64,000 bases of DNA, taken from contig JAFXCN010000020.1 in NCBI GenBank assembly GCA_017521465.1, forward strand, positions 5,797-69,796, written 5' to 3'. A program made the translations under genes and the position numbers. This document shows, piece by piece, positions 1 through 64,000 of this stretch (positions are counted from its first letter, which is position 1; every line of letters starts with the position of its first letter). The DNA comes from Clostridia bacterium (GTDB taxonomy: Bacteria > Bacillota > Clostridia > TANB77 > UBA1234). The notes under the pieces are model-generated. The model had not been told where the DNA came from. It saw only the letters and a program-made list of their open reading frames with translations, and searched no databases.

Positions 1-1
1 T

Positions 2-1153
2 CTGAATGTTGCTAATATTGAAAATGTGGCTAAGCTAAGTGATAATAGTATTTCAATAACTTTAAAAGTCAAAGATGAATATTTACCGCATAAATTAACT
101 TTTCCAATATTACCAAAATATTATTTGTTTGAAGATGTAAATAATATAGAAAAGTTGAAAAGACCAATTGGAACGGGAATATTTAAATTTAAAGAAATAT
201 CTGATGATGAATTTAGAACAACACTTGTATATAATTATGATTGGTGGAATAATTCGAGTAATAAAATTGAAACAATATATTTATATGAATTTGCTACATA
301 TGGTGAAGCTATAAAAGCATTTAAATCTAGCGAAATTGATTTAATTTCTACATCTATGTCTTCTTGGAAAAAGAAATTTGGTGTGATAGGCATAAATTCA
401 TATAGTTATGAAAATGCAAATTTTGAAACTATAATACCTAACACCCAGAAAACGGCTTTAAGTGAAAGTTCTGTAAGACGAGCTATATTATATGCTATAA
501 ATAGAAACAATATCATAAATGAAGTTTATGAAGGAAATGCAAATGTAAAAGATATAATGATTCATGAATATTCGTGGCTATATGATAAAAATACAAATAT
601 CGAATATAGTCCTGAAAAATCAAAACAATTATTATTAAATGCTGGTTGGAATCAAACCAATGCCGGATGGCAAAAAAATATAAATGGTAAAACAATTACA
701 TTAAAGTTTGAAATATTAGTAAAAGACAGTTCGGAGGAACACAATAAAGTCGCCCAAATACTAAAAGAAAATTTAGCTGAAATAGGAATTGTTTTGAATA
801 TAAAAAAAGTTCCTTTAAATACATATAAGTCAAATATAGAACAAGGTAGCTTTGATTTAGTGTTGGCTACGATAGAATTACAAAATGAATATGATATCGT
901 TGATTTATTAAAAAACAAAAACTATTCTAAATATCAAAACGGAGAGATTAATGCAACAATAGAAAAATTGTATCTAAACAATACTTCGATTATAGAATCG
1001 TTTAAAGAAATGCAAGCTATGTATAGAAATGATGTACCTTATATAGGATTGTATTTCAGAACAGATACATTACTTACCAATAAAGCAGTAAAGGGACATA
1101 TAACACCTACATGGTATAGTATTTATCATAATATACAAAATTGGTGTAAATAA
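2..1153 (+). CDS. ABC transporter substrate-binding protein, family 5 (oligopeptide/nickel type); 5'-truncated by window edge
   Basis: ORF is open to the window start in the same frame. The C-terminal region resembles OppA/DppA-type SBP ends (VKGHITPTWYSIYHNI). Confidence 0.55.
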   Translation: MNVANIENVAKLSDNSISITLKVKDEYLPHKLTFPILPKYYLFEDVNNIEKLKRPIGTGIFKFKEISDDEFRTTLVYNYDWWNNSSNKIETIYLYEFATYGEAIKAFKSSEIDLISTSMSSWKKKFGVIGINSYSYENANFETIIPNTQKTALSESSVRRAILYAINRNNIINEVYEGNANVKDIMIHEYSWLYDKNTNIEYSPEKSKQLLLNAGWNQTNAGWQKNINGKTITLKFEILVKDSSEEHNKVAQILKENLAEIGIVLNIKKVPLNTYKSNIEQGSFDLVLATIELQNEYDIVDLLKNKNYSKYQNGEINATIEKLYLNNTSIIESFKEMQAMYRNDVPYIGLYFRTDTLLTNKAVKGHITPTWYSIYHNIQNWCK

Positions 1154-1179
1154 ATTATAAAAAATATTTTAATAAATTC

Positions 1180-1209
1180 GCTTGACAAATTAGAACAAGT
1201 GTTCTATTA
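1180..1209 (+). promoter_or_regulatory. recA promoter with embedded LexA/DinR Cheo box
   Basis: TTGACA at 1180-1185, 17-bp spacer, TATTAT at 1204-1209. The spacer contains GAACAAGTGTTC (1191-1202), which matches the Firmicute SOS box GAAC-N4-GTTC. Confidence 0.6.
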
Positions 1210-1265
1210 TACATTTGTAGCAAGTTAAAAGATAAAGTTTTAGAGAAATACTAAGGAGGTTTAAT

Positions 1266-2321
1266 ATGAGTGACAATAGCGAAAAGAAAAAAGCATTAGA
1301 AGCGGCAATTGGACAAATTGAAAAACAATTTGGAAAAGGCGCTGTAATGAAATTAGGTGAAAATGCACATCTTAATGTCGAAGCAATACCTACAGGGGCA
1401 TTAAGTTTAGATATAGCTTTAGGAATTGGCGGAGTACCAAGAGGAAGAATTGTAGAAGTTTTTGGACCAGAATCATCAGGTAAAACTACAGTTGCATTGC
1501 ATATGATTGCAGAAGCTCAAAAAATGGGTGGAGAAGCAGCATTCATCGATGCAGAACATGCTTTAGATCCTGTATATGCAAAAAAATTAGGAGTAGACAT
1601 TGAAAATTTAATAGTGTCACAACCAGATACTGGAGAACAAGCACTAGAGATTGCAGAAGCATTAATTAGAAGCGGTGCAATTGATATTCTTGTTTTAGAC
1701 TCTGTTGCAGCATTGGTTCCAAAGGCTGAAATAGATGGTGATATGGGTGATTCACATGTTGGTCTTCAAGCAAGACTTATGTCACAAGCGCTTAGAAAAT
1801 TAACAGGTGTATTAAATAAATCTAATACGGTTGCAATATTTATAAATCAACTTCGTGAAAAAGTTGGAATAATGTTTGGTAATCCGGAAGTTACACCTGG
1901 AGGAAGAGCGCTTAAGTTCTACTCTTCTGTTAGACTTGATGTAAGAAAAACAGAAACATTAAAATCAAATAGTGAAGTTATTGGTAACCATGTAAAAGTT
2001 AAAGTTGTTAAAAATAAAGTTGCACCTCCATTTAGAGAAGCAGAATTCGATATAATGTATGGAGAAGGAATTTCTAAAGAAGGAAACATATTAGATATTG
2101 GCGTTAATTTAAATATCGTTGAAAAAGCTGGTGCATGGTTTAGTTACAACGGCACTAGAATTGGACAAGGAAGAGAAAATGTAAAACAATATCTAAAAGA
2201 TAATCCAGAAATTTGTAATGAGATAGAAAAGAAAGTTAGGGCTAAATATTCAGAAGCTTTTGATATGAGCTTAAATGATGAATTAGACAAAATTGATGAC
2301 GATGAAGAGGATGAAGATTAA
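1266..2321 (+). CDS. recA: recombinase RecA
   Basis: Walker [10 protein letters not shown] and canonical RecA core motifs are present; RBS AAGGAGG lies upstream; acidic C-terminal tail. Confidence 0.97.
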
Positions 2322-2326
2322 TAGAA

Positions 2327-2358
2327 TGGGCAGGCGTAATGTCTGCCCTTATTTGCAT
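2327..2358 (+). terminator. rho-independent terminator after recA
   Basis: GGGCAGGC..TCTGCCC hairpin followed by a T-rich tract. Confidence 0.5.
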
Positions 2359-2379
2359 TATATTAATTAGGAGAAAATT

Positions 2380-2820
2380 ATGATAATAGATTCGAAGCTA
2401 ATGAAATATGTAATATTTAAAAAGAGAACAGAACATGAAGTTAGAGAAAAATGTAAAACATTAAACTATACATCGGACTATATAGATGAAGTAGTTGAAT
2501 ATTTAAAAGAAGCTGAATATATTAATGATGAAATTTACATAACTAAATATATAAATAATCTTTTAAAATTAAAGAAAACATCTGTTGCAGAAGTAAAGCT
2601 TGATTTTATGAAAAGGGGAATTGATTTTGATAGAGTAGATTTTGATTTAGTAGAAAGGCTATATGAACATGAAAAGGAAAGTGCAATCTATTTAGCAAAC
2701 AAGAAATATAAGGCAGGAGACACAATTGAAAAAATAAAAAGATATTTAAATGCTAAAGGATATACGTATTCTAATATTTCAAACGCGATTGACAATTTAG
2801 ATATTTTAGATGATAATTAA
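2380..2820 (+). CDS. recX: RecX-like regulatory protein
   Basis: 146-aa helical protein immediately downstream of recA, the conserved recA-recX synteny. Confidence 0.65.
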   Translation: MIIDSKLMKYVIFKKRTEHEVREKCKTLNYTSDYIDEVVEYLKEAEYINDEIYITKYINNLLKLKKTSVAEVKLDFMKRGIDFDRVDFDLVERLYEHEKESAIYLANKKYKAGDTIEKIKRYLNAKGYTYSNISNAIDNLDILDDN

Positions 2821-2852
2821 TTTATAAAATAATTTGAAAGGTGGATTTTTAT

Positions 2853-3668
2853 ATGCAAGAAATATTAAAAAAAGCAACAGAATCTGCTAGATACATAAGA
2901 AGTTTAATTCCTAATATGCCAGAAATAGCAGTAATATTAGGATCAGGATTAGGAAATTTAGTAAATGAAATTAGAGATAAAATAGAAATACCATATGCAC
3001 AAATACCAAATTTTAAAGTATCGGGAGTAAGTGGACATGGAAACAAATTAATATATGGTACTGTTTATGGGAAGCCAGTTATAGCAATGCAAGGTAGATA
3101 TCATTTTTACGAAGGATATACAATGCAAGAAGTAACCTTTCCAATAAAAGTATTTGCTTTGCTTGGGGTATCAAAATTGATAGTATCAACAGCGAGTGGA
3201 GCTGTTAACAAAAAATTTAGAACAGGAGATTTGATGCTTATAACAGACCATATAAAAATGTATGGAGATTCACCGTTGAGAGGTGAAAATATAGAAGAAT
3301 TTGGAATAAGATTCCCTGATATGAGTTCTGCATATTCAAAAAGACTAATAGAAGTAGCTAAAGAAGTAGGTAAAAAATTAAAAATTGATTTAGAAGAAGG
3401 TGTATTTGCTTTCATGCCTGGACCACAATATGAAACACCTGCTGAAATAAAAATGCTAGACATATTAGGAGCTGACGCTGTAAGCATGTCAACGGTTCCA
3501 GAAGTAATTAGTGCTGCTCATTCAGGAATAGAAGTTTTAGGAATATCATGCATAACGAATACTACAGGTTCCGGTGAGAAGCTTTCGCATGCAGAAGTAG
3601 TAGAAGCAGCAAATGCCGCTAGTGAAAAATTTGTAGACTTAGTTATTGAAGTAATAAATAAGATATAG
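2853..3668 (+). CDS. punA: purine nucleoside phosphorylase (PNP-I family)
   Basis: PNP/MTAP family motifs (GSGLG, SMSTVPEV). Start placed at ATG 2853 behind RBS AAAGGTGGA; the track's earlier GTG start lies inside the RBS. Confidence 0.85.
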   Translation: MQEILKKATESARYIRSLIPNMPEIAVILGSGLGNLVNEIRDKIEIPYAQIPNFKVSGVSGHGNKLIYGTVYGKPVIAMQGRYHFYEGYTMQEVTFPIKVFALLGVSKLIVSTASGAVNKKFRTGDLMLITDHIKMYGDSPLRGENIEEFGIRFPDMSSAYSKRLIEVAKEVGKKLKIDLEEGVFAFMPGPQYETPAEIKMLDILGADAVSMSTVPEVISAAHSGIEVLGISCITNTTGSGEKLSHAEVVEAANAASEKFVDLVIEVINKI

Positions 3669-3682
3669 AATAGAGGATAGCA

Positions 3683-4414
3683 ATGGAGCAACAATATACA
3701 ATAAAAATGGAGAACTTTGAAGGTCCTCTTGACCTTCTATGCCATTTAATTGAAAAAAACAAAATGGACATCTGTGATATAAAAATAGTAGAGATAACAG
3801 ATCAATATATGGAATATATAAAACAGATGGAAAAAATGAATTTGGAAGTAACAAGTGAATTTATAGTAATGGCAGCAAAGCTAATATATTTAAAGTCAAA
3901 ATCATTATTGCCATCTATTGTTGAAGAACAAGAAGAAGGAGAATTTGATTTAGTAAAATTATTAATGGAATATAAAAAATACAAAGAGCAAACATTTTCT
4001 TTAAAAGATAGATTAGAGCAATACTATAAGAGATGCTATAAATTACCTGAAAAAGTCGAACTTCCAAAAGGAAAATTAGAAAAAGAATATGAACCATACC
4101 TTATTCCTCAAATATACAATGACTTCTATACGAGGGAAGAACAAAAGAAAAATATACAAGCAGAAAACATAAATAGATTAGCAGTAAGTGAAAAAGTTAC
4201 AATATTAAGTAAGATAAAAGAAATATTGAAAGAATTATGGAGAAAACCTACATTTGTATTTAATAAATTATTCAATCCTAAAAAGAGAAGCAAAGTAGAG
4301 ATAGTTACAGCATTTTTAAGTTTGTTAGAATTATCAAAAATGAATAGAATACAAGTAGTACAAGACGGTCTATTTGGAGATATAAATGTAACAAAAATAA
4401 AAAAACAAAGATAA
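3683..4414 (+). CDS. scpA: segregation and condensation protein A
   Basis: N-terminal FEGPLDLLLHLI signature of ScpA. Confidence 0.88.
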   Translation: MEQQYTIKMENFEGPLDLLCHLIEKNKMDICDIKIVEITDQYMEYIKQMEKMNLEVTSEFIVMAAKLIYLKSKSLLPSIVEEQEEGEFDLVKLLMEYKKYKEQTFSLKDRLEQYYKRCYKLPEKVELPKGKLEKEYEPYLIPQIYNDFYTREEQKKNIQAENINRLAVSEKVTILSKIKEILKELWRKPTFVFNKLFNPKKRSKVEIVTAFLSLLELSKMNRIQVVQDGLFGDINVTKIKKQR

Positions 4415-4449
4415 TACATAATCATAGTAATATTTGGAAAAATATTACT

Positions 4450-4923
4450 ATGATTATTTTTTTTATATTCGTATTAATCTTGTTAATAATATTATTTGCA
4501 AAGATAAAAATAAAAATATTTTTTACAATAAAAAATTTTGAATATTATTACTGTGTAGATATATTTGTATATGACTTGAGAATAATAAAGATAGATAAAA
4601 GTGAAATAGAAAAATATGCAAAAAAAATAAAACCCAAAATCAAAAATCAAAATAAAATTCAAGTGTCAAAAATAATAAGAAAAATAAAAATAGAAGAATT
4701 AAATATAGATTTAAAAATAGGTTTATTAGGAATATTCCCAACAACATTTTCAATTCCGATAATATCAACAATCATTGCAAGCATACTTCCATTATTAAAA
4801 ACAGGAAAAGACAAAATTAAATATAGCATACAACCAATATATAACAAATTAGCACTAAATGCGAAAATAGCAGGAACAATAACTTTTCGAATTATTGATG
4901 CAGTCATTTTACGTCAGACATAA
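4450..4923 (+). CDS. YtfI-like (DUF2953-type) sporulation membrane protein
   Basis: Hydrophobic N-terminus. Its position directly upstream of ytfJ mirrors the B. subtilis ytfI-ytfJ pair. Confidence 0.4.
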   Translation: MIIFFIFVLILLIILFAKIKIKIFFTIKNFEYYYCVDIFVYDLRIIKIDKSEIEKYAKKIKPKIKNQNKIQVSKIIRKIKIEELNIDLKIGLLGIFPTTFSIPIISTIIASILPLLKTGKDKIKYSIQPIYNKLALNAKIAGTITFRIIDAVILRQT

Positions 4924-5170
4924 ACGTCCGTCCAGTGAACACTTTGTGTCGGACAGAAAAATTCAGTCAGCGCACACTTTGTGTCGGACAGAAAAATTCA
5001 GTCAGTGAACATTTGTGTCGGACAGAAAAATTCAGCCAGCGCACACTTTGCGTCGGACAGAAAAATTCAGCCAGCGCACACTTTGCGTCGGACAGAAAAA
5101 TTCAGCCAGCGCACACTTTGCGTCGGACAGAAAAATTCAGTCAGTGAACATTTGTGTCGGACAGAAACTG
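4924..5170. repeat. tandem array of about 7 copies of a 34-35 bp unit (core GTCGGACAGAAAAATTCAG..CACACTTTG)
   Basis: Measured period is 35 bp (e.g. GCACAC at 5041, 5076, 5111). Two unit variants are present (CAGCGCACACTTTG and CAGTGAACATTTG). There are no unique spacers. Confidence 0.9.
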
Positions 5171-5298
5171 ATTAAAAGAATAAAGAATAGTGAATAAATA
5201 AAAATTTATTCCTCAATATTTAGTCATTATTCTTTAAATTGTGCATAGCACAATTTATTTTGCACATACTAATTTAAAAATAATTTAGGAGGTAGAGT

Positions 5299-5814
5299 AT
5301 GAACGAACATCCAATTGAAGGGCTTATGAATACTGCTATGAATAATTTGAAAGATATGATTGATGTAGATACAGTTGTTGGTGATGCGATAGATTGTGGT
5401 AATAATACGACGATAATTCCTATATCCAAAGTTTGTTTTGGTTTTGCTGCTGGTGGTAGTGAATTTAATAGTGAAACATTAGAACAATATAGTAAAGAAG
5501 GTATTGATGAAGATATCTCATACAAACTTCCTTTTGGAGGAGGTAGTGGAGCAGGAGTTAATATTGCACCAATTGGTTTTCTTGTTGTTTCTGATTCTGG
5601 TGTCAAAATGTTACCGGTAAATCATTGTTCTGCATTAGATAAGATTCTAGATTATGTTCCAGATGTTCTGAATAAATTAATGGATATGTGCAGTAAAGAA
5701 AAGACATATAGATATGAAATTTATGAAGATGTAGGTAATGATTGTACTTGTGGATGTAATGAGGGAGAAGAATGTACTTGTGACAAAGAAAAAGAAGATG
5801 AGGAAGAAGATTAA
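5299..5814 (+). CDS. ytfJ: sporulation protein YtfJ (GerW family) with Cys-rich acidic C-terminal extension
   Basis: Conserved GerW/YtfJ core (FGGGSGAGVNIAPIGFLVV). The C-terminus CTCGCNEGEECTCDKEKEDEEED is an atypical addition. Confidence 0.8.
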   Translation: MNEHPIEGLMNTAMNNLKDMIDVDTVVGDAIDCGNNTTIIPISKVCFGFAAGGSEFNSETLEQYSKEGIDEDISYKLPFGGGSGAGVNIAPIGFLVVSDSGVKMLPVNHCSALDKILDYVPDVLNKLMDMCSKEKTYRYEIYEDVGNDCTCGCNEGEECTCDKEKEDEEED

Positions 5815-5905
5815 AAGAGCTATTTTATAGCTCTTTTTCTATACATAGGTTTCTTGATTTTTATAGTATAATATGATAATATTTTTTGAGAAATGTGAGG
5901 TAGAT

Positions 5906-7444
5906 ATGAAAAAAGATAATATTAAAAAAACATTTAGTATTATATTTGTTATAACTCTTGTCGTTAAGGCATTAGGACTACTTAGGGATATTGTATTTGC
6001 TAAATATTATGGAACAGGATATGTAGCTACAGCTTTTTTTGCCGCTACTAGAATACCTACTCAATTAATTGACATAATTTTAAGCTCGGCAATTATATCT
6101 GTTTTTGTGCCTGTTTTTAATGAAATTATGCAAAAAGAAAGTAAAGAAAAAGCTAATTTATTTGCACAAAATTTTGTTAATATAGTTGCTTTAATTTCGA
6201 CTGTAATATCAATTTTTGGGATTCTTTTTGCGCCACAGGTAGTTAATCTTTTGGCAGGAGGATTTGATGTTCCAACTTATAATCTTACAGTTGAATTAAT
6301 AAGAATTACATTTCCAATGGTCATTTTTACTGCTGTAGCTTTTTCTTTTGTTGGCTTTTTACAGTCATATAAAGAGTTCAATGTTCCAGCAATGATAAGT
6401 GGTATTTCAAATATATGTATAATTTTATTTTTGATTTTCTTTAAAGATAAATTTGGTATACATGGTGTAGCTGCTTGCATGACATTTGCATGGCTTTTAC
6501 AAGTTTTGGTGCAGTTACCTTTTGTAAAAAAATATGGATATAAGTTTGGTTTAAAAATAAATTTTAAAGATGAAAATATTAAAAAGGTTGTAAAGCTAGC
6601 AATACCAATATTAATAAGCACAGCGGTGTTGCCAATAAATAATTTAGTAGCTACGAGAATTGCTTCTGGAATTAATGATAGTGCCGTTGCAACTTTAGAA
6701 TATGCATATAAATTATTTTTAGTAATTTCAGGGGTGTTTACTTATGCGATTGGAAATATAATCTTTCCGGATTTGTCTCGTGCAAGTACACAAAATGATA
6801 GTAACGAGTATATAGGCTTGATACATAAAGCATTAAAAATGATGAGCTTTTTATTAATACCATTAACAATAGGTATAGTAATTTTTAGACAAGATATAAT
6901 TTCAACAATATATCAAAGAGGAGAATTTACTGAAAACTCAACTATTGCTACTTCAGGTGCACTATTGTTTTATTGCTTAGGAATTTTAGGAAGTGGATTT
7001 GTAGAAGTCCTTAATAAAGCTTTCTATGCAAAGCAAGATACTAAAACTCCGCTTCTAATCGGTATAACAATAATTTCTATAAATATAGTTTCAAGTATGA
7101 TATTAGGAAATATAATGGGAGTTAATGGATTAGCATTATCTGCTGCAATTACAACTATTATAAATGCTTTAATACTTCTGTATATGGCAAATCGAAAACA
7201 AAAAGGAATAATTTCGAAAGAAATATTACTTTCACTTATCAAAATGTTTATCGCTGCAATTATTATGGGAAGTATAGTTTATGCATTAAATAATTACTTA
7301 ACAGTGATTCTTGAAGCAACATTTACTATGAATATAATAAGGATGATAATAGGTGCAGCAACAGGAGTGATTACATATTACATTCTCGCAACACTATTAA
7401 AAGTAAATGAATTAAACTTATTTAAGCTAGGAGGAAAAAATTGA
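5906..7444 (+). CDS. murJ: lipid II flippase MurJ/MviN family (may instead be a SpoVB-like paralog)
   Basis: 14-TM MOP-family protein with N-terminal LGLLRDIVFAKYYG motif. Start at ATG 5906 behind RBS GTGAGGTAG. Confidence 0.8.
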   Translation: MKKDNIKKTFSIIFVITLVVKALGLLRDIVFAKYYGTGYVATAFFAATRIPTQLIDIILSSAIISVFVPVFNEIMQKESKEKANLFAQNFVNIVALISTVISIFGILFAPQVVNLLAGGFDVPTYNLTVELIRITFPMVIFTAVAFSFVGFLQSYKEFNVPAMISGISNICIILFLIFFKDKFGIHGVAACMTFAWLLQVLVQLPFVKKYGYKFGLKINFKDENIKKVVKLAIPILISTAVLPINNLVATRIASGINDSAVATLEYAYKLFLVISGVFTYAIGNIIFPDLSRASTQNDSNEYIGLIHKALKMMSFLLIPLTIGIVIFRQDIISTIYQRGEFTENSTIATSGALLFYCLGILGSGFVEVLNKAFYAKQDTKTPLLIGITIISINIVSSMILGNIMGVNGLALSAAITTIINALILLYMANRKQKGIISKEILLSLIKMFIAAIIMGSIVYALNNYLTVILEATFTMNIIRMIIGAATGVITYYILATLLKVNELNLFKLGGKN

Positions 7445-8868
7445 ATACGATAAAAGAAAGTTTTATTTTTCAATTTTTAATTACGATAATTAGCAAAATT
7501 GAAAATATGATAAAAAACAGTTGGATATATTCGTTATTGACAAAAGAAACTATTAGACCAAACGAGAACGGATTTTTTCTAAATATATTATATAGTTTAA
7601 TAGGTGTTTTAAGAAAAGTATTTAAGTTCTTAAAGTTAAACATTGTGTTTAAAGATAGTATTTTTGCAAAAACAGAAATTTGGATTGGACTAACGGTTGC
7701 AATGGCGCCAATACTTTCAACCATGCAAATGCTACTTTTGGTATTATTTACAACAATGTCTTTTGTAATAAAAATATGTATGGATGAAAATTTTAAATTT
7801 ACATACACACCGTTAAATACATGGGTAATAGTATTTGTTTTAATTTATTTGTTTTCAGGAATAGTATCTTTAGATATGATGAGTAGTATAAAAATATCAA
7901 TGCTTGTTATAAGCTTTATGATGTTTTATTTTGTAATTGTTAATAGCATTACGACTAAAAAACAATTAAAAGTTATACTTAATATATTTGTAATAATAGG
8001 CGCATTAGTTTCATTATTTGGAATTTATCAATATATATTTGCGGGTTCGTTTGCATCATCATCATTCGTAGATAAAGAAATGTTTGAAGATATAAAAACA
8101 AGAGTAAATGGAACTTTTGATAATCCAAATGTTTTGGGTGAATATCTATTATTTGTAATTCCGATTGCCGCAAGTTTATTTTTTGCTGAAAAAGGTTGGA
8201 TTAAAAAAATATTTTATATGGGATTTGGCGGAGTATGCATTATATGTTTAGCTCTTACATATTCAAGAGGATGTTATTTAGGAATATTGCTTGCACTTGC
8301 TGTATTTTTATTACTTATAAATTTAAAATGGATTATAGCATTTATTTTAGGAATTATAGCAGCACCTGCTTTTTTACCGCAATCAATAATTAATCGTTTT
8401 TCTAGTATAGGAAATATGGCAGATAGTTCGACATCATATAGAGTATCAATTTGGAAAGGTGCAATTGATATGATAAAGGATTATTGGTATAGACCAATAG
8501 GACAGGGAACAACCGCTTTTAATAGTATTTATCCTTTATATTCTTATAGTGGTGTTGGGGCACAGCATAGTCATAATCTTTTTTTACAATTATTAATAGA
8601 AACAGGAATAGTGGGTATAATTTCATTTTTAGGAATTATATATAAATTCTTTCAAACTGTATTATGTGGTTTGAAGAAAGCTAAAGAAGCTTTTTACAAA
8701 TATTGTTTTATTGGTTTTGCTTCTGGAATGATAGGATTTTTGTTGCAAAGTATTTTTGATAATACTTGGTACAATAACAAAATAATTTTAATATTTTGGA
8801 TTTTTGTAGCATTATCTGCTACTACAAGAAATCTTTCTGATATGGAGGTTAAATGTGAAGAAAATTAA
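7441..8868 (+). CDS. O-antigen ligase (Wzy_C) family membrane protein
   Basis: Polytopic protein with a periplasmic-loop motif typical of the WaaL/O-antigen polymerase family; TTG start after GGAGGA. Confidence 0.65.
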   Translation: MNTIKESFIFQFLITIISKIENMIKNSWIYSLLTKETIRPNENGFFLNILYSLIGVLRKVFKFLKLNIVFKDSIFAKTEIWIGLTVAMAPILSTMQMLLLVLFTTMSFVIKICMDENFKFTYTPLNTWVIVFVLIYLFSGIVSLDMMSSIKISMLVISFMMFYFVIVNSITTKKQLKVILNIFVIIGALVSLFGIYQYIFAGSFASSSFVDKEMFEDIKTRVNGTFDNPNVLGEYLLFVIPIAASLFFAEKGWIKKIFYMGFGGVCIICLALTYSRGCYLGILLALAVFLLLINLKWIIAFILGIIAAPAFLPQSIINRFSSIGNMADSSTSYRVSIWKGAIDMIKDYWYRPIGQGTTAFNSIYPLYSYSGVGAQHSHNLFLQLLIETGIVGIISFLGIIYKFFQTVLCGLKKAKEAFYKYCFIGFASGMIGFLLQSIFDNTWYNNKIILIFWIFVALSATTRNLSDMEVKCEEN

Positions 8869-9991
8869 AGTATTAAATATAATTACTGATAGTAATATTG
8901 GTGGAGCTGGCAAATGTGTTATTACATATTCTAATAATTATGACAAAGAAAAATATGAAATAGTTGTTGCAATGCCACAAAATAGTTTACTAAAACCAGA
9001 AATTGAAAAAACAGGTGTTAGAGTTATTGAAATTCAAGGGTTAAGAGATAAATCATTTGATATTCCTGCTATCAAAAATATTAGAAAAGTTATAGAAGAA
9101 GAACGACCAGATATTGTTCACACGCATGCTAGTTTATCAGCAAGAATAGCAGCTAGACAATATGAAGATTGCAAAATAGTTTATACAAGGCATTGCGATT
9201 TTCCTATTAGTAAGATATATAAATATAAAATAGTTAGGTGGCTAAATAAAAAGATAAATGAAAGTTTAACAGATAAAGTAATAGCTACTTCTGAACAAGC
9301 TAAAGAGAATTTAATAAATCAAGGTTTGAGCGAGAAGATTATTACAACAATATTAAATGGTGTAAATAAAATGCCAGAAATATCAGAAGAAGAAAAGAAA
9401 AAAATAAAAGAAAAATATTCAATAAAATCTGATGAAATTGTTGTGGGATATTTAGCACGTGTGGAAGAATTAAAAGGTCATAAATATTTTATTGAAGCTG
9501 CTAAAATTGTTTCAGATAAGTTTAAAGGTAAATATAAGTTTTTGATAATGGGAAATGGCTCATATGAAGAAGAAGCTAAAAGATTAGTAACGGAATTGAA
9601 ATTAGAGGATACGGTTATATTTACAGGCTTTATAAAAAATGTACATGAAATGTTGAATATTTTAGATATTCAAATTAATGCTTCATATTTATCAGAAACA
9701 ACTAATTTAGCATTGTTAGAAGGGATGAGTTTAGGAGTACCAACTGTTGCGACTAAATGTGGAGGAACACCCAAAATGATTGATGAACGTCAAAATGGAT
9801 TACTTGTGGAAAAAGCTGATGCACAAAGTTTAGCTGAAGGAATAATTAACATTACAAGTGATGAAGATAATTACCAATATATGAAAAAAAGAAGTATGGA
9901 AATTTATGAAGAAAGATATACATCTAAAATATATGCTCAGAATATAGAAAAAGTATATGAAAGTTTGGTGAATAAAAATGAAAATAATTAA
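8855..9991 (+). CDS. glycosyltransferase family 4 (GT-B, group 1)
   Basis: C-terminal EGMSLGVPTVATKCGGTPKMI...NGLLV motif of GT4 enzymes. GTG start overlaps the upstream gene. Confidence 0.85.
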   Translation: MKKIKVLNIITDSNIGGAGKCVITYSNNYDKEKYEIVVAMPQNSLLKPEIEKTGVRVIEIQGLRDKSFDIPAIKNIRKVIEEERPDIVHTHASLSARIAARQYEDCKIVYTRHCDFPISKIYKYKIVRWLNKKINESLTDKVIATSEQAKENLINQGLSEKIITTILNGVNKMPEISEEEKKKIKEKYSIKSDEIVVGYLARVEELKGHKYFIEAAKIVSDKFKGKYKFLIMGNGSYEEEAKRLVTELKLEDTVIFTGFIKNVHEMLNILDIQINASYLSETTNLALLEGMSLGVPTVATKCGGTPKMIDERQNGLLVEKADAQSLAEGIINITSDEDNYQYMKKRSMEIYEERYTSKIYAQNIEKVYESLVNKNENN

Positions 9992-10469
9992 AGATAAAAA
10001 ATTGTTTGGAAAGATCAGTATTTTTGACATGATTATAGCTATAATTGGTGTACTTGTTATTGTATTTGCTTATAATTATTTGTATTCTTCAAATAGTGTA
10101 AAAGTCGGTAATACGTACACTAATGTTAGTTTTCAAATTAAGTTAGATAATTTACCAGTAGGTACAAGTGAACAAATTAGTAGCGGTGATTTAATATATG
10201 ATAACGAAACTAATGTATACATTGGTAAGGTAACTGATTATGAGACACAAGAATTTAAAAGAATTATAGAAGACTATGAAAATAAAAAATATGTTGAAGC
10301 AGTGGTGCCTGATAGAGAAACAGTAATATTAACTGTTGAAACTTCTGTATATGATACAGGTGCGGATTTAATTACAGCAAATAATTATTATGTAAAAGTT
10401 GGAAAAGAATTACATCCTCGTGGTCCATCATATGCTGGTACAGGATATATCATTCATATTGATAGATAG
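9978..10469 (+). CDS. DUF4330-like membrane-anchored protein
   Basis: N-terminal KKLFGKISIFDMIIAII signal-anchor followed by a beta-rich domain; paralogous to the next gene. Confidence 0.4.
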   Translation: MKIIKDKKLFGKISIFDMIIAIIGVLVIVFAYNYLYSSNSVKVGNTYTNVSFQIKLDNLPVGTSEQISSGDLIYDNETNVYIGKVTDYETQEFKRIIEDYENKKYVEAVVPDRETVILTVETSVYDTGADLITANNYYVKVGKELHPRGPSYAGTGYIIHIDR

Positions 10470-10479
10470 GAGGTATACT

Positions 10480-10959
10480 ATGGATAAAATAAAAATTGGG
10501 AAATTAAATCTATTAGATATAGTAATAATTGTTTTATTAATATTATGTGTTGCTTTTGCGATATTCAAATTCATGCCAAAGAACAATACTATAAGTGGAG
10601 AAGAACAAAGTAATACTTTTTCGTACACAATTAGAGTTGAAGGCATATCAAGCACTTCTTCAGATATGATAAAAGTTGGAGATAATATTTATGACAAAGT
10701 TACAAATACTCAAATAGGAACAATCACTGATTTGAAAATAGAACCGGCATTAGGAATAATCGAAGATCTTGATGGTAAATATATAAAGGCTGAAATGCCT
10801 AATAAAATTGATGTTGAGATAACTGCTAAAACTGAGGGAAAAGTACAAAATGGTGAATATATTGCAAATGGACTTATAAGAATATTAGTCGGTCAAACAA
10901 AAGAAGTAAAAACAAAATACTGGATGGCAAGCGGATTTGTAACCGAAGTGAATAGTTAA
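10480..10959 (+). CDS. DUF4330-like membrane-anchored protein (paralog)
   Basis: Start at ATG 10480 behind RBS TAGGAGG. The track's 10399 start overlaps the previous gene and is unlikely. Confidence 0.4.
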   Translation: MDKIKIGKLNLLDIVIIVLLILCVAFAIFKFMPKNNTISGEEQSNTFSYTIRVEGISSTSSDMIKVGDNIYDKVTNTQIGTITDLKIEPALGIIEDLDGKYIKAEMPNKIDVEITAKTEGKVQNGEYIANGLIRILVGQTKEVKTKYWMASGFVTEVNS

Positions 10960-10967
10960 TAGTGATT

Positions 10968-11012
10968 TGCTCAAAAAAACAACCACTTTTAAGTGGTTGT
11001 TTTTTTATATAT
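10968..11012. terminator. bidirectional rho-independent terminator
   Basis: AAACAACCACTT-TTAA-AAGTGGTTGTTT hairpin flanked by A-run and T-run, between convergent genes. Confidence 0.65.
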
Positions 11013-11017
11013 AAAGT

Positions 11018-11374
11018 TTATTTCATTTGTAAAAACGCAGCTAAAGCTATAACTCCTACAACTACAACGATTGCAATAATTGCACCAATTACTGTTGAAC
11101 CGCTAGCTGATGTTTCATGTGAATGATCATGTTCTTCTGTAGCATCTTCTTCAACTGTTGTATCAGTAGTTCCTGTTGTAACATCAGTAGCACCATCTTC
11201 TGGAACAACTTCTACAGCTGAGTCATCTTCAACTTTTTCAACGTTTTCTACAGTTTCATCTGTAACTGTTTCAGCAGCATCAGGTGCTGGAGAAATAAGT
11301 AGATCAGCTTCTGTAGCATAAACTACTGTAAATAAAGTTAAAACAATAGTTAATAATAATAATAATTTTTTCAT
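11018..11374 (-). CDS. secreted acidic low-complexity protein with C-terminal membrane anchor
   Basis: Signal peptide, then a D/E/T/V-rich region, then a His cluster (HDHSHE), then a C-terminal TM segment. Confidence 0.45.
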   Translation of the reverse strand: MKKLLLLLTIVLTLFTVVYATEADLLISPAPDAAETVTDETVENVEKVEDDSAVEVVPEDGATDVTTGTTDTTVEEDATEEHDHSHETSASGSTVIGAIIAIVVVVGVIALAAFLQMK

Positions 11375-11530
11375 AATTAAAATCCTCCTGTGTTGTTATT
11401 TATTGCTGTATTATACTCTTGAATAACCAGCTTTCATATTATATAATACCATCAAGAAGATGTCTAGAAATAAGAAAAAAATAACAAAAAAATCACAGAA
11501 TTGAGTTACATAAATAGGAGAGAATGCATT

Positions 11531-12169
11531 ATGAGATTGAAAAAAGTTAAAGACGCAGATGTAATTGTAGATGCATCTGATTACATAATTAAAGAACCAA
11601 AAGAATACAAAACAAAGTGGAAAGAAATTTTCCAAAATGAAAATCCGATTCATATTGAAATAGGTATGGGAAAAGGAAATTTTATAATAGGAATGGCAAA
11701 GAAGTATCCAAATATTAATTTTATTGGTATTGAAATGTACGATAGTGTTTTAGTAAGAGCAGTTCAGAAATTAGATGAATATGAAGAAAAAATTCCAAAT
11801 CTAAGATTAATAAAAATGGATGCTATAGAAATAGAAGAAGTTTTTGAAAAAGAGATTTCACTAATATATTTAAATTTTTCAGATCCATGGCCGAAGAAAA
11901 GACACACTAAAAGACGATTAACAAGTGAAGAATTTTTGAAGCGATATGATTCTGTATTTGAAAATGAAAAAGTCATATTTCAAAAAACTGATAATAACGA
12001 TTTATTTGAATTTTCAATGGAATCTTTAGAAGAGTATGGATATACATTAAAAAATGTAACTAGAGATTTGCATAGCGAAAATATTCAAGATAATGTTCAA
12101 ACAGAATATGAGGAAAAGTTTTCAAGTAGTGGAATTAAAATTAATAGATTAGAAGCATACAAAAATTAA
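11531..12169 (+). CDS. trmB: tRNA (guanine46-N7)-methyltransferase
   Basis: TrmB motifs (IEIGMGKGNF, NFSDPWPKKRH). ATG 11531 lies behind RBS AGGAGAG. Confidence 0.9.
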   Translation: MRLKKVKDADVIVDASDYIIKEPKEYKTKWKEIFQNENPIHIEIGMGKGNFIIGMAKKYPNINFIGIEMYDSVLVRAVQKLDEYEEKIPNLRLIKMDAIEIEEVFEKEISLIYLNFSDPWPKKRHTKRRLTSEEFLKRYDSVFENEKVIFQKTDNNDLFEFSMESLEEYGYTLKNVTRDLHSENIQDNVQTEYEEKFSSSGIKINRLEAYKN

Positions 12170-12345
12170 GAAAGAAGTGCAAGCATATTGCATATAATAT
12201 TTTTATAAAATATGAAAGGATGTGGTGCTAAAAAAGAATAATGAAAGGTCGCCTAGACGAATGTACGGCGGAAATACTACGGCATCAATAACGCACATAA
12301 TTGTCTGTTATTTTCTATTTTAATTGAATAAGGAGTGAATTTTCT

Positions 12346-13587
12346 ATGAAAATACTTAAAAATTATTTACAGACAATCTTACTAATTGTTGCTGTTATTA
12401 TTGGTGGAGCTTTTGGAACTTTATTTCCAGAGCAAGTTATGGTAGTAAAACCTTTAGGAACACTATTTATAAATTTAATATTTATGATAATAGTTCCATT
12501 AATCTTTTTTAGTATAAGTAGTTCTATTGGGAAAATGAAACATCCAAAAAGACTTGGTAGAATTATGAAATGGGCTCTTATAATTTTTGCAATTACATCG
12601 GTTGTTTCGGTTACAATAGGATTAATTTCTACATATATTTATAAACCTTTATCGAATGAAGATATGAAATTAATAACAAATGAAATGGCATTAGAAGATG
12701 GTGGTGAAACATCTGAACTAAATGGTATAGAACAATTTGTTGCTTCTATAACAGTAGATGATTTTTCAAAGTTATTATCAAAAAATAGCATACTACCGTT
12801 AATAGTTTTTTCTGTTTTGTTTGGTATTGCAGCAGTGTTAGTTGGCGAAAAAGCAGAACCAATGGTTAAATTTCTGGAAGCCGGAAATGAAATTGTAATG
12901 AAAATGATTACAATTATTATGTATTATGCACCAATAGGGCTTGGATGTTATTTTGCTACAACAATTGCGGATTTAGGTGCAAGCCTAGTAGCAGGTTATG
13001 TTAGAGCATTTATAGGTTATACTATTTTATCAATACTATACTATTTTATAATTTATACAATTCAAGCTTGGATCGCAGGAGGAAAGAAAGCAGTTAAAGA
13101 TTATTGGAAAAATATTGTACCACCTTCACTTACAGCATTAGGCACTTGTTCAAGTGGAGTATCAATACCTTCAAATATAATTGCTGCTAAGAAAATTGGA
13201 GTTACGGATGATATAGCAGAAATGGTAATCCCATTTGGAACAAATATTCATAAAGAAGGATCATTAATTGGTTCAGTGTTAAAAATAGTATTTTTATTCT
13301 GCTTGTTTGGAAGAGACATGACAAGTATACCAATGATACTTGCTATTCTTGGAGCATCAATATTAGTAGGATTTTTAATAAGTGCAGTACCAACAGGTGG
13401 AGGAGTAATATCAGAAATGCTAATATTATCACTATTTGGTTTCCCAACAGCAGCTATTGGAATATTGGCGATAATTGCAACAATAATAGATGCGCCAGCA
13501 ACAGTGCTTAATGTTGTTGGAAATACAAGTTCATCAATGCTTGTGGCCAGATGTGTAGAAGGTAAGAATTGGAATAAAAATGCTTAA
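12346..13587 (+). CDS. dicarboxylate/amino acid:cation symporter (DAACS family)
   Basis: Polytopic GltP/SstT-like topology with re-entrant-loop-like regions. Confidence 0.75.
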   Translation: MKILKNYLQTILLIVAVIIGGAFGTLFPEQVMVVKPLGTLFINLIFMIIVPLIFFSISSSIGKMKHPKRLGRIMKWALIIFAITSVVSVTIGLISTYIYKPLSNEDMKLITNEMALEDGGETSELNGIEQFVASITVDDFSKLLSKNSILPLIVFSVLFGIAAVLVGEKAEPMVKFLEAGNEIVMKMITIIMYYAPIGLGCYFATTIADLGASLVAGYVRAFIGYTILSILYYFIIYTIQAWIAGGKKAVKDYWKNIVPPSLTALGTCSSGVSIPSNIIAAKKIGVTDDIAEMVIPFGTNIHKEGSLIGSVLKIVFLFCLFGRDMTSIPMILAILGASILVGFLISAVPTGGGVISEMLILSLFGFPTAAIGILAIIATIIDAPATVLNVVGNTSSSMLVARCVEGKNWNKNA

Positions 13588-13666
13588 AAATATTGCTTTT
13601 TCCTCTGCACAATGATATTATCTATTTTGTAACAAAAAACGACAAATCGTTAGGGGGGAAAAGAGA

Positions 13667-13966
13667 ATGGATAAAAAAGTAGCAGGAATTTTAAGCTATA
13701 TAGGGCCTTTATTTTTAGTTCCTTTAATAGTAGTAAAAGATGATGCGGATGTAAAATTTCATGTAAATCAAGGATTAGTGTTGTTTTTATTTGAAGTTAT
13801 TATTGGTATAGTTGGAGGAATACTTGGTGCGATACCACTTATAGGTGGTCTTGCAGGATTATTAGGAATAATACCGTTTGTTTTGGCTGTTCTAGGTATT
13901 GTAAATGTGTGCAAAGATGAAACTAAACCATTACCAGTTATCGGCGGAATAACAATAATAAAATAA
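13667..13966 (+). CDS. DUF4870-family small membrane protein
   Basis: LSYIGPLF...FHVNQGLVLF motif; two TM segments. Confidence 0.5.
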   Translation: MDKKVAGILSYIGPLFLVPLIVVKDDADVKFHVNQGLVLFLFEVIIGIVGGILGAIPLIGGLAGLLGIIPFVLAVLGIVNVCKDETKPLPVIGGITIIK

Positions 13967-13967
13967 A

Positions 13968-13995
13968 AAAGAGAGCATAGCTCTCTTTTTTATTT
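13968..13995 (+). terminator. rho-independent terminator
   Basis: AAGAGAGC-ATAG-CTCTCTT followed by TTTTTT. Confidence 0.6.
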
Positions 13996-14067
13996 AAAGA
14001 ATATTGAATAAATAATAAGTAATAAATAAAAAAGGTTCTTTATTATTTATTCAGTATTCTTTATTCT

Positions 14068-15006
14068 TTACAGCAGCTGTATCTTATTCGACACCAATTC
14101 ATCCGACAAATCTATTTCTCTAGACAACTCTGTTGATATATATTTCTTGTTGTCGTCTGGAAATACGGTAACAATATTTCCTGTTTCATTAAGCAAAACA
14201 GCTGCTAAAAAGTTTGCACCACTCGAAATTCCAACGCCTAGGCCTAATTCTCTTGAAAGTTTTTTAGCCATATTTATTGCATCTTTATCGTCAATTGTTA
14301 TTACTTTTGTTAATAAGTTTAAGTCAACAATACTAGGAATAAAATCATCACCAATGCCTTCAATTTTATGTGTTCCTATTGTAATACCTTGTGTTAGCAA
14401 AGGTAGAGTAGATGGTTCTAACCCATAAATATTGGCATTATTTTTTTCTTTTAATTTTTTACCAATTCCTATAATAGTTCCACCTGTTCCAATTCCTGAA
14501 ACAAAAGAATCAACTTCTGGGTATTGTTTAAGGATTTCCTCAGCAGTTCCATAATAGTGTGCTTCGATATTTTGGGGATTATTAAATTGATCTGTTTTGA
14601 ATGCGCCAATTTTGGCTGCTAATGCATTAGCTTTTTCAATTGCAGCTTTAAATCCACCTTCTTCGCGTGAAACTAAATGTATTGTAGCACCATACATTTT
14701 AATCAAACTTTGGCGCTCAGTACTTACCCAATCAGGCATAAAAATATGCACAGGATGACCAAATAAAGCTCCAATGGAAGCAAGTGCAATACCGGTGTTC
14801 CCACTAGTTGCTTCAACAATTGGTTGACCATCTTTTAAATCTCCGCTTCTTTTAGCATTAGATAAAATATGATAAATAACCCTATCTTTAATGCTACCGC
14901 TATAATTGTAGCATTCTAGTTTCGCATGAATACATTTTTCATCACCGTTATAAATATACTTAATTTCGATCATTGGTGTGTTTCCGATTAAATTTTCTAA
15001 ATTCAT
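14068..15006 (-). CDS. cysK: cysteine synthase (O-acetylserine sulfhydrylase), PLP-dependent
   Basis: PLP-lysine motif SIKDRV; fold-type II PLP glycine loop GSSSGANF (G-rich loop TGGT at 176-179). Confidence 0.9.
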   Translation of the reverse strand: MNLENLIGNTPMIEIKYIYNGDEKCIHAKLECYNYSGSIKDRVIYHILSNAKRSGDLKDGQPIVEATSGNTGIALASIGALFGHPVHIFMPDWVSTERQSLIKMYGATIHLVSREEGGFKAAIEKANALAAKIGAFKTDQFNNPQNIEAHYYGTAEEILKQYPEVDSFVSGIGTGGTIIGIGKKLKEKNNANIYGLEPSTLPLLTQGITIGTHKIEGIGDDFIPSIVDLNLLTKVITIDDKDAINMAKKLSRELGLGVGISSGANFLAAVLLNETGNIVTVFPDDNKKYISTELSREIDLSDELVSNKIQLL

Positions 15007-15039
15007 AAAAAAACCTCCTACAATTATATTATTATGCGC

Positions 15040-15116
15040 ATTTTCACTTTTTGTTATTAAATTGGCAAAAATGCAAAATAACCCTTAGTTAAATTAACTA
15101 AGGGTTATCGTTAAAT
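15040..15116 (-). terminator. rho-independent terminator after tRNA-Cys, then putative cysK promoter
   Basis: Minus-strand hairpin AACCCTTAGTTAA-TTT-AACTAAGGGTT followed by ATTTTGCATTTTT; downstream candidate -35 TTGCCA. Confidence 0.5.
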
Positions 15117-15190
15117 TGGAGGCGCCAATCAGATTTGAACTGATGATCAGGCTTTTGCAGAGCCGTGCCTTACCACTTGGCCATGGCGCC
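15117..15190 (-). tRNA. tRNA-Cys (anticodon GCA)
   Basis: Minus-strand sequence GGCGCCATGGCCAAGTGGTAAGGCACGGCTCTGCAAAAGCCTGATCATCAGTTCAAATCTGATTGGCGCCTCCA folds as a cloverleaf. Anticodon loop is CTGCAAA; T-loop is TTCAAAT; 3' end is CCA. Confidence 0.85.
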
Positions 15191-15328
15191 AACAAGTAAA
15201 GTTATTATATTATCTAGAACTCAATTTGTCAATGATTTTTTAAAAAATAGAAAAAATAAAAATATGTTGAAAAATAGAAAGATTTTAGTGATATAATTAC
15301 TTATAAATTATATGCAGGAGGAAGAAAA

Positions 15329-15559
15329 ATGAGACTAATGGAATTTAAAATGGAACGTCCAGATTTGGTAAAAGTTGGAGATAAAGTTGAAATTACGGAA
15401 GGTCAATTACCATCTAGTTGGTATTATACAATAGAACCTGCGGTTGCAATGTCGGGAAATATTCCGCTAACAGAAAGGTTATTTGCAACAGAAGGTCAAA
15501 TAATGGAAATAAAATCAAGTGATGTAGGTTATTATTTAACAGTTGGATTTGAAGAGTAA
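15329..15559 (+). CDS. hypothetical small protein
   Basis: 76-aa ORF with RBS GGAGGA; no recognisable motif. Confidence 0.35.
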   Translation: MRLMEFKMERPDLVKVGDKVEITEGQLPSSWYYTIEPAVAMSGNIPLTERLFATEGQIMEIKSSDVGYYLTVGFEE

Positions 15560-15615
15560 AAAACAAACATAATATACCCTCTTAAGTAATATAAATTACT
15601 TAGGAGGGTTTTGTT

Positions 15616-16824
15616 ATGAGAAAAATGATTTGTTTAATATTAAGTGTTATGTTTGTATTTATACCAATAATTTCTATAGCCGCTTCTAATATTGATGCTA
15701 TACCAGTGTGGTCAGAAACAATCGAAGTTTTTAATCAAATACAAAATAAAGTTGACTTAAAACTTAATTCTGAAGCTGCGATATTAATGGATGAAGATAC
15801 GGGAACAATTTTATATACGAAAAATGAGCATAAAAAGTTAAGGCCGGCAAGTGTTACAAAGGTAATGACATTGCTTTTAATAATGGAAGCATTAGATGCA
15901 GGAACAATATCTTTAACTGACAAAGTACCATGTAGTGCAAGAGCAAGTGCAATGGGAGGTTCGCAAATATGGCTTGATGAGACAGAAGAGCTAACTGTAA
16001 ATGAAATGCTAAAAGCAATATGTATTGTTTCAGCAAATGATTGCTGTGTTGCGATGGCAGAGTTACTTGCAGGAAGCGAGGAAGCGTTTGTTGAAAAGAT
16101 GAATGCAAGAGCAAAAGAATTAGGTATGAATGATACAACATTTAAGAACTGTCATGGAATAGATGAAGATGGACACGTTACATCTGCTTACGATATAGCA
16201 ATCATGTCAAGAGAACTATCTTATAAGCATCCAGAAATACACGAATACACAAAAATCTGGATGGACACATTAAGAGATGGAAAATCAGAGTTAGTAAATA
16301 CAAATAAATTAATAAGATTTTATAGCGGAGCAACAGGTTTAAAAACTGGCTCAACATCACTTGCGTTATTTAATCTATCTGCAACTGCAACAAGAAATGA
16401 TATGAAATTAATTGCGGTAGTAATGAAAGGTCCAACAAGTCAGCAAAGATTTGATGATGCAAAAGTTTTGTTAGATTATGGATTTGCAAACTATGCATCA
16501 ATTTGTGTAAATAAAAAAGGTGACGTAATTCAAAGTATAGAAATACCAAAATCAAAACAAGGAAAAGTAGACTTCGTAATAGCTGAAGATTATAGTATAT
16601 TAGTGAATAAAGCGGATAAAGATAAAATAGAAAAAGAAATTTTAATAGATGAAAATATAGCAGCACCGCTTGAGTATTTACAAAAAGTAGGAACGATAAG
16701 TTATAAATTAAACGGAGAAATAATTGCTGAAGGAAAAATAGTATCAGGAAGTAAAGTAGAAGAGAAAAGATGGGATGATTATTTTGCAGAGGTGAGTGGA
16801 AAGTTTTTTAAGGTAGGGAGATGA
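15616..16824 (+). CDS. D-alanyl-D-alanine carboxypeptidase (peptidase S11; DacF/DacB-like)
   Basis: Signal peptide; active-site SVTK (SxxK), SAN and KTG motifs. Confidence 0.9.
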   Translation: MRKMICLILSVMFVFIPIISIAASNIDAIPVWSETIEVFNQIQNKVDLKLNSEAAILMDEDTGTILYTKNEHKKLRPASVTKVMTLLLIMEALDAGTISLTDKVPCSARASAMGGSQIWLDETEELTVNEMLKAICIVSANDCCVAMAELLAGSEEAFVEKMNARAKELGMNDTTFKNCHGIDEDGHVTSAYDIAIMSRELSYKHPEIHEYTKIWMDTLRDGKSELVNTNKLIRFYSGATGLKTGSTSLALFNLSATATRNDMKLIAVVMKGPTSQQRFDDAKVLLDYGFANYASICVNKKGDVIQSIEIPKSKQGKVDFVIAEDYSILVNKADKDKIEKEILIDENIAAPLEYLQKVGTISYKLNGEIIAEGKIVSGSKVEEKRWDDYFAEVSGKFFKVGR

Positions 16825-16840
16825 CAAGATTGATAGAGTT

Positions 16841-16881
16841 TGCTTGTGTGTGTTGACATAAAAACACAAGCGTGATATAAT
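16841..16881 (+). promoter_or_regulatory. consensus sigma-A promoter flanked by inverted repeat
   Basis: TTGACA (16853-16858), 17-bp spacer, TATAAT (16876-16881). GCTTGTGTG / CACAAGCG inverted repeat brackets the -35. Confidence 0.6.
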
Positions 16882-16940
16882 TTGTGCTATAAGAAAAATA
16901 ATAACTCAAGATAAATTGGAACTTGAAAGGAGCGAAACTT

Positions 16941-17375
16941 ATGCTATATACGGAGCTTACTAAAAAGGCTATGAAAATTGCATTTGATGCTCATAAAGAG
17001 CAAGTAGACAAAAACGGTATTCCATACATTTATCATCCTGTTCATTTGGCTGAACAGATGAATACTGAATATGAGATTTGTGTAGCTTTTCTTCATGACA
17101 CGGTCGAAGATTGTGATGTTACATTTGATGACTTGATTGAAGCGGGTTTCCCTGATGAAGTTGTTGAAGCTCTTAAACTTATGACACACGATAAAAGTGT
17201 ACCGTATATGGAATATGTAAGAAAAATAAAAAATAATCCTATTGCAAAAGCAGTTAAGCTTGCTGATTTACGTCATAATAGTGATTTGACCAGACTTGAT
17301 CATGTTACGGAAAAAGATTTGATACGTAAGAAAAAGTATGAACAAGCAATTCGTCTTTTGTCTTCGCTTGATTAA
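16941..17375 (+). CDS. HD-domain (p)ppGpp hydrolase-like protein (small alarmone hydrolase type)
   Basis: RelA/SpoT-type HD motifs AHKEQ...PYIYHP...FLHDTVED. ATG 16941 behind RBS GAAAGGAG. Confidence 0.65.
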   Translation: MLYTELTKKAMKIAFDAHKEQVDKNGIPYIYHPVHLAEQMNTEYEICVAFLHDTVEDCDVTFDDLIEAGFPDEVVEALKLMTHDKSVPYMEYVRKIKNNPIAKAVKLADLRHNSDLTRLDHVTEKDLIRKKKYEQAIRLLSSLD

Positions 17376-17385
17376 ACTATAAAAC

Positions 17386-17417
17386 TATCAAAGAACTCTG
17401 AAATTCAGGGTTCTTTT
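17386..17417 (+). terminator. rho-independent terminator
   Basis: AGAACTCTGAA-ATT-CAGGGTTCT followed by TTTTTT. Confidence 0.6.
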
Positions 17418-17469
17418 TTGTTGTATAAGCTCGTTTGTTTTGATATAATATCGCTACGGAGGTATAAGT

Positions 17470-20400
17470 ATGAAAAAGAAAATTATAATAAGCTTTATAT
17501 TGATATGTATAATTGTGGCGTTAATAGCCTTTTTTATACATAACCAAAATAATCATTCAATTGATACAAAATTTGTAAATTATCCTACATTTACAGTAAC
17601 AGCTACAAGCGAACATAACAATCTTATAGATATTGATACATCATTTAACTTGAAAGCAAGTGAGGGAACAACACTTGAATTAGTTCAATCTTGTTTTTCT
17701 ATTACGCCAAAAGTTGAATATGAAATAAATGAAATCTCAAAAGATTATTATGCCTTAACATTAAAAGAAGAATTGGAAGCAGATAAAATTTACAATATTG
17801 AATATAAGACGGATAAGGCGCCATATAAATGGTCATTTCAAACAGAAAAGAAATTTAATGTTGCAAACTTTTATCCAGGAAATAAAGAATATGTATTGCC
17901 ATCAACTGTAATTGAGATAGATTTTACATATATTCCAGATGACAATATTAGAGAATTTTTTGCTATTTCTCCAAATGTCGAAGGTAAATTCTTATTTGAT
18001 GAAAGAAGAATAAGATTTGTTCCAAATGGAAAGTTAGCGTTAGCCACTACATATGAAGTGACAATATTAGAAGGATATGGTAATAAAGAAAATGACGAAA
18101 AAACAACAGAACAATCATTTAGTTTTTCAACTACTATATCTGAAAAATATGGAACTATGTCAAATCTTAAAAAAATAGATTTTGATGCGGATAAATATGC
18201 TTTTGGTGAAAATCAAGATATTTATATCAGTCATTATAATTATTATGACGACAATATCACTAATTACAAAATAGCTATATATCAATATAAAAATTCTGTT
18301 GATTTTGTAGAGGATTTAATGGCCAAAGAAGTTTATGGTAATTATCCAGAATTAAAACCAGTAGACTTAACAAGATTGGATAAAATTGATGAAAAAGAAT
18401 TGCTAGCTACTGATGTTGTTGAATATGAATATTCGTGGAAAAAAGCTGTACCAATAGATGCTAATCTGTCAGAAGGATATTATATTGTTGTGATAACTAT
18501 TAATGGAATTGATTACTACATGCCGCTTCAAATAAACAATACTATTGCAGTTACACAATATTTTGATGATAGATTGATGGTGTGGGTTCATGATTTAAAA
18601 ACACAAAAACCATTTGCAAATGCAAAAATAAAGATTGATGATATAGACATGGGAGTGACGAATAAAGAAGGTTATTGCGTGCTAACTGGAATTGAACTTC
18701 CGGAAGATAAAGATTTATTAGTACAAATATATGCAGAAAACAGAACTACGATATATGATGTTATAACTTCTCATAATTATTGGTCGGGTGCAACGTCAGA
18801 ATATGATAATACATATATTAAATTTGATAGAGATACATTTAAGACGGGAGAGATACTTAATACTTGGGGATTTATAAAAGATAGACGAAACATTGAAACA
18901 AAAGAATGTACATTAACAATAAAATCATCTTCAGAAGGAGCTGTTTTTGAAGAAAGGAAAATTACACTTGATGAGTTTGGAACTTTTAAGGCTGCTTTTG
19001 ATTTAACTAATTATACAAGTGGTTCTTATTTTTTATCTGTCTATGCGAACGGAAACCAAACTAGTGAAAAATGGTTTGAAATAAGAGATTATGAAACAAA
19101 TTCTTATGATGTATCTATGTCGTTAGATAAGAAAAATGTAAGAGCTGGTGAAAAAATAACGTGTTCTTTAAATGTAAAGCTATTTGATGGAACACCATTA
19201 GAAAATATACGTTATAATGCCAAAATAGAAATGGGCGATAAAGTAACAACAAAAGAAATAACAACAGATGCAAATGGAGATGCAAGCTTCGAGATAGATA
19301 CATCAATATATTATACATATAACAATATTATATATGGTTATGTCCGTTTGACTCCAATTGGTATAGAAGATCAAAATTATCTTGCTAAATCTTTTTCAGT
19401 ATATCCTCATGAAGAAACCTTTGAGACAAATGGGAAATATATTGATAAAGAGAAAATGTATGAATTTAATATAGAAACTTATTATAATGATTACACTAAT
19501 ATGGATGAAGTGAAAAAAGGTGCATTAACAAATAGAACGGGAAAAGTAATGCTTACTAGATATAGAAAGGAAAAAGTGGTTACATCAACTTATTTTGATG
19601 AAAATACAAAAACAATGAAAGAAAACTATAAAATAGTTAAACACTTTGACGGATTTGAAGAACTTGAATACACAACTGTCGATGGAAAAGCTACTGTTAG
19701 ATATGCATCGCCATATGCTACAAGAGACGAAGGTGTAGTCGAATATACAGCATCGTTCTATTCTGAAAAGGATTGGAAAAATATAAGTGATAGATGGACA
19801 TATGTTAGTGAAGAATATGACGCTAACGAAAATCAAGTAGATTTCTTAATGAATAATTACTATCTAGATAGTGATGCGGAACCATATGGATGCAAAGTTG
19901 GACAAGAAATAAATTTGAAAGTTGTTAATGTTACTGATGATAAAACACCAGAAAATGTATATGTAATGTACGTTTTAAAATCTGCGAAAGGCACTGAAAT
20001 AATATACACAGATAAAGCTGAATATAAACTGAAATTTGAAAAAGAATTTGGAGCAGATATTACTATTGAGGGATTTGTATTTGATGGAACAACAATAAGA
20101 GCTTTAGGTGATTACTACTATGACACTCAATATAGATTTTCTCTTGCTGATGAAGAATTAGATATGCAAGTTGAAGTTGAGTTTGATAAAGAGCACTATA
20201 AACCAGGCGATACAGCTAAATTAAAAATCGTAACAAAAGTTGATGATAATCCTGTAAAAGCGGCGGTCAACTTAAGTGCAGTTAATAAGGAATACCTTGC
20301 AGCAAATCCGCAATATAATGGTGATATACTGTATGCATTGCATAATTATTATAATTTTTACATTAAAGCAGAAAGTTTCACTCATACAATACTTTCTTCA

Positions 20401-22236
20401 TCGTTTGAAGGTGGCGGTGGAGGCGGTGGCGATGGAGTTCGTATAGACTTTGCAACCACAGCATTATTTGACACTGTTTATACCGATGAAAATGGTGTTG
20501 CAGAATATGAAGTAAAACTTCCGGACAACATTACTACATGGAATTTGAATGTAGAAGCTACAACTAAAGATTATAGAGCTACATCTATAGATAAAGATAT
20601 TGTTGTTACCTTGCCATTCTTTTCAACTGCAGTTATGAATGAAAAATATTTGGTGGGAGAAACACCAAGTGTAAGCATTAGAAGTAATGGTACAGATGTA
20701 AAAACAGGTGATAAAGTTACATATGATGTGACTATAACGGATACAAATAATAAGATTACGAAATTTACTAAAGAATCTGAAATAGGAAAATATTTAAATA
20801 TTTCGTTGGGCAAACTTGAAAGGGGAGAATATACTCTTCTCGTGAAAGCTAGTTGTAATGGGTTGACAGATGCTTTCGAAAGAACTATAGAAGCGGTTAA
20901 CACTTTACAAGAAACAACAAATACAACACCATGTGATTTGATTAAAGGCGAAAAGATTAGTGTGGATAAGGGAAGCGGTGTAGTATATCTATATAACGCA
21001 GATATAGAAAAAATCTTTGATGATTTAGTGAAATTATCAATGTTACCAAGAGTTAGAAACGATCAAAAGGTTATATCATATATGACAGACAATCTTTGGA
21101 GAAAATTGCAAAATATAGATGCGCCAGCTGATAAGCCATATATAAATACATATAATGGAATAGAATTAATTGAAGATTTTTCGAATAAAGATTCATTATT
21201 AACAGCCAAAATTGTTTCGACAGGATATTTTGCAGAATCGAAATCACAAGATATCATAAAATATTTTAAAAATATTATTAAAAACGATGATATTGATATT
21301 AGAGAAAAACTATATGCATATTGGGGATTGGCAGCATTAAAAGAGCCAGTGTTAAATGATATAAAATTACTTGATTCAGAATTTGCATATATGGATAGTT
21401 ACGAAAAAGCTATAGTTGGTTTGGCATATGCTGATATAGGCGATTATGTGAGTGCAAACAAAATTTTTGATGAACTAATTTTGCTTGCTGATCAAGCGTC
21501 AAACGAAACATATGAGTATATAACAATGTTAGCATTTAAACTAAATAGGCAAGAAAGAGAAAACTTATATGATAAATATCTTTCGCTAAATAGAGAATCA
21601 GAATATTCGAATTTTGTAAAATTATTTAGAATACAAAACGAAGTGCAAAATAATGTTGAAGATGCGTATGTAAATTTAGAAGTAAATGGCGAAGAAAAGA
21701 AAATTGATATTAAAGGAATCAATATAGAAAGCTTTGCATTTACATATAAAGATGAGATAAAAATAAAAGACAAGAGCGACAATCTTCTTTCAAGATTTAG
21801 AAGAACAGAAGAAATAACTTCTAAAAATGCACCAAAAATAAATGCGATTTCGAAAACATATATAGTTAATGGTAAAGAAAGTAATACTTTTAAAATGGGA
21901 GATATGGTTACTGTTACAATAAAACTTGATTATAATGAATTGGCAAAAGAAAATATACCATATCTATATACGGTAGAAGATGTAATGCCAAACTGTTTCA
22001 AATATTCTTATGAAGAAGATTATGACTATGAACATTTAAAAGTAGATTCGCCATATAAAAAAGACGGACAAAAATTATATTTCTATGTTCATAAATGTAA
22101 CGAAGGTGAACAATACATCTCATATACTGCTATAGCAACTGCGAAAGGTGAATTCGTTTCAGATGGGGTAATACTTAAAAATACAGAAAACAAAGTAATA
22201 GATTATCACAAAATAGATAATATAATTGTAGAATAA
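17470..22236 (+). CDS. alpha-2-macroglobulin-family (MG-domain) giant protein, N-terminally membrane anchored
   Basis: 1588 aa with N-terminal TM. A2M-family signature FATTALFDTVYTDENG...LPDNITTWNLNVEATT...LPFFSTAVMNEKYLVGE. A run of 7 Gly precedes it. Confidence 0.6.
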   Translation: MKKKIIISFILICIIVALIAFFIHNQNNHSIDTKFVNYPTFTVTATSEHNNLIDIDTSFNLKASEGTTLELVQSCFSITPKVEYEINEISKDYYALTLKEELEADKIYNIEYKTDKAPYKWSFQTEKKFNVANFYPGNKEYVLPSTVIEIDFTYIPDDNIREFFAISPNVEGKFLFDERRIRFVPNGKLALATTYEVTILEGYGNKENDEKTTEQSFSFSTTISEKYGTMSNLKKIDFDADKYAFGENQDIYISHYNYYDDNITNYKIAIYQYKNSVDFVEDLMAKEVYGNYPELKPVDLTRLDKIDEKELLATDVVEYEYSWKKAVPIDANLSEGYYIVVITINGIDYYMPLQINNTIAVTQYFDDRLMVWVHDLKTQKPFANAKIKIDDIDMGVTNKEGYCVLTGIELPEDKDLLVQIYAENRTTIYDVITSHNYWSGATSEYDNTYIKFDRDTFKTGEILNTWGFIKDRRNIETKECTLTIKSSSEGAVFEERKITLDEFGTFKAAFDLTNYTSGSYFLSVYANGNQTSEKWFEIRDYETNSYDVSMSLDKKNVRAGEKITCSLNVKLFDGTPLENIRYNAKIEMGDKVTTKEITTDANGDASFEIDTSIYYTYNNIIYGYVRLTPIGIEDQNYLAKSFSVYPHEETFETNGKYIDKEKMYEFNIETYYNDYTNMDEVKKGALTNRTGKVMLTRYRKEKVVTSTYFDENTKTMKENYKIVKHFDGFEELEYTTVDGKATVRYASPYATRDEGVVEYTASFYSEKDWKNISDRWTYVSEEYDANENQVDFLMNNYYLDSDAEPYGCKVGQEINLKVVNVTDDKTPENVYVMYVLKSAKGTEIIYTDKAEYKLKFEKEFGADITIEGFVFDGTTIRALGDYYYDTQYRFSLADEELDMQVEVEFDKEHYKPGDTAKLKIVTKVDDNPVKAAVNLSAVNKEYLAANPQYNGDILYALHNYYNFYIKAESFTHTILSSSFEGGGGGGGDGVRIDFATTALFDTVYTDENGVAEYEVKLPDNITTWNLNVEATTKDYRATSIDKDIVVTLPFFSTAVMNEKYLVGETPSVSIRSNGTDVKTGDKVTYDVTITDTNNKITKFTKESEIGKYLNISLGKLERGEYTLLVKASCNGLTDAFERTIEAVNTLQETTNTTPCDLIKGEKISVDKGSGVVYLYNADIEKIFDDLVKLSMLPRVRNDQKVISYMTDNLWRKLQNIDAPADKPYINTYNGIELIEDFSNKDSLLTAKIVSTGYFAESKSQDIIKYFKNIIKNDDIDIREKLYAYWGLAALKEPVLNDIKLLDSEFAYMDSYEKAIVGLAYADIGDYVSANKIFDELILLADQASNETYEYITMLAFKLNRQERENLYDKYLSLNRESEYSNFVKLFRIQNEVQNNVEDAYVNLEVNGEEKKIDIKGINIESFAFTYKDEIKIKDKSDNLLSRFRRTEEITSKNAPKINAISKTYIVNGKESNTFKMGDMVTVTIKLDYNELAKENIPYLYTVEDVMPNCFKYSYEEDYDYEHLKVDSPYKKDGQKLYFYVHKCNEGEQYISYTAIATAKGEFVSDGVILKNTENKVIDYHKIDNIIVE

Positions 22237-22246
22237 TTGGAAAATA

Positions 22247-22285
22247 AAACCTGTTTGTATCGATTGATACATGCAGGTTTTTTAT
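22247..22285 (+). terminator. rho-independent terminator
   Basis: AAACCTG...CAGGTT followed by TTTTAT. Confidence 0.55.
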
Positions 22286-22536
22286 ATACTAGAAAGCTTA
22301 CTTTTTCTAGTATATAAAAACACTTATTTTAAGCGTGAGATTTTCTCTTTTTAGTCGAAAACTCACGAGGGTCGAAAGACAGAAAATGTACAATTTTCTG
22401 CCTTTTTTTGAATGTTACAAAAATGTTACATAACTATTACAGTTGTGTTAAAAATGGTTACATTTTGTTGAAGTTTGACGAGCCGTGTGTTATCTTATAA
22501 ATATATGTAACTATGTTATAAGGAGTGGATTGAATT
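22286..22536 (+). promoter_or_regulatory. regulatory region of the Tad-like operon: palindrome, attenuator-like hairpin, phased (T)GTTACA direct repeats, promoter
   Basis: TATACTAGAAA..TTTCTAGTATA palindrome (22286-22316). CAGAAAAT-GTACA-ATTTTCTG hairpin followed by T7 (22372-22402). GTTACA at 22410 and 22421, GGTTACA at 22467. TTGACG at 22485 with -10 TATAAA/TAAATA. Confidence 0.5.
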
Positions 22537-23862
22537 ATGATGTTAGTAGGACCTATGAAGAAAAAAATGGTAACAACGGTTATTCTTGTTGTTATTATAT
22601 TGACAGTAATATTTGGGGTTATAGGCTTTTTATTGTTGAGTGGTAAGCAAAATCAAATTGATGAATTAATGAAAAAAGCAGAGGTAGTAGAAAGATATGT
22701 GTTTACAGAGAACTTTCCTGCTGGTCACGTAATTGATGGTGATGATTTGACCTTAGCTGTTGTAAAAGCGGAGAGCACACCAGATAATTCATACAGTTTT
22801 CAAACTGTTGTAACTCCTGGCAATAGAGAGGAAATATACCAATATACAGGAACAACATACAAAACTGGTGAACTTGTAAATACGTTAGAGTTGCTTATAG
22901 GAAGAACATTAAAAATTAATGCATCAAGAAAAACAACATTAACTGATGAAATGCTTGTTCCAATCGATGAAACACCTTCAGACGATTTGAGACTTGAAGA
23001 ATTTACAATGATTAATCTTCCAAGTGATGCGGTTGATGGTGAATATATTGATGTTAGAATAATGTTCCCTACCGGTGAAGACTTTACAGTTTTACTTGGA
23101 AAGAAAATAGAAAAGTATACAGATAGTACAATTTTCTTAAAACTTACTGAAGATGAAATTTTAACTATGGGAAGTGCTATTGTTGAAGCTTATATGTATG
23201 AAGGAACAAAAATATATGCAACAAAATATGTAGATCCTTCTAATCAATTATATAGTTATAAAAAAATAGACTATGTTGCTAAATATAAGGCAGCTGTAGC
23301 TAGTTTGATAGAATCAAAAGAAGAAAAGAATCTTGAAGCGATTATTGAAAAATTCAGAACTGCTAGTCCAGAAGAATATGAAGCCTTATTAGCAGAATAT
23401 CCAGATACATATAGAGAAGAACTTGCAAAAAGACATTCAAATGAAATTAAAGTAATGGAAAGAGACGTTGAAATCAATGAGATTGCACAATACATTGGAT
23501 TGAACGAATATGAAACTGAAGAACTAAGAACAGCAATCGATGAAAAGAATGAAGATGTAATTTCAAAATATGAAAACAAAATTGTAACATCTAAGAAACA
23601 ATTAGCAAGAACTTATCCTGTAAAACCAGAAGTTTTATCTGTAATAAAATCTAATCCGAATATTCTAAAAGAAATTAAGGATACTTTTGATGTTACAGCT
23701 CAAATATCAGGCGAAGTTCAAAAATTTGATCCAACATTATATGGAGATGAAAATAGTATTCAAGAAGCATATGAAAAATATGTAGAAAACGTAAAAAATG
23801 AACTTCAAACACAAAAAGATGAAAGAGTAAAATATTTAAATTCATTAATTGCAGGAGAATAA
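22537..23862 (+). CDS. CpaB/RcpC-like pilus assembly protein with long C-terminal helical extension
   Basis: N-terminal TM. SAF-like segment VVERYVFTENFPAGHVIDGDDL. CpaB-like beta-rich region (YIDVRIMFPTGEDFTVLL). C-terminal 200 aa is a charged helical extension. Confidence 0.5.
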   Translation: MMLVGPMKKKMVTTVILVVIILTVIFGVIGFLLLSGKQNQIDELMKKAEVVERYVFTENFPAGHVIDGDDLTLAVVKAESTPDNSYSFQTVVTPGNREEIYQYTGTTYKTGELVNTLELLIGRTLKINASRKTTLTDEMLVPIDETPSDDLRLEEFTMINLPSDAVDGEYIDVRIMFPTGEDFTVLLGKKIEKYTDSTIFLKLTEDEILTMGSAIVEAYMYEGTKIYATKYVDPSNQLYSYKKIDYVAKYKAAVASLIESKEEKNLEAIIEKFRTASPEEYEALLAEYPDTYREELAKRHSNEIKVMERDVEINEIAQYIGLNEYETEELRTAIDEKNEDVISKYENKIVTSKKQLARTYPVKPEVLSVIKSNPNILKEIKDTFDVTAQISGEVQKFDPTLYGDENSIQEAYEKYVENVKNELQTQKDERVKYLNSLIAGE

Positions 23863-23874
23863 AAATAGGAGGAT

Positions 23875-24630
23875 ATGCAAATGAAAAGTATAGGATTTGT
23901 TGGCGAAATGGATAAAACAGGATTACTTTTATGCGTTGGAAAAATGATAGCCTCGCTAGGTGCAAAAGTAATGTTTGTTGATGCTACAAAAGCACAAAAA
24001 ACTAGATATGTAGTTCCACTTGTTATGGATAATGAAACACAAGAACAATATATTACACAACATGATGGAGTTGAAGTTGCTGTAGGATTTAACAATATAC
24101 TTGAGCTAAAAAAATACCTATTATCGAAAGGCGAAGATTTTTCAGAATATGAATATATCTTAATAGATAGTGATAATGAAGAAATGTGTGAAGAATATGA
24201 TATGAAAAGTGCAAACAAATTATTTTTTGTTACAACCTTTGACAAAATGCATTTGGCTAAAGGTTTAGAATTATTGAAATTTGTATGCGCATCAAAAAGA
24301 AGAGAAGATCCAAACGGTTCAGTTAATATTGAAAAAATATTATCATATACGCAAACGAATATTAAAGCAGTTGATGATAGATATATAGAAAGACTAACAG
24401 AAAACTTACCTATTAATTGGGCAACAGAAAAAATAGTTGTATCATATGACGAAGGTGATTTATCAGCCTTTATTCAAAATCAATACAGAAACAAAATAGA
24501 ATTTAGAGATATGACACCACAAACAAAAATAGGTATTATTGATGTTGTTTCTGTGGTTACAGGCGAAGAAAAAACAAGACTTAAAAAAGTTTTAAAAAGT
24601 ATTGAAAAAAATGCAAGATTTATTGGGTAA
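23875..24630 (+). CDS. ParA/MinD-fold protein with degenerate Walker A (TadZ/CpaE-like pseudo-ATPase)
   Basis: IGFVGEMDKTG occupies the place of the deviant Walker A KGGVGKTT. YILIDSD is Walker-B-like. Confidence 0.45.
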   Translation: MQMKSIGFVGEMDKTGLLLCVGKMIASLGAKVMFVDATKAQKTRYVVPLVMDNETQEQYITQHDGVEVAVGFNNILELKKYLLSKGEDFSEYEYILIDSDNEEMCEEYDMKSANKLFFVTTFDKMHLAKGLELLKFVCASKRREDPNGSVNIEKILSYTQTNIKAVDDRYIERLTENLPINWATEKIVVSYDEGDLSAFIQNQYRNKIEFRDMTPQTKIGIIDVVSVVTGEEKTRLKKVLKSIEKNARFIG

Positions 24631-24654
24631 TAGATTGAAAGGGGAGTAACAAAA

Positions 24655-25488
24655 ATGCCAATAGTATCATTTTGGAGTACAGTAGAATCTACTCAAACTT
24701 CTACAACATCTACTGCTGTAGCTGTAGCAAATGCTATAGCTACTAGACCAGATGTAGGATATAAAACACTATTAATGCAAACACACTATAATAATTTTGA
24801 TATGGAAACTTCTTATTACAACATGAATAAAATGTCTTCAAAAGGAAGTCTTGATATCGCAGATACAGGAATAGACGCGTTAGATAGATTGTTAAGAAGT
24901 AATAAATTAACACCTGAAAATATACCAAACTATGCAAAACCAGTTTTAAAAGGCAAATTAGAATTGCTTTATGGTACATTTAAAAATGATAGAGATTCAT
25001 ATGAAAGAGTCTTAGAAACAATGCCTATGATAGTCGACTATGCAAGTCAACTATATGACATGGTATTTGTAGATTTGAATAGAGGTTATGGTAATGCAGC
25101 TATGACCCAAATTCTTCAAAAATCTGATTTAATAGTTTTAACTATGAGCCAGAAAACAGAGGTATTGAAAAAATTATTTAAAGATGTAGAAGATTTAAAA
25201 ATCTTCAAAGAAAAACCAGTAATTTCAGTTATAGGTAGATATGATAGATTCTCAAAATATAATTCAAAGAATATTGCTAGAACATTTAACTATAAGAAAC
25301 CTATATACTGTATACCATACAATACACAATTCTTTGATGCTTGTAATGAAGGAAAAGCTTTGAATTTCTTCGTTGAAAATATGAATGCAGATATTGCAAC
25401 AGATAGAAATGGATATTTTATTTCAGAGGTAAATAAGATATCAAATCAAATTATGGAAGAATTAAAATCGAAATTAGTTGAAAGATAA
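24655..25488 (+). CDS. ParA/MinD-fold protein lacking a P-loop (second TadZ/CpaE-like)
   Basis: IVSFWSTVESTQTSTTSTAVAVANAIA replaces the P-loop. MVFVDLNRGYGN and LIVLTMSQ segments follow the ParA architecture. Confidence 0.45.
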   Translation: MPIVSFWSTVESTQTSTTSTAVAVANAIATRPDVGYKTLLMQTHYNNFDMETSYYNMNKMSSKGSLDIADTGIDALDRLLRSNKLTPENIPNYAKPVLKGKLELLYGTFKNDRDSYERVLETMPMIVDYASQLYDMVFVDLNRGYGNAAMTQILQKSDLIVLTMSQKTEVLKKLFKDVEDLKIFKEKPVISVIGRYDRFSKYNSKNIARTFNYKKPIYCIPYNTQFFDACNEGKALNFFVENMNADIATDRNGYFISEVNKISNQIMEELKSKLVER

Positions 25489-25512
25489 AATGAAAAGAGG
25501 TGATACTCTAAT

Positions 25513-27432
25513 ATGTTTATTAACTATACATTGATAGGCATTTTAATATTTGGTGCAATATTTTTCTTTGCATATATCTTCGTGAAAAAAGATAATACTA
25601 TGTTACCTAAAAACGAACGTGATAGCAGAATGTATACTGTTGAGCAAATGACTAAATTTATTAAAGCGAGACTTGACGAAATAACAAGAACAAACCTTTA
25701 CGATATAGGATTATCTGAAGAAGAATTGAAAAGAAGAAAAAGCAAAAAATATGAACTAAAGAAAGCCTTAAAAGGTTGTACATATGGAGATGTAAACGAT
25801 AAAAAATATATTAAAGAGTTGATATTTGATTTATTACATAGAGAATATGGAGTGAATCAAGTAAATATCACTAATGCTATAGATTTTGATAACGTTGATA
25901 AACTTACAACAATTGATAAGTTTGACATATTGTTATATATGTACAAATTACAATATGGATATAATGCATTAACAGAATTAATAGTGAAATATAACTTAGA
26001 TGATATAAAAACGGTATATGGTTCAACAACTCCATCATATGTAATTACGCCAGAAGAAATTGATGATATTTTTGAAAAAGAATATGATTATCTTTCTTTT
26101 GAAGATAGATTAAATATTTTATCTCAAAGAATATATCAAAATTATAAAGGATTTAGTGTAATTGATGAAATAAGAGATATGAACATAGATGGTATCTCTG
26201 GAGGTGTTTCTGGTCTTCCAGAATCATTTATGTATCAAGTTGCACAACTTGGTGATTATATTAAGCAAACTCAAGAAAAAACTATACCAAGAGCTTACGA
26301 TAGTGTATGGATTTTCTTTAGAGGTAAATCAATCCAAATGGCTTGTTTGTCATTTGGCTCATATGATGAATTAAAGAGAGTATGTCAAAATATTTATAAA
26401 TACAATAATCCAGGACAATTATCAGATACAAATGGATATAAGATTAATGAAATGAAAGACGGTTCCCGTGTCGTTGTTGTTAGACCAAGTATGTCTGAAT
26501 CATGGGCGTTCTTTGTAAGAAAGTTCGACACACCAAATGCCGTTCTTGAAAACTTGATCAAGCAACCAGGAAAAGAATTTGTAATACCAATGCTAAAATT
26601 CTTGGTAAAAGGTGCCAGAGTTACAGCTCTTACTGGTGAACAAGGTTGTGGTAAAACAACAATGCTTATGGCGATGATAAAATATATTTATCCAACTCTA
26701 AACATAAGAGTTCAAGAAACTGCATTCGAGTTACACTTAAGAAAAGTTTATCCAAATAGAAACATATTAACATTTAGAGAGACGGATACAGTTTCAGGAC
26801 AAGAAGGACTTGACCTTCAAAAGAAAACTGACGGTGCTGTTAACATCCTTGGAGAGGTTGCTACTGACGCGGTTGCTGCTTGGATGATTCAGATGGCCCA
26901 AGTTGCTTCAAAATTTACAATCTTTACTCACCATGCTAAAACATTTGAAAATTTAATACTATCTCTTCGTAACTCATTATTGAAGATTGGTATGTTTAAC
27001 AATGAAAAAGTTGCTGAAATACAGGTAGTAAACGTTATGAACTTCGAAGTACATCTAAAAAGAGGTTTCGATGGTTCGAGATTTATAGAAAGAATAACAG
27101 AATGTATTCCGATAAAGGAAAAAAATCCATATACATTTGATCACAGAAATGAAACAACATTAGAAGGGAAATTTGATAAATTTATGGATAATGCAACTCA
27201 CTATTTCCAAAAGATTACAGAAACAGAAACATTCAAAGCTGTTAATATAATTGAATTCCAAGATGGTGAGTATGTAATAAAAAATAGAATTTCAGATGAA
27301 AACATTGCATTAATGAAAGAAAACATGTCTGATGAAGACCAAAAGCTTTTCAAAGAATATTTGGATGAATATTTTGGTGGTGCAGGTGGTTATGTAGCTT
27401 CTAATACAAATAGAAGAATAGTAATTGATTAA
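25513..27432 (+). CDS. CpaF/TadA/VirB11-family secretion ATPase with N-terminal TM anchor and long N-domain
   Basis: Walker A TGEQGCGKTT. Asp/Glu boxes NILGEVATDAV. His box FTHHAKT. N-terminal hydrophobic segment LIGILIFGAIFFFAYIFV. Confidence 0.75.
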   Translation: MFINYTLIGILIFGAIFFFAYIFVKKDNTMLPKNERDSRMYTVEQMTKFIKARLDEITRTNLYDIGLSEEELKRRKSKKYELKKALKGCTYGDVNDKKYIKELIFDLLHREYGVNQVNITNAIDFDNVDKLTTIDKFDILLYMYKLQYGYNALTELIVKYNLDDIKTVYGSTTPSYVITPEEIDDIFEKEYDYLSFEDRLNILSQRIYQNYKGFSVIDEIRDMNIDGISGGVSGLPESFMYQVAQLGDYIKQTQEKTIPRAYDSVWIFFRGKSIQMACLSFGSYDELKRVCQNIYKYNNPGQLSDTNGYKINEMKDGSRVVVVRPSMSESWAFFVRKFDTPNAVLENLIKQPGKEFVIPMLKFLVKGARVTALTGEQGCGKTTMLMAMIKYIYPTLNIRVQETAFELHLRKVYPNRNILTFRETDTVSGQEGLDLQKKTDGAVNILGEVATDAVAAWMIQMAQVASKFTIFTHHAKTFENLILSLRNSLLKIGMFNNEKVAEIQVVNVMNFEVHLKRGFDGSRFIERITECIPIKEKNPYTFDHRNETTLEGKFDKFMDNATHYFQKITETETFKAVNIIEFQDGEYVIKNRISDENIALMKENMSDEDQKLFKEYLDEYFGGAGGYVASNTNRRIVID

Positions 27433-27448
27433 TTAAGGGAGGATTGAT

Positions 27449-37071: not shown

Positions 37072-37419
37072 TTATTTCCAAACATTATATACCGTTTTAC
37101 CATCTTTGTTTTTTATTAAGTTGTAAACACCATCAAGTGTGTTTACATTAATAGAATTTTCATCATTAAAAATTTCAATTGTATGATTTTGATTTAATCC
37201 AAATGGATTTTGACCATCTGGGAAATATGATTTTGTTTCAACAATAATTTTATCATCATAAATATAATAAGTTTTGTCAGGACCATCTACATGTGACATA
37301 TTGTTTGTTAATATTAAATTATAATCTTCTGGTATGGTATAAGTTAATTTCCAAATTATAAAACTTAATATTATAAGTAGTACTATAACAGATATTGTTA
37401 TTATTATTTTCTTTTTCAT
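37072..37419 (-). CDS. hypothetical membrane-anchored protein
   Basis: N-terminal TM followed by a 90-aa beta-rich domain. Confidence 0.4.
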   Translation of the reverse strand: MKKKIIITISVIVLLIILSFIIWKLTYTIPEDYNLILTNNMSHVDGPDKTYYIYDDKIIVETKSYFPDGQNPFGLNQNHTIEIFNDENSINVNTLDGVYNLIKNKDGKTVYNVWK

Positions 37420-37453
37420 ATATTATGTAACCTTTCTGAAATTAAAATATTAT

Positions 37454-37792
37454 TTATAAATCCGTATTTTTATTGTTATTTTTTTTACTTTTAATATATA
37501 TTATTATTTTTGCACAAATAGTTATAAGTAGCACGATTACAGAAAGTATTGCACTACCGAAGCTGAATAAAACTTCACCCAAATATGATAATCCAGGCAT
37601 AAAGCCATAGCCAGGCAAGTTCTCATAATATTGCCATAATGTTATAGAAATTATAATAGAAAAAGTTTCTAATAAAAATACTTTTACCCAGCTTTTCGTT
37701 TCTTTCTTTTTTATAGCTTTTACTAATAAAACTATTTGTCCTATAAATATTACTAAATATAATATTAATACAAGTAAAGTTTCAATAGACAT
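37454..37792 (-). CDS. hypothetical 3-TM membrane protein
   Basis: Hydrophobic segments; no motif recognised. Confidence 0.35.
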   Translation of the reverse strand: MSIETLLVLILYLVIFIGQIVLLVKAIKKKETKSWVKVFLLETFSIIISITLWQYYENLPGYGFMPGLSYLGEVLFSFGSAILSVIVLLITICAKIIIYIKSKKNNNKNTDL

Positions 37793-37894
37793 TTTCTCTC
37801 CTCCGATAATTTTGAATTCATTACTCTATAAATAGTATACAATAAAATTATTTTCTCAACAATAAAAAAGACCGCAAAATGCGGTCGATTTATA

Positions 37895-38578
37895 TTAATC
37901 ACTACTTGACTTGAGTCTAAGTACATGCAAGAAAATATTAAGAAAGTCCAGATAAATTTCGAGTGCATAAAAGATTGCACATACATTTTCATTTTCGTTG
38001 AGCTTATAAGAGTTAGAATGATTCTTAATCTTATAAATATCGTATGCAGTAACGGCAACAAAAATTAGGATTGCAACTGCAGATACGACAAAGGAATAAA
38101 GACTATTATTTACGAAAATATCAACTATCAATGCAATAAGCAAGCCAATCAGAAGAATGGTCAAAATGCTACCCCAGGAGGAAAGATCCTTTTTGGTAAC
38201 AAAACCGTAAATTGCTGCAACAGCAAAGACTCCAGCTGCGATAAAGAATGCAGAATAAATATCAGGCAGTTCGTAAGCGCGGAAAATTATCGAAAGAACT
38301 ATACCTTCAAGTGCTGTATAGGTTATAAAGTAAAAATATGCAACGGGAGATGTAATACGACTAATAGTAAAACAAATAATGAATGTATATACAACAAGTC
38401 CAATGTTAAGTCCTATAAGCAAACCATTTGAAAGTACTGCGCCAGAATTAGCAATGCTATATGCAGTAATGCCAGAAATCAAAAGGCCCACAAACATCCA
38501 AAGAAATACTTTAGTAAACAATGAGCTAGATTCCGATTCATGTCGGACTTGATGGCTGTAAGGGCGGTAGTTTGTCAT
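37895..38578 (-). CDS. Bax-inhibitor-1/YccA-family membrane protein
   Basis: 7-TM protein. GC-rich hairpin terminator GACCGCATTTTGCGGTC at 37871-37895. Confidence 0.75.
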   Translation of the reverse strand: MTNYRPYSHQVRHESESSSLFTKVFLWMFVGLLISGITAYSIANSGAVLSNGLLIGLNIGLVVYTFIICFTISRITSPVAYFYFITYTALEGIVLSIIFRAYELPDIYSAFFIAAGVFAVAAIYGFVTKKDLSSWGSILTILLIGLLIALIVDIFVNNSLYSFVVSAVAILIFVAVTAYDIYKIKNHSNSYKLNENENVCAIFYALEIYLDFLNIFLHVLRLKSSSD

Positions 38579-38744
38579 CTTTGCTCCTCCTTTTTTGTTT
38601 CGTGTTCAACTTTAATTATGTCAAGTGAAATCTAAGGGCCATTCAATAGAATCATCCTTCTTTCTATTTAAATTTCGATTGAATTATATCAAATATCATG
38701 TTTTATGTCAAATTATAGAACTTATCTCCGAGCAAAAATGTCCG

Positions 38745-38860
38745 CTGGCAGGATTTTTTCGTCGGACACAAAACACATGATTTTGGACAATTTATGTCCG
38801 ACGTAAAGTATTCGCTGGGCGGACGTTTGTGTCCGACGAAAAGTGCTTGCCTCGTTTTGT
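38745..38860. repeat. GTCGGACA-family repeat copies in mixed orientation forming a 19-bp inverted repeat
   Basis: TTTTTCGTCGGACACAAAA (38766-38784) and TTTGTGTCCGACGAAAAGT (38836-38854) are inverted. Internal copy ATGTCCGACGTAAAGTATTCGCTGGGCGG. Confidence 0.8.
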
Positions 38861-38893
38861 GCAAAATGTTATCATTATTGTATGGAGGTTTCT

Positions 38894-39913
38894 ATGATTA
38901 GTTATGATGATTTGCCAGAGATTTTAGTTAATTATATGAATTATAATGCTAACTTGAATAGGTCTAAAAATTCAATTAATGAGTATCGTTATGATCTTAC
39001 TAGATTTCTGAAGTATATTAAAGTTTTGAAATTAAAAATAAAGACGAATTCTTTGGATGAGGTTGATATTAATGATGTTGACGAGAAGCTTTTGAATAAA
39101 GTTACTTTGAATGATTTGTATGCGTACATGACTTATTTGCGTGATGAATGTGGTAATTCTGCTACTTCTCGTGCTCGTAAGGTTGCTAGCATTAAAGGTT
39201 TTTTTAGATATTTGCATGTTAAGGCTAAACTTATTGATGATAATCCAGCTAAAGAATTAGAAAGTCCTAAAGTTGGTAAACGTTTGCCGAAGTATTTATC
39301 GCTTACAGAAAGTCAAGAATTGCTTGATAAAGCCAAGTCTGGTGATATTCATATTAGAAGTAAACGCGGAAAATCAGAACAAGATCTTAGTGAGAATCAA
39401 AAGAAGTTATCGGCTCGTGATTTTGCTATGATTACTTTATTTTTAAATTGTGGCATGCGTCTTTCAGAACTTGTTGGAATTAATTTAGAACATATTAAAT
39501 TTGATGAATGCAATTTGACTGTTATAGGAAAAGGAAATAAAGAAAGAACAGTCTACTTAAATAAAGCTTGTATAAATGCTCTTAATGAATATTTAAAAGT
39601 TAGACCTGATATTGATGGCAAAGATAAAAACGCTCTTTTCTTGAGTGAAAGAAAAAAACGTATAAGCAATAGAATGGTTCAAACTACTATTTCGGAATAT
39701 CTTAAAGCGGTTGGCTTAAGTGGTTATTCAACACATAAATTAAGACATACTGCGGCAACGCTTATGTATCAAAATGGTGTTGATGTAAGAGCGCTTCAAG
39801 AAATATTAGGACATGAAAGTATTGGTACAACTGAAATATATACACATGTAGATAATTATCAAATAAGACAAGCGATAGAAAACAATCCGCTTGCTGATTA
39901 TAAAGCAAAATAA
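38894..39913 (+). CDS. tyrosine recombinase, XerD/XerC-like
   Basis: C-terminal catalytic motifs HKLRHTAAT...LGHESIGTTEIYTH. ATG 38894 behind GGAGG. Hairpin terminator 39914-39942. Confidence 0.85.
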   Translation: MISYDDLPEILVNYMNYNANLNRSKNSINEYRYDLTRFLKYIKVLKLKIKTNSLDEVDINDVDEKLLNKVTLNDLYAYMTYLRDECGNSATSRARKVASIKGFFRYLHVKAKLIDDNPAKELESPKVGKRLPKYLSLTESQELLDKAKSGDIHIRSKRGKSEQDLSENQKKLSARDFAMITLFLNCGMRLSELVGINLEHIKFDECNLTVIGKGNKERTVYLNKACINALNEYLKVRPDIDGKDKNALFLSERKKRISNRMVQTTISEYLKAVGLSGYSTHKLRHTAATLMYQNGVDVRALQEILGHESIGTTEIYTHVDNYQIRQAIENNPLADYKAK

Positions 39914-39973
39914 AACTACGGAGAAAACTCCGTAGTTTTTTATACCAAAGAAAAGTTAAATGTATACAAATAT

Positions 39974-40246
39974 TTATACTGTAGGAATTAGTAGCTCCTG
40001 TCCTATGTAAATATCTGAATTGTTTAAATTATTTATTTTCTTTATTTCAAAAATATTTTCATTTATATTTCCATCAAGCGATTTTGCAATGCTCCAAAGT
40101 GTATCTCCATTAGAAACTATAACTTTTTCATATGTTGGTTCTTGATATGAAAAAACTCCTCCGAAAATACAATTAAATATAGAAAACATTAATATAAATA
40201 TTATTGACATTGATATTATAAATCTTGGCATACTCTTTATTCTCAT
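39974..40246 (-). CDS. LysM-domain membrane protein
   Basis: Signal-anchor plus LysM motif VSNGDTLWSIAKSL...IYIGQELLIP. Confidence 0.6.
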   Translation of the reverse strand: MRIKSMPRFIISMSIIFILMFSIFNCIFGGVFSYQEPTYEKVIVSNGDTLWSIAKSLDGNINENIFEIKKINNLNNSDIYIGQELLIPTV

Positions 40247-40445
40247 ATATAACACTCCTTCATCTCTAAAAGAACTCTTGTTCTTATCTATGATTAAATT
40301 ATATGCGAACATTTATTCTTTGTCAACAATTTTCGATAAAAAAACGCAAAAAAATGTTCGCCTTGTTTTGAAGTGAAGAACTAATAATAAAAGGTAAATA
40401 GTAAACGCCAAAAAACGATTGAGATTTCTCTCAATCGTTTTTGTC

Positions 40446-41654
40446 TTATTTTACAATATTCAATGTTTCTCTTGCGATGATGATTTCTTCGTTTGTTGCG
40501 ATTACGAACATTTTAACTTTAGAATCTGGTGTGCTAACGATTCCTTCATATTGTTCATCTCCAAGATGAGAATCATCATACTTAATTCCAAATTCTTCTA
40601 AACCTTCAATGCAGGCTTTTACAACATCAGGATTATGTTCTCCTATTCCGCCTTCAAATGTGATGCAATCGATATGACCAAGAACAGCCATGTATGCGCC
40701 AATGTATTTTCTAACTCTGTAAGCTAATACATCAAGTGCCATTGCAGCTCTTTCATCACCTTGATCACGTAATAATCTTAAGTCACGGATATCACCTGTT
40801 TTGCCTGAAAGTGCAAGCAATCCAGATTCTTTATTTAAAGTATTAAGCATTTGGTGAATGTCCATATTCTCTCTTTCCATAACGAATTCAAGAACAGCAG
40901 GATCGATATCACCGCATCTAGTACCCATAACAAGACCTTCAAGTGGAGTGAATCCCATTGATGTGTCTACACATTTACCATTTTTAACAGCTGTAATACT
41001 TGAGCCATTACCAAGATGGCAAGAGATCAAGTTAACTTCTGATAAGTCTTTACCAAGTAATTTTGCAGCTTCTTCAGTTACAAATTGGTGAGACATACCA
41101 TGAGCACCATATCTTCTAACACCATGTTTTTCATACCAATCATATTTAACGCCATACATATATGCTCTTTCAGGCATTGTTTGATGGAATGATGTGTCAA
41201 ATACCATTACTTGTGGAATTCCTGGCATTGTCTTTGTACAAGCAGAAACACCTTGAAGCGCTGGTGGATTGTGAAGTGGTGCGTATGGAATAGATTTTTC
41301 ATTGAATGTTTTTAATACTTCATCTGTAACTAATGTAGTCTTGTTGAAGAAAGGACCAGCATTAACTATTCTATGCCCAATCGCAGATATTTCTTTTAAT
41401 TCAGAAATAACTCCTACTTCTTTATCTAATAAGTAACGAACAACAGCTTCGAAAGCGGCTGTGTGATCTGGTAAAGGAAGTTCCTCAACCAATTTTCCAC
41501 TTTTTCCTTTATATTCGATAAAAGGTTTTCCAATTTCACCTTCTGCTGCACCGATACGGTCACATTTTCCTTTTGCAAGTACGCTTTCGTTTTCCATATC
41601 GATTAATTGATACTTAAGCGATGAGCTACCGCAGTTTACAACTAATACTTTCAT
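40446..41654 (-). CDS. ackA: acetate kinase
   Basis: N-terminal VLVVNCGSSSLKYQL and full-length acetokinase similarity. Terminator hairpin 40405-40440. Confidence 0.95.
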   Translation of the reverse strand: MKVLVVNCGSSSLKYQLIDMENESVLAKGKCDRIGAAEGEIGKPFIEYKGKSGKLVEELPLPDHTAAFEAVVRYLLDKEVGVISELKEISAIGHRIVNAGPFFNKTTLVTDEVLKTFNEKSIPYAPLHNPPALQGVSACTKTMPGIPQVMVFDTSFHQTMPERAYMYGVKYDWYEKHGVRRYGAHGMSHQFVTEEAAKLLGKDLSEVNLISCHLGNGSSITAVKNGKCVDTSMGFTPLEGLVMGTRCGDIDPAVLEFVMERENMDIHQMLNTLNKESGLLALSGKTGDIRDLRLLRDQGDERAAMALDVLAYRVRKYIGAYMAVLGHIDCITFEGGIGEHNPDVVKACIEGLEEFGIKYDDSHLGDEQYEGIVSTPDSKVKMFVIATNEEIIIARETLNIVK

Positions 41655-41971
41655 ATCCTAAATCCTCCCTGTTAATTAGTTTTAATTCGAGGAACATTCT
41701 ACCACAAATGACATAAAATATCAACAAAAAGACAAACAAAAATGTTAAGATTTAATTTGCAATAAGAAAAATGAAAATCTAAAAATCAAAGATTTTTGAT
41801 TTTCATATGTCGAGCTCCGCTCGACTTTAATATGAAGTTATTCTTGTATAATAGGAAAGAATATAAGTATAATTTTGGCTTGTAACGCTTGTTACACACA
41901 AGCTACAATCAAAAATTGTCGATAACTTTCCTATTATATAAAAAAGAGCAGATTGCTCTGCTCTAATTATC

Positions 41972-42772
41972 TTACTTTCCTCTACAGCCATTAACCCTGA
42001 GCTGGTAGTATATTGCATTCTTGGAAACTCCAAAGTATCGTGCCAGTTCTGTAACATTCCGCTGACCATTATGCCACATATCACAAAGAGCTTTAATCTC
42101 ATTTTCACGCAAACGCTCGCCAGTCTTGGGCCAGTCTTCTTTACTGGACATTTTGGATTGAGAAATCGGTTCGGCACTAGGCCGAGAAGTATTGCCATCT
42201 GTGGTAACAGTAGCCATTTGCTTCATGGATGCACGCTTCTGCTTCTTCTCTTCAGATGAACTGCACTCGGGAATTTTAGATGCCCAACGGCATACAGTTG
42301 CAATACTGACTTCAAATTCAGTAGCAATGTCAGCAATAGGCAGACAGTCGTTCCACATCTGTACGAACCGTTCCAGCTTGCCGGCAAGCTTGTCAGGAAT
42401 AAGCTGTTTAGCACCGATGCGCTTGAACGCTTTCCTCCTGCCATATCCATTCTTATAAGCATAGTTATATACGGAATTCTTCGTGACACCAAGTTGATCG
42501 GCCATCGTCTCGGCAGAGACACCCTCATTCCAGAGCTTCTCGAACAGCTCTTTGTCGATGCGCTTCCTGGTGGACTTTTTGGGCGCTTCAGAAGCCGCTT
42601 CTTCACGAATTTCAACTACCGTATTATCCTTTTTAGAAACATTCACATTAGGTTCAGCAGTGGTAGCATCATCACGATACACCCTGAAAACTACTTCGGT
42701 CGGGCTTGCTTGGATGAAATCAACCTTGATGCCTTCTTCGGCAACAAACCGGAAAGAGAACTCTTTCATTTT
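41972..42772 (-). CDS. GC-rich foreign gene: protein with three helix-turn-helix-like repeats
   Basis: Coding GC about 50% against a 28-30% background. Three copies of a pattern like LW(N/H)xG..V..(I/M)A..(F/L)GV(T/S)KN(S/A)(V/I)Y. Own terminator AGAGCAGAGCAATCTGCTCT followed by T7 at 41944-41968 (minus). Confidence 0.5.
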   Translation of the reverse strand, partial: KMKEFSFRFVAEEGIKVDFIQASPTEVVFRVYRDDATTAEPNVNVSKKDNTVVEIREEAASEAPKKSTRKRIDKELFEKLWNEGVSAETMADQLGVTKNSVYNYAYKNGYGRRKAFKRIGAKQLIPDKLAGKLERFVQMWNDCLPIADIATEFEVSIATVCRWASKIPECSSSEEKKQKRASMKQMATVTTDGNTSRPSAEPISQSKMSSKEDWPKTGERLRENEIKALCDMWHNGQRNVTELARYFGVSKNAIYYQLRVNGCRGK

Positions 42773-42941
42773 TTCCCCTCCTATGGGTTGGTTGGTTGTG
42801 TAGTAAAGTAACGCCATTAACAGATAAGAAAATTATCTCCTTTCCTTAGTTAATAGGTATAAACCAGAGGTATTATATCATAATAAAACAATTATGTAAA
42901 GCAAAAGAGACGAATTTTATGTTCGCCTCTTTTCTATATAT

Positions 42942-43934
42942 TTAATTATTTTGTGCTTGTACTGCAGTTATTGCAACAACTCCTACGATATCGTCAGCCT
43001 TACATCCTCTTGATAAATCATTAACTGGTCTTGCAATACCCTGTGTTACTGGTCCATATGCTTCAGCTTTTGCTAATCTTTCAACCAATTTATAGCCGAT
43101 ATTTCCTGCATTTAGGTCTGGGAAGATAAGTATGTTGGCTTTGCCTGCAACTTTGCTTTCTGGAGCTTTTTTAGCACCTACTGAAGGTACTATAGAAGCA
43201 TCTAATTGTAATTCTCCATCAACTGCTAATTCTGGCATTTTTTCTCTAACCAATTTAGTAGCTTCGATAACTTTTCCTGTCATTTCTGTTAAAGGTGCGC
43301 TACCTAATGATGAATATGATAACATAGATACTCTAGGTTCTGTACCGATTAATTGTTTCCATGTGTTTGCAGATGATATTGCTATTTCTGATAATTCTTC
43401 AGCATTTGGATTTGTATTTAATCCACAATCTGAGAATAGGAACATTCCGTCTTCTCCTAATTCGCAATTAGGAACTTGCATAATAAAGAATGAAGAAACT
43501 AGCTTAACACCAGGAGCTGTCTTTATTATTTGAAGTGATGGACGAAGTGTATCAGCTGTTGAGCATACGCTTCCAGCAACTAATCCGTCAGCATCTCCTT
43601 GCTTTATCATCATTGTGCCGTAATATATATTATCTTTCATTGTTTCTCTAGCTTTTTCTTCTGTCATTCCTTTAGCTTTTCTTAATTCATAAAAAGCTTG
43701 TACATAATCTTCAAATTTTTCACTATTTTCAGGGTCAATAACTTCAATGTCTGAAATATCTATATCGCTAACTGTTTTCAAATTTTCTCTATTTCCAATC
43801 AAAATTACTTTTGCAAAACCTTCATCAGCAATTTTACGAGCCGCTTCTAGCACTCTAACGTCACTACTTTCTGGTAATACAATTCTTTTAATATCTTTTT
43901 TTGCATTTTCTTTTACTTTATCAATAAAGTTCAT
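42942..43934 (-). CDS. pta: phosphate acetyltransferase
   Basis: Pta family. Start MNFIDKV at 43934 behind RBS AAAGGAGAG with a -10 TATAAT upstream. Own terminator at 42905-42935. Confidence 0.9.
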   Translation of the reverse strand: MNFIDKVKENAKKDIKRIVLPESSDVRVLEAARKIADEGFAKVILIGNRENLKTVSDIDISDIEVIDPENSEKFEDYVQAFYELRKAKGMTEEKARETMKDNIYYGTMMIKQGDADGLVAGSVCSTADTLRPSLQIIKTAPGVKLVSSFFIMQVPNCELGEDGMFLFSDCGLNTNPNAEELSEIAISSANTWKQLIGTEPRVSMLSYSSLGSAPLTEMTGKVIEATKLVREKMPELAVDGELQLDASIVPSVGAKKAPESKVAGKANILIFPDLNAGNIGYKLVERLAKAEAYGPVTQGIARPVNDLSRGCKADDIVGVVAITAVQAQNN

Positions 43935-44026
43935 AATATCTTCTCTCCTTTTTGTAAATTTACGAATAGTATTATATAACAAAGATTAAAAAAATAAAAG
44001 AAAAACAGCGAGAATTTCTCTCGCTG

Positions 44027-44221
44027 TTATTCTTTTAGCATATCCTCTACATAGTAGTCGTCAATGGCCAGCATAACAAGCCTCTGTTCTCCGCCTCGAG
44101 GCTTGTGAGTTGGGTCGTATGACCGCATGGCATCCTTTTGCCGATTTTTTTGGGTATTGTTCGTAGGTGTTTTTTCTCGCTTGTGCCTGTTTTTCATATC
44201 CCGACGATAATTGATCTTCAT
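44027..44221 (-). CDS. hypothetical small basic protein
   Basis: 64 aa, K/R-rich N-terminus; hairpin terminator downstream at 44000-44026. Confidence 0.3.
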   Translation of the reverse strand: MKINYRRDMKNRHKREKTPTNNTQKNRQKDAMRSYDPTHKPRGGEQRLVMLAIDDYYVEDMLKE

Positions 44222-44306
44222 TTGAATGACCTCTCTCTCGCTTTTTATAACAAAGGTTCCTTATATATTATATCAACTATTGCAGATTATGTCAACACAA
44301 AAAGAA

Positions 44307-44609
44307 TTATAAAATTGTCACGAAAGCTAAGTTATCTGCATTACAAATTGTTCTCCTGCCATTGCTTAACGAACATAGAGTTATATAGTCACAACCAACA
44401 GCCTCTAATACACCTGTAATCTCCTCTCTTTCTTCAGAATTAGGAAAAATAAATTCACACATACATCTACTTCCTATATATCTAGATAGATTATCAAGTA
44501 AAGTTTCGTCTCTATTACAGCAGCCTGTTCTAGGAGTTGTCGTTGTTAGGTTCAGAACAGCTGATGGATTAGTGTTATTATTATCTTCACCGCATAGACA
44601 TCTTCTCAT
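44307..44609 (-). CDS. hypothetical Cys-rich small protein (possibly spore-associated)
   Basis: 100 aa with 10 Cys (CLCG, CC, CMC). Confidence 0.3.
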   Translation of the reverse strand: MRRCLCGEDNNNTNPSAVLNLTTTTPRTGCCNRDETLLDNLSRYIGSRCMCEFIFPNSEEREEITGVLEAVGCDYITLCSLSNGRRTICNADNLAFVTIL

Positions 44610-44659
44610 AGGAAATCTCCTTTCTCTTTGCTATATATTATGCTATAATTCTAAAAGAG

Positions 44660-45520
44660 GTGATTAAAATAAAGCTAATATATACAGTAACTCAAGAAGA
44701 TTTAAATCTAAAATCAATATTAAGAAATAAGCTAAAGATTTCAAATAGATTACTTATAAAACTAAAATTAAATCATATGATATTTGTAAATAATGAGCCT
44801 GTGACTATAAATCATGAATTAAAAGAAAATGATATAGTTGAAGCAAGAATTGATTTTATAGAAGATGATGATATTGTTCCTGAAAAAATGGATTTAGATA
44901 TTTTATACGAAGATGAATATCTACTAGCTATAAATAAGCTACCTGGGATTGTTGTGCATCCATCTAGTTATCATCCTAAAGGAACACTTGCGAATGGAGT
45001 TAAATACTATTTAAATAATAAAAGAAAGATTAGACCAATAAACCGTTTAGATAGAGATACATCTGGTGTAGTATTATTTGCCAAAAATGAATACATACAA
45101 GAAAGATTCGTTTCATTAAAAGTTGATAAAGAATATATTGCTATACTAAATGGAACCCCTTCTCCTCTTGCTGACACTATAAATGCTAAAATAGCTCGAA
45201 AAGAGGGCTCGATAATGGAAAGATGCGTATCAGAAGCGGGACAAGAAGCAATTACACATTATACAGTAATAGAAGAACACGAAAATTATAGTATATTAAG
45301 TGTAAAAATAGAAACTGGCAGAACACATCAAATAAGAGTCCATATGGCCCATATAGGACATCCTATTGTTGGAGACACATTATATGGTCAAGAAAGTGAA
45401 TTAATCACAAGACAAGCTTTGCATTCGTATAAGACATCATTTGTGCATCCGATAACGGGAGAAGAAATTACAATATGTGCAGAGCTGCCAGAAGATATGG
45501 GTGTGCTGCTAAAAATTTAA
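44660..45520 (+). CDS. RluA-family 23S rRNA pseudouridine synthase (RluD-like)
   Basis: Catalytic motif INRLDRDTSGVVLFAK. S4-like N-terminus. GTG start. Confidence 0.85.
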   Translation: MIKIKLIYTVTQEDLNLKSILRNKLKISNRLLIKLKLNHMIFVNNEPVTINHELKENDIVEARIDFIEDDDIVPEKMDLDILYEDEYLLAINKLPGIVVHPSSYHPKGTLANGVKYYLNNKRKIRPINRLDRDTSGVVLFAKNEYIQERFVSLKVDKEYIAILNGTPSPLADTINAKIARKEGSIMERCVSEAGQEAITHYTVIEEHENYSILSVKIETGRTHQIRVHMAHIGHPIVGDTLYGQESELITRQALHSYKTSFVHPITGEEITICAELPEDMGVLLKI

Positions 45521-45545
45521 GTTTGATTATCATTCCAAGGATATG

Positions 45546-45640
45546 TAACGCAGTTCGTTTCCGCAGACGGCCGCTGCGCGGGCGGCAATTCGCCCTTTTC
45601 CGTCAGCGGAAATGTTTCCTTCGGAAACTTAGTTACTCCC
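45546..45640 (+). repeat. GC-rich multi-hairpin repeat element (TAACGCAGTTCG family), copy A
   Basis: TAACGCAGTTCGTTTCCGCAGACGG...CCGTCAGCGGAAATGTTTCCTTCGGAAAC. Shares architecture with the copies at 52860 and 61627. Confidence 0.8.
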
Positions 45641-45649
45641 GGAACTATG

Positions 45650-45700
45650 AGTAAGACATGTAAAAAACAGTCATCAGATAAATCTAATGACTGTTACTTT
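45650..45700 (-). terminator. rho-independent terminator of rnpB
   Basis: Minus strand: CAGTCATTAGATTTATCTGATGACTG followed by TTTTTT. Confidence 0.6.
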
Positions 45701-45707
45701 TTATAAA

Positions 45708-46046
45708 AAGAGCAAATCTATAAGCCGGGTTCTGTATTTGATAATCATTTATCTAGGATATACATTGCTGTATACCTCAAGCCGCCTTCTTCAAGAAGTA
45801 ATAGCGGGCAACTTAAACTTCTTCCATGGCGTTGCTCCGAGTGGGGTTTACATAGCCAATATGTCTCCATATTGCTGGTAGGCTCTTACCCTGCCTTTCC
45901 ATCCTTACCTTATTACTAAGGCGGTATATTTCTGTTGCACTATCCTTAGAGTTACCTCCACCAGCCGTTAGCTGGCACCCTGCCCTGTGGAGCCCGGACT
46001 TTCCTCATATGCTATAAATAGCATCCGCGATTATCTGACTTACTCC
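45708..46046 (-). ncRNA. rnpB: RNase P RNA
   Basis: Minus strand contains GAGGAAAGTCCGGGCTCCACAGGGCAGGGTGCCAGCTAACGGCTGG and the 3' P4 strand ACAGAACCCGGCTTA. Promoter TTGACT-17-TATAAT at about 46060-46090 (minus). Ends are approximate. Confidence 0.85.
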
Positions 46047-46153
46047 ATAGATATTATACTTTATGTTGCCTAAAAAGTCAATTTGTGTCCACACTTTTCA
46101 CTATTCATTATTCACTAACCAAAAAAGCCGGGGAAATTCCCCCGGCTTTTTGG

Positions 46154-46903
46154 TTATACATCTTTTATCCATTCCCAGAAGAAATTTTCCAGGAATATTC
46201 TAGGTGTTTGACCATGTGTCCAATCACCTACTACATATGCGTTATTGCTATCCTCTTCTCGCCAGGCACACTCTCTTGTGCCTAATTCAGTATAAAAGAG
46301 ATTAGCAAAATCATCTCGTGCGTTAAGGCCTATTTTCCTGTTCTCCTCACCTGTTCCAACAACAACCATAGCATTTACCATAGAAGAATCAAGTTCATTG
46401 CCGGTGTTACTTCTGCCAGAAATAAACACCCAACCATCAACAATGTCGTATCCATAATTATACGCCAAATTGAAAATCATAATGGCGCCATTTGAATGAC
46501 CTGCTAAAACGATTTTGGCTTTTGGATACTTGTTTTTTTGAAGTTCAATCAAATCAAGTACTTCATCTGTATTTGAGTGAAAGTCTTGATCATCATGAGC
46601 TTGCGGACATACTATTACGGCACCTGCTGGAAGCCAATTCTCAGGTATTGTAGTTGCATACTTAGTAGGACCATCAGTAGCTTTTTCGCCCATCAAATTC
46701 TTTAAATCTCTAAGTCGAGAACCTGTGTTACCGCTCCCGTGGAAATAGATTATCACAGTATCTACAGTAGTTGTTTGCTCACTTTCGAGCAAAGTGTACT
46801 TCCAATGACCGTTATCAATAGTAGTTACATCTGTTGCAAAAGCACATTGAGCATAGGTAAGCAAAAGACATGTTGCAAGGATAGTCAGAAAGATTTTCCG
46901 CAT
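46154..46903 (-). CDS. secreted alpha/beta hydrolase (esterase/lipase-like)
   Basis: Signal peptide; nucleophile elbow AGHSNGA. GC about 40%. GC-rich terminator AAAAAGCCGGGGAAATTCCCCCGGCTTTTT at 46120-46150. Confidence 0.55.
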   Translation of the reverse strand: MRKIFLTILATCLLLTYAQCAFATDVTTIDNGHWKYTLLESEQTTTVDTVIIYFHGSGNTGSRLRDLKNLMGEKATDGPTKYATTIPENWLPAGAVIVCPQAHDDQDFHSNTDEVLDLIELQKNKYPKAKIVLAGHSNGAIMIFNLAYNYGYDIVDGWVFISGRSNTGNELDSSMVNAMVVVGTGEENRKIGLNARDDFANLFYTELGTRECAWREEDSNNAYVVGDWTHGQTPRIFLENFFWEWIKDV

Positions 46904-47048
46904 AAGATGTTTTCCTCCTCAATCTTTAAGTCTACATAATTGTATCACGTAATGTCGAGAAATACAATATATTTTTGTATGTATCAATACTTCCAAATGA
47001 ACTGCGTTACAATAATGAAAAAACCAGAGATTTCTCCCTGGTTTGGTA

Positions 47049-47696
47049 TTATGAAAATAAATTTATTATGAAATCTATAACTGATTTCAGTGGTCCACTA
47101 TTTTCGTAAAAGTCAATTACTTTTTCTTGTATGAATGGAATGTGCCATAATCCAAATAAAACTGCTGCTAATATAATTAATGTAAGAGTTATTCGCAAAT
47201 AGTCTTTAAAGGTTTTCTTATATACTATTGTATATCCCATATCCTCTAAGGCTTTATAATATGCATCATTATATGCTTTTTGTGCTTCGTATTCCTTTCT
47301 TGCTTGCTCTTTTGCAGCTTGCTCTAAGATTTTCTTTTGAGCTTTTTGACTTGACTTTTCATCTTCTACTTTTTCATATGAATATGTTGTTTGCGTATAT
47401 TCTTGTTGAGGTTCAGCATATGCGTATGTTTCTTGTGTAGTAGTATTAGTATATGAATTAACTTCATTTTGCTGTTGCCTTTCATAAGATAATTCTTCAT
47501 CATATTTTTTTCTTTTATCTGGATTTGAAAGTGTTTCATACGCAGTAGTTACTTCTTTGAATTTTTCTTCCGCTTCTTTTGGATTATCTAAATTCATATC
47601 AGGATGATATTTTTTTGCAAGTAATTTATATACTCTTTCAATTACTTCTTGAGAAGCGGTTTCATTTACTTCCAATATTTCATAATAATTTTTCAT
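47049..47696 (-). CDS. J-domain protein with C-terminal TM anchor
   Basis: DnaJ motif YYEILEV...KYHPD; Q/E/Y-rich linker; C-terminal hydrophobic segment. Confidence 0.7.
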
Positions 47697-47726
47697 ATGG
47701 CATTCCTCTTTCGTAACTTCATGCTT

Positions 47727-49157
47727 TTAATATTGTATTCCCCAAACAACCATTGTTTTAGCAGGTTTTCCGCAACAAATACATGTATCTGAAATATGTT
47801 CTTGTTCTTCTTCAAATGGAATACATCTTGATTTTGTTCCTCTAATTTCTTTCATCTTTAATTCACATTCTGTATCACCACACCACATAGCTTTTACAAA
47901 ACCAGGTCTGTTTGTCATAATGTCTTTTACTTCGTCAAGTGTAGTAGCAGTATATGTTTGAGAATCTCTTCTAGCTTTAGCTGTTTCAAATAAGTTGTTT
48001 TGAATATTTTCCATTAATTCTTTTACGTATGAAACTAGATCTGTATCAAGACTTATAGTCATCTTTTCTCTTGTATCACGTCTAGCTATAGTTAATTGGT
48101 TAGCATCCAAATCTTTTGGTCCTACTTCTATTCTTACTGGAATTCCATTTGTTTCATGTTCTGCAAATTTAAATCCAGGTGATTTTTCTGTATAATCACC
48201 AAATGCAGTAATTCCACTTGCTTTCAATGTATCAACGATTTCTTTAGCCTTATTAATTACTCTTTCATCAGTTCCTATTGGAACAACTGCAACTTGTCTT
48301 GGAGCAATTTTTGGTGGTAATACTAATCCGTTATCGTCACTATGTACCATGATTAGGCCACCAATCATTCTTGTAGAGACTCCCCATGATGTTTGATATG
48401 GATTCTCTAATTCATTATTTTTATTTGTAAATGTTACTTCAAATGGTTTTGAAAATTTTTGACCGAAGTAATGAGAAGTTCCAGATTGAAGTGAAACACC
48501 ATTATACATTAATGCTTCTACTGTGTATGTATATTCTGCACCAGCAAATTTTTCTTTTTCTGTTTTTTGTCCAACTATTACTGGAATGGCTAAATAATCT
48601 TCAAAGAATTTTTTGTATACATTTAACATTCTTAGTGTTTCTTCTTCAGCCTCTTTTGCTGTTTCGTGCATTGTGTGTCCTTCTTGCCATAAGAATTCTC
48701 TAGAACGTAAGAAAGGTCTTGTCTCTTTTTCCCATCTTACTACATTACACCATTGATTATATAGCATTGGTAAATCTCTATGTGAATTTATTGCATTTGC
48801 ATAGTATTCGCAGAATAATGTTTCAGAAGTTGGTCTAACGCACATTCTTTCTTCTAATTCTTTAGAACCACCATGCGTAACCCAAGCAACTTCTGGAGCA
48901 AATCCTTCTACATGCTCTTTTTCTCTATTTAATAAGCTTTCAGGAATGAATAAAGGCATATATAGATTTCTATGTCCTGTTTCTTTAAACATACCATCTA
49001 ATGTTTTTTGAATATTTTCCCATATAGCATATCCATTGGGCTCTATAATCACACATCCTTTTACAGATGAGTAAGTAGCAAGCTTAGCAGCTCTTACAAT
49101 ATCATCATACCATTTTGCAAAATCTACATCTCTTGGTGTGATCGCTTTGTTTTTCAT
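47727..49157 (-). CDS. proS: proline--tRNA ligase, archaeal/eukaryal type
   Basis: Class IIa ProRS of about 480 aa with terminal Tyr. Start MKNKAIT at 49157 behind GAAAGGA. Confidence 0.9.
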   Translation of the reverse strand: MKNKAITPRDVDFAKWYDDIVRAAKLATYSSVKGCVIIEPNGYAIWENIQKTLDGMFKETGHRNLYMPLFIPESLLNREKEHVEGFAPEVAWVTHGGSKELEERMCVRPTSETLFCEYYANAINSHRDLPMLYNQWCNVVRWEKETRPFLRSREFLWQEGHTMHETAKEAEEETLRMLNVYKKFFEDYLAIPVIVGQKTEKEKFAGAEYTYTVEALMYNGVSLQSGTSHYFGQKFSKPFEVTFTNKNNELENPYQTSWGVSTRMIGGLIMVHSDDNGLVLPPKIAPRQVAVVPIGTDERVINKAKEIVDTLKASGITAFGDYTEKSPGFKFAEHETNGIPVRIEVGPKDLDANQLTIARRDTREKMTISLDTDLVSYVKELMENIQNNLFETAKARRDSQTYTATTLDEVKDIMTNRPGFVKAMWCGDTECELKMKEIRGTKSRCIPFEEEQEHISDTCICCGKPAKTMVVWGIQY

Positions 49158-49302
49158 GTTATATATCATTCCTTTCGATAATTTAATACATGGATTATAT
49201 ACCAAAAACTCGAAAATATCAACAATTTAGCTGAAAACTTCCCATATATTACATTTGAATTGCATCAATTAGAGGTCTATAATTAATTTAAGAGGTGTTC
49301 GT

Positions 49303-49626
49303 ATGAGAAATATTACAGTTACATTGATTACAAATAAGCAGAATGAAATAAAGAATTTTATTGATAGTTTTTATAATATTAATACGGATATTTCTCCAAA
49401 AACATTTAGATGGAGTGGTACTTTTGTTACTTTTATTGATACTATTGATATTTTAGCTGTATTAATTGATAATCAAGAAAAATATTGTATTGAGCCATTT
49501 GTCGAGCTTGCAAAAGGCACTACAATTAAGATTACCGCTTCCAACCTAGAAACATATATAAAATATGCAATTAATCAATACATACAAAAAAATCGGCTTT
49601 TAACAGCCGATTTTCATTTTTTTTAA
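49303..49626 (+). CDS. hypothetical protein
   Basis: 107 aa. Ends within the bidirectional terminator AATCGGCTGTTAAAAGCCGATT. Confidence 0.35.
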   Translation: MRNITVTLITNKQNEIKNFIDSFYNINTDISPKTFRWSGTFVTFIDTIDILAVLIDNQEKYCIEPFVELAKGTTIKITASNLETYIKYAINQYIQKNRLLTADFHFF

Positions 49627-50615
49627 AATTCTGTTTTCTTTCCTCTTGTCATTAAGTTAAGTGTAGCTTCTTTAACACTCTTGTTATTGTGTAAGATATC
49701 ATATATTTCAGTGATTATTGGTGCATATATATCATATTTTTTAACTAAGACATATGCTCCTTCAACTGCATTAACACCTTCAACAACCATTCCAACTTGT
49801 TTTTTTGCTTCTTCAAGTGTTAAACCTTGACCAAGTAAAATTCCACATTTTCTATTTCTACTATGTACACTTGAACAAGTAACGAACAAATCACCAAGCC
49901 CAGTTAATCCATAGAATGTTTGCATATCTGCACCAACGGCAGTTCCGATTCTTGATATCTCAAGTAGGCCTCTAGTAATAAGTGCAGCAAGTGCATTATC
50001 GCCAAAGCCAAGACCATGTGCCATACCACAACATAATGCGATTATATTCTTTAATGAGCCACCAAGCTCTACTCCAAGAATATCTGTGTTTGTATATACT
50101 CTAAAATGTTCGCACATGAAAGTATCTTGTAACATAGTAAGTAATTCTTCATCTTTTGATGCTATTACAACAGCAGTTGGAAGTAATTTTATAACTTCTT
50201 CTGCGTGGCTTGGGCCAGATAAAGCAGCAACCTTATTATTTGGATATATCTCCTCTATTACTTCAGTGAAAACCTTTTGAGTATCAGGTTCCATTCCTTT
50301 AGAACATAGTAAAAATACTTGATTATCTTTTACAAAAGGTTTCATACTATTTAATGTGGAACGAATTGCCATAGATGGAGTAACTATTAAAATTATTTCA
50401 GTATCTTTTATTGCTTCTTCCAAAGAAGTATAACAAGGTAAATTGTCTGGCAATGTATGTTCAGGTAAGAACTTACATTTTTTCTCATTATTAATCATAT
50501 CTGCTTCTTCTTGGCTGTATGACCAAATTTTAACGTCATGTCCATTGTTATTTAATAAATATGCTAATGCAACTCCCCAGCTTCCACTACCAATAACACT
50601 AATTTTTTTTGACAT
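49623..50615 (-). CDS. gpsA: NAD(P)H-dependent glycerol-3-phosphate dehydrogenase
   Basis: N-terminal ISVIGSGSWG Rossmann motif and full-length GpsA similarity. Confidence 0.95.
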   Translation of the reverse strand: MSKKISVIGSGSWGVALAYLLNNNGHDVKIWSYSQEEADMINNEKKCKFLPEHTLPDNLPCYTSLEEAIKDTEIILIVTPSMAIRSTLNSMKPFVKDNQVFLLCSKGMEPDTQKVFTEVIEEIYPNNKVAALSGPSHAEEVIKLLPTAVVIASKDEELLTMLQDTFMCEHFRVYTNTDILGVELGGSLKNIIALCCGMAHGLGFGDNALAALITRGLLEISRIGTAVGADMQTFYGLTGLGDLFVTCSSVHSRNRKCGILLGQGLTLEEAKKQVGMVVEGVNAVEGAYVLVKKYDIYAPIITEIYDILHNNKSVKEATLNLMTRGKKTEF

Positions 50616-50625
50616 AAAATCCTCC

Positions 50626-51291
50626 TTACTTTAATTCTGCATTCTTTTCTGCTTTTGTTTTCCATAGTTTATTTTCTGTACCGTTATATATTCTTTTAAT
50701 ATTGCTTCTATGTCTTATAAGAGCCATTGCGGCAATTATTATTGAAAAACCTAAATAAATCCATTTGTTTGTAAATGCTTCACCTTGAATTAATACTAAT
50801 ACTGGATATAAAATTGCTGCTGCAATAGATCCAACAGAAACCATTCTAGTAACAATCATTAATACTAATGCAAATACTAAACAAACAAGTCCAAGTTGCC
50901 ATTCAACTGTAAGTAAAACGCCAAGCGATGTTGCAATTCCTTTTCCACCTTTAAATCCATAATAGATAGGAAAATTATGGCCAAGAATTACTCCAATACT
51001 AGATAATGCAATTGCTAAATCATTATATGGTATTGTTGTACCTTCAACTTGTCCAATTGATATAAGCCATTTGCCTACGAAAATAGCTATAACTGCTTTT
51101 AATACATCAAAAATTAATACTATTATTGCTGGTAATTTGCCAAGTGTACGAAGTGTATTAGTTGTTCCTGCGTTACCACTTCCATGTTCTCTGATATCAC
51201 CTTTGCCCATTAATTTTGATAAAATAATTGATAAATTAATACTTCCTATTAAATATGCAGCAATAGTTATTACGATTAATTGCCATGCCAT
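50626..51291 (-). CDS. plsY: glycerol-3-phosphate acyltransferase PlsY
   Basis: PlsY motifs SGNAGTTN and HNFPIYYGFKGGKG. Confidence 0.95.
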   Translation of the reverse strand: MAWQLIVITIAAYLIGSINLSIILSKLMGKGDIREHGSGNAGTTNTLRTLGKLPAIIVLIFDVLKAVIAIFVGKWLISIGQVEGTTIPYNDLAIALSSIGVILGHNFPIYYGFKGGKGIATSLGVLLTVEWQLGLVCLVFALVLMIVTRMVSVGSIAAAILYPVLVLIQGEAFTNKWIYLGFSIIIAAMALIRHRSNIKRIYNGTENKLWKTKAEKNAELK

Positions 51292-51387
51292 AAAATCACC
51301 CTCCTAAATATTATACAGTTATTATAATATAACAATAAAGGAAATGCAACGAATAGTGAAAAGTGAAGAGTGAAGAGTAAATGAAAA

Positions 51388-51432
51388 GAGATAATAAACT
51401 GAACCATCCGTTCAATTTATTATCTCTTTTTT
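51388..51432. terminator. bidirectional terminator after der
   Basis: Perfect 12-bp stem AGAGATAATAAA / TTTATTATCTCT with A-run and T-run flanks. Confidence 0.65.
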
Positions 51433-52769
51433 TATACTAGCTTGTCTTCTTTCTTTTTCTCTCTTATCATAATTCGCACAGGAGTGCCTTTAAATCCAAA
51501 ATTCTTTCTAAGTTGATTCTCTATATACCTTTGATAAGAAAAATGGAATAATTTCGCATTATTACAGAATACGACGAATGTAGGTGGTCTTGTAGAAGCT
51601 TGAGTTGCATAATATATTTTCAATCTTCTACCTTTATCACTTGGTGGTTGCACCAATGTAACTGCTTCGTTCATAACGTTATTAAGCATACCAGTTGTAA
51701 TACGCATAGCATTTTGCTCATTTACTTCGTTAATTAGTGGGAATAATTTATCTATTCTTTGGCCGGTTTTGGCTGATACAAATAAAATTGGTGCATATGT
51801 TAGATACGCAAGTTTTGTATAAACCTCTTTAGTATATTTTTCTAAAGAACCAGTTTCCTTATCTTCTATAGCATCCCATTTATTAACTAAAATTATAACA
51901 CCTTTACCAGCTTCATGTGCTTCTCCAGCTATTTTAGCATCTTGGTCGGTTACGCCTTGTGTAGCATCGATAACTAAAACACAAACATCGGCTTTTTCAA
52001 TTGCAGCAAGTGCTCTTATTATACTATATTTTTCAATTTCTTCTTCGATTTTACTTTTTCTACGAATTCCAGCTGTATCTACAAATATATATTTACCATG
52101 TTTATTTTCAAACTTAGAGTCAATTGCATCTCTTGTAGTTCCTGCGATATTAGAAACAATAAGTCTTTCTTCTCCAAGAATTTTATTAATAAGTGAAGAT
52201 TTTCCAGCATTAGGTTTTCCGATTACAGCAACATGAACGTATTCACTATCTTCTTCATTATCTATTTCTTCTGGGAATTTTTCATATATTGCATCTAGAA
52301 CTTCACCAGTTCCAAGTTTGTTAAGTGATGAAACTGGAAGCGGGTCCCCAAGTCCTAGATTGTAGAATTCATACAATTCAGCAGGTGTTTCACCAATTCT
52401 ATCAGCTTTGTTACAAACTAGAACTATTGGTTTTTTAGTTCTTCTAAGCATTGTAGCTACTTCGTAGTCAGAAGCGGTAACCCCTTGCTTGATATCCGTT
52501 AAAAAGATAATAACATCAGCCATTTCCATAGCGATTTCAGCTTGTCTTTTCATTTGAACAAGAATTTCATCATCAGATTTAGGTTCAATACCACCAGTAT
52601 CAATTAAAGTGAATTTTTTACCTCTCCACTCTGTATCAGCATAAATTCTATCTCTAGTAACACCAGGAGTATCTTGTACAATAGAAATTCTTTCTCCAAC
52701 TATATAATTAAAAAATGTAGATTTTCCTACATTTGGTCTTCCAATTAAAGCAACTATTGGTTTTGCCAT
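51432..52769 (-). CDS. der: ribosome-associated GTPase Der (EngA)
   Basis: Tandem GTPase domains (GRPNVGKS and GKPNAGKS) plus a KH-like C-terminus. Start MAKPIVAL at 52769. Confidence 0.95.
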   Translation of the reverse strand: MAKPIVALIGRPNVGKSTFFNYIVGERISIVQDTPGVTRDRIYADTEWRGKKFTLIDTGGIEPKSDDEILVQMKRQAEIAMEMADVIIFLTDIKQGVTASDYEVATMLRRTKKPIVLVCNKADRIGETPAELYEFYNLGLGDPLPVSSLNKLGTGEVLDAIYEKFPEEIDNEEDSEYVHVAVIGKPNAGKSSLINKILGEERLIVSNIAGTTRDAIDSKFENKHGKYIFVDTAGIRRKSKIEEEIEKYSIIRALAAIEKADVCVLVIDATQGVTDQDAKIAGEAHEAGKGVIILVNKWDAIEDKETGSLEKYTKEVYTKLAYLTYAPILFVSAKTGQRIDKLFPLINEVNEQNAMRITTGMLNNVMNEAVTLVQPPSDKGRRLKIYYATQASTRPPTFVVFCNNAKLFHFSYQRYIENQLRKNFGFKGTPVRIMIREKKKEDKLV

Positions 52770-52859
52770 TTTTTTCACCTCGATACCTATTTTACATAAA
52801 AAAGTGCAGAATGTCAATCAAATTTTAGAGTATGTCTGTAACATATTACCGTACGTATC

Positions 52860-52945
52860 AAAGCTTCCGAAGGAAGCTTTTTTCCAGGGCGAAAAAACGG
52901 TTTAGCCCGCGCAGCGGCGCCCTGGGAAAACGAACTGCGTTATAT
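52860..52945 (-). repeat. GC-rich multi-hairpin repeat element, copy C (inverted relative to copy B)
   Basis: The reverse complement matches 61630-61712 with a few substitutions. Contains AAGCTTCCGAAGGAAGCTT (UUCG tetraloop hairpin) followed by T6. Confidence 0.85.
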
Positions 52946-53016
52946 CAATTTGCTATGTTGCTGACATTTCCGGTGTATAAAAAAGTGCCCGCCATGACCT
53001 GGCGGGCGAAGAAAAA

Positions 53017-53313
53017 TTACGCAGTGGCGGCTTCGACTTCCGCACGCAGCGCATCGTTGTCAAAATGAATTTCATTGAGAGAAACAGCCCTCTTCAGGAC
53101 AGCTTCCAGCGAATTCTGCAACTTAATAAACGGTACGAGCAACAGAGACTCGTTCATCTGATACTTTGCAATCTTTGCGGGATCGTCAGAATCCCACCAG
53201 GATACCTTGCCGTACTTGTCCATCACTGCGAGATAGGATTCTTCCTTTTCAGCAGGGACCTGCAGCACATTCCTGACATAATTCCGACGGATAACCAGCA
53301 TACGATCGACCAT
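53017..53313 (-). CDS. GC-rich hypothetical protein
   Basis: 98-aa ORF in a roughly 50% GC segment. GC-rich terminator GCCCGCCAGGTCATGGCGGGC at 52975-53010. Confidence 0.4.
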   Translation of the reverse strand: MVDRMLVIRRNYVRNVLQVPAEKEESYLAVMDKYGKVSWWDSDDPAKIAKYQMNESLLLVPFIKLQNSLEAVLKRAVSLNEIHFDNDALRAEVEAATA

Positions 53314-53383
53314 GATGATGTACCTCCTAAAGTTTTATAGGTTTACATAGTATATCATGTTTGTTCTAATTTGTCAAAGAAAT

Positions 53384-53635
53384 TTAGTTATTTTGTGTAA
53401 AAAGATTTTTTACAGTTGCAACTTCTTCTGGTGTAGCCATTTCCGCTGGTTGATAATATCCTTTTGATTGAGCTACCTTATATAAGTCGTATTGGAATGT
53501 TTCACAGCTATTTCTTATGTCTTGAATAGTCTTTCTAAATTCTGGGCAAGAAGCTTGCGCAATTACTCCTGCATAAGTTCCTAAACTACTATTTACTTGT
53601 GATAAAACATCATTTACCATATATTTTTCTAGCAT
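53384..53635 (-). CDS. spore coat protein F-like (Coat_F domain)
   Basis: Resembles YraD/YraF/CotF-like small coat proteins (NDVLSQVNSSLGTYAGVIAQASCPEFRKTIQDIRNSCETFQYDLY). Confidence 0.5.
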   Translation of the reverse strand: MLEKYMVNDVLSQVNSSLGTYAGVIAQASCPEFRKTIQDIRNSCETFQYDLYKVAQSKGYYQPAEMATPEEVATVKNLFTQNN

Positions 53636-53647
53636 ACTTATCCTCCT

Positions 53648-53839
53648 TTAGTTAATTGTTAAAAAACTCATTAATTTTTGTTTTGTGTTTAATGCATCTT
53701 GCGCAGATTTTTCAAACATTTGTTTAATTTGTGGATCCGTACAAGTATTTGCATAGTTTGTTAATTTTTGATAAGAAGTCTCATGTGCTCCTACCAAATG
53801 TCTTACATTTTGTAATTCTACTTCATTTAACTTTGGCAT
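53648..53839 (-). CDS. small spore-coat-F-associated protein
   Basis: 63-aa partner ORF typical of yraE/yraG-like pairs. Confidence 0.35.
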   Translation of the reverse strand: MPKLNEVELQNVRHLVGAHETSYQKLTNYANTCTDPQIKQMFEKSAQDALNTKQKLMSFLTIN

Positions 53840-53966
53840 AATATTACCTCCTTATATATTTTCTTATAGTAGTATTACCTAAAATTTGGTAGTTATTCAT
53901 TATCAATAATATTTTATGGTGATATAAAAAAGATGACCGCTTTGACTTAAGTGGTCATCCTCTCTT

Positions 53967-56336
53967 TTAAACTCTTATCCTTACATTGCATTCAGCACTT
54001 ACTTTTTCGATAATCTTATTAAATAATGATAATACTTCTTCATCACTTAATGTTTTTTCTTTATCGTTGAATGTTAATTTGTATGCTATAGATTTTTCAT
54101 CTTCTTTTACGTTTTCACCAGTGTATACATCAAATACTTCTATGTTAGTTAATAGTTTTCCGCCAGCTTTTTTGATAGCTGCTTCTACTACTTCTGATCT
54201 CATTTCTTTATTCATTACGAATGCTACGTCTTTTACAACACTTGGGAATTTAGAAATTTCTTTATATTTCATTTTCTTTGAGTTATTGGTATCTGCTAAT
54301 AATTTTTCAAGATTTACTTCTAAAACATAAATATTATCTTTAGAAACGTTAGGATGAATTTTTCCTATTATTCCTACTTTTTCACCAGCAAGCATTATGC
54401 TAGCAGATTGGCCTGGATGAAGTTCTACAGGAAGATCTTCAATAGCCAATTTGTATTCACCAGCAAATCCTAAATGATCTAACATTTCTTCCATTACACC
54501 TTTTATAGTGTAGAAATTTACTTGTTCTTTATCAATACCAACAACATAGTTTCCTGTCATTAATGCAGCCAAATTTAATTGTTCTCCATATTTTCCATCT
54601 TTCTTATAGAAGCTCTTTCCTATTTCAAATATAGAAATATCTTTTTGATTACGAGCCTTATTATATTCGTAAATCATTTTTAGTGATGGAATTAAACTAT
54701 ATCTTAATGCATTTCTTTCTTCTGTCATTGGATCTAATATTTTTACTGTATCAAATTCATCAGTTGTATATTTATGAACCTCTCTTTCTGGAATTAAAGC
54801 ATAGCTTAATGTTTCATTAAGACCAAGTTCAACCATTTTGTTTCTAACACTTCTTTTGGCCTTATCATAGCTTCCTGTTTTTAAAGGTAAAACAATTGGT
54901 TTAGCAACTATTTTATCCATACCATATATACGGCCAACTTCTTCGATTAAGTCTTCTTTTATAGATATATCTAATCTTCTAGAAGGCACAAGAACAGTCA
55001 AAATGTTTTCATTAACTCTAGTTTCAAATCCAAGTCTTTTGAATATTCCAATAACTTCTTCTCTAGGGATTTCAATTCCTAAGACTTGATTTATTTTTTC
55101 AAATGTTACATCAATTTCTTTGTCTTCTTTATTAGTTTTGTCATGAACAATTAGTCCACTAACTATTTCTGCGCCTGCAAGTTTTTCAAGCAAGTTACAA
55201 CTTCTCTCGATTGCCATATATGTTCTCTTTGGATCTAATCCTTTTTCGAATCTGTTACTTGCTTCGCTTCTTAATACTTTTTTAGAAGTTAAACGAATTT
55301 TAACTGCATCGAATATAGCAGATTCAATTAAGATATTTTTTGTATCTTCAGTAACTTCAGTTGAGAAACCACCCATTACACCAGCAAGACCAATAGCTTC
55401 TGTTTTATTAGCAATTACGATATCACTTTCGCTTAATATTCTTTCTTGTTCATCAAGAGTCATTAACTTTTCATCATTATTTGCATGTCTTACAACAATT
55501 GTATCTCCTAATTTATCTGCATCATAGAAATGAAGTGGTTGACCAACTTCAAGCATTACATAGTTACTTATATCTACAACATTATTAATTGGTCTAATAC
55601 CAGAAGCTATAAGTCTATTTCTTAACCATTCTGGACTCTCTTTTATCACAACATTGTTTACTCTTTTTGCTAAGAATAGTGGGCAATCTTCTGTTTTGAT
55701 ATCTAGATTAAATTTACCATCAATATTTTCTGAAGATTCTGTATATGATAAATCAATAGGTTTTACTTCTTTATCATATATTGCTCCAATTTCATGAGCC
55801 ATACCCAAAATACTAAGCAAGTCTCCTCTATTTGCAGTAAGTTCGAAATCAATTACTTCGTCATCTAACTGTAAATATTTAACTGGATCTTCACCTGGAA
55901 CTGCGTCTTCGCCAAGTTCGATAATTCCTTCTACATCTTTTGGTCTTAAGTATTTATGTTCTATACCTAATTCTTCTAAAGAGCACATCATACCATATGA
56001 TTCTACTCCTCTTATTTTACTGGCTTTTATTTTGAAATCTCCTGGTAGAACTGCACCTACTAAAGCAACAACTACTTTTATACCAACCCTTGCATTAGGC
56101 GCACCACAAACGATTTGAAGTGTTTCTTTTCCAACATTTACTTTACATACATGTAAATGATCAGAGTCAGGATGCATCTCGCATTCTAATATTTCACCAA
56201 TTACTAAGTTAGTAGCATTTATTAATTTTTCAGCACTATCGTATTCATTACCAACGTTAGTCATATCGTCAGCAAGTGTTTTATAATCAACTGGAATATC
56301 TATATAGTCTTTTACAAAATTAGTACTTAATTTCAT
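53967..56336 (-). CDS. pheT: phenylalanine--tRNA ligase beta subunit
   Basis: Full-length PheT architecture (tRNA-binding, B3/4, B5 and FDX-ACB domains). Start is about 56336-56345, overlapping the pheS stop. Confidence 0.95.
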   Translation of the reverse strand: MKLSTNFVKDYIDIPVDYKTLADDMTNVGNEYDSAEKLINATNLVIGEILECEMHPDSDHLHVCKVNVGKETLQIVCGAPNARVGIKVVVALVGAVLPGDFKIKASKIRGVESYGMMCSLEELGIEHKYLRPKDVEGIIELGEDAVPGEDPVKYLQLDDEVIDFELTANRGDLLSILGMAHEIGAIYDKEVKPIDLSYTESSENIDGKFNLDIKTEDCPLFLAKRVNNVVIKESPEWLRNRLIASGIRPINNVVDISNYVMLEVGQPLHFYDADKLGDTIVVRHANNDEKLMTLDEQERILSESDIVIANKTEAIGLAGVMGGFSTEVTEDTKNILIESAIFDAVKIRLTSKKVLRSEASNRFEKGLDPKRTYMAIERSCNLLEKLAGAEIVSGLIVHDKTNKEDKEIDVTFEKINQVLGIEIPREEVIGIFKRLGFETRVNENILTVLVPSRRLDISIKEDLIEEVGRIYGMDKIVAKPIVLPLKTGSYDKAKRSVRNKMVELGLNETLSYALIPEREVHKYTTDEFDTVKILDPMTEERNALRYSLIPSLKMIYEYNKARNQKDISIFEIGKSFYKKDGKYGEQLNLAALMTGNYVVGIDKEQVNFYTIKGVMEEMLDHLGFAGEYKLAIEDLPVELHPGQSASIMLAGEKVGIIGKIHPNVSKDNIYVLEVNLEKLLADTNNSKKMKYKEISKFPSVVKDVAFVMNKEMRSEVVEAAIKKAGGKLLTNIEVFDVYTGENVKEDEKSIAYKLTFNDKEKTLSDEEVLSLFNKIIEKVSAECNVRIRV

Positions 56337-57375
56337 TTTCCTCATCCTTTCTGTCAAATTGTTCTAAGAAACGAATATCGTTTGTATATAAAAGTCTTAT
56401 ATCTGTGATTGCGTATTTAAACATTGCAAGTCTATCAAGACCTGTACCGAATGCAAATCCAGTATATTTGTCTGGGTCATATCCGCTCATTTTAAGTACA
56501 TTTGGATGTACCATACCTGCACCTAAAAGTTCAATCCAACCAGTTTGTTTACAAAGATTACATCCTTTACCACCACATTTGAAGCAAGTAACGTCAACTT
56601 CACAAGAAGGTTCTGTGAATGGGAAATAACTTGGTCTGAATCTTATTTGTGTATTTTCACCTAATAATTTTTTAGCTAAAATTTCAAGTGTTCTCTTTAA
56701 ATCAGCAAGTGATACATTTTCATCAATAACTAATCCTTCAACTTGTGCGAATTGATGAGAGTGTGTAGCATCATCATCTCTACGATAAGTTTTACCAGGA
56801 CAGATAATTCTGATTGGTGATTTTTCTTTGTTGGCTTGCATTACTCTTGATTGAGAAGCAGATGTTTGTGTTCTAAGCAAATATTCATCATCAATATAGA
56901 ATGTGTCTTGTGCATCTCTTGCAGGATGACCAACGTAGTAATTTAAAAGTCTGAAGCAATGTTCATCATCTTCAAGTTCTGGACCGTCGTAAACGTCATA
57001 TCCCATTGATACGAATAAGTCCTCTACTTCTTCTATAATTCTATTTAATGGATGTTTAGATCCTCTTTTAATTTTTTTACTTGGAAGTGAAATATCAATA
57101 GTATCTTTCTTTAATTTTTCATTTACAATTTCTTCTTGAATTTTTGTTTGTGTAGCTGTAAACAAATCATTAAATAGTACCCTAACTGAATTTACTATCA
57201 TTCCGTATTCTTTCTTTTCTTCAGGAGCTACATCTTTAATGCCGTTATTAAGTTCAGTAATTAGTCCTTTCTTACCCATATACATGGCTTTTAGATCATT
57301 AAGTTCTTGCATAGTTTTAATCTCTGCAAACTTTTGAGTTATCTCTTGTTTTAATTGTTCGATTTTCTCTTGCAT
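56320..57375 (-). CDS. pheS: phenylalanine--tRNA ligase alpha subunit
   Basis: Class II motifs (FRPSYFPFTEP, GAGMVHPNVL). Start MQEKIEQ at 57375 behind AAAGGAA. Confidence 0.95.
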   Translation of the reverse strand: MQEKIEQLKQEITQKFAEIKTMQELNDLKAMYMGKKGLITELNNGIKDVAPEEKKEYGMIVNSVRVLFNDLFTATQTKIQEEIVNEKLKKDTIDISLPSKKIKRGSKHPLNRIIEEVEDLFVSMGYDVYDGPELEDDEHCFRLLNYYVGHPARDAQDTFYIDDEYLLRTQTSASQSRVMQANKEKSPIRIICPGKTYRRDDDATHSHQFAQVEGLVIDENVSLADLKRTLEILAKKLLGENTQIRFRPSYFPFTEPSCEVDVTCFKCGGKGCNLCKQTGWIELLGAGMVHPNVLKMSGYDPDKYTGFAFGTGLDRLAMFKYAITDIRLLYTNDIRFLEQFDRKDEENEIKY

Positions 57376-57754
57376 CTGAAAAATCATTCCTTTCTTTATA
57401 TAAATTATTATCTTGTTACTAATTCTTGTTCTCAAACCAAAATTGTTTATTCTCACTAAAACTCATCTTGCTACAACTTCTAACAAAAATATTTAGCTCG
57501 CTACGTGATACGCAAGCGTTTAAAACTGCGCTCGCTACATTTTTGAAGAATTTGTATACTACGCTTCGTAAATCGTTCGAACAAAAAATTTTGTTTTGAG
57601 AATATGTTCCTAATACACCAATAAATTGATTATCATTCCAAATTACTGTAACGCAGTTCGCTAAATCATAGTGAATAACGAATAACTAATAGTGAATAGT
57701 AATGGCTATTCGGATAATTATTAACTATTCACTCTTCACCATTCACTATTCACT

Positions 57755-58010
57755 ATAAAAAATGTCCCTGACATTTTTTATACAATGCCAGGGACGAAAA
57801 TTCTAATTATTTCCGCGGTACCACCCGTGTTCTAATCACAAAGATTAGCTCTCAAAATAGATTAACGCTCTAATCACGTGATAACTCCAATAGCGAAATT
57901 CATTTATATACAGAGCTTAGAGAAACTTTCAGTCGGTGATTTCTCCTTCCTACAAGATACATATAAACTACTAAAAATACCTTCATCGTCACCAATGGAT
58001 ATATATTACT
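57755..58010 (-). ncRNA. T-box riboswitch leader (Phe specifier UUC) for pheST
   Basis: Minus strand: T-box motif AACACGGGTGGTACCGCGG (plus-strand 57813-57831). Terminator GTCCCTG..CAGGGAC followed by T-run (57760-57797). Candidate specifier GAAAGUUUCUC. Confidence 0.7.
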
Positions 58011-58054
58011 CCTTTTTTTGAGAAAAGTCAAGGTTATGTCCGTATAAAAATATA

Positions 58055-58175
58055 CTCTGTGTGAACTTTTGTGTCCGACGTAAAGTGTACGCTGGGTGAA
58101 TTTTTCTGTCGGACATAAATCTTTCGCTAGGAATCATTTTTCAACGGACACAAAAAAGTCGGCATATGGCCGACT
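58055..58175. repeat. GTCGGACA-family repeat copies (fourth locus)
   Basis: TTTTGTGTCCGACGTAAAGTGTACGCTGGGTGAATTTTTCTGTCGGACATAAA. Near-identical to the locus-3 internal copy and to the reverse complement of the array-1 unit. Confidence 0.8.
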
Positions 58176-58182
58176 TAAGTAA

Positions 58183-58413
58183 TTAGTCTGTGTATTCATC
58201 AGTACGTTTTATTACATGAATAACATTTTCATTTTTCATAGGACAATCTGTGCTAACAACGCAGTCTAAGCAATCATCAGGTGTATGGTAGCATTTCTTC
58301 TCTTCTTGTTTGTTTTTATTAGGCTTAATACGTTCAATAAGCATTTGAATGCCAGGATTGTAATAAAGCATAATTAGTAAAATGATAACAAGAAGGATAA
58401 TAGCAACGTCCAC
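58183..58413 (-). CDS. hypothetical small membrane protein
   Basis: 76 aa with N-terminal TM and 4 Cys. Confidence 0.3.
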   Translation of the reverse strand: MDVAIILLVIILLIMLYYNPGIQMLIERIKPNKNKQEEKKCYHTPDDCLDCVVSTDCPMKNENVIHVIKRTDEYTD

Positions 58414-58611
58414 AAAAACACCTCCAGTTTATAGTGTTTTTTATGAGTGAAAAAGTATGATTATTATATCACAAAAGGCTTGAAAATCAAGAAAAACTTA
58501 TCGACAAAAAAGCACGAAATTTACTTTTCACTATTCACTATTAGCTATTCACTTTTGCTTGCAAAAAAAAGGGAGGCCCCGGATTTTACTCCGGGGACCT
58601 CCGCCCTATTT

Positions 58612-59115
58612 TTAAGGTGCCATAGGGGGCACCACCGCGACCAGCCCCTTGTACTGGTCCTGGTATTCCGCCAGTTTGGTAGCCGTGTTGCGCTGCCAGC
58701 GGGCGCGTTCCTTGGTTTTCTTTGCCGTGTTTTCGACGTCAGCGGCAAAGGCCTCTACCTCGTTGCAAAGGAGCTCGAACGCTTCTGCGACGCCAACCTT
58801 GCCCAGGGCGGCAGTAGCAACCGCAGCCTCAGCTTCTTCGCTGTCCAGGAACTTGACGAAATCTTCAATTTCCTTTTCAAGCTTGAGCCACGGCTTTTTC
58901 TTCAGTTGCGCCTCTTTGAGCTTTTCGCCGATGCCCTTGAAAAGGTCAGTGCAGTTGGAGATAATCGCCGGTACAGAGCCTACCAGGGCAAAGGCGGCAA
59001 CAATGAATCCCCAGAAATTCTGGGTCTGGGTCTGCACGTTGGTGAAAACCTTCAGGGCCATGATGGCCAGAACGAAAGTGATAATGGGGTTCAGAACAGA
59101 AAGGGTCTTCTTCAT
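58612..59115 (-). CDS. GC-rich hypothetical membrane protein
   Basis: 167-aa ORF in a segment of about 58% GC. Terminator GGGAGGTCCCCGGAGTAAAATCCGGGGCCTCCC followed by T8 at 58560-58600 (minus). Confidence 0.4.
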   Translation of the reverse strand: MKKTLSVLNPIITFVLAIMALKVFTNVQTQTQNFWGFIVAAFALVGSVPAIISNCTDLFKGIGEKLKEAQLKKKPWLKLEKEIEDFVKFLDSEEAEAAVATAALGKVGVAEAFELLCNEVEAFAADVENTAKKTKERARWQRNTATKLAEYQDQYKGLVAVVPPMAP

Positions 59116-59402
59116 GATGTTTCCTCCTTGTATCGGATGTTATTTTGGTTTACCATGCGTGCCGGGATAGGGCCCTCACAATTTCACGCGTAATCGTGAG
59201 GCAATAAATAAGTATAACATAAATATGTCGAACAGGCGCGAAGAGCGCCTGGAAATTTGGATAAAAGTTCTAAGACAATATTATTTTACCATATTTATGT
59301 AAATTAGTCAATGTTTTTCAATATTATGTATAGTATTTGTAAAATTTTATATATTTAAATAATAAAAAGCCGCCGGTATTCTACCGGCGGTCATGGAATC
59401 GA

Positions 59403-59831
59403 TTACTTTTCAGTTTCATCTTCAGATTCAGAAGATTCTTCAGTATCCTCTTCTACTGCATCAGGGTCGCACTCACTAACACACTCATCGCAGCAAGGAC
59501 AATCACATACATCATCTTCTACTTCATCTTCGCACTCACATTCACATTCACAGCAATCGCAAGCTTCGCAATTACACTCACAGTCCTTATCAAGGCCAAG
59601 TTTCTTGTCGATCCACTTTTCAGCCTTGTCAAGAGCAGCTTCACCAAAAATAAGTTCAAACAGTGCAACAATGATGCCAAGTGCAATAACCGCACCGATA
59701 ATCCAGAAAAGACCAATCTCAATGATGTAAAACACTGCGGACAGGATATTCCGTCCAAAGAAGAAATGGACTACGCCGATGAGCAGGCACAGAAGGGTAA
59801 ACGCAAGGGCCTTTTGACGAGACTTAGACAT
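59403..59831 (-). CDS. small membrane protein with Cys-rich acidic C-terminal tail
   Basis: Two TM helices, then DKDCECNCEACDCCECECECEDEVEDDVCDCPCCDECVSECD. GC-rich terminator at 59366-59395. Confidence 0.45.
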   Translation of the reverse strand: MSKSRQKALAFTLLCLLIGVVHFFFGRNILSAVFYIIEIGLFWIIGAVIALGIIVALFELIFGEAALDKAEKWIDKKLGLDKDCECNCEACDCCECECECEDEVEDDVCDCPCCDECVSECDPDAVEEDTEESSESEDETEK

Positions 59832-59946
59832 AGCAGGATTCCTCCTTAAATTTATTTGCCTGTCGATTATATCATAATTATGTCACTTTTGCAATAGAAA
59901 ATTTATATAAAAAAGCCGCCAGCTATTGCTGGCGGCGGAAGATATT

Positions 59947-60249
59947 TTACATATCATTCCTGTCATTTCTCATAATCAAGGATTCAAATAACTCTTTCGC
60001 AGTCTTGCTCTTAGAAAAACTCATATATGCAACAAAGATAAAAGCAAGTATGATCGTTCCGCCAATTACCCAATAAAGCACATATTTTAGAGCCACCAAA
60101 GCAAGTTCTCCAATCATCAAAACGAATTCAATTAGGGTTTCACCAAAGAAGAAGAATATAACGCCAATCAAAAGAATTCCCAAAAGTGCCAATAATCCAA
60201 TCAACATCCGATCCTTGTTAGTCAACATAGGTATCCCTCCGTTTTTCAA
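59947..60249 (-). CDS. small membrane protein, paralog of 59403-59831 without the Cys tail
   Basis: Shared LLIGV..FFFG...IE.G..L motif. GC-rich terminator GCCGCCAGCAATAGCTGGCGGC at 59913-59940. Confidence 0.4.
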   Translation of the reverse strand: MKNGGIPMLTNKDRMLIGLLALLGILLIGVIFFFFGETLIEFVLMIGELALVALKYVLYWVIGGTIILAFIFVAYMSFSKSKTAKELFESLIMRNDRNDM

Positions 60250-60282
60250 GTCAGGTCCAAATAAAATTATAACATATTTATG

Positions 60283-61590
60283 TTAACAATGCAATATTTT
60301 TTCTATAAAATCGGTACCCTCCCAAGAAGTTATTATAGTTTTTATATTTAATTCTTTCTCCAGTTCTTTTAATTCCATATCGTCTAAGAAAATATCTTCA
60401 TCATCTTTTAGCATACTACTAGACAATATTAGTTTCTCGCCTAATTCTTTACCTTTTAGTTGCTTTACTATATCTCCACCAGTCAATAGCCCTGTAACAG
60501 TTATTAATGGGCCAAAGAATGTATTTTCTATTGAATAAACGTTTATTTTTAAACCTTCTACTTTTTTTTCAAGTCTTGTAACTAATCTTTTTATAAAATT
60601 ATATGCAAGTTTTCCTGTAACTATAGAAACGGTTTTATTTATTTTTGTTTCTTCTATTTTTTTAATATTTAGGTCAAATTCATGTTTGAATTTTGCAAGC
60701 ATACCAATACCATCTTCGAGTTGCGGAAAATCTTCATAACTTTTATAACTTGGTATTCTTCTATTTGCTAATACATAGAATTCATCTGCTACGAATACTA
60801 CATTAGAGCCAACTTTTGCTTTGAATTTCTTTTGCCATGCTTCAACCTGGTCAATTACAACAGCTGCTGTATTCTTATTAAATGTAGTAAGTGGATATAA
60901 TCCTTCTCTATATTTTGTAAGTCCGACAGGAACGATTGCTATGCATTGCAAATATGGAAAGAATTTAGATAAGTCTTTTATTGTTTTATCTAGTATTTTT
61001 CCATCATTTATTCCAGGACATAGAACTATTTGTGCATTTACGCTTATTCCATGGTCAACTAAATATTTGATGTAATCCATTATTTTATCTGCATTATTAT
61101 TATTAAGCATCATTTTTCTAGTTTCACCATCAGTTGCGTGAACAGATATATTTATAGGGCTTAGATGATATTTAATTATTCTATCTAGATCTTTATATCC
61201 AGAATTAGTCAATGTAACATAGTTACCTGTTATAAAAGATAATCTAAAATCGTCATCTTTAAATACTAATGTATCTCTTACATTTTTAGGTAATTGATCC
61301 ATAAAGCAAAAGATGCACTTATTTGCGCAACTTCTAGGTTTTTCGATTAATTGCTCTTCAAAAACTATTCCCAAATCTTCATTATCTTCTTTTTCAATTT
61401 CTAAATCCCACTCTTCACCATTTGTTTTTTCAATTGTTACAACAATTTCTTCGTCAAATATTTGGAATTTATAGTCTAGAATATCTTTTATTTCTTCACC
61501 ATTTACAGATAACAAGAAATCTCCTGCTTCAATTTCCATTTCTTCAGCGATACTACCGGGTAGAACATTTTTTATTGGTATTTTTTTCAT
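60283..61590 (-). CDS. PDZ-domain / DUF512 protein with radical-SAM-like Cys cluster
   Basis: N-terminal PDZ-like region (VLPGSIAEEMEIEAGDFLLSVNG). Cys cluster CANKCIFC (Cx3Cx2C). Typical neighbour of der in Clostridia. Confidence 0.6.
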   Translation of the reverse strand: MKKIPIKNVLPGSIAEEMEIEAGDFLLSVNGEEIKDILDYKFQIFDEEIVVTIEKTNGEEWDLEIEKEDNEDLGIVFEEQLIEKPRSCANKCIFCFMDQLPKNVRDTLVFKDDDFRLSFITGNYVTLTNSGYKDLDRIIKYHLSPINISVHATDGETRKMMLNNNNADKIMDYIKYLVDHGISVNAQIVLCPGINDGKILDKTIKDLSKFFPYLQCIAIVPVGLTKYREGLYPLTTFNKNTAAVVIDQVEAWQKKFKAKVGSNVVFVADEFYVLANRRIPSYKSYEDFPQLEDGIGMLAKFKHEFDLNIKKIEETKINKTVSIVTGKLAYNFIKRLVTRLEKKVEGLKINVYSIENTFFGPLITVTGLLTGGDIVKQLKGKELGEKLILSSSMLKDDEDIFLDDMELKELEKELNIKTIITSWEGTDFIEKILHC

Positions 61591-61626
61591 AGTTTCTCCT
61601 TGTAAATTATAATTTGATTTTCATAG

Positions 61627-61715
61627 CAAATTACTCTAACGCAGTTCGTTTTCCCAGGGCGCCGCTGCGCGGGCGAAACCGTTTTTTCGCCCTGGAAAAA
61701 AGCTTCCTGCGGAAG
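61627..61715 (+). repeat. GC-rich multi-hairpin repeat element, copy B; on the minus strand it provides the rpmF terminator
   Basis: TAACGCAGTTCGTTTTCCCAGGGCG..CGCCCTGGAAAAAAGCTTCCTGCGGAAGCT. Minus-strand reading gives AGCTTCC-GCA-GGAAGCT followed by T6 directly after the rpmF stop. Confidence 0.85.
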
Positions 61716-61767
61716 CTGAAATACGCACATATATATGGTGTTCATATATATAAAAAAAAGCAACTAA

Positions 61768-61959
61768 TTATTTAGCTGCTTTTTCTTTTTTTGCTATAAC
61801 TTCTTTTCCGTCATAATATCCGCAATTTTTACAAATTCTATGTGGTTCAACAGCTTCATGACAGTGTGAACATTCAACAACATTTGCTGCTTCTATTTTC
61901 CATGTTGATCTTCTTAAACCTGTTCTAGCTTTTGACCATCTTCTTTTTGGTTGTGCCAT
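61768..61959 (-). CDS. rpmF: 50S ribosomal protein L32
   Basis: N-terminal MAQPKRRWSKAR...RRS motif and the L32 zinc ribbon CxxC...CxxCGYY. Confidence 0.8.
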   Translation of the reverse strand: MAQPKRRWSKARTGLRRSTWKIEAANVVECSHCHEAVEPHRICKNCGYYDGKEVIAKKEKAAK

Positions 61960-62077
61960 TTCTATATTCCCTCCCTTTATGCCGTCTAATTCTTATATAT
62001 AAACGATTCTTGTGAATCAACTTTAGTCGGACATGTAAAATTATATACTGGTTTTTCTATTTTGTCAAGTTTATTTG

Positions 62078-62278
62078 TTAGTCTAATGGATAAAATTTAA
62101 CAGTAGCTTCTGGTATATCGCCAACATATTTTGGTTTTTCTACTTTTAAATCGAAAGTAGCTATTGTTTTGTAGGGCATTGTTTGACCTAAAATTGGTGA
62201 TTCTACAGGTGCTGATATACCTAAAGTTTTCTTTTTAGTAAATGAAATTGGTAAACTAAATTTTTCAAAAAGACCCAT
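62078..62278 (-). CDS. hypothetical small protein
   Basis: 66 aa upstream of rpmF, where the larger YceD (DUF177) usually sits; no YceD motifs present. Confidence 0.2.
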   Translation of the reverse strand: MGLFEKFSLPISFTKKKTLGISAPVESPILGQTMPYKTIATFDLKVEKPKYVGDIPEATVKFYPLD

Positions 62279-62348
62279 AAATATTTCCCCTTTTTCTTTT
62301 GTACTACAGATATTTTATACTTTTTCGTTACATAATGCAATAGTTAAA

Positions 62349-63755
62349 TTATTTTAATTTTTCGACTATTTCTTTATATTTATTTCCTCTTTCTTCGAAG
62401 TTCTTAAACATATCAAAACTTGCACTTGCTGGTGAGAAAAACACTGTGTCGCCTTCTACTGCATATTTTTGTGCTGCTAATATTGCTTCTTCTAGGCTTT
62501 CACATTCAACAAGAGGTAATTCTATATTGTCTCCTCTGTTTTCAATTTCAGCTAATGTAGCATTTTTTATTTTTTCTTTAGTTTGACCTAATAATATTAG
62601 TATTTTTACATGGTCTAATATGTATTTGCCCATTTCTGCATAATCTAGGTGTTTGTCATAGCCACCTGCTATTAGTATAACTTTCTTTTTGAAGCTTACA
62701 AGACCAGCAATTGTTCTTGTAGGACTGCTTCCAATTGAGTCATTATACCATTTTACACCATTTAATTCTCTTACGAATTCGTTTCTATGTTCTACACCTT
62801 TAAAAGTAGTTAATACTTTTATAATTGATTCTGTTTTTACTAAGTCTTGAACTGCAGCTATTGCTGTACATGCATTTTCAACATTGTGTCTTCCTAAAAG
62901 TAATATATCATCTGCATCTATAATTTGCGTTCTAACCTTCGAAACACATGTTTTTATTATATTTTGGTCTAATACAACACCATTATCTAATCTTGTATAT
63001 GTACTGAAAAATCTAACGTTTCCTTTTGATGTATCAGCAAATTCCCTTGTTATTTCATTATCGTAGTTTATTACCAACAGGTCATCTCTTGTTTGATGTA
63101 AATATATATTTCTTTTTGAATCAATATATTCTTGATAGTCTTTATGTATATCCAAATGATTTGGTGATATATTTGTTACAACTGAAATATTGGGACTTTT
63201 CTTTAATGTCATTAATTGAAAACTGCTTAATTCCAAAACTACTATATCTTCGGGTTTCATTTCATCTATTCTAGAGAATAATGGAATTCCTATATTTCCG
63301 CCTAAATAGCAATTATAACCTTCTTCTTGTAACATTTTGTATATTAGTGTTGTTGTAGTTGTCTTTCCATCGCTTCCAGTAACACCAATTATTTTACCCG
63401 GACATAAGTCAATAAGCATTTCTATTTCAGATGTAAGGATTGCCCCTCTATCTAATTCTTTTTCGATTGCTGGAGTATCAGGTCTCATACTTGGTGATCT
63501 AAAGATTATGTCATACCCAACCAAATTATCTAAATAGTTTTCTCCAAGCGAAAAACGAACACCTTGAAGCATGTATTCTTCGCATATAGCGTTATCTAAT
63601 TCTTCTTCAGTTTTTCTATCGAAAACAGTTATATTTGCATCTAATTTCATTAAGTATTGGATTAATGGCGTATTGCTAATGCCCATTCCCATAACTGCTA
63701 CGTTTCTTCCTTTGATATATCTTTTAAATTCTTCAAGATTTTCGTTTACGTACAT
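62349..63755 (-). CDS. murD: UDP-N-acetylmuramoyl-L-alanine--D-glutamate ligase
   Basis: Mur ligase P-loop GVTGSDGKTTTTTL; domain order matches MurD. Confidence 0.95.
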   Translation of the reverse strand: MYVNENLEEFKRYIKGRNVAVMGMGISNTPLIQYLMKLDANITVFDRKTEEELDNAICEEYMLQGVRFSLGENYLDNLVGYDIIFRSPSMRPDTPAIEKELDRGAILTSEIEMLIDLCPGKIIGVTGSDGKTTTTTLIYKMLQEEGYNCYLGGNIGIPLFSRIDEMKPEDIVVLELSSFQLMTLKKSPNISVVTNISPNHLDIHKDYQEYIDSKRNIYLHQTRDDLLVINYDNEITREFADTSKGNVRFFSTYTRLDNGVVLDQNIIKTCVSKVRTQIIDADDILLLGRHNVENACTAIAAVQDLVKTESIIKVLTTFKGVEHRNEFVRELNGVKWYNDSIGSSPTRTIAGLVSFKKKVILIAGGYDKHLDYAEMGKYILDHVKILILLGQTKEKIKNATLAEIENRGDNIELPLVECESLEEAILAAQKYAVEGDTVFFSPASASFDMFKNFEERGNKYKEIVEKLK

Positions 63756-63776
63756 AATTAATTCACCTTTCTTAAA

Positions 63777-64000
63777 TTAATCACCTAGACAAATTCCAAC
63801 TCTACGAGCTGTTTTCACATAGTCACCTTCTAAATCTAATAATTTTAAATTTGAAGATTTAGAGCCTATTTCTGTATCTCGTCCTGCAACATCATCTAAT
63901 GAAACGTCTGTAATTTTTCCATTTAGTAATGTAACCATTCTACCAAATTTTTCATCAATTGCAAGTTGCATTGCGGCCGATCCATATTCAGTAGACAAAA
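63777..64000 (-). CDS. hypothetical protein, 5'-truncated by window edge
   Basis: ORF open to the window end; soluble C-terminus, so not MraY. Confidence 0.3.
   Translation of the reverse strand, partial: LSTEYGSAAMQLAIDEKFGRMVTLLNGKITDVSLDDVAGRDTEIGSKSSNLKLLDLEGDYVKTARRVGICLGD

What the first reader, a model, noticed from the sequence alone, without database searches (positions are those of the whole stretch)
38745..38860. Inverted GTCGGACA-family copies forming a 19-bp IR immediately upstream of the XerD-like recombinase
TTTTTCGTCGGACACAAAA and TTTGTGTCCGACGAAAAGT flank about 50 bp that contains a third copy (ATGTCCGACGTAAAGTATTCGCTGGGCGG). The structure ends 34 bp before the recombinase start codon. 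An inverted pair of family repeats next to a tyrosine recombinase could be a recombination or inversion site (dif-like or invertible-promoter-like). It could also be the end of the small islet 36.3-40.3 kb.
Basis: partly seen in the sequence, partly recalled or inferred. Interest (0 to 1): 0.55.

Follow-up and report, generated by a model that had tools for sequence, protein, structure and literature searches.

The report
Repeat-family inverted pair, not Xer site
The inverted repeat upstream of the recombinase gene is real, but it is only neighbouring copies of a lineage-specific 35-bp intergenic repeat lying in opposite directions; the recombinase's conserved partner is a different 28-bp dif-like palindrome 2.4 kb away.

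Summary
TTTTCGTCGGACACAAA (38756-38772) and TTTGTGTCCGACGAAAA (38826-38842) form a perfect 17-bp inverted repeat, with a third copy between them. The recombination or inversion reading does not hold. The arms are units of a ~35-bp GTCGGACA repeat family: 18 cores in the window against 0.2 expected, at five intergenic sites, mostly in tandem arrays.

- The family is absent from the recombinase loci of 80 related species.
- It is present in sister taxa, with a different copy number and arrangement at the same spot: three minus units in one, five direct units and no inverted pair in another.
- Eight assemblies show no inverted version.

The recombinase is a conserved, catalytically complete Xer-like enzyme in fixed synteny with LysM and ackA, sitting at the GC-skew switch. 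Its conserved partner is a 28-bp dif-like palindrome, ATTGCACAAAA-TAATAG-TTTTGTGCGAA, at 36475-36502. This palindrome occurs upstream of the gene in about 54 of 80 species, its arms co-vary symmetrically, and it lies at the skew switch in 37 of 42 loci. A lone copy of its right arm (38855-38865) lies inside the predicted xer promoter, just beside the repeat cluster.

Verdict: the inverted repeat is ordinary. The dif/xer module is the more interesting by-product.

The parts
38737..38753 (-). Degenerate, internally deleted unit of the GTCGGACA family (AAAATGTCCG^CTGGCAGGA)
   Evidence: Read from the sequence by comparison with full minus-orientation units such as TTTATGTCCGACGTAAAGTATTCGCTGGGCGG. 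This is an inference.
38747..38772 (+). Left arm of the inverted repeat: unit A of the family in plus orientation, core GTCGGACA at 38761-38768
38791..38825 (-). Unit B, minus orientation, core at 38795-38802; the 'third copy' between the arms
38826..38851 (-). Right arm of the inverted repeat: unit C, minus orientation, core at 38830-38837. It is truncated by 14 bp relative to the sister taxon L240.
38847..38875 (+). Predicted xer promoter: TTGCCT, 17-nt spacer, TG-extended TATCAT. Its -35 element overlaps the outer end of the right arm.
   Evidence: a consensus scan only.
38855..38865 (+). Lone copy of the dif-like right arm (TTTTGTGCAAA) inside the promoter spacer. It is conserved next to xer in 15 species.
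38683..38711 (-). Consensus promoter (TTGACA, 17 nt, TG-TATAAT) of the divergent Bax1-I-family gene, to the left of the repeat cluster
38894..39913 (+). Xer-like tyrosine recombinase, 339 aa, with a complete R-K-HxxR-H-Y catalytic set
36475..36502 (.). 28-bp dif-like site, ATTGCACAAAA TAATAG TTTTGTGCGAA (11+6+11). It is the only full site in the window and lies at the GC-skew switch.
36503..38854 (.). Species-variable segment between the dif-like site and the xer promoter: AT-rich non-coding DNA, two small ORFs, a Bax1-I-family gene and the repeat cluster
4932..5167 (+). Tandem array of 7 family units (period 35). Copy number is 7, 6, 5 or 3 in different assemblies.
33711..33904 (+). Tandem array of 5.5 family units (period 35)
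58053..58150 (.). Cluster of 2-3 family units in mixed orientation (minus, plus, then a degenerate plus unit)
62020..62040 (+). Solitary family unit

Best explanation
The inverted repeat is a by-product of a genus-restricted, non-coding, ~35-bp interspersed repeat family. The family's consensus is ..ACACTTT-NN-GTCGGACA-N-AAAA.. . It sits in intergenic DNA and grows and shrinks by whole units through slippage or unequal exchange, as VNTR-type elements do. Upstream of xer, one plus-oriented unit lies next to two minus-oriented units, and that juxtaposition alone makes the 17-26-bp inverted pair. It is not the recombinase's substrate.

The recombinase is a conserved housekeeping Xer-type enzyme at the replication terminus. 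Its cognate site is most likely the 28-bp dif-like palindrome at 36475-36502. The single dif-arm copy in the xer promoter spacer (38855-38865) is most likely a Xer-binding half-site (autoregulation) and/or the remnant of an ancestral dif that once lay directly upstream of xer.

Shown here:
- the repeat-family membership of the arms;
- the family's absence from related species;
- unit-number and arrangement changes at the same locus in sister taxa;
- conservation, symmetric co-variation and terminus position of the 28-mer.

Inferred:
- the mechanism of repeat expansion;
- that the repeats have no role in recombination;
- that Xer binds and cuts the 28-mer;
- autoregulation through the half-site.
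For: Repeat family:
- 18 cores against 0.2 expected, at five intergenic sites.
- Period-35 arrays with 91-92% internal identity. A 35-bp period cannot be coding.
- Array 1 has 7, 6, 5 or 3 units in different assemblies, with identical flanks.

The xer-upstream cluster:
- Identical in six assemblies of the same strain.
- A strain whose Xer is 99% identical has the same plus unit followed by three minus units, making the intergenic region 349 bp rather than 315 bp.
- Sister taxon L240 has five direct minus units and no plus unit next to the same promoter.
- L237 keeps one truncated unit.
- Relatives with 88-90% Xer identity (L007, L246, L247) and all 80 species loci have no unit at all.
- Single units do not fold (z = -0.1 to -1.7).

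The partner site:
- A palindrome of the form ATTGCRYAAAA-N6-TTTTRYGCAAT occurs upstream of xer in 51 of 80 loci, or 54 with a relaxed search. Chance expectation is 0.67 hits in 1.35 Mb.
- The two arms change together: GCACAAAA/TTTTGTGC, GCGTAAAA/TTTTACGC, GAACAAAA/TTTTGTTC, TAAACAAAA/TTTTGTTTA.
- GC skew is positive to the left and negative to the right in 37 of 42 loci and in the window.
- No B. subtilis-type dif was found.
- Nine perfect copies occur in phage or mobile-element contigs, four of the 12 matching contigs carrying Xer-like genes nearby.
- Xer has a complete catalytic set, and xer-LysM-ackA synteny is conserved.
Against: - No read-level data could be examined, so low-frequency inversion cannot be excluded.
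- The inner ends of the inverted-repeat arms (CACAAAA / TTTGTG) share 6-7 bp with the inner ends of the dif-like arms, and the cluster directly abuts the half-site. Some interaction with Xer is therefore not formally excluded.
- The family occupies the same xer-upstream spot in at least three related taxa. This could reflect function rather than shared descent.
- Copy-number differences between short-read assemblies may partly be collapse artefacts.
- Whether the organism also has canonical XerC/XerD and another dif elsewhere is unknown, because only 64 kb was seen.
Confidence: 0.8

Rival explanations
1. The inverted pair is a substrate of the adjacent tyrosine recombinase: either an invertible switch for the 53-bp segment or a dif-like crossover site.
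For: It lies next to a catalytically complete tyrosine recombinase. It is a perfect 17-bp inverted repeat. The inner arm ends resemble the inner ends of the dif-like arms (CACAAAA/TTTGTG; one search lists 38762 as a 7-mismatch match).
Against: - It is absent from 80 orthologous loci.
- Arm number and spacing change with unit copy number in sister taxa, and one sister has only direct repeats.
- The orientation is the same in eight assemblies.
- The 53-bp segment contains no promoter-like site.
- The same units occur at four other sites far from any recombinase gene.
- The recombinase has a far better conserved 11+6+11 site.
- From recalled knowledge, not tested here: tyrosine-recombinase synapsis between sites only ~50 bp apart is sterically unfavourable (Cre needs about 82 bp or more).
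Confidence: 0.04
2. The GTCGGACA units are operator arrays for a sequence-specific DNA-binding protein, for example the lineage-restricted multi-HTH protein encoded at 41972-42769. They would modulate neighbouring promoters, including the divergent Bax1-I and xer promoters.
For: - All five sites are intergenic and upstream of at least one gene.
- The cluster lies between two divergent promoters and overlaps the xer -35 element.
- The GC-rich 8-bp core is invariant while the rest of the unit drifts.
- A multi-HTH protein with weak Cbp1-like similarity has only 15 homologues in 5.8 billion clusters. All fetched homologue loci are syntenic with the window (pta / HTH / ackA neighbourhood), and the repeat was found in two of the four homologue sets, L240 and L237.
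Against: - Promoter-like sites near the arrays are no more frequent than in shuffles, and they are not at a fixed distance.
- Unit orientation relative to the downstream gene is inconsistent.
- Arrays of 5-7 near-identical units that vary in number look like slippage products rather than tuned operators.
- Two loci that encode the HTH protein (L234, L235) show no unit in about 10 kb each. This is weak evidence given the repeat's density.
- No binding test is possible with these tools.
Confidence: 0.12
3. The cluster is the scar or terminal repeat of a mobile element, or marks the junction of the inserted islet 36.5-38.85 kb. That would make it a MITE-like end or the att-side remnant of an element that inserted at dif.
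For: - The DNA between the dif-like site and xer is unrelated from species to species, and synteny breaks exactly upstream of xer.
- In 15 species the perfect left arm sits at the distal site and the perfect right arm next to xer, as if an ancestral palindrome had been split.
- The dif-like palindrome occurs in phage or mobile-element contigs.
- The cluster abuts the right-arm remnant.
Against: - The same units form arrays at four other sites with no sign of insertion.
- Units are not palindromic and are not bounded by target duplications.
- In L240 an extra gene lies between the Bax1-I gene and the array, so the array is not tied to one islet boundary.
- No transposase or integrase other than xer lies in the segment.
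- A conserved non-coding block next to the distal site in 14 species argues that much of the interval is old.
Confidence: 0.06

Closest known systems
STAR elements of Staphylococcus aureus and MIRU/VNTR-type intergenic repeats of mycobacteria (recalled from the literature, not tested against those sequences)
   Same: A short, relatively GC-rich conserved core recurs at a fixed spacing in the intergenic DNA of an AT-rich genome. Arrays are dispersed at several loci. The number of units differs between strains. There is no coding capacity and no obligatory hairpin.
   Different: The sequence is unrelated. The unit length is 35 bp and the core is GTCGGACA. The family is known only from a small clade of uncultured gut or rumen Clostridia. 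Some clusters mix orientations, and that mixing is what creates the inverted repeat here.
REP/BIME elements of enterobacteria
   Same: Units of about 35 bp lie outside genes and can sit in alternating orientation, so that neighbouring copies form inverted pairs.
   Different: REP units are themselves imperfect palindromes and are linked to RAYT transposases. These units do not fold, and most copies are in direct tandem arrays. No RAYT was looked for beyond the genes near the finding.
Invertible promoter switches driven by tyrosine recombinases (fimS with FimB/FimE; the Clostridioides difficile RecV switches)
   Same: A short inverted repeat lies next to a tyrosine recombinase gene in an intergenic region.
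   Different: Known switches enclose roughly 150-300 bp carrying a promoter, and both orientations are found in populations. Here the enclosed segment is 53 bp with no promoter-like site, only one orientation is seen, and the repeat is not conserved with the recombinase.
Single-recombinase Xer/dif modules: XerS/difSL (streptococci and lactococci), XerH/difH (Helicobacter, Campylobacter), XerA/dif (archaea), XerL/dif (Legionellales) (PMC1914069, PMC3325230, PMC5357621, PMC9765430)
   Same: This comparison concerns the 28-mer, not the inverted repeat. A Xer-family recombinase is genetically linked to a ~28-bp site made of two inverted arms and a 6-bp centre, at the replication terminus. In many species the site lies 40-130 bp upstream of the gene, as difSL and difH lie near their xer genes. 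Its arms can be perfect inverted repeats, as reported for XerL dif. Mobile-element contigs carry look-alike sites, as with IMEX elements.
   Different: The protein fails the NCBIfam equivalog cut-offs for XerC, XerD, XerS and XerA. The site sequence is different. In the window's clade the site has moved 0.5-7 kb away from xer, with a lone arm left in the xer promoter. The use of a single recombinase, FtsK dependence and dimer-resolution activity are all untested.

Membership tests
Invertible DNA switch (tyrosine-recombinase type) | Both orientations of the segment between the inverted repeats exist in the population | tested here: inconclusive
   Six same-strain assemblies and two assemblies of a strain with 99% identical Xer all show one orientation. 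Raw reads were not available.
Invertible DNA switch (tyrosine-recombinase type) | The invertible segment carries a promoter or other orientation-dependent signal | tested here: not met
   The segment between the arms is 53 bp and consists of another repeat unit. No promoter-like site lies within 38773-38825.
Invertible DNA switch (tyrosine-recombinase type) | The inverted repeats are conserved together with the recombinase in relatives | tested here: not met
   There are no GTCGGACA units in the 80 orthologous loci. Sister taxon L240 has five direct units and no inverted pair.
dif / Xer core site (claim tested for the GTCGGACA inverted repeat) | Two ~11-bp inverted recombinase-binding arms separated by a 6-11-bp central region | tested here: not met
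   The arms are separated by 53 bp, and this spacing changes with unit number in a sister strain.
dif / Xer core site (claim tested for the 28-mer at 36475-36502) | 11+6+11 architecture, conserved across species that carry the recombinase | tested here: met
   The site is found in 51-54 of 80 loci against 0.67 expected by chance. Its arms co-vary symmetrically.
dif / Xer core site (claim tested for the 28-mer at 36475-36502) | Located at the replication terminus (the GC-skew switch) | tested here: met
   In the window, cumulative G-C has a local maximum at 36.5 kb and its overall maximum at 40.0 kb. Skew is positive left and negative right of the site in 37 of 42 loci.
dif / Xer core site (claim tested for the 28-mer at 36475-36502) | One copy per chromosome; recombination by Xer, dependent on FtsK; resolves chromosome dimers | not testable with these tools
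   There is one full site in the 64-kb window. No whole genome and no experiment were available.
XerC / XerD / XerS / XerA equivalogs (NCBIfam) | Score above the curated equivalog cut-off | tested here: not met
   XerC 226 against 335; XerD 214 against 330; XerA 206 against 220; XerS 164 against 267. The protein is a Xer-type recombinase by Pfam domains and by its catalytic residues R-K-HxxR-H-Y, but it belongs to none of the named equivalogs.
VNTR-like interspersed intergenic repeats (STAR / MIRU kind) | Non-coding units in head-to-tail arrays at several intergenic loci, sharing a conserved core | tested here: met
   Five intergenic sites, period 35, an invariant 8-bp core, 91-92% identity within arrays and about 74% between array consensuses.
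VNTR-like interspersed intergenic repeats (STAR / MIRU kind) | Unit number varies between strains at a given locus | tested here: met
   Array 1 has 7, 6, 5 or 3 units. The xer-upstream cluster has 2, 3 or 5 minus units. Caveat: short-read assemblies can collapse repeats.
REP/BIME | Each unit is an imperfect palindrome able to form a hairpin | tested here: not met
   Folding z-scores of single units range from -0.1 to -1.7, and no shared stem appears.
CRISPR array | Repeats separated by unique spacers of similar length | tested here: not met
   The period is 35 bp, units are contiguous, and there are no unique spacers.

The most novel reading that the evidence does not exclude
A large clade of uncultured gut and rumen Clostridia may resolve chromosome dimers with one Xer-type recombinase acting on a (near-)perfectly palindromic 28-bp dif that ancestrally lay in the recombinase's own promoter. 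In the window's lineage the palindrome appears split. The perfect left arm, paired with a decayed right arm, sits 0.5-7 kb away. The perfect right arm remains in the xer promoter. The DNA between them differs in every species, and look-alike sites are carried by phage and mobile-element contigs. On this reading the dif-xer interval is a hot spot for elements that exploit Xer, and the segment 36.5-38.85 kb, including the GTCGGACA cluster at its xer-proximal edge, is such an acquired insert.
Probability: 0.4. Interest if true: 0.6.

Novelty: new member of a known kind. Interest (0 to 1): 0.33.

Why it matters
For the finding as given, the result is a caution. In AT-rich genomes, opposite-facing copies of an interspersed repeat can imitate recombinase sites. 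Comparison with relatives separates the two cases quickly.

The repeat family itself is a new, narrowly distributed VNTR-like element. It could serve as a strain marker for this uncultured lineage.

The by-product matters more. A conserved 28-bp dif-like palindrome is linked to a Xer-type gene at the skew switch in dozens of uncultured Clostridia species. This gives a concrete, testable candidate for their chromosome-dimer-resolution system and a landmark for the terminus in fragmented MAGs. It also points to a likely integration hot spot for mobile elements.

Tried and rejected
- **Canonical dif.** The best hit was 8 mismatches at 37406, with a good XerD-arm half. Equal-quality hits occur at random places in other loci, and none is conserved near xer, so this was treated as chance.
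- **Metagenome scan** for CTTTNNGTCGGACANAAA. A viral scan for the repeat gave 6 singletons and nothing useful.
- **Rfam.** Gathering thresholds found only RNase P, a T-box and a tRNA. The permissive search of 36.05-38.9 kb found nothing credible.
- **RNA structure** for the conserved non-coding element near the dif-like site. RNAalifold predicted no pairs.
- **Promoter association of the arrays.** Promoter-like sites were no more frequent than in shuffles.
- **FtsK-orienting (KOPS-like) or Ter-like reading of the 8-mer.** Left of the terminus all 12 copies face one way, but on the right side 3 face each way. The copies are also clustered in arrays rather than spread through genes. Rejected.
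- **Link between the repeats and the multi-HTH protein.** The protein is restricted to the same small clade. Only some loci that encode it show repeats within about 10 kb, so the question stays open.
- **Literature searches** by sequence word for the repeat core and the dif-like arms found nothing relevant. Searches for a described Clostridia single-Xer system found none.

Full report
**1. The observation**

TTTTCGTCGGACACAAA (38756-38772) and TTTGTGTCCGACGAAAA (38826-38842) are perfectly complementary over 17 bp. Over 26 bp (38747-38772 / 38826-38851) they are 85% complementary, with 53 bp between the arms. A third copy, TTTATGTCCGACGTAAAGT (38791-38809), lies between them in the orientation of the right arm and 35 bp from it.

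The recombinase ORF starts at the ATG at 38894, which is preceded by GGAGG. The finding's end coordinate is therefore 34 bp upstream of the start codon. The strand folds better than shuffled controls (z = -3.9), which is simply what an inverted repeat does.

**2. The arms are units of a repeat family**

The core GTCGGACA occurs 18 times in the window against 0.20 expected; none of 100 shuffles reached that number. The copies lie at five places:

| Site | Content |
|---|---|
| 4932-5167 | tandem array of 7 units |
| 33711-33904 | tandem array of 5.5 units |
| 38747-38851 | the three copies of the finding (plus, minus, minus) |
| 58053-58150 | mixed-orientation cluster |
| 62026 | single unit |

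- The period is 34-35 bp, so the arrays cannot be coding.
- The conserved part of the unit reads ..ACACTTT-NN-GTCGGACA-N-AAAA...
- Arrays are 91-92% identical internally. The two array consensuses are about 74% identical to each other by my count. That pattern points to local expansion.
- All five sites are intergenic.
- Single units have no significant hairpin, so they are not REP-like.
- There are no unique spacers, so the arrays are not CRISPR.
- Rfam has nothing there.

**3. The repeats are not tied to the recombinase**

The exact recombinase protein is found on nine metagenomic contigs. In the five of the six fetched loci that include the upstream region (L005 does not), the 315-bp upstream region is 100% identical to the window and in the same orientation.

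A scan of one genome per species returned 245 relatives of the recombinase, of which 80 loci were kept. All are uncultured Clostridia from gut or rumen. None of the close ones contains a GTCGGACA unit. The few hits in GC-richer, distant loci are isolated singletons. This includes the relatives with 88-90% identical Xer (L007, L246, L247).

The family does exist in the immediate sister taxa. These were reached through a neighbouring gene and through the closest Xer homologues:

- **L243/L244 (Xer 99% identical).** The same plus unit and spacer are followed by three minus units instead of two, giving a 349-bp intergenic region rather than 315 bp.
- **L240.** Five direct minus units abut the same promoter. 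There is no plus unit, and hence no inverted repeat.
- **L237.** A single truncated unit remains.

Array 1 likewise has 7, 6, 5 or 3 units in different assemblies, with identical flanks. Short-read collapse could contribute to that spread.

The number of arms, their spacing and even the existence of an inverted pair therefore change with unit copy number among close relatives. No assembly shows the enclosed segment flipped. This is the behaviour of a VNTR-like repeat, not of a fixed recombination site.

**4. What the recombinase is**

- It is a 339-aa protein with Phage_integrase and SAM-like N-terminal domains.
- It is closest to XerC, XerD and XerA profiles but below every equivalog cut-off.
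- Its best structural relatives by sequence are XerD and XerA.
- Its alignment to E. coli XerD shows the Arg, Lys, His-x-x-Arg, His and Tyr catalytic residues.
- Source annotations call its relatives XerC or XerD.
- On its right, the LysM (YneA-like) gene and ackA are syntenic in about 20 species. On its left nothing is conserved.
- The cumulative G-C curve of the window rises until 36.5 kb, wobbles, peaks at 39,994 and then falls. Genes switch from the plus strand to the minus strand at the same place.

In Firmicutes the leading strand is G-rich, which is established knowledge. This pattern is therefore the polarity of a replication terminus.

**5. The conserved partner site**

While reading the upstream regions of relatives, I saw the word TTTTGTGCAAT recurring just upstream of the gene. 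More distant relatives have the full palindrome AATTGCACAAAAT-N4-ATTTTGTGCAATT at that position.

A search for TTGCACAAAA-N6-TTTTGTGCAA allowing up to 4 mismatches gave these results:

- It finds a site upstream of the gene in 51 of 80 loci, against 0.67 hits expected in all 1.35 Mb. A relaxed palindrome search adds three more loci.
- Sites lie from 40 bp to 8.6 kb upstream.
- The architecture is 11+6+11 = 28 bp, the classical dif format.
- The two arms change together between clades: GCACAAAA/TTTTGTGC, GCGTAAAA/TTTTACGC, GAACAAAA/TTTTGTTC, TAAACAAAA/TTTTGTTTA, GCGCAAAA/TTTTGCGC. That is what one protein binding both arms would produce.
- GC skew is positive to the left of the site and negative to the right of xer in 37 of 42 loci with enough flank, and never the reverse.
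- No B. subtilis-type dif is present in the window or in the loci.
- The same palindrome occurs in 12 IMG/VR contigs. Nine are perfect beyond what the search pattern required, and four of the 12 contigs carry Xer-like genes nearby. Others lie near terminase or small FtsK-like genes.

The window has exactly one full site, ATTGCACAAAA TAATAG TTTTGTGCGAA, at 36475-36502. It lies in AT-rich non-coding DNA 2.4 kb upstream of xer, at the first skew maximum.

I conclude that this 28-mer, and not the GTCGGACA repeat, is the recombinase's cognate site and most likely the chromosomal dif. Binding, cleavage, FtsK dependence and the absence of a second Xer are untested.

**6. What lies right beside the inverted repeat**

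Immediately right of the right arm is TTTTGTGCAAA (38855-38865), a lone copy of the dif right arm. It sits in the 17-bp spacer of the predicted xer promoter, TTGCCT-17-TGTTATCAT (38847-38875).

In 15 species that have both a distal site and this proximal arm, the mean mismatches to the arm consensus are:

| Position | Mean mismatches |
|---|---|
| Distal left arm | 0.13 |
| Distal right arm | 2.4 |
| Proximal right arm | 0.13 |
| Position where a proximal left arm would be | 8.4 (random) |

The DNA between the two sites is unrelated from species to species. The exception is a conserved non-coding block next to the distal site, which ends in a ~70-nt element (window 36925-36990) found in 14 species.

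Two readings fit, and they are not exclusive. The lone arm may be a Xer-binding half-site kept for autoregulation. Its perfect conservation within otherwise unalignable DNA argues for selection. Alternatively, an ancestral palindrome in the xer promoter was split by insertion, as happens with elements that integrate at dif.

In the window's own genus the arm seems to be relaxing. It reads TTTTGTGCAAAA, TTTTGCGCAAAA or TTTTGGGCAAAA in different taxa, and it is deleted in L237 and absent in L007, L246 and L247.

The repeat cluster thus lies at the xer-proximal edge of a species-variable segment, 36503-38854.

**7. What the repeats do**

I could not assign a function. The best-supported account is a selfish or neutral interspersed repeat that spreads rarely to new intergenic sites and then expands and contracts by whole units.

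A role as a protein-binding array cannot be excluded. The 8-bp core is invariant while the rest of the unit drifts. The cluster lies between the consensus promoter of the Bax1-I-family gene (38683-38711, minus strand) and the xer promoter. A clade-restricted multi-HTH protein, with only 15 homologues in 5.8 billion clusters, is encoded 3 kb away.

Against that role, promoter-like sites are not enriched near the arrays, and unit orientation relative to the neighbouring genes is inconsistent.

A KOPS-like or Ter-like reading fails. To the right of the terminus the copies face both ways.

**8. Comparison with known systems**

The inverted repeat resembles BIME-type juxtapositions of REP units and, superficially, invertible switches. 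It fails the defining tests of both, as set out in the membership table.

The family behaves like STAR or MIRU-type VNTR repeats. That resemblance is recalled from the literature; no sequence relation exists.

The 28-mer with xer resembles the single-recombinase modules XerS/difSL, XerH/difH, XerA and XerL (PMC1914069, PMC3325230, PMC5357621, PMC9765430). Those reviews and a prediction study of dif sites (PMC3025954) do not describe this site. Word searches for its arms found nothing relevant. The library is incomplete, so this is not proof of novelty.

**9. Verdict**

The recombination or inversion interpretation is not supported.

Interest for the finding itself is low. The dif-like module and the variable dif-xer interval are worth a separate follow-up.

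Noticed in passing
window 36475-36502, and 51-54 of the loci L008-L086: A 28-bp dif-like palindrome (11+6+11) is conserved upstream of the Xer-like gene across dozens of uncultured Clostridia species. Its arms co-vary symmetrically, and it lies at the GC-skew switch.
   Followed up: yes
window 38855-38865; the same position in 15 related loci: A lone, perfectly conserved copy of the dif right arm lies in or next to the predicted xer promoter. It could be an autoregulatory half-site or the remnant of a split ancestral dif. It is variable or lost within the window's own genus.
   Followed up: partly
window 36925-36990; L008-L031: A conserved ~70-nt non-coding element (...ATTACCC..AAAAATCGATTCTAGGGCATCCTCGTGCGTCGTTT) always lies 370-620 bp on the xer side of the dif-like site, in 14 species. 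It has no Rfam match and no consensus structure. The variable DNA starts right after it.
   Followed up: partly
L213-L224 (IMG/VR contigs): The same 28-bp palindrome occurs in 12 viral or mobile-element contigs. Nine copies are perfect. Four lie next to Xer-like recombinase genes, and others lie near terminase or small FtsK/SpoIIIE-like genes. These may be dif mimics or elements integrated at dif.
   Followed up: partly
window 41972-42769 (minus strand): A 265-aa protein has several weak HTH matches, including Cbp1-like similarity. Its gene is GC-rich (43% against about 30%). It has only 15 homologues in 5.8 billion protein clusters, all in the same small clade. Sister taxa carry a second, 458-aa multi-HTH paralogue beside it.
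   Followed up: partly
window 4932-5167 versus L225-L233: The 35-bp array upstream of the YtfJ-like gene has 7, 6, 5 or 3 units in assemblies from different samples. Two contigs end inside the array. This is either real VNTR variation or short-read collapse.
   Followed up: partly
L007 10478-10843; L018 1-1751: Period-66 repeat arrays, probably CRISPR, occur in two related species' loci.
   Followed up: no
window 5237-5255: A perfect palindrome, AATTGTGCATAGCACAATT, lies upstream of the YtfJ-like sporulation gene. It looks operator-like.
   Followed up: no
window 37406-37433: This is the best match to B. subtilis dif (8 mismatches, with a good XerD-arm half, TTATGTAACCT), inside the variable segment. 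It was judged to be chance, because equal matches occur at random in other loci and it is not conserved.
   Followed up: yes
L240 7966-9017: The sister taxon's xer is called as two ORFs (161 + 189 aa). This is a possible frameshift or pseudogene, or an assembly error. The contig also contains a run of N.
   Followed up: no
window 41841-41859 / 41926-41944: A 19-nt inverted repeat (89% complementary, arms 66 bp apart) lies between ackA and the multi-HTH gene.
   Followed up: no
window 34494-34686 and 45705-46046: A T-box leader lies upstream of the aspartate-tRNA(Asn) ligase gene, and there is a bacterial RNase P class A RNA. Both are ordinary Rfam matches.
   Followed up: no

What the first reader, a model, noticed from the sequence alone, without database searches (positions are those of the whole stretch)
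41660..42935. GC-rich (about 50%) foreign cassette inserted between pta and ackA
pta and ackA are normally adjacent and co-transcribed. Here pta ends with its own terminator (42905-42935). A 1.2-kb segment of strikingly higher GC then follows. It carries one gene (41972-42772, minus) for a protein with three internal helix-turn-helix-like repeats and a GC-rich hairpin terminator. ackA presumably uses a new promoter in 41655-41830. This looks like horizontal acquisition of a DNA-binding protein, possibly a remnant of a transposase or phage N-terminal HTH module, that splits a core metabolic operon.
Basis: seen in the sequence. Interest (0 to 1): 0.65.

Follow-up and report, generated by a model that had tools for sequence, protein, structure and literature searches.

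The report
Lineage-specific triple-HTH gene splitting pta–ackA
A GC-rich gene for a DNA-binding protein with three helix-turn-helix modules really does sit between pta and ackA, but a whole group of related gut Clostridia inherited it from one old insertion and keep it as a working gene, so it is a modest curiosity and neither a recent mobile cassette nor a transposase remnant.

Summary
A 265-aa ORF (41972-42769, minus strand) lies between pta and ackA. Its GC3 is 0.46, against 0.17 +/- 0.04 for the other genes in the window (z = 7.6). Only the ~0.8-kb coding sequence is GC-rich; both spacers are AT-rich.

It is not an assembly artefact: 14 contigs from several samples show the same layout. 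Outgroup genomes (Pta 60-80% identical) have pta and ackA adjacent, so this is an insertion. It is old, though. Every relative examined (L020 and eight metagenome lineages) carries a homolog in the same slot.

The gene is under purifying selection (dN/dS 0.15-0.25). It has its own near-consensus promoter, an invariant SD-like 5'UTR motif and its own terminator. The ackA promoter pre-dates the insertion.

The protein has an N-terminal beta-hairpin followed by three homeodomain-like HTH modules on flexible linkers. Most relatives also carry a paralog with nine to ten such modules. The window's species and L099 lack it, probably through recombination between duplicated promoters.

The closest named family is archaeal Cbp1, a tandem-HTH protein that binds CRISPR repeats, but the score is below that family's cut-off. 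The most likely function is a strongly expressed sequence-specific DNA-binding regulator with an unknown target. Why GC3 stays high is unexplained.

The parts
42942..43934 (-). pta (phosphotransacetylase), 330 aa
   Evidence: PF01515, E 8e-129. The start MNFIDKVK matches the gene calls in relatives.
42903..42933 (-). pta intrinsic terminator hairpin (A-tract/U-tract type)
   Evidence: 12-nt arms, 92% complementary, 7-nt loop (I17). Conserved after pta in relatives. Absent in outgroup L022.
42872..42900 (-). promoter of the HTH gene: TTTACA, 17 nt, TG-extended TATAAT (11 of 12 matches)
   Evidence: CTTTACATAA and the GTGATAnAAT-type -10 element are conserved ahead of every HTH and big-paralog gene.
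42826..42844 (-). nearly invariant 5'UTR motif GAAAGGAGATAATTTTCTT (SD-like; possible STAB-SD-type mRNA stabiliser or operator)
   Evidence: Identical or differing at 1-2 bases in all ten leaders aligned, including L020. It is the only copy in the window. No covariation-supported RNA structure.
42775..42781 (-). ribosome-binding site GGAGGGG, 5 nt before the ATG
   Evidence: Sequence. The GGAGG core is conserved in all leaders.
41972..42769 (-). CDS of the 265-aa triple-HTH protein (stop codon included); GC 0.46, GC3 0.46
   Evidence: Identical to P0001. Composition. dN/dS 0.15-0.25.
42671..42769 (-). N-terminal conserved beta-hairpin domain (aa 1-33; FRF...EGIKVDF...PTEVVF)
   Evidence: Invariant columns in alignment A3. 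AF2 strands at 14-21 and 26-32, pLDDT about 75. Found only in this family.
42437..42568 (-). HTH module 1 (about aa 68-111)
   Evidence: Repeat HMM. AF2 helices 73-81, 86-93, 97-106, pLDDT 82-85. Hits to GcrA and resolvase HTH.
42260..42391 (-). HTH module 2 (about aa 127-170)
   Evidence: Repeat HMM. AF2 helices 132-140, 145-152, 156-165. Pfam HTH_23 at 144-164.
41981..42118 (-). HTH module 3 (about aa 218-263), the most conserved module across the family
   Evidence: Repeat HMM. AF2 helices 222-233, 239-246, 250-260. Nearly unchanged in L020 and P0014 although overall identity is 36%.
41945..41964 (-). intrinsic terminator of the HTH gene (AGAGCAGAGCAATCTGCTCT followed by T6)
   Evidence: Conserved after both the HTH and big-paralog genes in relatives.
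41731..41939 (.). 209-bp species-specific non-coding insert between the terminator and the ackA promoter
   Evidence: Absent in L016, L010 and L020, where the terminator abuts the ackA promoter. Flanked by TCTTTTT on both sides. RNA fold z = -6.96. All three window/L001 SNPs fall inside it.
41696..41724 (-). ackA promoter (TTGATA, 17 nt, TG-extended TAGAAT), older than the insertion
   Evidence: Homologous promoters in L016, L010, L012, L019 and L020, and in outgroups L021, L022 and L023.
40446..41654 (-). ackA (acetate kinase), 402 aa
   Evidence: PF00871, E 3e-142.

Best explanation
The common ancestor of a genus-level clade of uncultured, ~30% GC gut Clostridia acquired a gene, or a pair of paralogous genes, for tandem homeodomain-like HTH DNA-binding proteins. 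The donor was GC-richer. The DNA inserted between the pta stop codon and the pre-existing ackA promoter. The gene has been inherited vertically in that slot ever since, as its own transcription unit: pta terminator, near-consensus promoter, invariant SD-like 5'UTR motif, strong RBS, CDS, terminator.

The window's copy encodes a 265-aa protein with an N-terminal beta-hairpin, probably an oligomerisation element, and three three-helix HTH modules on flexible, partly basic linkers.

Shown:
- the insertion, its age and its fixed location;
- purifying selection;
- the modular regulatory anatomy;
- a pta-HTH spacer that is a hybrid of the two spacers flanking the 9-10-module paralog in relatives, which fits loss of that paralog from the window's lineage by recombination between the duplicated ~85-bp promoter/leader repeats;
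- mosaic alleles.

Inferred:
- the protein is strongly expressed and binds an extended or composite DNA site, each HTH reading a few base pairs, as Cbp1/Cbp2, Pax and Myb proteins do;
- it acts as a transcriptional regulator or DNA-organising factor whose target is unknown, possibly its own conserved leader;
- pta and ackA are now transcribed separately.
For: Not an artefact: the identical gene lies in the same pta-HTH-ackA layout on 14 contigs from several samples and assemblers.

Insertion: pta and ackA are adjacent in L022-L034.

Age and fixed location: homologs of 36-82% identity occupy the same slot in L010, L012, L016, L019, L020, L099, L100 and L101. None was found in JGI metagenome contigs, IMG/VR or phage genomes.

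Foreign composition: GC3 is 0.46, z = 7.6, and 0.32-0.47 in all alleles.

Working gene: dN/dS is 0.15-0.25, against 0.01-0.09 for pta and ackA. Invariant residues cluster in the N-domain and the three HTH cores, while the linkers vary.

Structure: three HTH bundles at pLDDT 80-88 with disordered linkers. Pfam HTH_23, HTH_11 and HTH_7 score above their cut-offs.

Nearest named relatives: Cbp1 (NF040595: 26 bits here, 110 bits for the paralog), the GcrA DNA-binding domain, the resolvase HTH, and 2lvs.

Regulatory modules.

Hybrid spacer: 59/62 identical to the pta-type spacer, then 93/103 identical to the big-to-HTH-type leader.

ackA promoter present in outgroups.
Against: No experimental data were available, so DNA binding, the target site, expression level and the transcription units are all inferred.

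GC3 stays high although alleles differ by dS 0.5-1, and are saturated against L020. Simple one-off acquisition followed by amelioration does not obviously predict that. Polarised synonymous changes show no net GC loss (11 versus 12), but the control genes behaved badly in that test, so it is inconclusive.

Mosaic alleles and dS values 1-3 times those of flanking genes leave room for allele replacement from an outside pool.

The donor is unknown.

The direction of the paralog event (loss versus gain) rests on parsimony across a handful of lineages. L020 also lacks the paralog.
Confidence: 0.72

Rival explanations
1. This is a recent, strain-level horizontal acquisition of a mobile cassette, namely a remnant of the N-terminal HTH module of a transposase or phage protein.
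For: GC3 is 0.46 against a host value of 0.17. Single HTH modules give weak hits to the HTH regions of IS630, IS3, IS1, IS481 and IS21 transposases, and to PHROG entries for HNH endonucleases and small terminase subunits.
Against: - The gene sits in the same slot in every clade member examined, out to 36% protein identity.
- dN/dS is 0.15-0.25.
- There is no DDE, HNH or recombinase domain.
- Transposase models score 16-21 bits against cut-offs of 100-224.
- No convincing terminal inverted repeats or target duplications flank the gene. The only flanking inverted repeat (I4, 15 of 19 bases) has one arm inside the CDS.
- Phage genomes and IMG/VR give no match.
- The nearby tyrosine recombinase (38882-39913) is syntenic in outgroups L021 and L022, so it is a core gene.
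Confidence: 0.05
2. The locus is a cassette-exchange hotspot. Alleles of the tandem-HTH gene are repeatedly replaced or patched by recombination with a GC-richer external gene pool, which keeps GC3 high and makes the alleles mosaic.
For: - P0002 is 96% identical to P0001 at the N-terminus and 100% identical to P0004 at the C-terminus.
- The HTH gene's dS is 1-3 times that of its flanks.
- GC3 is still 0.35-0.47 in all close alleles, with no visible net GC-to-AT flux.
- The slot also takes other cargo: NUDIX and Ham1 genes in L021, and ECF-S and MetRS-like genes in L012 and L019.
- P0018, an unrelated-locus array in another 29% GC genome, is also GC3-rich and has a similar promoter.
Against: The mosaicism seen is between alleles inside the clade, not with outsiders. 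No external source was found among 5.8 billion proteins (13 hits, all at this locus in the contexts examined) or in the contig collections. Non-coding flanks, including the leader, terminator and ackA promoter, are collinear and conserved, as expected for vertical descent.
Confidence: 0.15
3. It is a bacterial analogue of archaeal Cbp1 and Cbp2. The tandem-HTH proteins bind tandem DNA repeats, for example the 35-bp-period palindrome arrays in this genome or a CRISPR array elsewhere, and organise or insulate their transcription.
For: The best NCBIfam hit for both proteins is HTH_Cbp1. The top Foldseek and second PDB sequence hit is 2lvs, titled a CRISPR repeat binding protein. Cbp1 and Cbp2 use two or three HTH repeats with basic linkers to bind a 25-bp repeat (PMC3597662). 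The window holds four arrays of a 17-bp palindrome at 35-bp spacing: 34 strand matches against 0.35 expected.
Against: Scores are below the family cut-off (26 and 110 bits against 140). L020 has a family member but no array at the syntenic site. No CRISPR array lies in the window. The arrays could belong to any other DNA-binding protein. No co-variation or co-occurrence test was possible beyond three loci.
Confidence: 0.08

Closest known systems
Cbp1/Cbp2, archaeal CRISPR DNA repeat-binding proteins (NCBIfam NF040595; PDB 2lvs; PMC3597662)
   Same: Small proteins made of two or three imperfect tandem homeodomain-like HTH repeats joined by flexible, basic linkers, with no enzymatic domain. This is the best NCBIfam hit for both the window's protein and its paralog and the top Foldseek hit.
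   Different: - Scores fall below the family cut-off (26 and 110 bits against 140).
- The host is a bacterium, not a crenarchaeon.
- There is an extra N-terminal beta-hairpin domain and a ~50-aa disordered linker.
- The paralog has nine to ten modules.
- No CRISPR association is known.
GcrA N-terminal DNA-binding domain (PF07750; PDB 5yiu)
   Same: Module 1 shares the motif LWxxGxSxxxIAxxLGv(T/S)xNxV (E 8e-4).
   Different: The match covers a single module only. The score is 21.7 bits against a Pfam cut-off of 26.9. The GcrA C-terminal sigma-70-binding domain is absent.
HTH_7/HTH_23 DNA-binding domains of serine resolvases and IS630/Tc1-mariner transposases (gamma-delta resolvase 1gdt; Tc3 1u78; Mos1; SETMAR)
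   Same: The same three-helix, homeodomain-like fold. Pfam HTH_7 (30.3 bits) and HTH_23 (31.1 bits) pass their cut-offs. Bipartite transposase HTH domains appear among the Foldseek hits.
   Different: There is no catalytic domain, no inverted terminal repeats and no mobility. The gene is fixed at one locus and under purifying selection.
Eukaryotic linked-HTH factors (Pax paired domain, Myb repeats, DUX4 double homeodomain)
   Same: A beads-on-a-string arrangement of HTH modules that reads a composite site (Foldseek hits; the analogy is drawn for Cbp2 in PMC3597662).
   Different: This is analogy only. There is no significant sequence or whole-chain structural match; every hit has E > 1e-3.

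Membership tests
Cbp1 (NCBIfam NF040595, HTH_Cbp1) | Whole-protein score at or above the curated cut-off of 140 bits | tested here: not met
   25.8 bits (E 8e-6) for the window's protein and 110.1 bits (E 7e-32) for the 10-module paralog.
Cbp1 (NCBIfam NF040595, HTH_Cbp1) | Two or three tandem imperfect HTH repeats joined by basic linkers, with no other catalytic domain | tested here: met
   Three HTH bundles. The linker between modules 1 and 2, GRRKAFKRIGAKQLIPDKLAGK, is basic. An extra N-terminal hairpin is present.
Cbp1 (NCBIfam NF040595, HTH_Cbp1) | Specific binding to CRISPR repeats | not testable with these tools
   There is no CRISPR array in the window, and a binding assay would be needed.
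GcrA (PF07750 / NF050816) | Score above the curated cut-off, plus a C-terminal sigma-70-interacting domain | tested here: not met
   Pfam 21.7 bits against 26.9. NCBIfam 20.3 bits against 280. Only positions 9-49 of the model match.
Homeodomain-like HTH (Pfam HTH_23 PF13384, HTH_7 PF02796, HTH_11 PF08279) | Domain score above the gathering threshold | tested here: met
   HTH_23 31.1 against 24.6, HTH_7 30.3 against 23.8, HTH_11 31.1 against 25.
IS transposase (IS630, IS3, IS1, IS481, IS21) or a remnant of one | Match to a transposase model above its cut-off, a catalytic DDE region or its relics, and terminal inverted repeats | tested here: not met
   Scores of 16-21 bits against cut-offs of 100-224, restricted to one HTH. 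No TIRs or target-site duplication around the gene. dN/dS of about 0.2 argues against decay.
Free-standing homing endonuclease or phage HNH protein | An HNH, GIY-YIG or LAGLIDADG nuclease domain alongside NUMOD/HTH modules | tested here: not met
   PHROG hits to HNH-endonuclease families cover only their HTH parts. Pfam finds no nuclease domain. No phage match.
Horizontally acquired genomic islet | Absent from outgroups with an intact empty site | tested here: met
   pta and ackA are adjacent in L022-L034.
Horizontally acquired genomic islet | Atypical composition | tested here: met
   GC3 of 0.46 against 0.17 +/- 0.04.
Horizontally acquired genomic islet | Associated mobility functions (integrase, tRNA target, flanking direct repeats) | tested here: not met
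   None found in 41.6-43.0 kb. The nearby tyrosine recombinase is syntenic in outgroups.
Anti-phage defence systems (PADLOC) | Significant full-length match to a defence protein model | tested here: not met
   Only generic HTH-level hits: mad1 over 21 residues, and the Csa3 and CasR HTH regions.

The most novel reading that the evidence does not exclude
Bacteria may have an uncharacterised class of Cbp1-like tandem-HTH array proteins with 2 to more than 10 modules (934 representatives at E <= 1e-3). On this reading they bind tandem DNA repeats, and in this clade their targets would be the 35-bp-period palindrome arrays. Their persistently GC-rich coding sequence in AT-rich hosts would be actively maintained and not simply left over from transfer.
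Probability: 0.08. Interest if true: 0.6.

Novelty: new member of a known kind. Interest (0 to 1): 0.3.

Why it matters
The finding shows how a core fermentation gene pair (pta-ackA) can be split permanently by an acquired regulator-like gene at no obvious cost. That was possible because ackA already had its own promoter.

It also defines a small, uncharacterised, lineage-restricted family (N-terminal hairpin plus 2-4 HTH modules) and points to a much wider, unstudied set of bacterial proteins built only from tandem homeodomain-like HTH modules. Their nearest characterised relatives are the archaeal CRISPR-repeat-binding proteins.

The practical impact is small unless the DNA target turns out to be interesting. 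The unexplained persistence of high GC3 is the one feature worth a closer look.

Tried and rejected
- **Exact-protein look-up.** P0001 worked.
- **Chimeric assembly.** Rejected: 14 concordant contigs.
- **MITE or IS around the gene.** Rejected: there are no flanking repeats beyond chance, and the 209-bp insert is single-copy in the window.
- **RNA element in the conserved leader.** Only a 6-bp hairpin at -3 kcal/mol with no covariation. Rfam finds nothing in 40-46 kb except RNase P.
- **Defence system.** PADLOC gives only generic HTH hits.
- **Phage or viral origin.** No hits.
- **JGI metagenome scan for the family.** No relatives found.
- **Polarised synonymous-substitution test for amelioration.** It gave 11 GC-to-AT against 12 AT-to-GC changes. 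The control genes gave implausible equilibria (pta 8 against 30, rluD 4 against 29), so I treat it as inconclusive.
- **Link between the 35-bp arrays and the HTH family.** The syntenic site in L020, which has the family, lacks the array. Scans of the metagenome and viral collections for the array pattern found only two single chance-level matches.
- **Context of an out-of-clade array, P0018.** It sits next to TetR and MMPL genes, which says nothing about function.
- **Whole-chain fold search.** Uninformative, with no hit at E <= 1e-3, because the model is three independent domains on flexible linkers (pTM 0.27).

Full report
**1. What is in the sequence**

The window is 30.9% GC. On the minus strand, pta (42942-43934; PF01515, E 8e-129) and ackA (40446-41654; PF00871, E 3e-142) flank a single ORF.

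The real start codon is the ATG at 42769, which follows GGAGGGG-AAAAA. This gives a 265-aa protein identical to database protein P0001.

The ORF has GC 0.46 and GC3 0.46. The 53 other ORFs in the window average GC3 0.170 with SD 0.038, so z = 7.6. Only the coding sequence is GC-rich. The two spacers are 28-33% GC, so the '1.2-kb GC-rich segment' is really about 0.8 kb.

The pta terminator (42903-42933) and the ORF's own terminator (41945-41964) are both present.

**2. Not an artefact, and not recent**

The identical protein is encoded on 14 contigs from several samples and assemblers, always in the order pta-HTH-ackA.

A search of 5.8 billion proteins found only 13 relatives, at 46-100% identity. 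Every context I could recover places the homolog immediately downstream of pta, in the pta-ackA interval: L010, L012, L016, L019, L099, L100 and L101.

A scan of species-representative genomes with Pta gave the phyletic pattern:

| Locus | Pta identity | What lies between pta and ackA |
|---|---|---|
| L020 | 91% | a 211-aa family member, only 36% identical, in the same slot |
| L021 | 81% | NUDIX and Ham1 genes |
| L022-L034 | 60-80% | nothing; gaps of about 14-200 bp |

So the gene is an insertion into an ancestrally contiguous pair. It dates to the ancestor of a genus-level clade and has stayed at one locus. The family was not found in JGI metagenome contigs, IMG/VR or phage genomes.

**3. 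Anatomy of the module**

DNA alignments give sharp boundaries. Every gene in the island is preceded by the same leader of about 170 bp:

- the previous gene's terminator;
- a near-consensus promoter. In the window this is TTTACA, 17 nt, TG-extended TATAAT at 42872-42900;
- a nearly invariant 19-nt motif, GAAAGGAGATAATTTTCTT (42826-42844). It is the only copy in the window, and it is present ahead of every family gene, including in L020;
- a strong RBS.

The motif has no covariation-supported structure. It resembles the SD-like 5' stabilisers described by Agaisse and Lereclus in 1996 (STAB-SD), a paper I saw only in the reference list of PMC3997798. That resemblance rests on my own knowledge and is not tested here. 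The motif could equally be an operator.

Downstream, in L016, L010 and L020, the HTH terminator directly abuts the ackA promoter, GTTGATA...TGGTAGAAT. The same type of promoter precedes ackA in outgroups L021, L022 and L023. ackA therefore did not need a new promoter. The insertion landed between the pta stop codon and an existing ackA promoter, and brought or evolved terminators.

**4. The paralog and its loss**

Most relatives carry a second gene of 457-478 aa between pta and the HTH gene. It consists of nine to ten tandem copies of the same ~45-aa module (blastp E 1e-13 to 1e-16; repeat-HMM hits).

The window's pta-HTH spacer is a hybrid. Its first 62 nt match the pta-to-paralog spacer of L016 at 59/62. 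The remaining 107 nt match the paralog-to-HTH leader at 93/103, against 73/98 for the alternative. This fits deletion of the paralog by recombination between the duplicated promoter/leader repeats. L099 has the same junction.

**5. Selection and diversity**

| Gene | Protein identity among the close lineages | dN/dS |
|---|---|---|
| pta | 96-99% | 0.01-0.07 |
| ackA | 97-98.5% | 0.04-0.09 |
| rluD | 84-93% | 0.11-0.14 |
| HTH gene | 70-82% | 0.15-0.25 |
| 9-10-module paralog | 54-62% (L012/L016: 94.5%) | 0.23-0.33 |

Invariant residues cluster in the N-terminal hairpin and the three HTH cores. The low-complexity linkers carry most of the change, including tandem duplications.

Module number varies from two (P0015) to four (P0002, P0008, P0011). 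Alleles are mosaic: P0002 is like P0001 at the N-terminus and identical to P0004 at the C-terminus.

This is a working, fast-evolving gene and not a decaying remnant.

**6. The protein**

AlphaFold, run on the 12-sequence alignment, predicts the following:

- a beta-hairpin at residues 14-32;
- three three-helix bundles at 73-106, 132-165 and 222-260, with pLDDT 80-88;
- disordered linkers, with an overall pTM of 0.27.

Pfam HTH_23, HTH_7 and HTH_11 pass their cut-offs.

The nearest solved or named relatives all match at the level of single or paired modules:

- the GcrA DNA-binding domain;
- the gamma-delta resolvase HTH;
- 2lvs, titled 'CRISPR repeat binding protein', which is the Cbp2 structure described in PMC3597662;
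- NCBIfam HTH_Cbp1, at 26 bits here and 110 bits for the paralog, against a cut-off of 140.

Cbp1 and Cbp2 use two or three HTH repeats with basic linkers to bind a 25-bp repeat (PMC3597662).

A profile search of 1.84 billion representatives found 934 proteins at E <= 1e-3. Many are pure arrays of 3-12 such modules. The architecture with the N-terminal hairpin occurs only in this clade.

No transposase, nuclease or defence model fits.

**7. Mechanism**

Inferred: the gene is strongly expressed, given its near-consensus promoter, SD-like leader and strong RBS. The protein is a DNA-binding protein that reads a composite site with three tethered HTH modules, and it may oligomerise through the N-terminal hairpin. 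It is most likely a transcriptional regulator or DNA-organising factor. Its target is unknown.

Module 3 and the leader motif are the most conserved protein and DNA elements, respectively. That makes autoregulation a reasonable but untested guess.

**8. What remains unexplained**

GC3 is 0.32-0.47 in every allele despite substantial synonymous divergence. The paralog is close to host composition, at 0.21-0.28.

An unrelated six-module array, P0018, lies in another 29% GC genome. It is likewise GC3-rich (0.38 against 0.15-0.21 for its neighbours) and has a similar promoter.

My polarisation test showed no net GC loss, but it failed its controls. Incomplete amelioration, allele replacement and active maintenance all remain possible.

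**9. Verdict**

The 'recent mobile remnant with a new ackA promoter' reading is wrong. The gene is a new, lineage-restricted member of the tandem homeodomain-like HTH proteins. Interest is modest.

Noticed in passing
window 41731-41939: A 209-bp non-coding insert found only in this species, flanked by TCTTTTT on both sides. It folds strongly as RNA (z = -6.96). All three SNPs that separate the window from L001 over 11 kb fall inside it, and two haplotypes occur across samples. No Rfam match.
   Followed up: partly
window 4932-5167, 33711-33904, 38756-38842, 58053-58119; L016 9083-9239: Intergenic tandem arrays of 2-7 copies, at exactly 35-bp spacing, of a 17-bp imperfect palindrome, TTTnTGTC(G/C)GACAnAAA. 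There are 34 strand matches against 0.35 expected. One array lies directly upstream of the XerC/D-like recombinase gene. The arrays are absent from the syntenic site in L020, L021 and L022, have no Rfam family, and are essentially absent from the metagenome and viral collections.
   Followed up: partly
window 53017-53313, 58612-59115, 59403-59831, 59947-60249 (all minus strand): Four more small ORFs with strongly elevated GC3 (0.57, 0.69, 0.38, 0.40) and no Pfam match. One is a Cys/Glu/Asp-rich protein containing CECNCEACDCCECECECE. They suggest the genome carries several GC-rich orphan genes.
   Followed up: partly
window ~36000-40500: Cumulative GC skew peaks here and gene orientation switches, next to a XerC/D-like tyrosine recombinase gene (38882-39913, plus strand) that is syntenic in outgroups. 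This may be the replication terminus region.
   Followed up: no
window 45705-46046 (-), 34494-34686 (+), 15120-15190 (-): RNase P RNA class A, which explains the GC-rich patch at about 45.7-46.1 kb. Also a T-box leader upstream of the ORF at 34772-36058, and a tRNA.
   Followed up: yes
L016 7007-7429 (-); L012 5408-9227; L019 5317-9135; L021 10121-11289: The pta-ackA neighbourhood takes insertions repeatedly.
- L016 has a GC3-rich (0.57) 140-aa orphan gene between ackA and the LysM gene.
- L012 and L019 have a GC3-rich ECF S-component, a MetRS-like paralog and small ORFs between the HTH gene and ackA.
- L021 has NUDIX and Ham1 genes between pta and ackA.
   Followed up: partly
L102 1-1115: P0018 is a six-module tandem-HTH array next to TetR and MMPL genes in another ~29% GC genome. 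It is also GC3-rich (0.38 against 0.15-0.21) and is preceded by CTTTACATAAT...TGATATAAT, much like the window's promoter.
   Followed up: partly
window 44307-44609 (-): A small Cys-rich ORF (MRRCLCGEDNNN...) upstream of pta is conserved in position but diverges quickly among relatives (59-95% identity, against 96-99% for Pta). No Pfam match.
   Followed up: no

What the first reader, a model, noticed from the sequence alone, without database searches (positions are those of the whole stretch)
52860..52945. GC-rich multi-hairpin repeat element present in direct and inverted copies (also 45546-45640, 61627-61715; fragments near 57649 and 46990)
An element of about 85 bp, TAACGCAGTTCG-TTTTCCCAGGGCG-CCGCTGCGCGGGCG-AAACCG-TTTTTTCGCCCTGGAAAAAAGCTTCC(TTCG/TGCG)GGAAGCT, occurs three times. 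It is about 65% GC in a 28% GC genome. Copy A differs by compensatory changes that keep the stems (TTTCCGCAGACGG / CCGTCAGCGGAAA versus TTTTCCCAGGGCG / CGCCCTGGAAAA). Terminal hairpins carry UUCG-type tetraloops followed by T-runs. Stem covariation indicates selection on secondary structure. So this is a REP/MITE-like element or a family of structured terminator/insulator RNAs. Copies sit next to GC-rich cassettes and RNA genes (rnpB, rpmF).
Basis: seen in the sequence. Interest (0 to 1): 0.6.

Follow-up and report, generated by a model that had tools for sequence, protein, structure and literature searches.

The report
Structured GC-rich intergenic repeat family
This is a real, previously uncatalogued family of about 150-base non-coding repeats with a conserved GC-rich hairpin core, scattered between housekeeping genes of an uncultured gut Clostridia bacterium; it most likely belongs to the ordinary class of selfish or semi-domesticated intergenic repeats, not to a new kind of system.

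Summary
Three full copies (A 45521-45660 +, B 52818-52975 -, C 61609-61745 +) and two truncated copies (57613-57660 +, 46960-47013 -) lie in the window. Fetching more DNA raised this to 12 distinct full copies in two sister species, roughly one per 20 kb.

The unit is longer than reported. It has an AT-rich 5' arm, the motif GTAACGCAGTTCG, a GC-rich core, and an AT-rich tail. The core holds a 13-bp interrupted stem P1 enclosing small hairpins, plus a 6-7 bp hairpin P4. P1 and P4 keep pairing through compensatory changes (92% of cells paired against about 48% when partners are slid).

Three sites are orthologous between the sister species. Site C is empty in the sister, the der-upstream site is empty in a more distant relative, and site B switched hairpin subtype.

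Copies lie in both orientations, most of them right next to intrinsic terminators. They have no consistent promoter, terminator, terminal inverted repeat or target duplication. Rfam, GTDB, JGI, IMG/VR, plasmid and phage searches found no match.

Best reading: a lineage-restricted mobile/repeat sequence (REP/BOX/MITE-like). The terminator, sRNA and tracrRNA-like readings are not supported. Several reader details were off: GC is 52-57%, there is no UUCG tetraloop, and the neighbouring "cassettes" include at least two conserved genes.

The parts
45521..45660 (+). Copy A, full unit (subtype 1): 5' arm, GTAACGCAGTTCG, GC-rich core, tail. It starts right after the rluD stop codon and ends at the A-tract of the bidirectional terminator shared with rnpB.
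   Evidence: covariance-model hit 45543-45632 at 115 bits; orthologous copy in the sister species at L019:15355-15444, 89% identical
45558..45612 (+). Copy A stem P1 (45558-45570 pairs with 45600-45612; A.A mismatch in the middle). It encloses CCGC-UGC-GCGG and GGGCG-loop6-CGCCC.
   Evidence: (I2)
45614..45628 (+). Copy A hairpin P4: GTTTCC-TTC-GGAAAC.
52818..52975 (-). Copy B, full unit (subtype 2 core). It lies between the terminator of the 98-aa ORF and the der promoter (TTGACA-17-TAAAAT).
   Evidence: model hit 52859-52945 at 93.7 bits; the orthologous site in the sister species carries a subtype-1 core; the site is empty in relative L020
52879..52930 (-). Copy B stem P1: 52918-52930 pairs with 52879-52891.
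   Evidence: I2
52861..52879 (-). Copy B hairpin P4: AAGCTTCC-TTC-GGAAGCTT.
61609..61745 (+). Copy C, full unit (subtype 2). It lies antisense between rpmF with its terminator and the DUF512 radical-SAM gene.
   Evidence: model hit 61634-61720 at 91.9 bits; the site is empty in the sister species (L025)
61649..61700 (+). Copy C stem P1: 61649-61661 pairs with 61688-61700.
   Evidence: I4
61701..61717 (+). Copy C hairpin P4: AGCTTCC-TGC-GGAAGCT. It scores as terminator-like only on the minus strand.
57613..57660 (+). Truncated copy F1: 5' arm plus GTAACGCAGTTCG only. The GC core is replaced by TATTCAC heptamer repeats. It lies inside the pheS leader, downstream of the T-box.
   Evidence: the sister species has a full copy at this site (L019:3436-3525)
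46960..47013 (-). Truncated copy F2: core motif GTAACGCAGTTCA joined to ..GGAAG-TATTGATAC tail-like sequence, with no hairpins. It follows the dnaJ-like gene's terminator.
   Evidence: absent at this site in the sister species

Best explanation
The element belongs to a lineage-restricted family of non-coding intergenic repeats. It fits the class that Breaker's group calls 'mobile/repeat sequence candidates', which includes REP/REPIN, BOX and MITE-like elements.

Anatomy:
- Each unit is about 140-160 nt and modular.
- An AT-rich 5' arm has the consensus ACACCGGAAATTTGATTATCATTCCAAATTA.
- Next comes the junction motif CTGTAACGCAGTTCG.
- The GC-rich core folds, as single-stranded DNA or RNA, into a 13-bp interrupted stem (P1). 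P1 closes a small junction with CCGC/GCGG and GGGCG/CGCCC hairpins.
- A separate 6-7 bp hairpin (P4) and an AT-rich tail (TTCG-ATACGCACGGAAATAT...) follow.

Shown:
- Copies are multiplied within the genome at about one per 20 kb.
- They lie in either orientation in spacers, most of them directly against intrinsic terminators.
- They are mostly inherited vertically (three orthologous sites in two sister species).
- They also differ in presence between lineages, exchange sequence with one another, and recombine with other repeat modules at the GTTCG junction.
- Base pairing of P1 and P4 is kept through compensatory changes.

Inferred:
- The folded GC core is the part recognised by whatever copies or moves the unit. 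This would be a trans-acting DNA enzyme not encoded in the about 150 kb examined, acting on a hairpin in single-stranded DNA as HUH/RAYT-type enzymes do. Alternatively, spread is by recombination-based copying.
- Effects on neighbouring transcripts (extra structure in 3' or 5' untranslated regions) are by-products that the host tolerates.
For: Multi-copy and dispersed:
- Three full and two partial copies lie in the window.
- A fourth copy lies 6 kb left of the window (L027:2687-2776).
- Three more full copies and a chimera lie in another 20-kb region from the same samples (L030). Single copies lie in L036 and L037.
- Metagenome contigs break inside copies (L011, L012, L028).

Orientation and position:
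- About 7 copies are co-directional and 4 antisense to neighbouring genes.
- Most sites lie within 0-15 nt of a terminator hairpin.

Presence and absence:
- Site C is empty in the sister species.
- The der-upstream site is empty in L020.
- The model found no copy in the two relatives it was run on, L020 and L023 at 21 kb each, nor in L026. In L020 the T-box-to-pheS spacer is 69 nt.

Exchange between copies:
- Site B has a subtype-2 core in the window but subtype 1 in the sister, with identical flanks.
- Subtype 2 occurs at three loci.
- The arm plus core motif is joined to heptamer repeats (F1) or to 35-nt-repeat DNA (L030:2284-2372).

Structure:
- 92.5% of cells are paired, against 43-53% when partners are slid by 1-3 columns.
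- 9 pairs show double changes; 0 of 500 shuffles reach the covariation score.
- RNAalifold independently recovers P1 and P4.

Category: being multi-copy with inconsistent orientation is the published criterion for mobile/repeat sequence candidates, whose stems also covary and may act as DNA (PMC11109978). Families of repeated stem-loops are common in bacteria (PMC2267715).
Against: - No transposase, integrase or RAYT-like gene was seen near any copy in about 150 kb.
- There are no consistent terminal inverted repeats or target-site duplications.
- Three of the sites are stably orthologous across species whose four-fold degenerate sites are only 64-79% identical. Mobility is therefore low, and a host function cannot be excluded.
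- Whether C was gained in the window lineage or lost in the sister cannot be polarised, because outgroups have a different gene order there.
- Orthologous copies are about as conserved (0.89) as other alignable spacers (0.83-0.90). That neither supports nor excludes selection on the element itself.
Confidence: 0.5

Rival explanations
1. Host-useful cis-acting RNA structure. When transcribed as part of neighbouring messages, the GC-rich fold would act as a barrier to exonucleases, a processing site, or an insulator between transcription units, as proposed for some REP, BOX and Correia copies.
For: - Copies sit at gene ends and next to terminators or promoters.
- A lies in the rluD 3' untranslated region. 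The L019 copy and F1 lie inside the pheS leader, between the T-box and the start codon.
- Stems are kept by compensatory changes.
- Three sites persist across species.
- The 5' arm at site B is identical over 39 nt between species.
Against: - Both orientations occur relative to transcription, so no single RNA strand is consistently made.
- Terminator-like geometry exists only in subtype 2 and only on the reverse strand.
- Thermodynamic z-scores are modest, -1.7 to -3.0, and one copy is +0.6.
- Conservation is no higher than in other spacers.
- The core was lost or replaced at F1 and F2 with the flanking genes still intact in sequence.
Confidence: 0.2
2. Multi-copy trans-acting small RNA or guide-RNA scaffold: a variable AT-rich arm fused to a constant structured scaffold, in the manner of tracrRNA, omega RNA or sRNA families.
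For: - The layout of arm, conserved single-stranded motif and 3' hairpins recalls guide scaffolds.
- Copy B matches the S. pyogenes tracrRNA anti-repeat and nexus at 31 of 37 positions (sequence recalled from memory). This is the top hit of that RNA in the window.
- A, C and D are followed within 25-45 nt by a terminator that works on the forward strand.
- C has a promoter-like site just upstream.
Against: - Window background for the tracrRNA comparison reaches 17 against 19, and copies A and C are at background.
- Rfam gives no hit at E up to 10.
- No Cas9, IscB, TnpB or CRISPR array was seen in about 150 kb.
- No consistent promoter lies upstream of copies.
- Arms are similar between copies rather than variable.
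- B has no terminator before der.
- The proposed pseudoknot between CGCAG and CUGCG is broken in two copies and compensated in only one.
Confidence: 0.1
3. DNA-level binding or structural site for a host protein, for example a nucleoid, topoisomerase or recombinase site near the replication terminus. The palindromes would be kept complementary by templated mutation rather than by any RNA function.
For: - Wobble statistics are symmetric between strands, as expected for duplex or cruciform DNA.
- The window spans a GC-skew switch and holds a Xer-like recombinase.
- Conserved unpaired motifs (GTAACGCAGTTCG, CCGCTGCGCGGGCG) could be protein contacts.
Against: - Copies also occur in other regions (L030, L036, L037), which carry no sign of lying near the terminus.
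- Orientation is mixed on one replichore, unlike polar Ter or KOPS-type sites.
- There is no resemblance to dif or attC architecture, and the recombinase is Xer-like, below the integron-integrase cut-off.
Confidence: 0.1

Closest known systems
Mobile/repeat sequence candidates (MRSC) from GC-rich intergenic-region surveys (Narunsky et al. 2024, PMC11109978)
   Same: GC-rich structured intergenic motif in an AT-rich genome. Many copies per genome, inconsistent orientation to neighbouring genes, and stems supported by covariation. The structure may act as DNA.
   Different: No association with a transposase or integrase gene has been seen so far. The described example (MRSC-65-2) is a single long stem found across phyla. 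This family has a branched core plus a second hairpin and was found in only two sister species.
REP / REPIN / BIME elements of proteobacteria (own knowledge)
   Same: Short imperfect palindromes in spacers next to gene ends and terminators. They occur in both orientations, persist long-term at orthologous sites, are arranged in mosaics with other modules, and have low mobility.
   Different: REPs are 20-40 nt with a conserved 5' GTAG and are tied to a RAYT gene. This unit is about 150 nt, has AT-rich arms, lacks GTAG, and no RAYT gene could be looked for.
BOX elements of Streptococcus pneumoniae (and RUP/SPRITE; own knowledge)
   Same: Firmicute intergenic repeats built from modules (boxA-boxB-boxC) that fold stably. 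They are often co-transcribed with neighbours, and their mechanism of spread is unclear.
   Different: No sequence similarity. The module set here is arm, GC core and tail, with heptamer and 35-nt repeat modules as alternative partners.
MITEs such as Correia (Neisseria) or bcr1 (Bacillus cereus) (own knowledge)
   Same: Non-coding, 100-200 nt, multi-copy, intergenic, with presence/absence differences between relatives and possible effects on transcripts.
   Different: No consistent terminal inverted repeats and no target-site duplication.
GC clusters of yeast mitochondrial genomes (own knowledge)
   Same: GC-rich palindromic units scattered through very AT-rich spacers, with an unknown means of spread.
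   Different: Different domain of life and size; no AT-rich arms; no sequence relation.

Membership tests
MITE | Terminal inverted repeats | tested here: not met
   Only site B has a 14-nt subterminal inverted repeat (86%), weaker in its orthologue. Other copies have none, and the outermost ends are not inverted repeats.
MITE | Target-site duplication flanking each copy | tested here: not met
   No copy-specific flanking duplication was found. The similar CAC(C)GGAAAT strings at both ends are shared between copies, so they are internal to the element. The 12-nt repeat around B is terminator T-run plus promoter spacer.
MITE | Small, non-coding, multi-copy, presence/absence differences between relatives | tested here: met
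   12 distinct full copies. Site C is empty in the sister species and the der site is empty in L020. Compensatory stem changes are not what coding constraint would produce.
MITE | Related autonomous element with a transposase sharing the ends | not testable with these tools
   Only about 150 kb of the host genomes could be reached, and no transposase lies in it.
REP/REPIN (RAYT-associated) | Imperfect palindrome forming a hairpin | tested here: met
   P1 is 13 bp with an A.A mismatch or a bulge.
REP/REPIN (RAYT-associated) | Conserved GTAG at the 5' end of the palindrome | tested here: not met
   The conserved 5' motif is GTAACGCAGTTCG. GTAG appears in one copy only, by substitution.
REP/REPIN (RAYT-associated) | A RAYT (IS200-like Y1) gene in the genome, flanked by copies | not testable with these tools
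   The whole genome was not available.
Intrinsic (Rho-independent) terminator | GC-rich hairpin directly followed by a U-tract on the transcribed strand, as a property of the family | tested here: not met
   Terminator-like only on the reverse strand of subtype-2 copies. Subtype-1 copies have ATTTCC or ATTTTCG there, and the T-run is one strand of P1.
Cas9 tracrRNA | Anti-repeat complementary to a CRISPR repeat, next to cas9 | tested here: not met
   No CRISPR array or Cas9 in the window or in the other host-lineage loci whose gene tables were read. No sequence complementary to the arm was found elsewhere. The whole genome was not available.
Cas9 tracrRNA | Sequence or structure match to known tracrRNAs | tested here: inconclusive
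   B matches the S. pyogenes tracrRNA at 31 of 37 positions (score 19), but window background reaches 17, and A and C are at background. Rfam gives no hit.
Integron attC site | R''/L''...L'/R' architecture with RYYYAAC and GTTRRRY, arrays in one orientation, integron integrase | tested here: not met
   GTAAC...GTTAC occurs only in copy A. Copies are kilobases apart in both orientations. The only tyrosine recombinase is Xer-like (integron-integrase model 84 bits against a cut-off of 265).
Any Rfam 15 family | Covariance-model match | tested here: not met
   No hit at gathering score. At E up to 10 there were only chance-level hits, which differ between copies (Gut-1 at E 0.35 for C; mir-622 for L037).
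Mobile/repeat sequence candidate (PMC11109978) | Multiple copies per genome and inconsistent orientation to neighbouring genes | tested here: met
Mobile/repeat sequence candidate (PMC11109978) | Frequent association with transposase, integrase, nuclease or helicase genes | tested here: not met
   None lies next to any of the 12 copies. The paper describes this association as frequent, not as required.

The most novel reading that the evidence does not exclude
The GC-rich core is a functional structured RNA of a new class, kept by selection in the host. For example, it could be a constant scaffold fused to a variable or semi-variable AT-rich arm that guides a protein partner (a tracrRNA/omega-RNA-like or sRNA-like system spread as many genes), or a small self-processing RNA. 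Under this reading it would not be merely selfish DNA.
Probability: 0.1. Interest if true: 0.75.

Novelty: new member of a known kind. Interest (0 to 1): 0.35.

Why it matters
The family itself appears uncatalogued. It gave no Rfam match. Pattern scans of 185,579 GTDB species representatives, JGI metagenomes and IMG/VR, and BLAST against plasmid and phage records, found no member. The kind of thing it is, a structured intergenic repeat, is well known.

It is useful in three ways:
- It is a clean example of stems kept by compensatory change in a repeat family of an uncultured gut Clostridia lineage.
- It marks where metagenome assemblies of this organism break, since several contigs end inside copies.
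- It shows that essential-gene leaders tolerate such insertions. The pheS leader has grown from 69 nt to about 410 nt downstream of its T-box.

If the minority reading were right (an RNA scaffold with a protein partner), it would be a new RNA class that RNA-seq of the host community could test directly.

Tried and rejected
1. Known RNA families. Rfam at gathering score and at E up to 10 on three copies gave nothing consistent.

2. Public collections.
- A GTDB representative scan gave only chance hits inside genes or spacers of high-GC genomes. They scored 12-26 bits with the model, against 89-115 for true copies.
- Two JGI metagenome scans gave nothing.
- Two IMG/VR scans gave nothing or chance hits.
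- BLAST of one copy each against plasmids and phages gave nothing.
- A literature search for the motif strings gave nothing.

3. tracrRNA idea. It began from a remembered resemblance. The B match is the best in the window but only 2 points above background, and no CRISPR or Cas9 was found, so I rejected it as unsupported.

4. Pseudoknot between CGCAG (5' motif) and CUGCG (junction). It looked promising with six sequences (C-G, U.G, U-A at one pair). With twelve, two copies break it, and the varying base fits the loop of a CCGC/GCGG hairpin instead.

5. attC, dif and Ter-site readings were rejected on architecture, orientation and recombinase type.

6. A long closing stem between arm and tail is seen in copy A only and is not conserved in B or in the A orthologue (by eye from the sequences).

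7. Internal promoter in the arm. The -10-like TAACGC lacks the invariant T, and scans found a promoter-like site only upstream of C.

8. 'Hairpin-less proto-element' at the sister's C site. Its similarity to the arms is within the shuffle range, so the site is simply empty.

9. Strand assignment from wobble pairs gave 5 G.T against 6 A.C cells, which is uninformative.

10. Stronger conservation than other spacers was not found.

11. GC-rich 'cassettes' as cargo. The two checked are conserved syntenic genes.

A trick that did work: I searched the protein database with concatenated frame translations of the core. This found spurious ORFs laid over other copies.

Full report
**Observation**

- GTAACGCAGTTCG, allowing up to 2 mismatches, occurs five times in the window: at 45545, 46998(-), 52931(-), 57648 and 61636. 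Chance would give 0.37, and none of 100 shuffles reached five.
- CCGCTGCGCGGGCG occurs in the three full copies.
- B and C are complementary over 116 nt at 89%.
- The window is 30.9% GC.

**True extent**

Aligning the sites with flanks shows that the repeat is longer than 85 nt. It has four parts.
- An AT-rich 5' arm with consensus ACACCGGAAATTTGATTATCATTCCAAATTA.
- The junction motif CTGTAACGCAGTTCG.
- The GC-rich core.
- A tail, TTCG-ATACGCACGGAAATAT..., often running on to ..AAGACAT.

The two 'fragments' are units that lack the core.
- F1 (57613-57660) keeps the arm and junction motif, then runs into TATTCAC heptamer repeats.
- F2 (46960-47013, minus strand) joins the junction motif to tail-like sequence.

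**Host and relatives**

- Exact-protein look-ups place the window in an uncultured organism. It was assembled repeatedly, at over 99.7% identity, from several ENA/Logan metagenomes.
- Its Der and MurD proteins are 83-89% identical to proteins named 'MAG: Clostridia bacterium'.
- The window contains RNase P class A, T-boxes and sporulation genes.
- A sister species was found (contigs L019 and L025). Der is 98% identical in protein, genes are 86-92% identical in DNA, and four-fold degenerate sites are 64-79% identical.

**More copies**

- The sister has full copies at three orthologous sites: the A site, the B site, and the F1 site inside the pheS leader.
- A covariance model built from six copies found a fourth full copy in the window's own genome. 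It lies 6 kb left of the window, between the carD terminator and a beta-propeller gene (L027:2687-2776).
I searched the protein database with concatenated frame translations of the core. This returned five spurious ORFs laid over other copies.
- Looking up three of those ORFs gave new loci. One is a 20-kb region from the same samples, with three more full copies and one chimera (L030). The others are single copies in L036 and L037.
- In all there are 12 distinct full copies.
- Leaving out the region that was found because it has a copy, the density is about 4 per 83 kb.
- Contigs L011, L012 and L028 end inside copies, as expected for a repeat.

**Structure**

RNAalifold, with no guidance, predicts three helices:
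- the long stem P1, 13 bp, interrupted by an A.A mismatch or a bulge;
- a CCGC/GCGG hairpin stacked on P1;
- the terminal hairpin P4.

Results on the 12-copy alignment:
- 92.5% of cells form standard pairs, against 43-53% when partners are slid by 1-3 columns.
- Nine pairs show changes on both sides.
- No shuffle out of 500 reaches the observed covariation score.
- P1 has six covarying pairs and P4 has two.

Two core subtypes exist.
- Subtype 1 has TTTTCGCAGACGG / CCGTCAGCGAAAA.
- Subtype 2 has TTTTCCCAGGGCG / CGCCCTGGAAAA and is found in window B, window C and L030:238-324.
- The distal half of P1 differs at four pairs between the subtypes, and all four stay complementary.

Between the A orthologues, the two P1 differences are a compensating pair, and the six-base loop of the inner hairpin changes at three positions while its stem stays intact.

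Caveats:
- The alignment was fitted to the model.
- Copies are related, and the subtype swap may be a single event.
- In DNA palindromes, templated mutation can also restore complementarity.
- Wobble counts give no strand preference: 5 G.T against 6 A.C cells.
- Folding energies are only moderately better than shuffles, with z from -1.7 to -3.0, and one decayed copy is at +0.6.
- A pseudoknot between the 5' motif and the junction looked possible with six copies but is broken in two of twelve.
- In register, the P4 loop is UUC or UGC (three bases), not a UUCG tetraloop.

**Context**

Copies lie in spacers in either orientation relative to neighbouring genes, about seven co-directional and four antisense. 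Most sit directly against an intrinsic terminator.
- A, C, D and the sister's pheS-leader copy meet a terminator hairpin with their tail.
- B, F2 and L030:6027 meet the T-run of the upstream gene's terminator with their arm.

In relative L020 the 101-aa ORF's terminator is followed at once by the der promoter. In the window and its sister, about 160 nt of element lies between the two.

A promoter-like site lies upstream of C only. Terminator-like geometry within the element occurs only on the reverse strand of subtype 2, where the T-run is one strand of P1. The terminator, insulator and independent-sRNA readings are therefore not properties of the family.

**Dynamics**

- Site C is empty in the sister species. 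Its 128-nt spacer has no model hit, and its similarity to the element is within the shuffle range.
- Site B carries subtype 2 in the window but subtype 1 in the sister, between flanks that are identical over 39 nt. Copies therefore exchange sequence.
- At F1 the window has lost the core that the sister retains. The pheS leader downstream of its T-box is about 410 nt in the window, 210 nt in the sister and 69 nt in L020.
- The arm plus junction motif also occurs joined to 35-nt-repeat DNA (L030:2284-2372). GTTCG therefore behaves as a module boundary.
- Orthologous copies are 89% identical, much like other alignable spacers at 83-90%. Conservation alone does not single the element out.

**What it is not**

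- There is no Rfam match.
- Scans of GTDB representatives, JGI metagenomes and IMG/VR, and BLAST against plasmids and phages, found no relatives.
- There are no consistent terminal inverted repeats or target duplications.
- No transposase, integron integrase, Cas9, TnpB or IscB was seen in about 150 kb. The only recombinase is Xer-like.
- Copy B resembles the S. pyogenes tracrRNA at 31 of 37 positions. That RNA's sequence came from memory. The match is the best in the window, but background reaches 17 against 19.
- Two of the neighbouring GC-rich genes were checked and are conserved and syntenic, not cassettes.

**Verdict**

This is a real, uncatalogued, lineage-restricted family of modular structured intergenic repeats. 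It meets the published criteria for a 'mobile/repeat sequence candidate', namely many copies and inconsistent orientation, and like those candidates it has covarying stems that could act as DNA (PMC11109978). Such stem-loop repeat families are common in bacteria (PMC2267715).

I commit, at about 50%, to a selfish or semi-domesticated repeat whose folded GC core is what the copying machinery recognises. That machinery was not identified. A cis-acting RNA role (about 20%), a trans-acting RNA (about 10%) and a DNA-binding site (about 10%) remain open.

The family is a new member of a known kind and of moderate interest.

Noticed in passing
window 4932-5167, 33711-33904, 38722-38845, 58034-58165; also L030:2169, 9970, 17634: Tandem arrays of a 35-nt unit containing the palindrome TGTC-N-GACA lie in spacers just upstream of promoters or leaders. 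The TGTCSGAC motif is absent from the two sister-species contigs checked (L019, L025). In L030 and L036 such units lie directly against the left end of GC-hairpin copies, and one chimera joins them to the arm motif.
   Followed up: partly
window 57662-57761, 58527-58568, 46083-46124; L027:2930-2975: Runs of the heptamer AGTGAAT/TATTCAC start right after the U-tract of terminator hairpins. At 57660 they replace the GC core of the truncated copy F1.
   Followed up: partly
window 57787-57995 (-), with pheS starting near 57375: A T-box leader scores below Rfam's gathering score (66 bits, E 4e-14). About 410 nt of assorted repeats separate it from the pheS start codon, including GTAGCGAGC-like repeats at about 57470-57560. 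The same spacer is 210 nt in the sister species and 69 nt in relative L020.
   Followed up: partly
window ~39000-40300; ORF 38843-39913 (+): Cumulative GC skew peaks here and gene orientation switches from plus to minus, so this is a likely replication terminus. A 356-aa Xer-like tyrosine recombinase sits exactly there, preceded by 35-nt repeats. No dif-like site was looked for.
   Followed up: partly
window 41972-42817 (-); L019:18283-19545: A GC-rich (45-50%) gene between pta and ackA encodes a protein made of several helix-turn-helix repeats. The sister species has a longer multi-HTH version at the same place. A protein with tandem HTH modules might bind the tandem DNA repeats, but this was not tested.
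   Followed up: partly
window 53017-53313 (-), 58612-59115 (-), 59403-59831 (-): Small ORFs have much higher GC (43-59%) than the genome. The 98-aa one is conserved in relatives (68% and 51% identity) but matches no Pfam family. The 142-aa one has a Cys- and acidic-rich tail.
   Followed up: partly
window 52931-52967 (-): The arm and junction motif of copy B match the anti-repeat and nexus part of the S. pyogenes tracrRNA at 31 of 37 positions. This is only marginally above the window background.
   Followed up: yes
window 17470-22236 (+) and 22537-32923 (+): A 1588-aa alpha-2-macroglobulin-like protein is followed by a run of large ORFs with no Pfam match. One of them (25513-27432) has weak similarity to a TadA-type secretion ATPase.
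   Followed up: no
L011, L012 (both end at window 52884) and L028 (ends inside L027 copy D): Independent metagenome assemblies break inside copies of the element. The repeat therefore limits the contiguity of this organism's MAGs.
   Followed up: yes

What the first reader, a model, noticed from the sequence alone, without database searches (positions are those of the whole stretch)
57376..58010. pheST T-box leader separated from the start codon by about 380 bp of inserted repeat sequence
On the minus strand the T-box motif and terminator end near 57757, but pheS starts at 57375. T-box terminators normally sit within tens of nt of the start codon. The gap contains a TAACGCAGTTCG signature and a palindromic element with ATAGTGAATAG terminal inverted repeats (57660-57756). 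Further direct repeats (GTAGCGAGC) occur at 57480-57560. This looks like MITE-type insertion into an essential-gene leader. It would lengthen the 5'-UTR or supply a new promoter.
Basis: partly seen in the sequence, partly recalled or inferred. Interest (0 to 1): 0.5.

Follow-up and report, generated by a model that had tools for sequence, protein, structure and literature searches.

The report
Nested repeat insertions in pheS T-box leader
The regulatory leader of the essential phenylalanyl-tRNA synthetase genes has picked up about 330 bases of small repeat elements between its terminator and the start codon, which is a clear but fairly ordinary case of selfish intergenic repeats settling in a tolerated gap.

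Summary
A Phe-specific T-box leader (57787-57995, minus strand) ends in a terminator at about 57757. pheS starts at 57375, so the non-coding gap is 381 nt. In 72 relatives the equivalent gap is about 350 nt shorter at the median. Every relative with a gap of 300 nt or more carries an ORF there.

Comparative data support insertion.
- Relatives with 91-95% PheS identity have only 36-50 nt after the terminator.
- A sister species (99% PheS, about 91% DNA identity) carries a full GC-rich copy of the TAACGCAGTTCG repeat at exactly this site.
- A third lineage carries that repeat in the opposite orientation.

The window's spacer has three inserted parts plus the original leader:
- a 95-nt inverted array of AGTGAAT heptads, which replaces the hairpin part of the repeat;
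- the retained roughly 46-nt TAACGCAGTTCG module;
- a 182-nt MITE-like palindrome with 24-nt terminal inverted repeats and an 8/9 flanking duplication;
- 39 nt of original leader.

The T-box looks constrained: about 97% identity to the sister species against 89.5% at pheS third codon positions. No new terminator-like site lies in the spacer. T-box read-through through a long structured 5'-UTR is therefore the likeliest mechanism. A hybrid promoter (TTGAGA-17-GATAAT) is possible but untested. A BOX element inside a pneumococcal T-box leader is a published precedent.

The parts
56320..57375 (-). pheS coding sequence (351 aa); pheT follows at 53967-56357
   Evidence: ORF list. Homologues align from residue 1. 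Pfam tRNA-synt_2d and Phe_tRNA-synt_N.
57376..57414 (-). Original proximal leader with the ribosome-binding site (AAGATAATAATTTATATAAAGAAAGGAATGATTTTTCAG)
   Evidence: Shared at 95% over 41 nt with sister lineages L212-L215 and L211 (A3). L216 has the equivalent TTAGAAAGGATGATTTTTGG.
57407..57435 (-). Candidate hybrid sigma-70-type promoter TTGAGA-17-GATAAT. The -35 lies in the right inverted repeat of the 182-nt element and the -10 in original leader.
   Evidence: 10 of 12 consensus matches. Not statistically above shuffles. Untested.
57415..57423 (-). Right copy of the putative 9-bp target-site duplication (ATTAGTAAC)
   Evidence: Matches 57606-57614 (ATTAGGAAC) at 8 of 9 positions; p of about 0.03-0.04.
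57424..57605 (-). 182-nt MITE-like long imperfect palindrome. Inverted repeats at 57579-57602 and 57429-57452. Two GTAGCGAGC copies at its centre.
   Evidence: 24-nt arms 88% complementary. Fold dG -44.1, z -2.6. Absent from sister species L212 and L211 at the same place. GTAGCGAGC occurs twice against 0.08 expected. No other copy in the sequence held for the two closest lineages or in the roughly 1 Mb of more distant pheS loci.
57606..57614 (-). Left copy of the putative target-site duplication (ATTAGGAAC)
57615..57660 (+). Retained end module of the TAACGCAGTTCG repeat family (..TTGATTATCATTCCAAATTACTG TAACGCAGTTCG on the + strand)
   Evidence: nhmmer E=2.5e-5 to the family profile. 35-40 nt at 86-88% identity to copies at 45518 and 61609. 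Orthologous to the module of the full copy in L212, 89.6% over 48 nt.
57662..57756 (-). AT-rich palindrome: about 5 AGTGAAT heptads followed by about 5 ATTCACT heptads. It occupies the place of the GC-rich hairpins and tail of the repeat in L212.
   Evidence: Replacement seen in alignment A3 (97 nt here, 101 nt in L212). Similar heptad runs follow other terminators.
57757..57795 (-). T-box terminator hairpin and U-tract
   Evidence: 12-pair stem, loop of 8, then ATTTTTTATA. Aligned with the terminators of relatives.
57787..57995 (-). T-box leader with Phe specifier UUC
   Evidence: RF00230 at 66.4 bits, E=5.7e-14. Relatives score 86-89 bits. About 97% identical to L212 and 83% to L001.
58003..58031 (-). 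Likely promoter of the T-box leader (TTGACT-17-TAATAT)
   Evidence: TTGAC is conserved in all relatives' alignments.
45518..45657 (+). Full copy A of the TAACGCAGTTCG family (type I hairpins), next to the RNase P RNA terminator
   Evidence: nhmmer E=5.5e-38; alignment A4.
52835..52970 (-). Full copy B (type II hairpins), between the terminator of a 98-aa ORF and the der promoter
   Evidence: nhmmer E=2e-42. L212 has a type I copy in the opposite orientation in the same gap. L210 and L216 have none.
61602..61731 (+). Full copy C (type II), a 130-nt insert between the rpmF terminator and the RBS of the DUF512 radical-SAM gene
   Evidence: Exact filled versus empty comparison with L212. Terminator-like hairpin on the minus strand.
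46955..47009 (-). Internally deleted copy of the family (TAACGCAGTTCA + 3' half of hairpin 2 + tail)

Best explanation
The 381-nt gap is the product of successive insertions of small non-coding repeat elements into the short gap (originally about 36-50 nt) between the pheST T-box terminator and the ribosome-binding site.

Inferred order of events:
1. In the ancestor of the window species and its sister species, a roughly 130-165-nt hairpin-bearing element (the TAACGCAGTTCG family) landed directly after the terminator's U-tract.
2. In the window lineage, the element's GC-rich hairpin and tail portion was replaced by an inverted array of AGTGAAT heptads. That portion carries a terminator-like hairpin on the mRNA strand. 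Only the roughly 46-nt end module remains.
3. A 182-nt MITE-like palindrome inserted a few bases further downstream, with a 9-bp duplication.

Inferred function: the inserts are passengers. pheST is still transcribed from the promoter upstream of the T-box and still depends on tRNA-Phe-mediated antitermination. Read-through RNA polymerase simply crosses an extra roughly 330 nt of strongly folded but terminator-free RNA.

A secondary and weaker possibility is basal T-box-independent transcription from a hybrid promoter, formed by the palindrome's right inverted repeat (-35) and the original leader (-10).

Shown here: the anatomy, the lineage distribution, the family membership of the module, the absence of sense-strand terminator-like sites, and T-box conservation.
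Inferred: the order of events, read-through, and any promoter activity.
For: Gap length:
- The distance from the T-box motif to the ATG is 438 nt here. The median in 72 relatives is 89 nt (IQR 63-178). All gaps of 300 nt or more in relatives contain ORFs.
- The window's other T-box (34494-34686) lies about 50 nt from its gene.

Lineage distribution:
- Empty state in L216, L210 and L217 (95% PheS) and in L001 (91%).
- Full family copy at the same junction (TTTTTTAT|...) in L212-L215 (99% PheS, about 91% nt identity).
- Opposite-orientation copy in L211.

Mobility of the family:
- Copy C is present in the window and cleanly absent in L212.
- The gap upstream of der holds different subfamilies in opposite orientations in the two species and is empty in L210 and L216.
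- Hairpins are maintained by compensatory changes: 4 of 9 pairs in hairpin 1 and 1 of 6 in hairpin 2, with 94.6% of cells paired against 29-49% when partners are slid.

182-nt element: terminal inverted repeats, an 8/9 duplication, and absence in the sister species.

Stability: independent assemblies of the species carry the spacer, in full or over the part they cover.

T-box constraint:
- About 97% identity to L212 against 89.5% at pheS third codon positions.
- 83% identity to L001 against 62% at third positions and 51% upstream of the promoter.

Terminators and folding:
- The only sense-strand terminator-like sites in 57200-58300 are the T-box terminator and the terminator of the upstream gene.
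- The L212 insert does contain a terminator-like hairpin on the sense strand.
- The spacer fold has z -5.6.

Precedent: a BOX element co-transcribed within a still-functional tandem T-box leader of the pneumococcal trp operon (PMC3049150).
Against: - No transcript data exist, so read-through and T-box function are inferred from conservation only.
- The window's T-box scores 66 bits against 86-89 in five more distant relatives. Its conserved purine after the specifier is G rather than A. Some functional erosion cannot be excluded.
- The 182-nt element is single-copy in all sequence available. Its duplication is imperfect and only modestly significant, so a local inverted duplication is not excluded.
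- How the heptad palindrome replaced the hairpin portion is unknown.
- The L211 contig ends 80 nt upstream of pheS, so its state is only partly seen.
- The ends of the family are ragged between copies and no mobilising enzyme was identified.
Confidence: 0.75

Rival explanations
1. The insert rewired expression. The hybrid promoter (TTGAGA in the palindrome's right inverted repeat, 17 bp, GATAAT in the original leader, about 32 nt upstream of the ATG) now drives most pheST transcription independently of tRNA-Phe charging, and the T-box is being bypassed.
For: - 10 of 12 consensus matches with ideal 17-bp spacing.
- The -35 exists only because of the insertion; L212 has no such site.
- The window's T-box scores about 20 bits below more distant relatives.
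- IS- and MITE-borne outward or hybrid promoters are well established, for example in Correia elements (review PMC10969869).
Against: - Promoter-like matches in this AT-rich region are no more frequent than in shuffles (3 found against 4.8 expected).
- The lower-scoring T-box sequence is shared almost unchanged with L212, which lacks the 182-nt element (A3). The score drop therefore does not track the putative promoter.
- The T-box is more conserved than synonymous sites.
Confidence: 0.15
2. The spacer, or the TAACGCAGTTCG module within it, is a functional cis-acting RNA or DNA element recruited for pheST control. It could be a processing or stability determinant, a protein-binding site or a second regulatory switch, rather than passive repeat DNA.
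For: - Strongly non-random folding of the spacer (z -5.6).
- The module is retained in two species while its neighbouring part was exchanged.
- The family has an invariant motif pair, CGCAG...CTGCG, that could form a pseudoknot with the covarying hairpin 1.
- Three related lineages all carry a family copy in this same gap.
Against: - The content of the gap differs completely in its remaining parts between sister species, and the family copy is inverted in L211. This is not expected for a conserved regulator.
- Lineages with 91-95% PheS identity manage with 36-50 nt.
- Other family copies lie in unrelated contexts and in both orientations, including facing the 3' ends of convergent genes.
- No Rfam family matches.
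- The CGCAG/CTGCG pairing never varies, so it is untested.
Confidence: 0.07
3. The long spacer is an assembly artefact or chimeric join at repeats.
For: - The region is rich in repeats and palindromes.
- One contig (L082) ends inside the AT-rich palindrome.
Against: - The 385-nt spacer query is found in full at 100% identity in L081 and L083, and over 384 nt at 99.7% in L082.
- L206-L208, from further samples, are collinear with the window across the spacer at 99.96-100% identity.
- These contigs come from separate assemblies.
Confidence: 0.02

Closest known systems
BOX element inside the tandem T-box leader of the Streptococcus pneumoniae trp operon (Croucher et al. 2011, PMC3049150)
   Same: A small, tightly folding, non-coding interspersed repeat sits inside a T-box-controlled 5'-UTR in a Firmicute. 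It produces a compound leader that is co-transcribed while the riboswitch still works. BOX is modular with a variable middle part, like the TAACGCAGTTCG family (constant end module, exchangeable hairpin part). Repeats cluster and insert next to or into each other.
   Different: No sequence relationship. Here the repeats lie downstream of a single T-box terminator rather than between two T-boxes, and the gene is an essential aaRS. BOX has terminal inverted repeats (boxA/boxC); the TAACGCAGTTCG family does not.
[quoted passage not shown]
   Same: A dispersed repeat whose main feature is a GC-rich hairpin followed by a T-run on one strand (hairpin 2 of copies B and C, and of the L212 pheS copy). 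It is found close to gene ends or terminators.
   Different: The family here has two different hairpins plus about 40 nt of conserved unstructured sequence. It occurs in both orientations. In copy C it lies between a terminator and the next gene's RBS.
Bacterial MITEs that alter expression of neighbours (Correia/CREE, RUP, ERIC; review PMC10969869)
   Same: The 182-nt element has terminal inverted repeats, a probable target duplication, no ORF, folds into a long hairpin, is co-transcribed in a 5'-UTR, and may contribute a -35 box to a hybrid promoter.
   Different: Only one copy seen. No parent IS identified. Promoter activity untested. The 9-bp duplication differs from the TA duplication of Correia.
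IS200/IS605-derived palindrome-associated elements and REP/BIME
   Same: The TAACGCAGTTCG family lacks both terminal inverted repeats and target duplications, and it carries conserved hairpins.
   Different: Its two hairpins are unlike each other. There is no strand bias in the window (3 plus, 2 minus). No conserved 4-5-nt target or GTAG motif was seen at the junctions. No TnpA or RAYT gene is in the window.

Membership tests
T-box leader (Rfam RF00230) | Covariance-model score at or above the curated gathering score (93 bits) | tested here: not met
   66.4 bits, E=5.7e-14. The pheS T-boxes of five relatives also fall just short at 86-89 bits, so the clade as a whole is a short-form variant lacking Stem II.
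T-box leader (Rfam RF00230) | Stem I with a specifier codon matching the regulated gene's amino acid | tested here: met
   GAAUUUCG in the specifier loop gives UUC (Phe) upstream of pheST (alignment). The following purine is G rather than the usual A.
T-box leader (Rfam RF00230) | Conserved T-box sequence with a UGGN bulge, and mutually exclusive antiterminator and terminator | tested here: met
   GGGUGGUACCGCG at 57814-57826. Terminator of 12 pairs plus U-tract whose 5' arm overlaps the antiterminator 3' side.
T-box leader (Rfam RF00230) | tRNA-dependent antitermination demonstrated | not testable with these tools
   Only sequence conservation above synonymous-site level is available.
MITE (applied to the 182-nt element 57424-57605) | Terminal inverted repeats | tested here: met
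   24-nt arms, 88% complementary.
MITE (applied to the 182-nt element 57424-57605) | Target-site duplication flanking the element | tested here: inconclusive
   ATTAGGAAC / ATTAGTAAC match at 8 of 9 positions, 3-5 nt outside the inverted repeats; p of about 0.03-0.04.
MITE (applied to the 182-nt element 57424-57605) | Multiple dispersed copies, or a related autonomous IS | tested here: not met
   No second copy in the 64-kb window, 7.6 kb of extra same-species sequence, the sister-species loci, or about 1 Mb of relatives' pheS loci. The rest of the genome could not be searched.
MITE (applied to the 182-nt element 57424-57605) | Presence/absence polymorphism at an otherwise conserved site | tested here: met
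   Absent in L212-L215 and L211, whose flanking module and proximal leader are conserved.
MITE (applied to the TAACGCAGTTCG family) | Terminal inverted repeats and target-site duplication | tested here: not met
   The filled versus empty site of copy C shows a clean 130-nt insert with neither feature. The ends differ between copies (A4).
Dispersed small repeat family (applied to the TAACGCAGTTCG element) | Several copies at unrelated loci, with insertion polymorphism between close relatives | tested here: met
   Three full and two partial copies in 64 kb. Two copies in 21 kb of L212. Copy C is absent in L212. None in lineages with 95% PheS identity or less.
Integron attC site (considered for the TAACGCAGTTCG element) | R''/R' core sites (RYYYAAC ... 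GTTRRRY) pairing across the element, in a cassette-array context | tested here: not met
   By inspection of A4..TAAC is present but no conserved GTTRRRY partner lies at the other end. Copies are scattered singly, in both orientations, between housekeeping genes.

The most novel reading that the evidence does not exclude
The TAACGCAGTTCG element may be an undescribed kind of small mobile or recombinogenic module rather than a MITE. Its features are a constant roughly 40-nt arm, an invariant CGCAG...CTGCG pair around a covarying GC-rich hairpin (a possible pseudoknot or protein-binding array), and no inverted repeats or duplications.

It repeatedly enters the few bases after intrinsic terminators, in either orientation. 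Its hairpin cassette can be swapped at the TAACGCAGTTCG border, as seen between the window and L212. If so, it could be a site-specific system that remodels terminator-promoter junctions, including those of essential genes such as pheST, the gene downstream of rpmF, der and rnpB.
Probability: 0.1. Interest if true: 0.65.

Novelty: new member of a known kind. Interest (0 to 1): 0.33.

Why it matters
This is a clean natural series of one T-box leader: empty, one element, and a nested composite, with an inverted copy in a third lineage. It shows that the stretch between a riboswitch terminator and the ribosome-binding site tolerates, and repeatedly attracts, small repeat elements even in front of an essential operon.

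There are two practical consequences. Covariance-model scans and 'distance to start codon' filters would miss or mis-assign this T-box. Two apparently undescribed repeat families in uncultured gut Clostridia are now defined well enough to be censused. It does not change the understanding of T-box regulation.

Tried and rejected
- Metagenome pattern scan for CAAN7TAACGCAGTTCG. The 120 loci returned were all chance matches with no extended homology.
- Viral-contig scan for TAACGCAGTTCG-N(8-20)-CCGCTGCGCGGGC: no hits.
- Plasmid BLAST of copy B: no match.
- Rfam at permissive E-value on the spacer and on copy B: only noise, such as miRNA and snoRNA models on AT-rich hairpins.
- Full-text search for the 12-mer: no hits.
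- Small ORF or leader peptide in the spacer: only spurious ORFs of 27-57 aa. The in-frame GTG extension starts inside the inserted element.
- In-place inversion (an inverton) as the explanation for opposite orientations in the der and pheS gaps. Rejected because the copies belong to different subfamilies and have different ends. Independent insertions are more likely.
- attC, IS200/IS605-type and REP readings of the family: rejected on the features listed in the membership table.
- An apparent indel polymorphism in L207 downstream of pheT is a scaffold gap of Ns.
- AT-rich 'palindrome' similarity in the L071 leader is only low-complexity sequence within the T-box variable region.
- Pfam on the five small ORFs around pheST: nothing.

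Full report
**1. Check of the observation**

On the minus strand, pheS starts at the ATG at 57375, followed by pheT. Homologues from 80 species align from residue 1.

A T-box leader lies at 57787-57995.
- It scores 66.4 bits (E=5.7e-14), below Rfam's gathering score of 93. Only a permissive scan finds it.
- It has a UUC specifier, the GGGUGGUACCGCG box, and a 12-pair terminator (57795-57764) followed by ATTTTTTATA.

- TAACGCAGTTCG occurs 5 times in the window (one copy with 1 mismatch) against 0.11 expected.
- The AT-rich palindrome 57662-57756 has dG -31.2 and z -5.7.
- GTAGCGAGC occurs twice against 0.08 expected.

Independent assemblies that encode an identical PheS carry the spacer, in full or over the part they cover, at 99.7-100% identity. 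It is not an assembly artefact.

**2. Is the gap unusual?**

In 72 relatives with a recognisable T-box, the distance from the T-box motif to the pheS ATG has a median of 89 nt (IQR 63-178). Here it is 438 nt.
- The eight relatives with 300 nt or more all have an ORF in the gap.
- The non-coding gaps reach at most about 276 nt. Several of these also contain hairpin repeats.
- The window's second T-box (34494-34686) sits about 50 nt from its gene.

**3. Comparative series**

A protein search found lineages between the window and its nearest GTDB representative. Their contigs give four states of the same site.

| Lineage | PheS identity to window | State of the gap after the terminator |
|---|---|---|
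| L216, L210, L217 | 95% | Empty: 36-50 nt to the ATG |
| L001 | 91% | Empty: about 50 nt to the ATG |
| L212-L215 (about 91% DNA identity) | 99% | Full roughly 137-nt GC-rich TAACGCAGTTCG element immediately after TTTTTTAT, then about 25 nt and the same proximal leader |
| L211 | 97% | Hairpin 2 and tail of the family in the opposite orientation, abutting the proximal leader (contig ends 80 nt upstream) |
| Window species | 100% | Nested composite, described below |

The empty state in L216 reads ...GGGGACTTTTTTTATTAAAAATATATTAGAAAGGATGATTTTTGGATG.

In the window species:
- the end module CGAACTGCGTTACAGTAATTTGGAATGATAATCAA is orthologous to that of L212 (89.6% over 48 nt);
- the 101 nt of hairpins and tail are replaced by a 97-nt inverted array of AGTGAAT heptads;
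- an extra 195 nt lies between the module and the proximal leader.

**4. Anatomy of the extra 195 nt**

It contains a 174-nt imperfect palindrome (57429-57602).
- It has 24-nt terminal inverted repeats at 88% complementarity. The fold has dG -44.1 and z -2.6.
- It lies within a 182-nt block (57424-57605) flanked by ATTAGGAAC and ATTAGTAAC, which match at 8 of 9 positions. The chance of such a match is about 0.03-0.04.
- Removing the block and one repeat leaves GGTGTATTAGGAACAAGATAAT. This aligns with L212's GGTGTATAGTGGAAT(GGAAT)AAGATAAA.
- This fits a MITE. However, no second copy exists in any sequence I could reach.

**5. The TAACGCAGTTCG family**

The window holds three full copies, one internally deleted copy and the pheS fragment:
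- full copies at 45518-45657 (+), 52835-52970 (-) and 61602-61731 (+);
- the internally deleted copy at 46955-47009 (-).

L212 holds two copies in 21 kb. There are none in the 95%-identity lineages or in about 1 Mb of more distant pheS loci.

Structure of the element:
- a conserved roughly 40-nt arm ending in TAACGCAGTTCG;
- hairpin 1, with a conserved apex (CCGCTGCGCGGGCG) and a stem that differs between two subfamilies but stays paired (4 of 9 pairs compensatory);
- hairpin 2, GYTTCC-TTC-GGAARC (1 compensatory pair);
- a ragged tail.

Overall, 94.6% of cells pair, against 29-49% in slid controls.

Evidence on mobility and insertion sites:
- Copy C, compared with L212's empty site, is a clean 130-nt insertion. 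It has no inverted repeats and no duplication. It sits between the rpmF terminator and the RBS of the next gene.
- The gap upstream of der holds a type II copy in one orientation in the window and a type I copy in the other orientation in L212. It is empty in L210 and L216.
- Most copies lie within about 20 nt of a terminator's T-run.
- On one strand, hairpin 2 plus its T-run scores as a terminator.

Nothing similar is in Rfam, the plasmid collection, IMG/VR or the searchable literature.

The heptad arrays that replaced the hairpins recur after four other terminators in the window.

**6. How it most likely works**

The T-box is under purifying selection.
- It is about 97% identical to L212, against 89.5% at pheS third codon positions.
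- It is 83% identical to L001, against 62% at third positions and 51% just upstream of the promoter.

The spacer contains no additional sense-strand terminator-like site. The ancestral-type insert in L212 does contain one. Loss of that hairpin in the window lineage may have been favoured, but this is inference.

The spacer is strongly folded (z -5.6).

The best-supported reading is that pheST remains under T-box control and is read through a long, structured, passenger-laden 5'-UTR.

A hybrid promoter is a plausible minor contributor but is not supported statistically.
- Its -35, TTGAGA, lies inside the palindrome's right inverted repeat. Its -10, GATAAT, lies in original leader, 17 bp away.
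- The slightly degraded T-box sequence (66 bits against 86-89 in relatives) is shared with L212, which lacks that promoter.

**7. Comparison with known systems and verdict**

The closest precedent is the BOX element embedded in the tandem T-box leader of the pneumococcal trp operon. It is co-transcribed and the riboswitches remain functional (PMC3049150). That paper also describes SPRITE, a terminator-like repeat, and the clustering of repeats into one another. MITE-borne promoters and structural effects are reviewed in PMC10969869.

The present case is therefore a new example, with new repeat families in an uncultured gut Clostridia lineage, of a known phenomenon. The comparative series is unusually clean, and the TAACGCAGTTCG family is odd enough to merit a genome-wide census: no inverted repeats or duplications, proximity to terminators, and an exchangeable hairpin cassette. 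For T-box biology, however, the finding is ordinary.

Noticed in passing
window 4932-5167, 33711-33904, 38722-38845, 58034-58165: Tandem arrays of a 35-bp unit containing the near-palindrome TGTCGGACA (6.8, 5.5 and fewer copies). Each lies just upstream of a promoter-like site; the last lies directly upstream of the pheS T-box promoter. The unit number differs between the window and sister species L212. They look like arrays of protein-binding sites, but nothing identifies the binder.
   Followed up: partly
window 33686-33705, 46092-46117, 51355-51382, 58519-58553: Short runs of the same AGTGAAT/AGTGAAA heptad that builds the pheS palindrome. Each lies just after an intrinsic terminator, and two lie next to the 35-bp arrays.
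   Followed up: partly
window 61602-61731: Copy C of the TAACGCAGTTCG element is inserted 11 nt upstream of the ATG of a conserved DUF512 radical-SAM gene, between the rpmF terminator and that gene's RBS. A terminator-like hairpin faces the gene. How the gene is transcribed in this species is unclear.
   Followed up: partly
window 58612-59115(-), 53017-53313(-), about 42001-42800: Islands of 46-51% GC in a roughly 30% GC genome. They encode small proteins without Pfam matches. The 167-aa and 98-aa ORFs flank the pheST operon and have orthologues in sister lineages.
   Followed up: partly
window 59403-59831(-): A 142-aa ORF with an N-terminal membrane segment and a C-terminal run of CxC/CxxC and acidic residues (CECNCEACDCCECECECEDE...). 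No Pfam hit.
   Followed up: no
window about 36000-40000: Cumulative GC skew peaks here and the predominant coding strand switches from + to -. This suggests a replication terminus or origin within the window.
   Followed up: no
L011, L012, L021, L039, L046, L067, L080, L078 (about 370-750 nt between T-box motif and pheS): In several related species an extra protein-coding gene lies between the pheS T-box terminator and pheS, so it would be under Phe-tRNA control. By inspection of the printed spacers, the genes look like hydrolase-like proteins and small membrane proteins. Other relatives (L002, L026, L055, L056, L059) carry unrelated hairpin repeats there.
   Followed up: no
window 45518-47009: The RNase P RNA gene (45705-46046) and a 249-aa ORF are bracketed by a full copy and an internally deleted copy of the TAACGCAGTTCG element in inverted orientation.
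   Followed up: no
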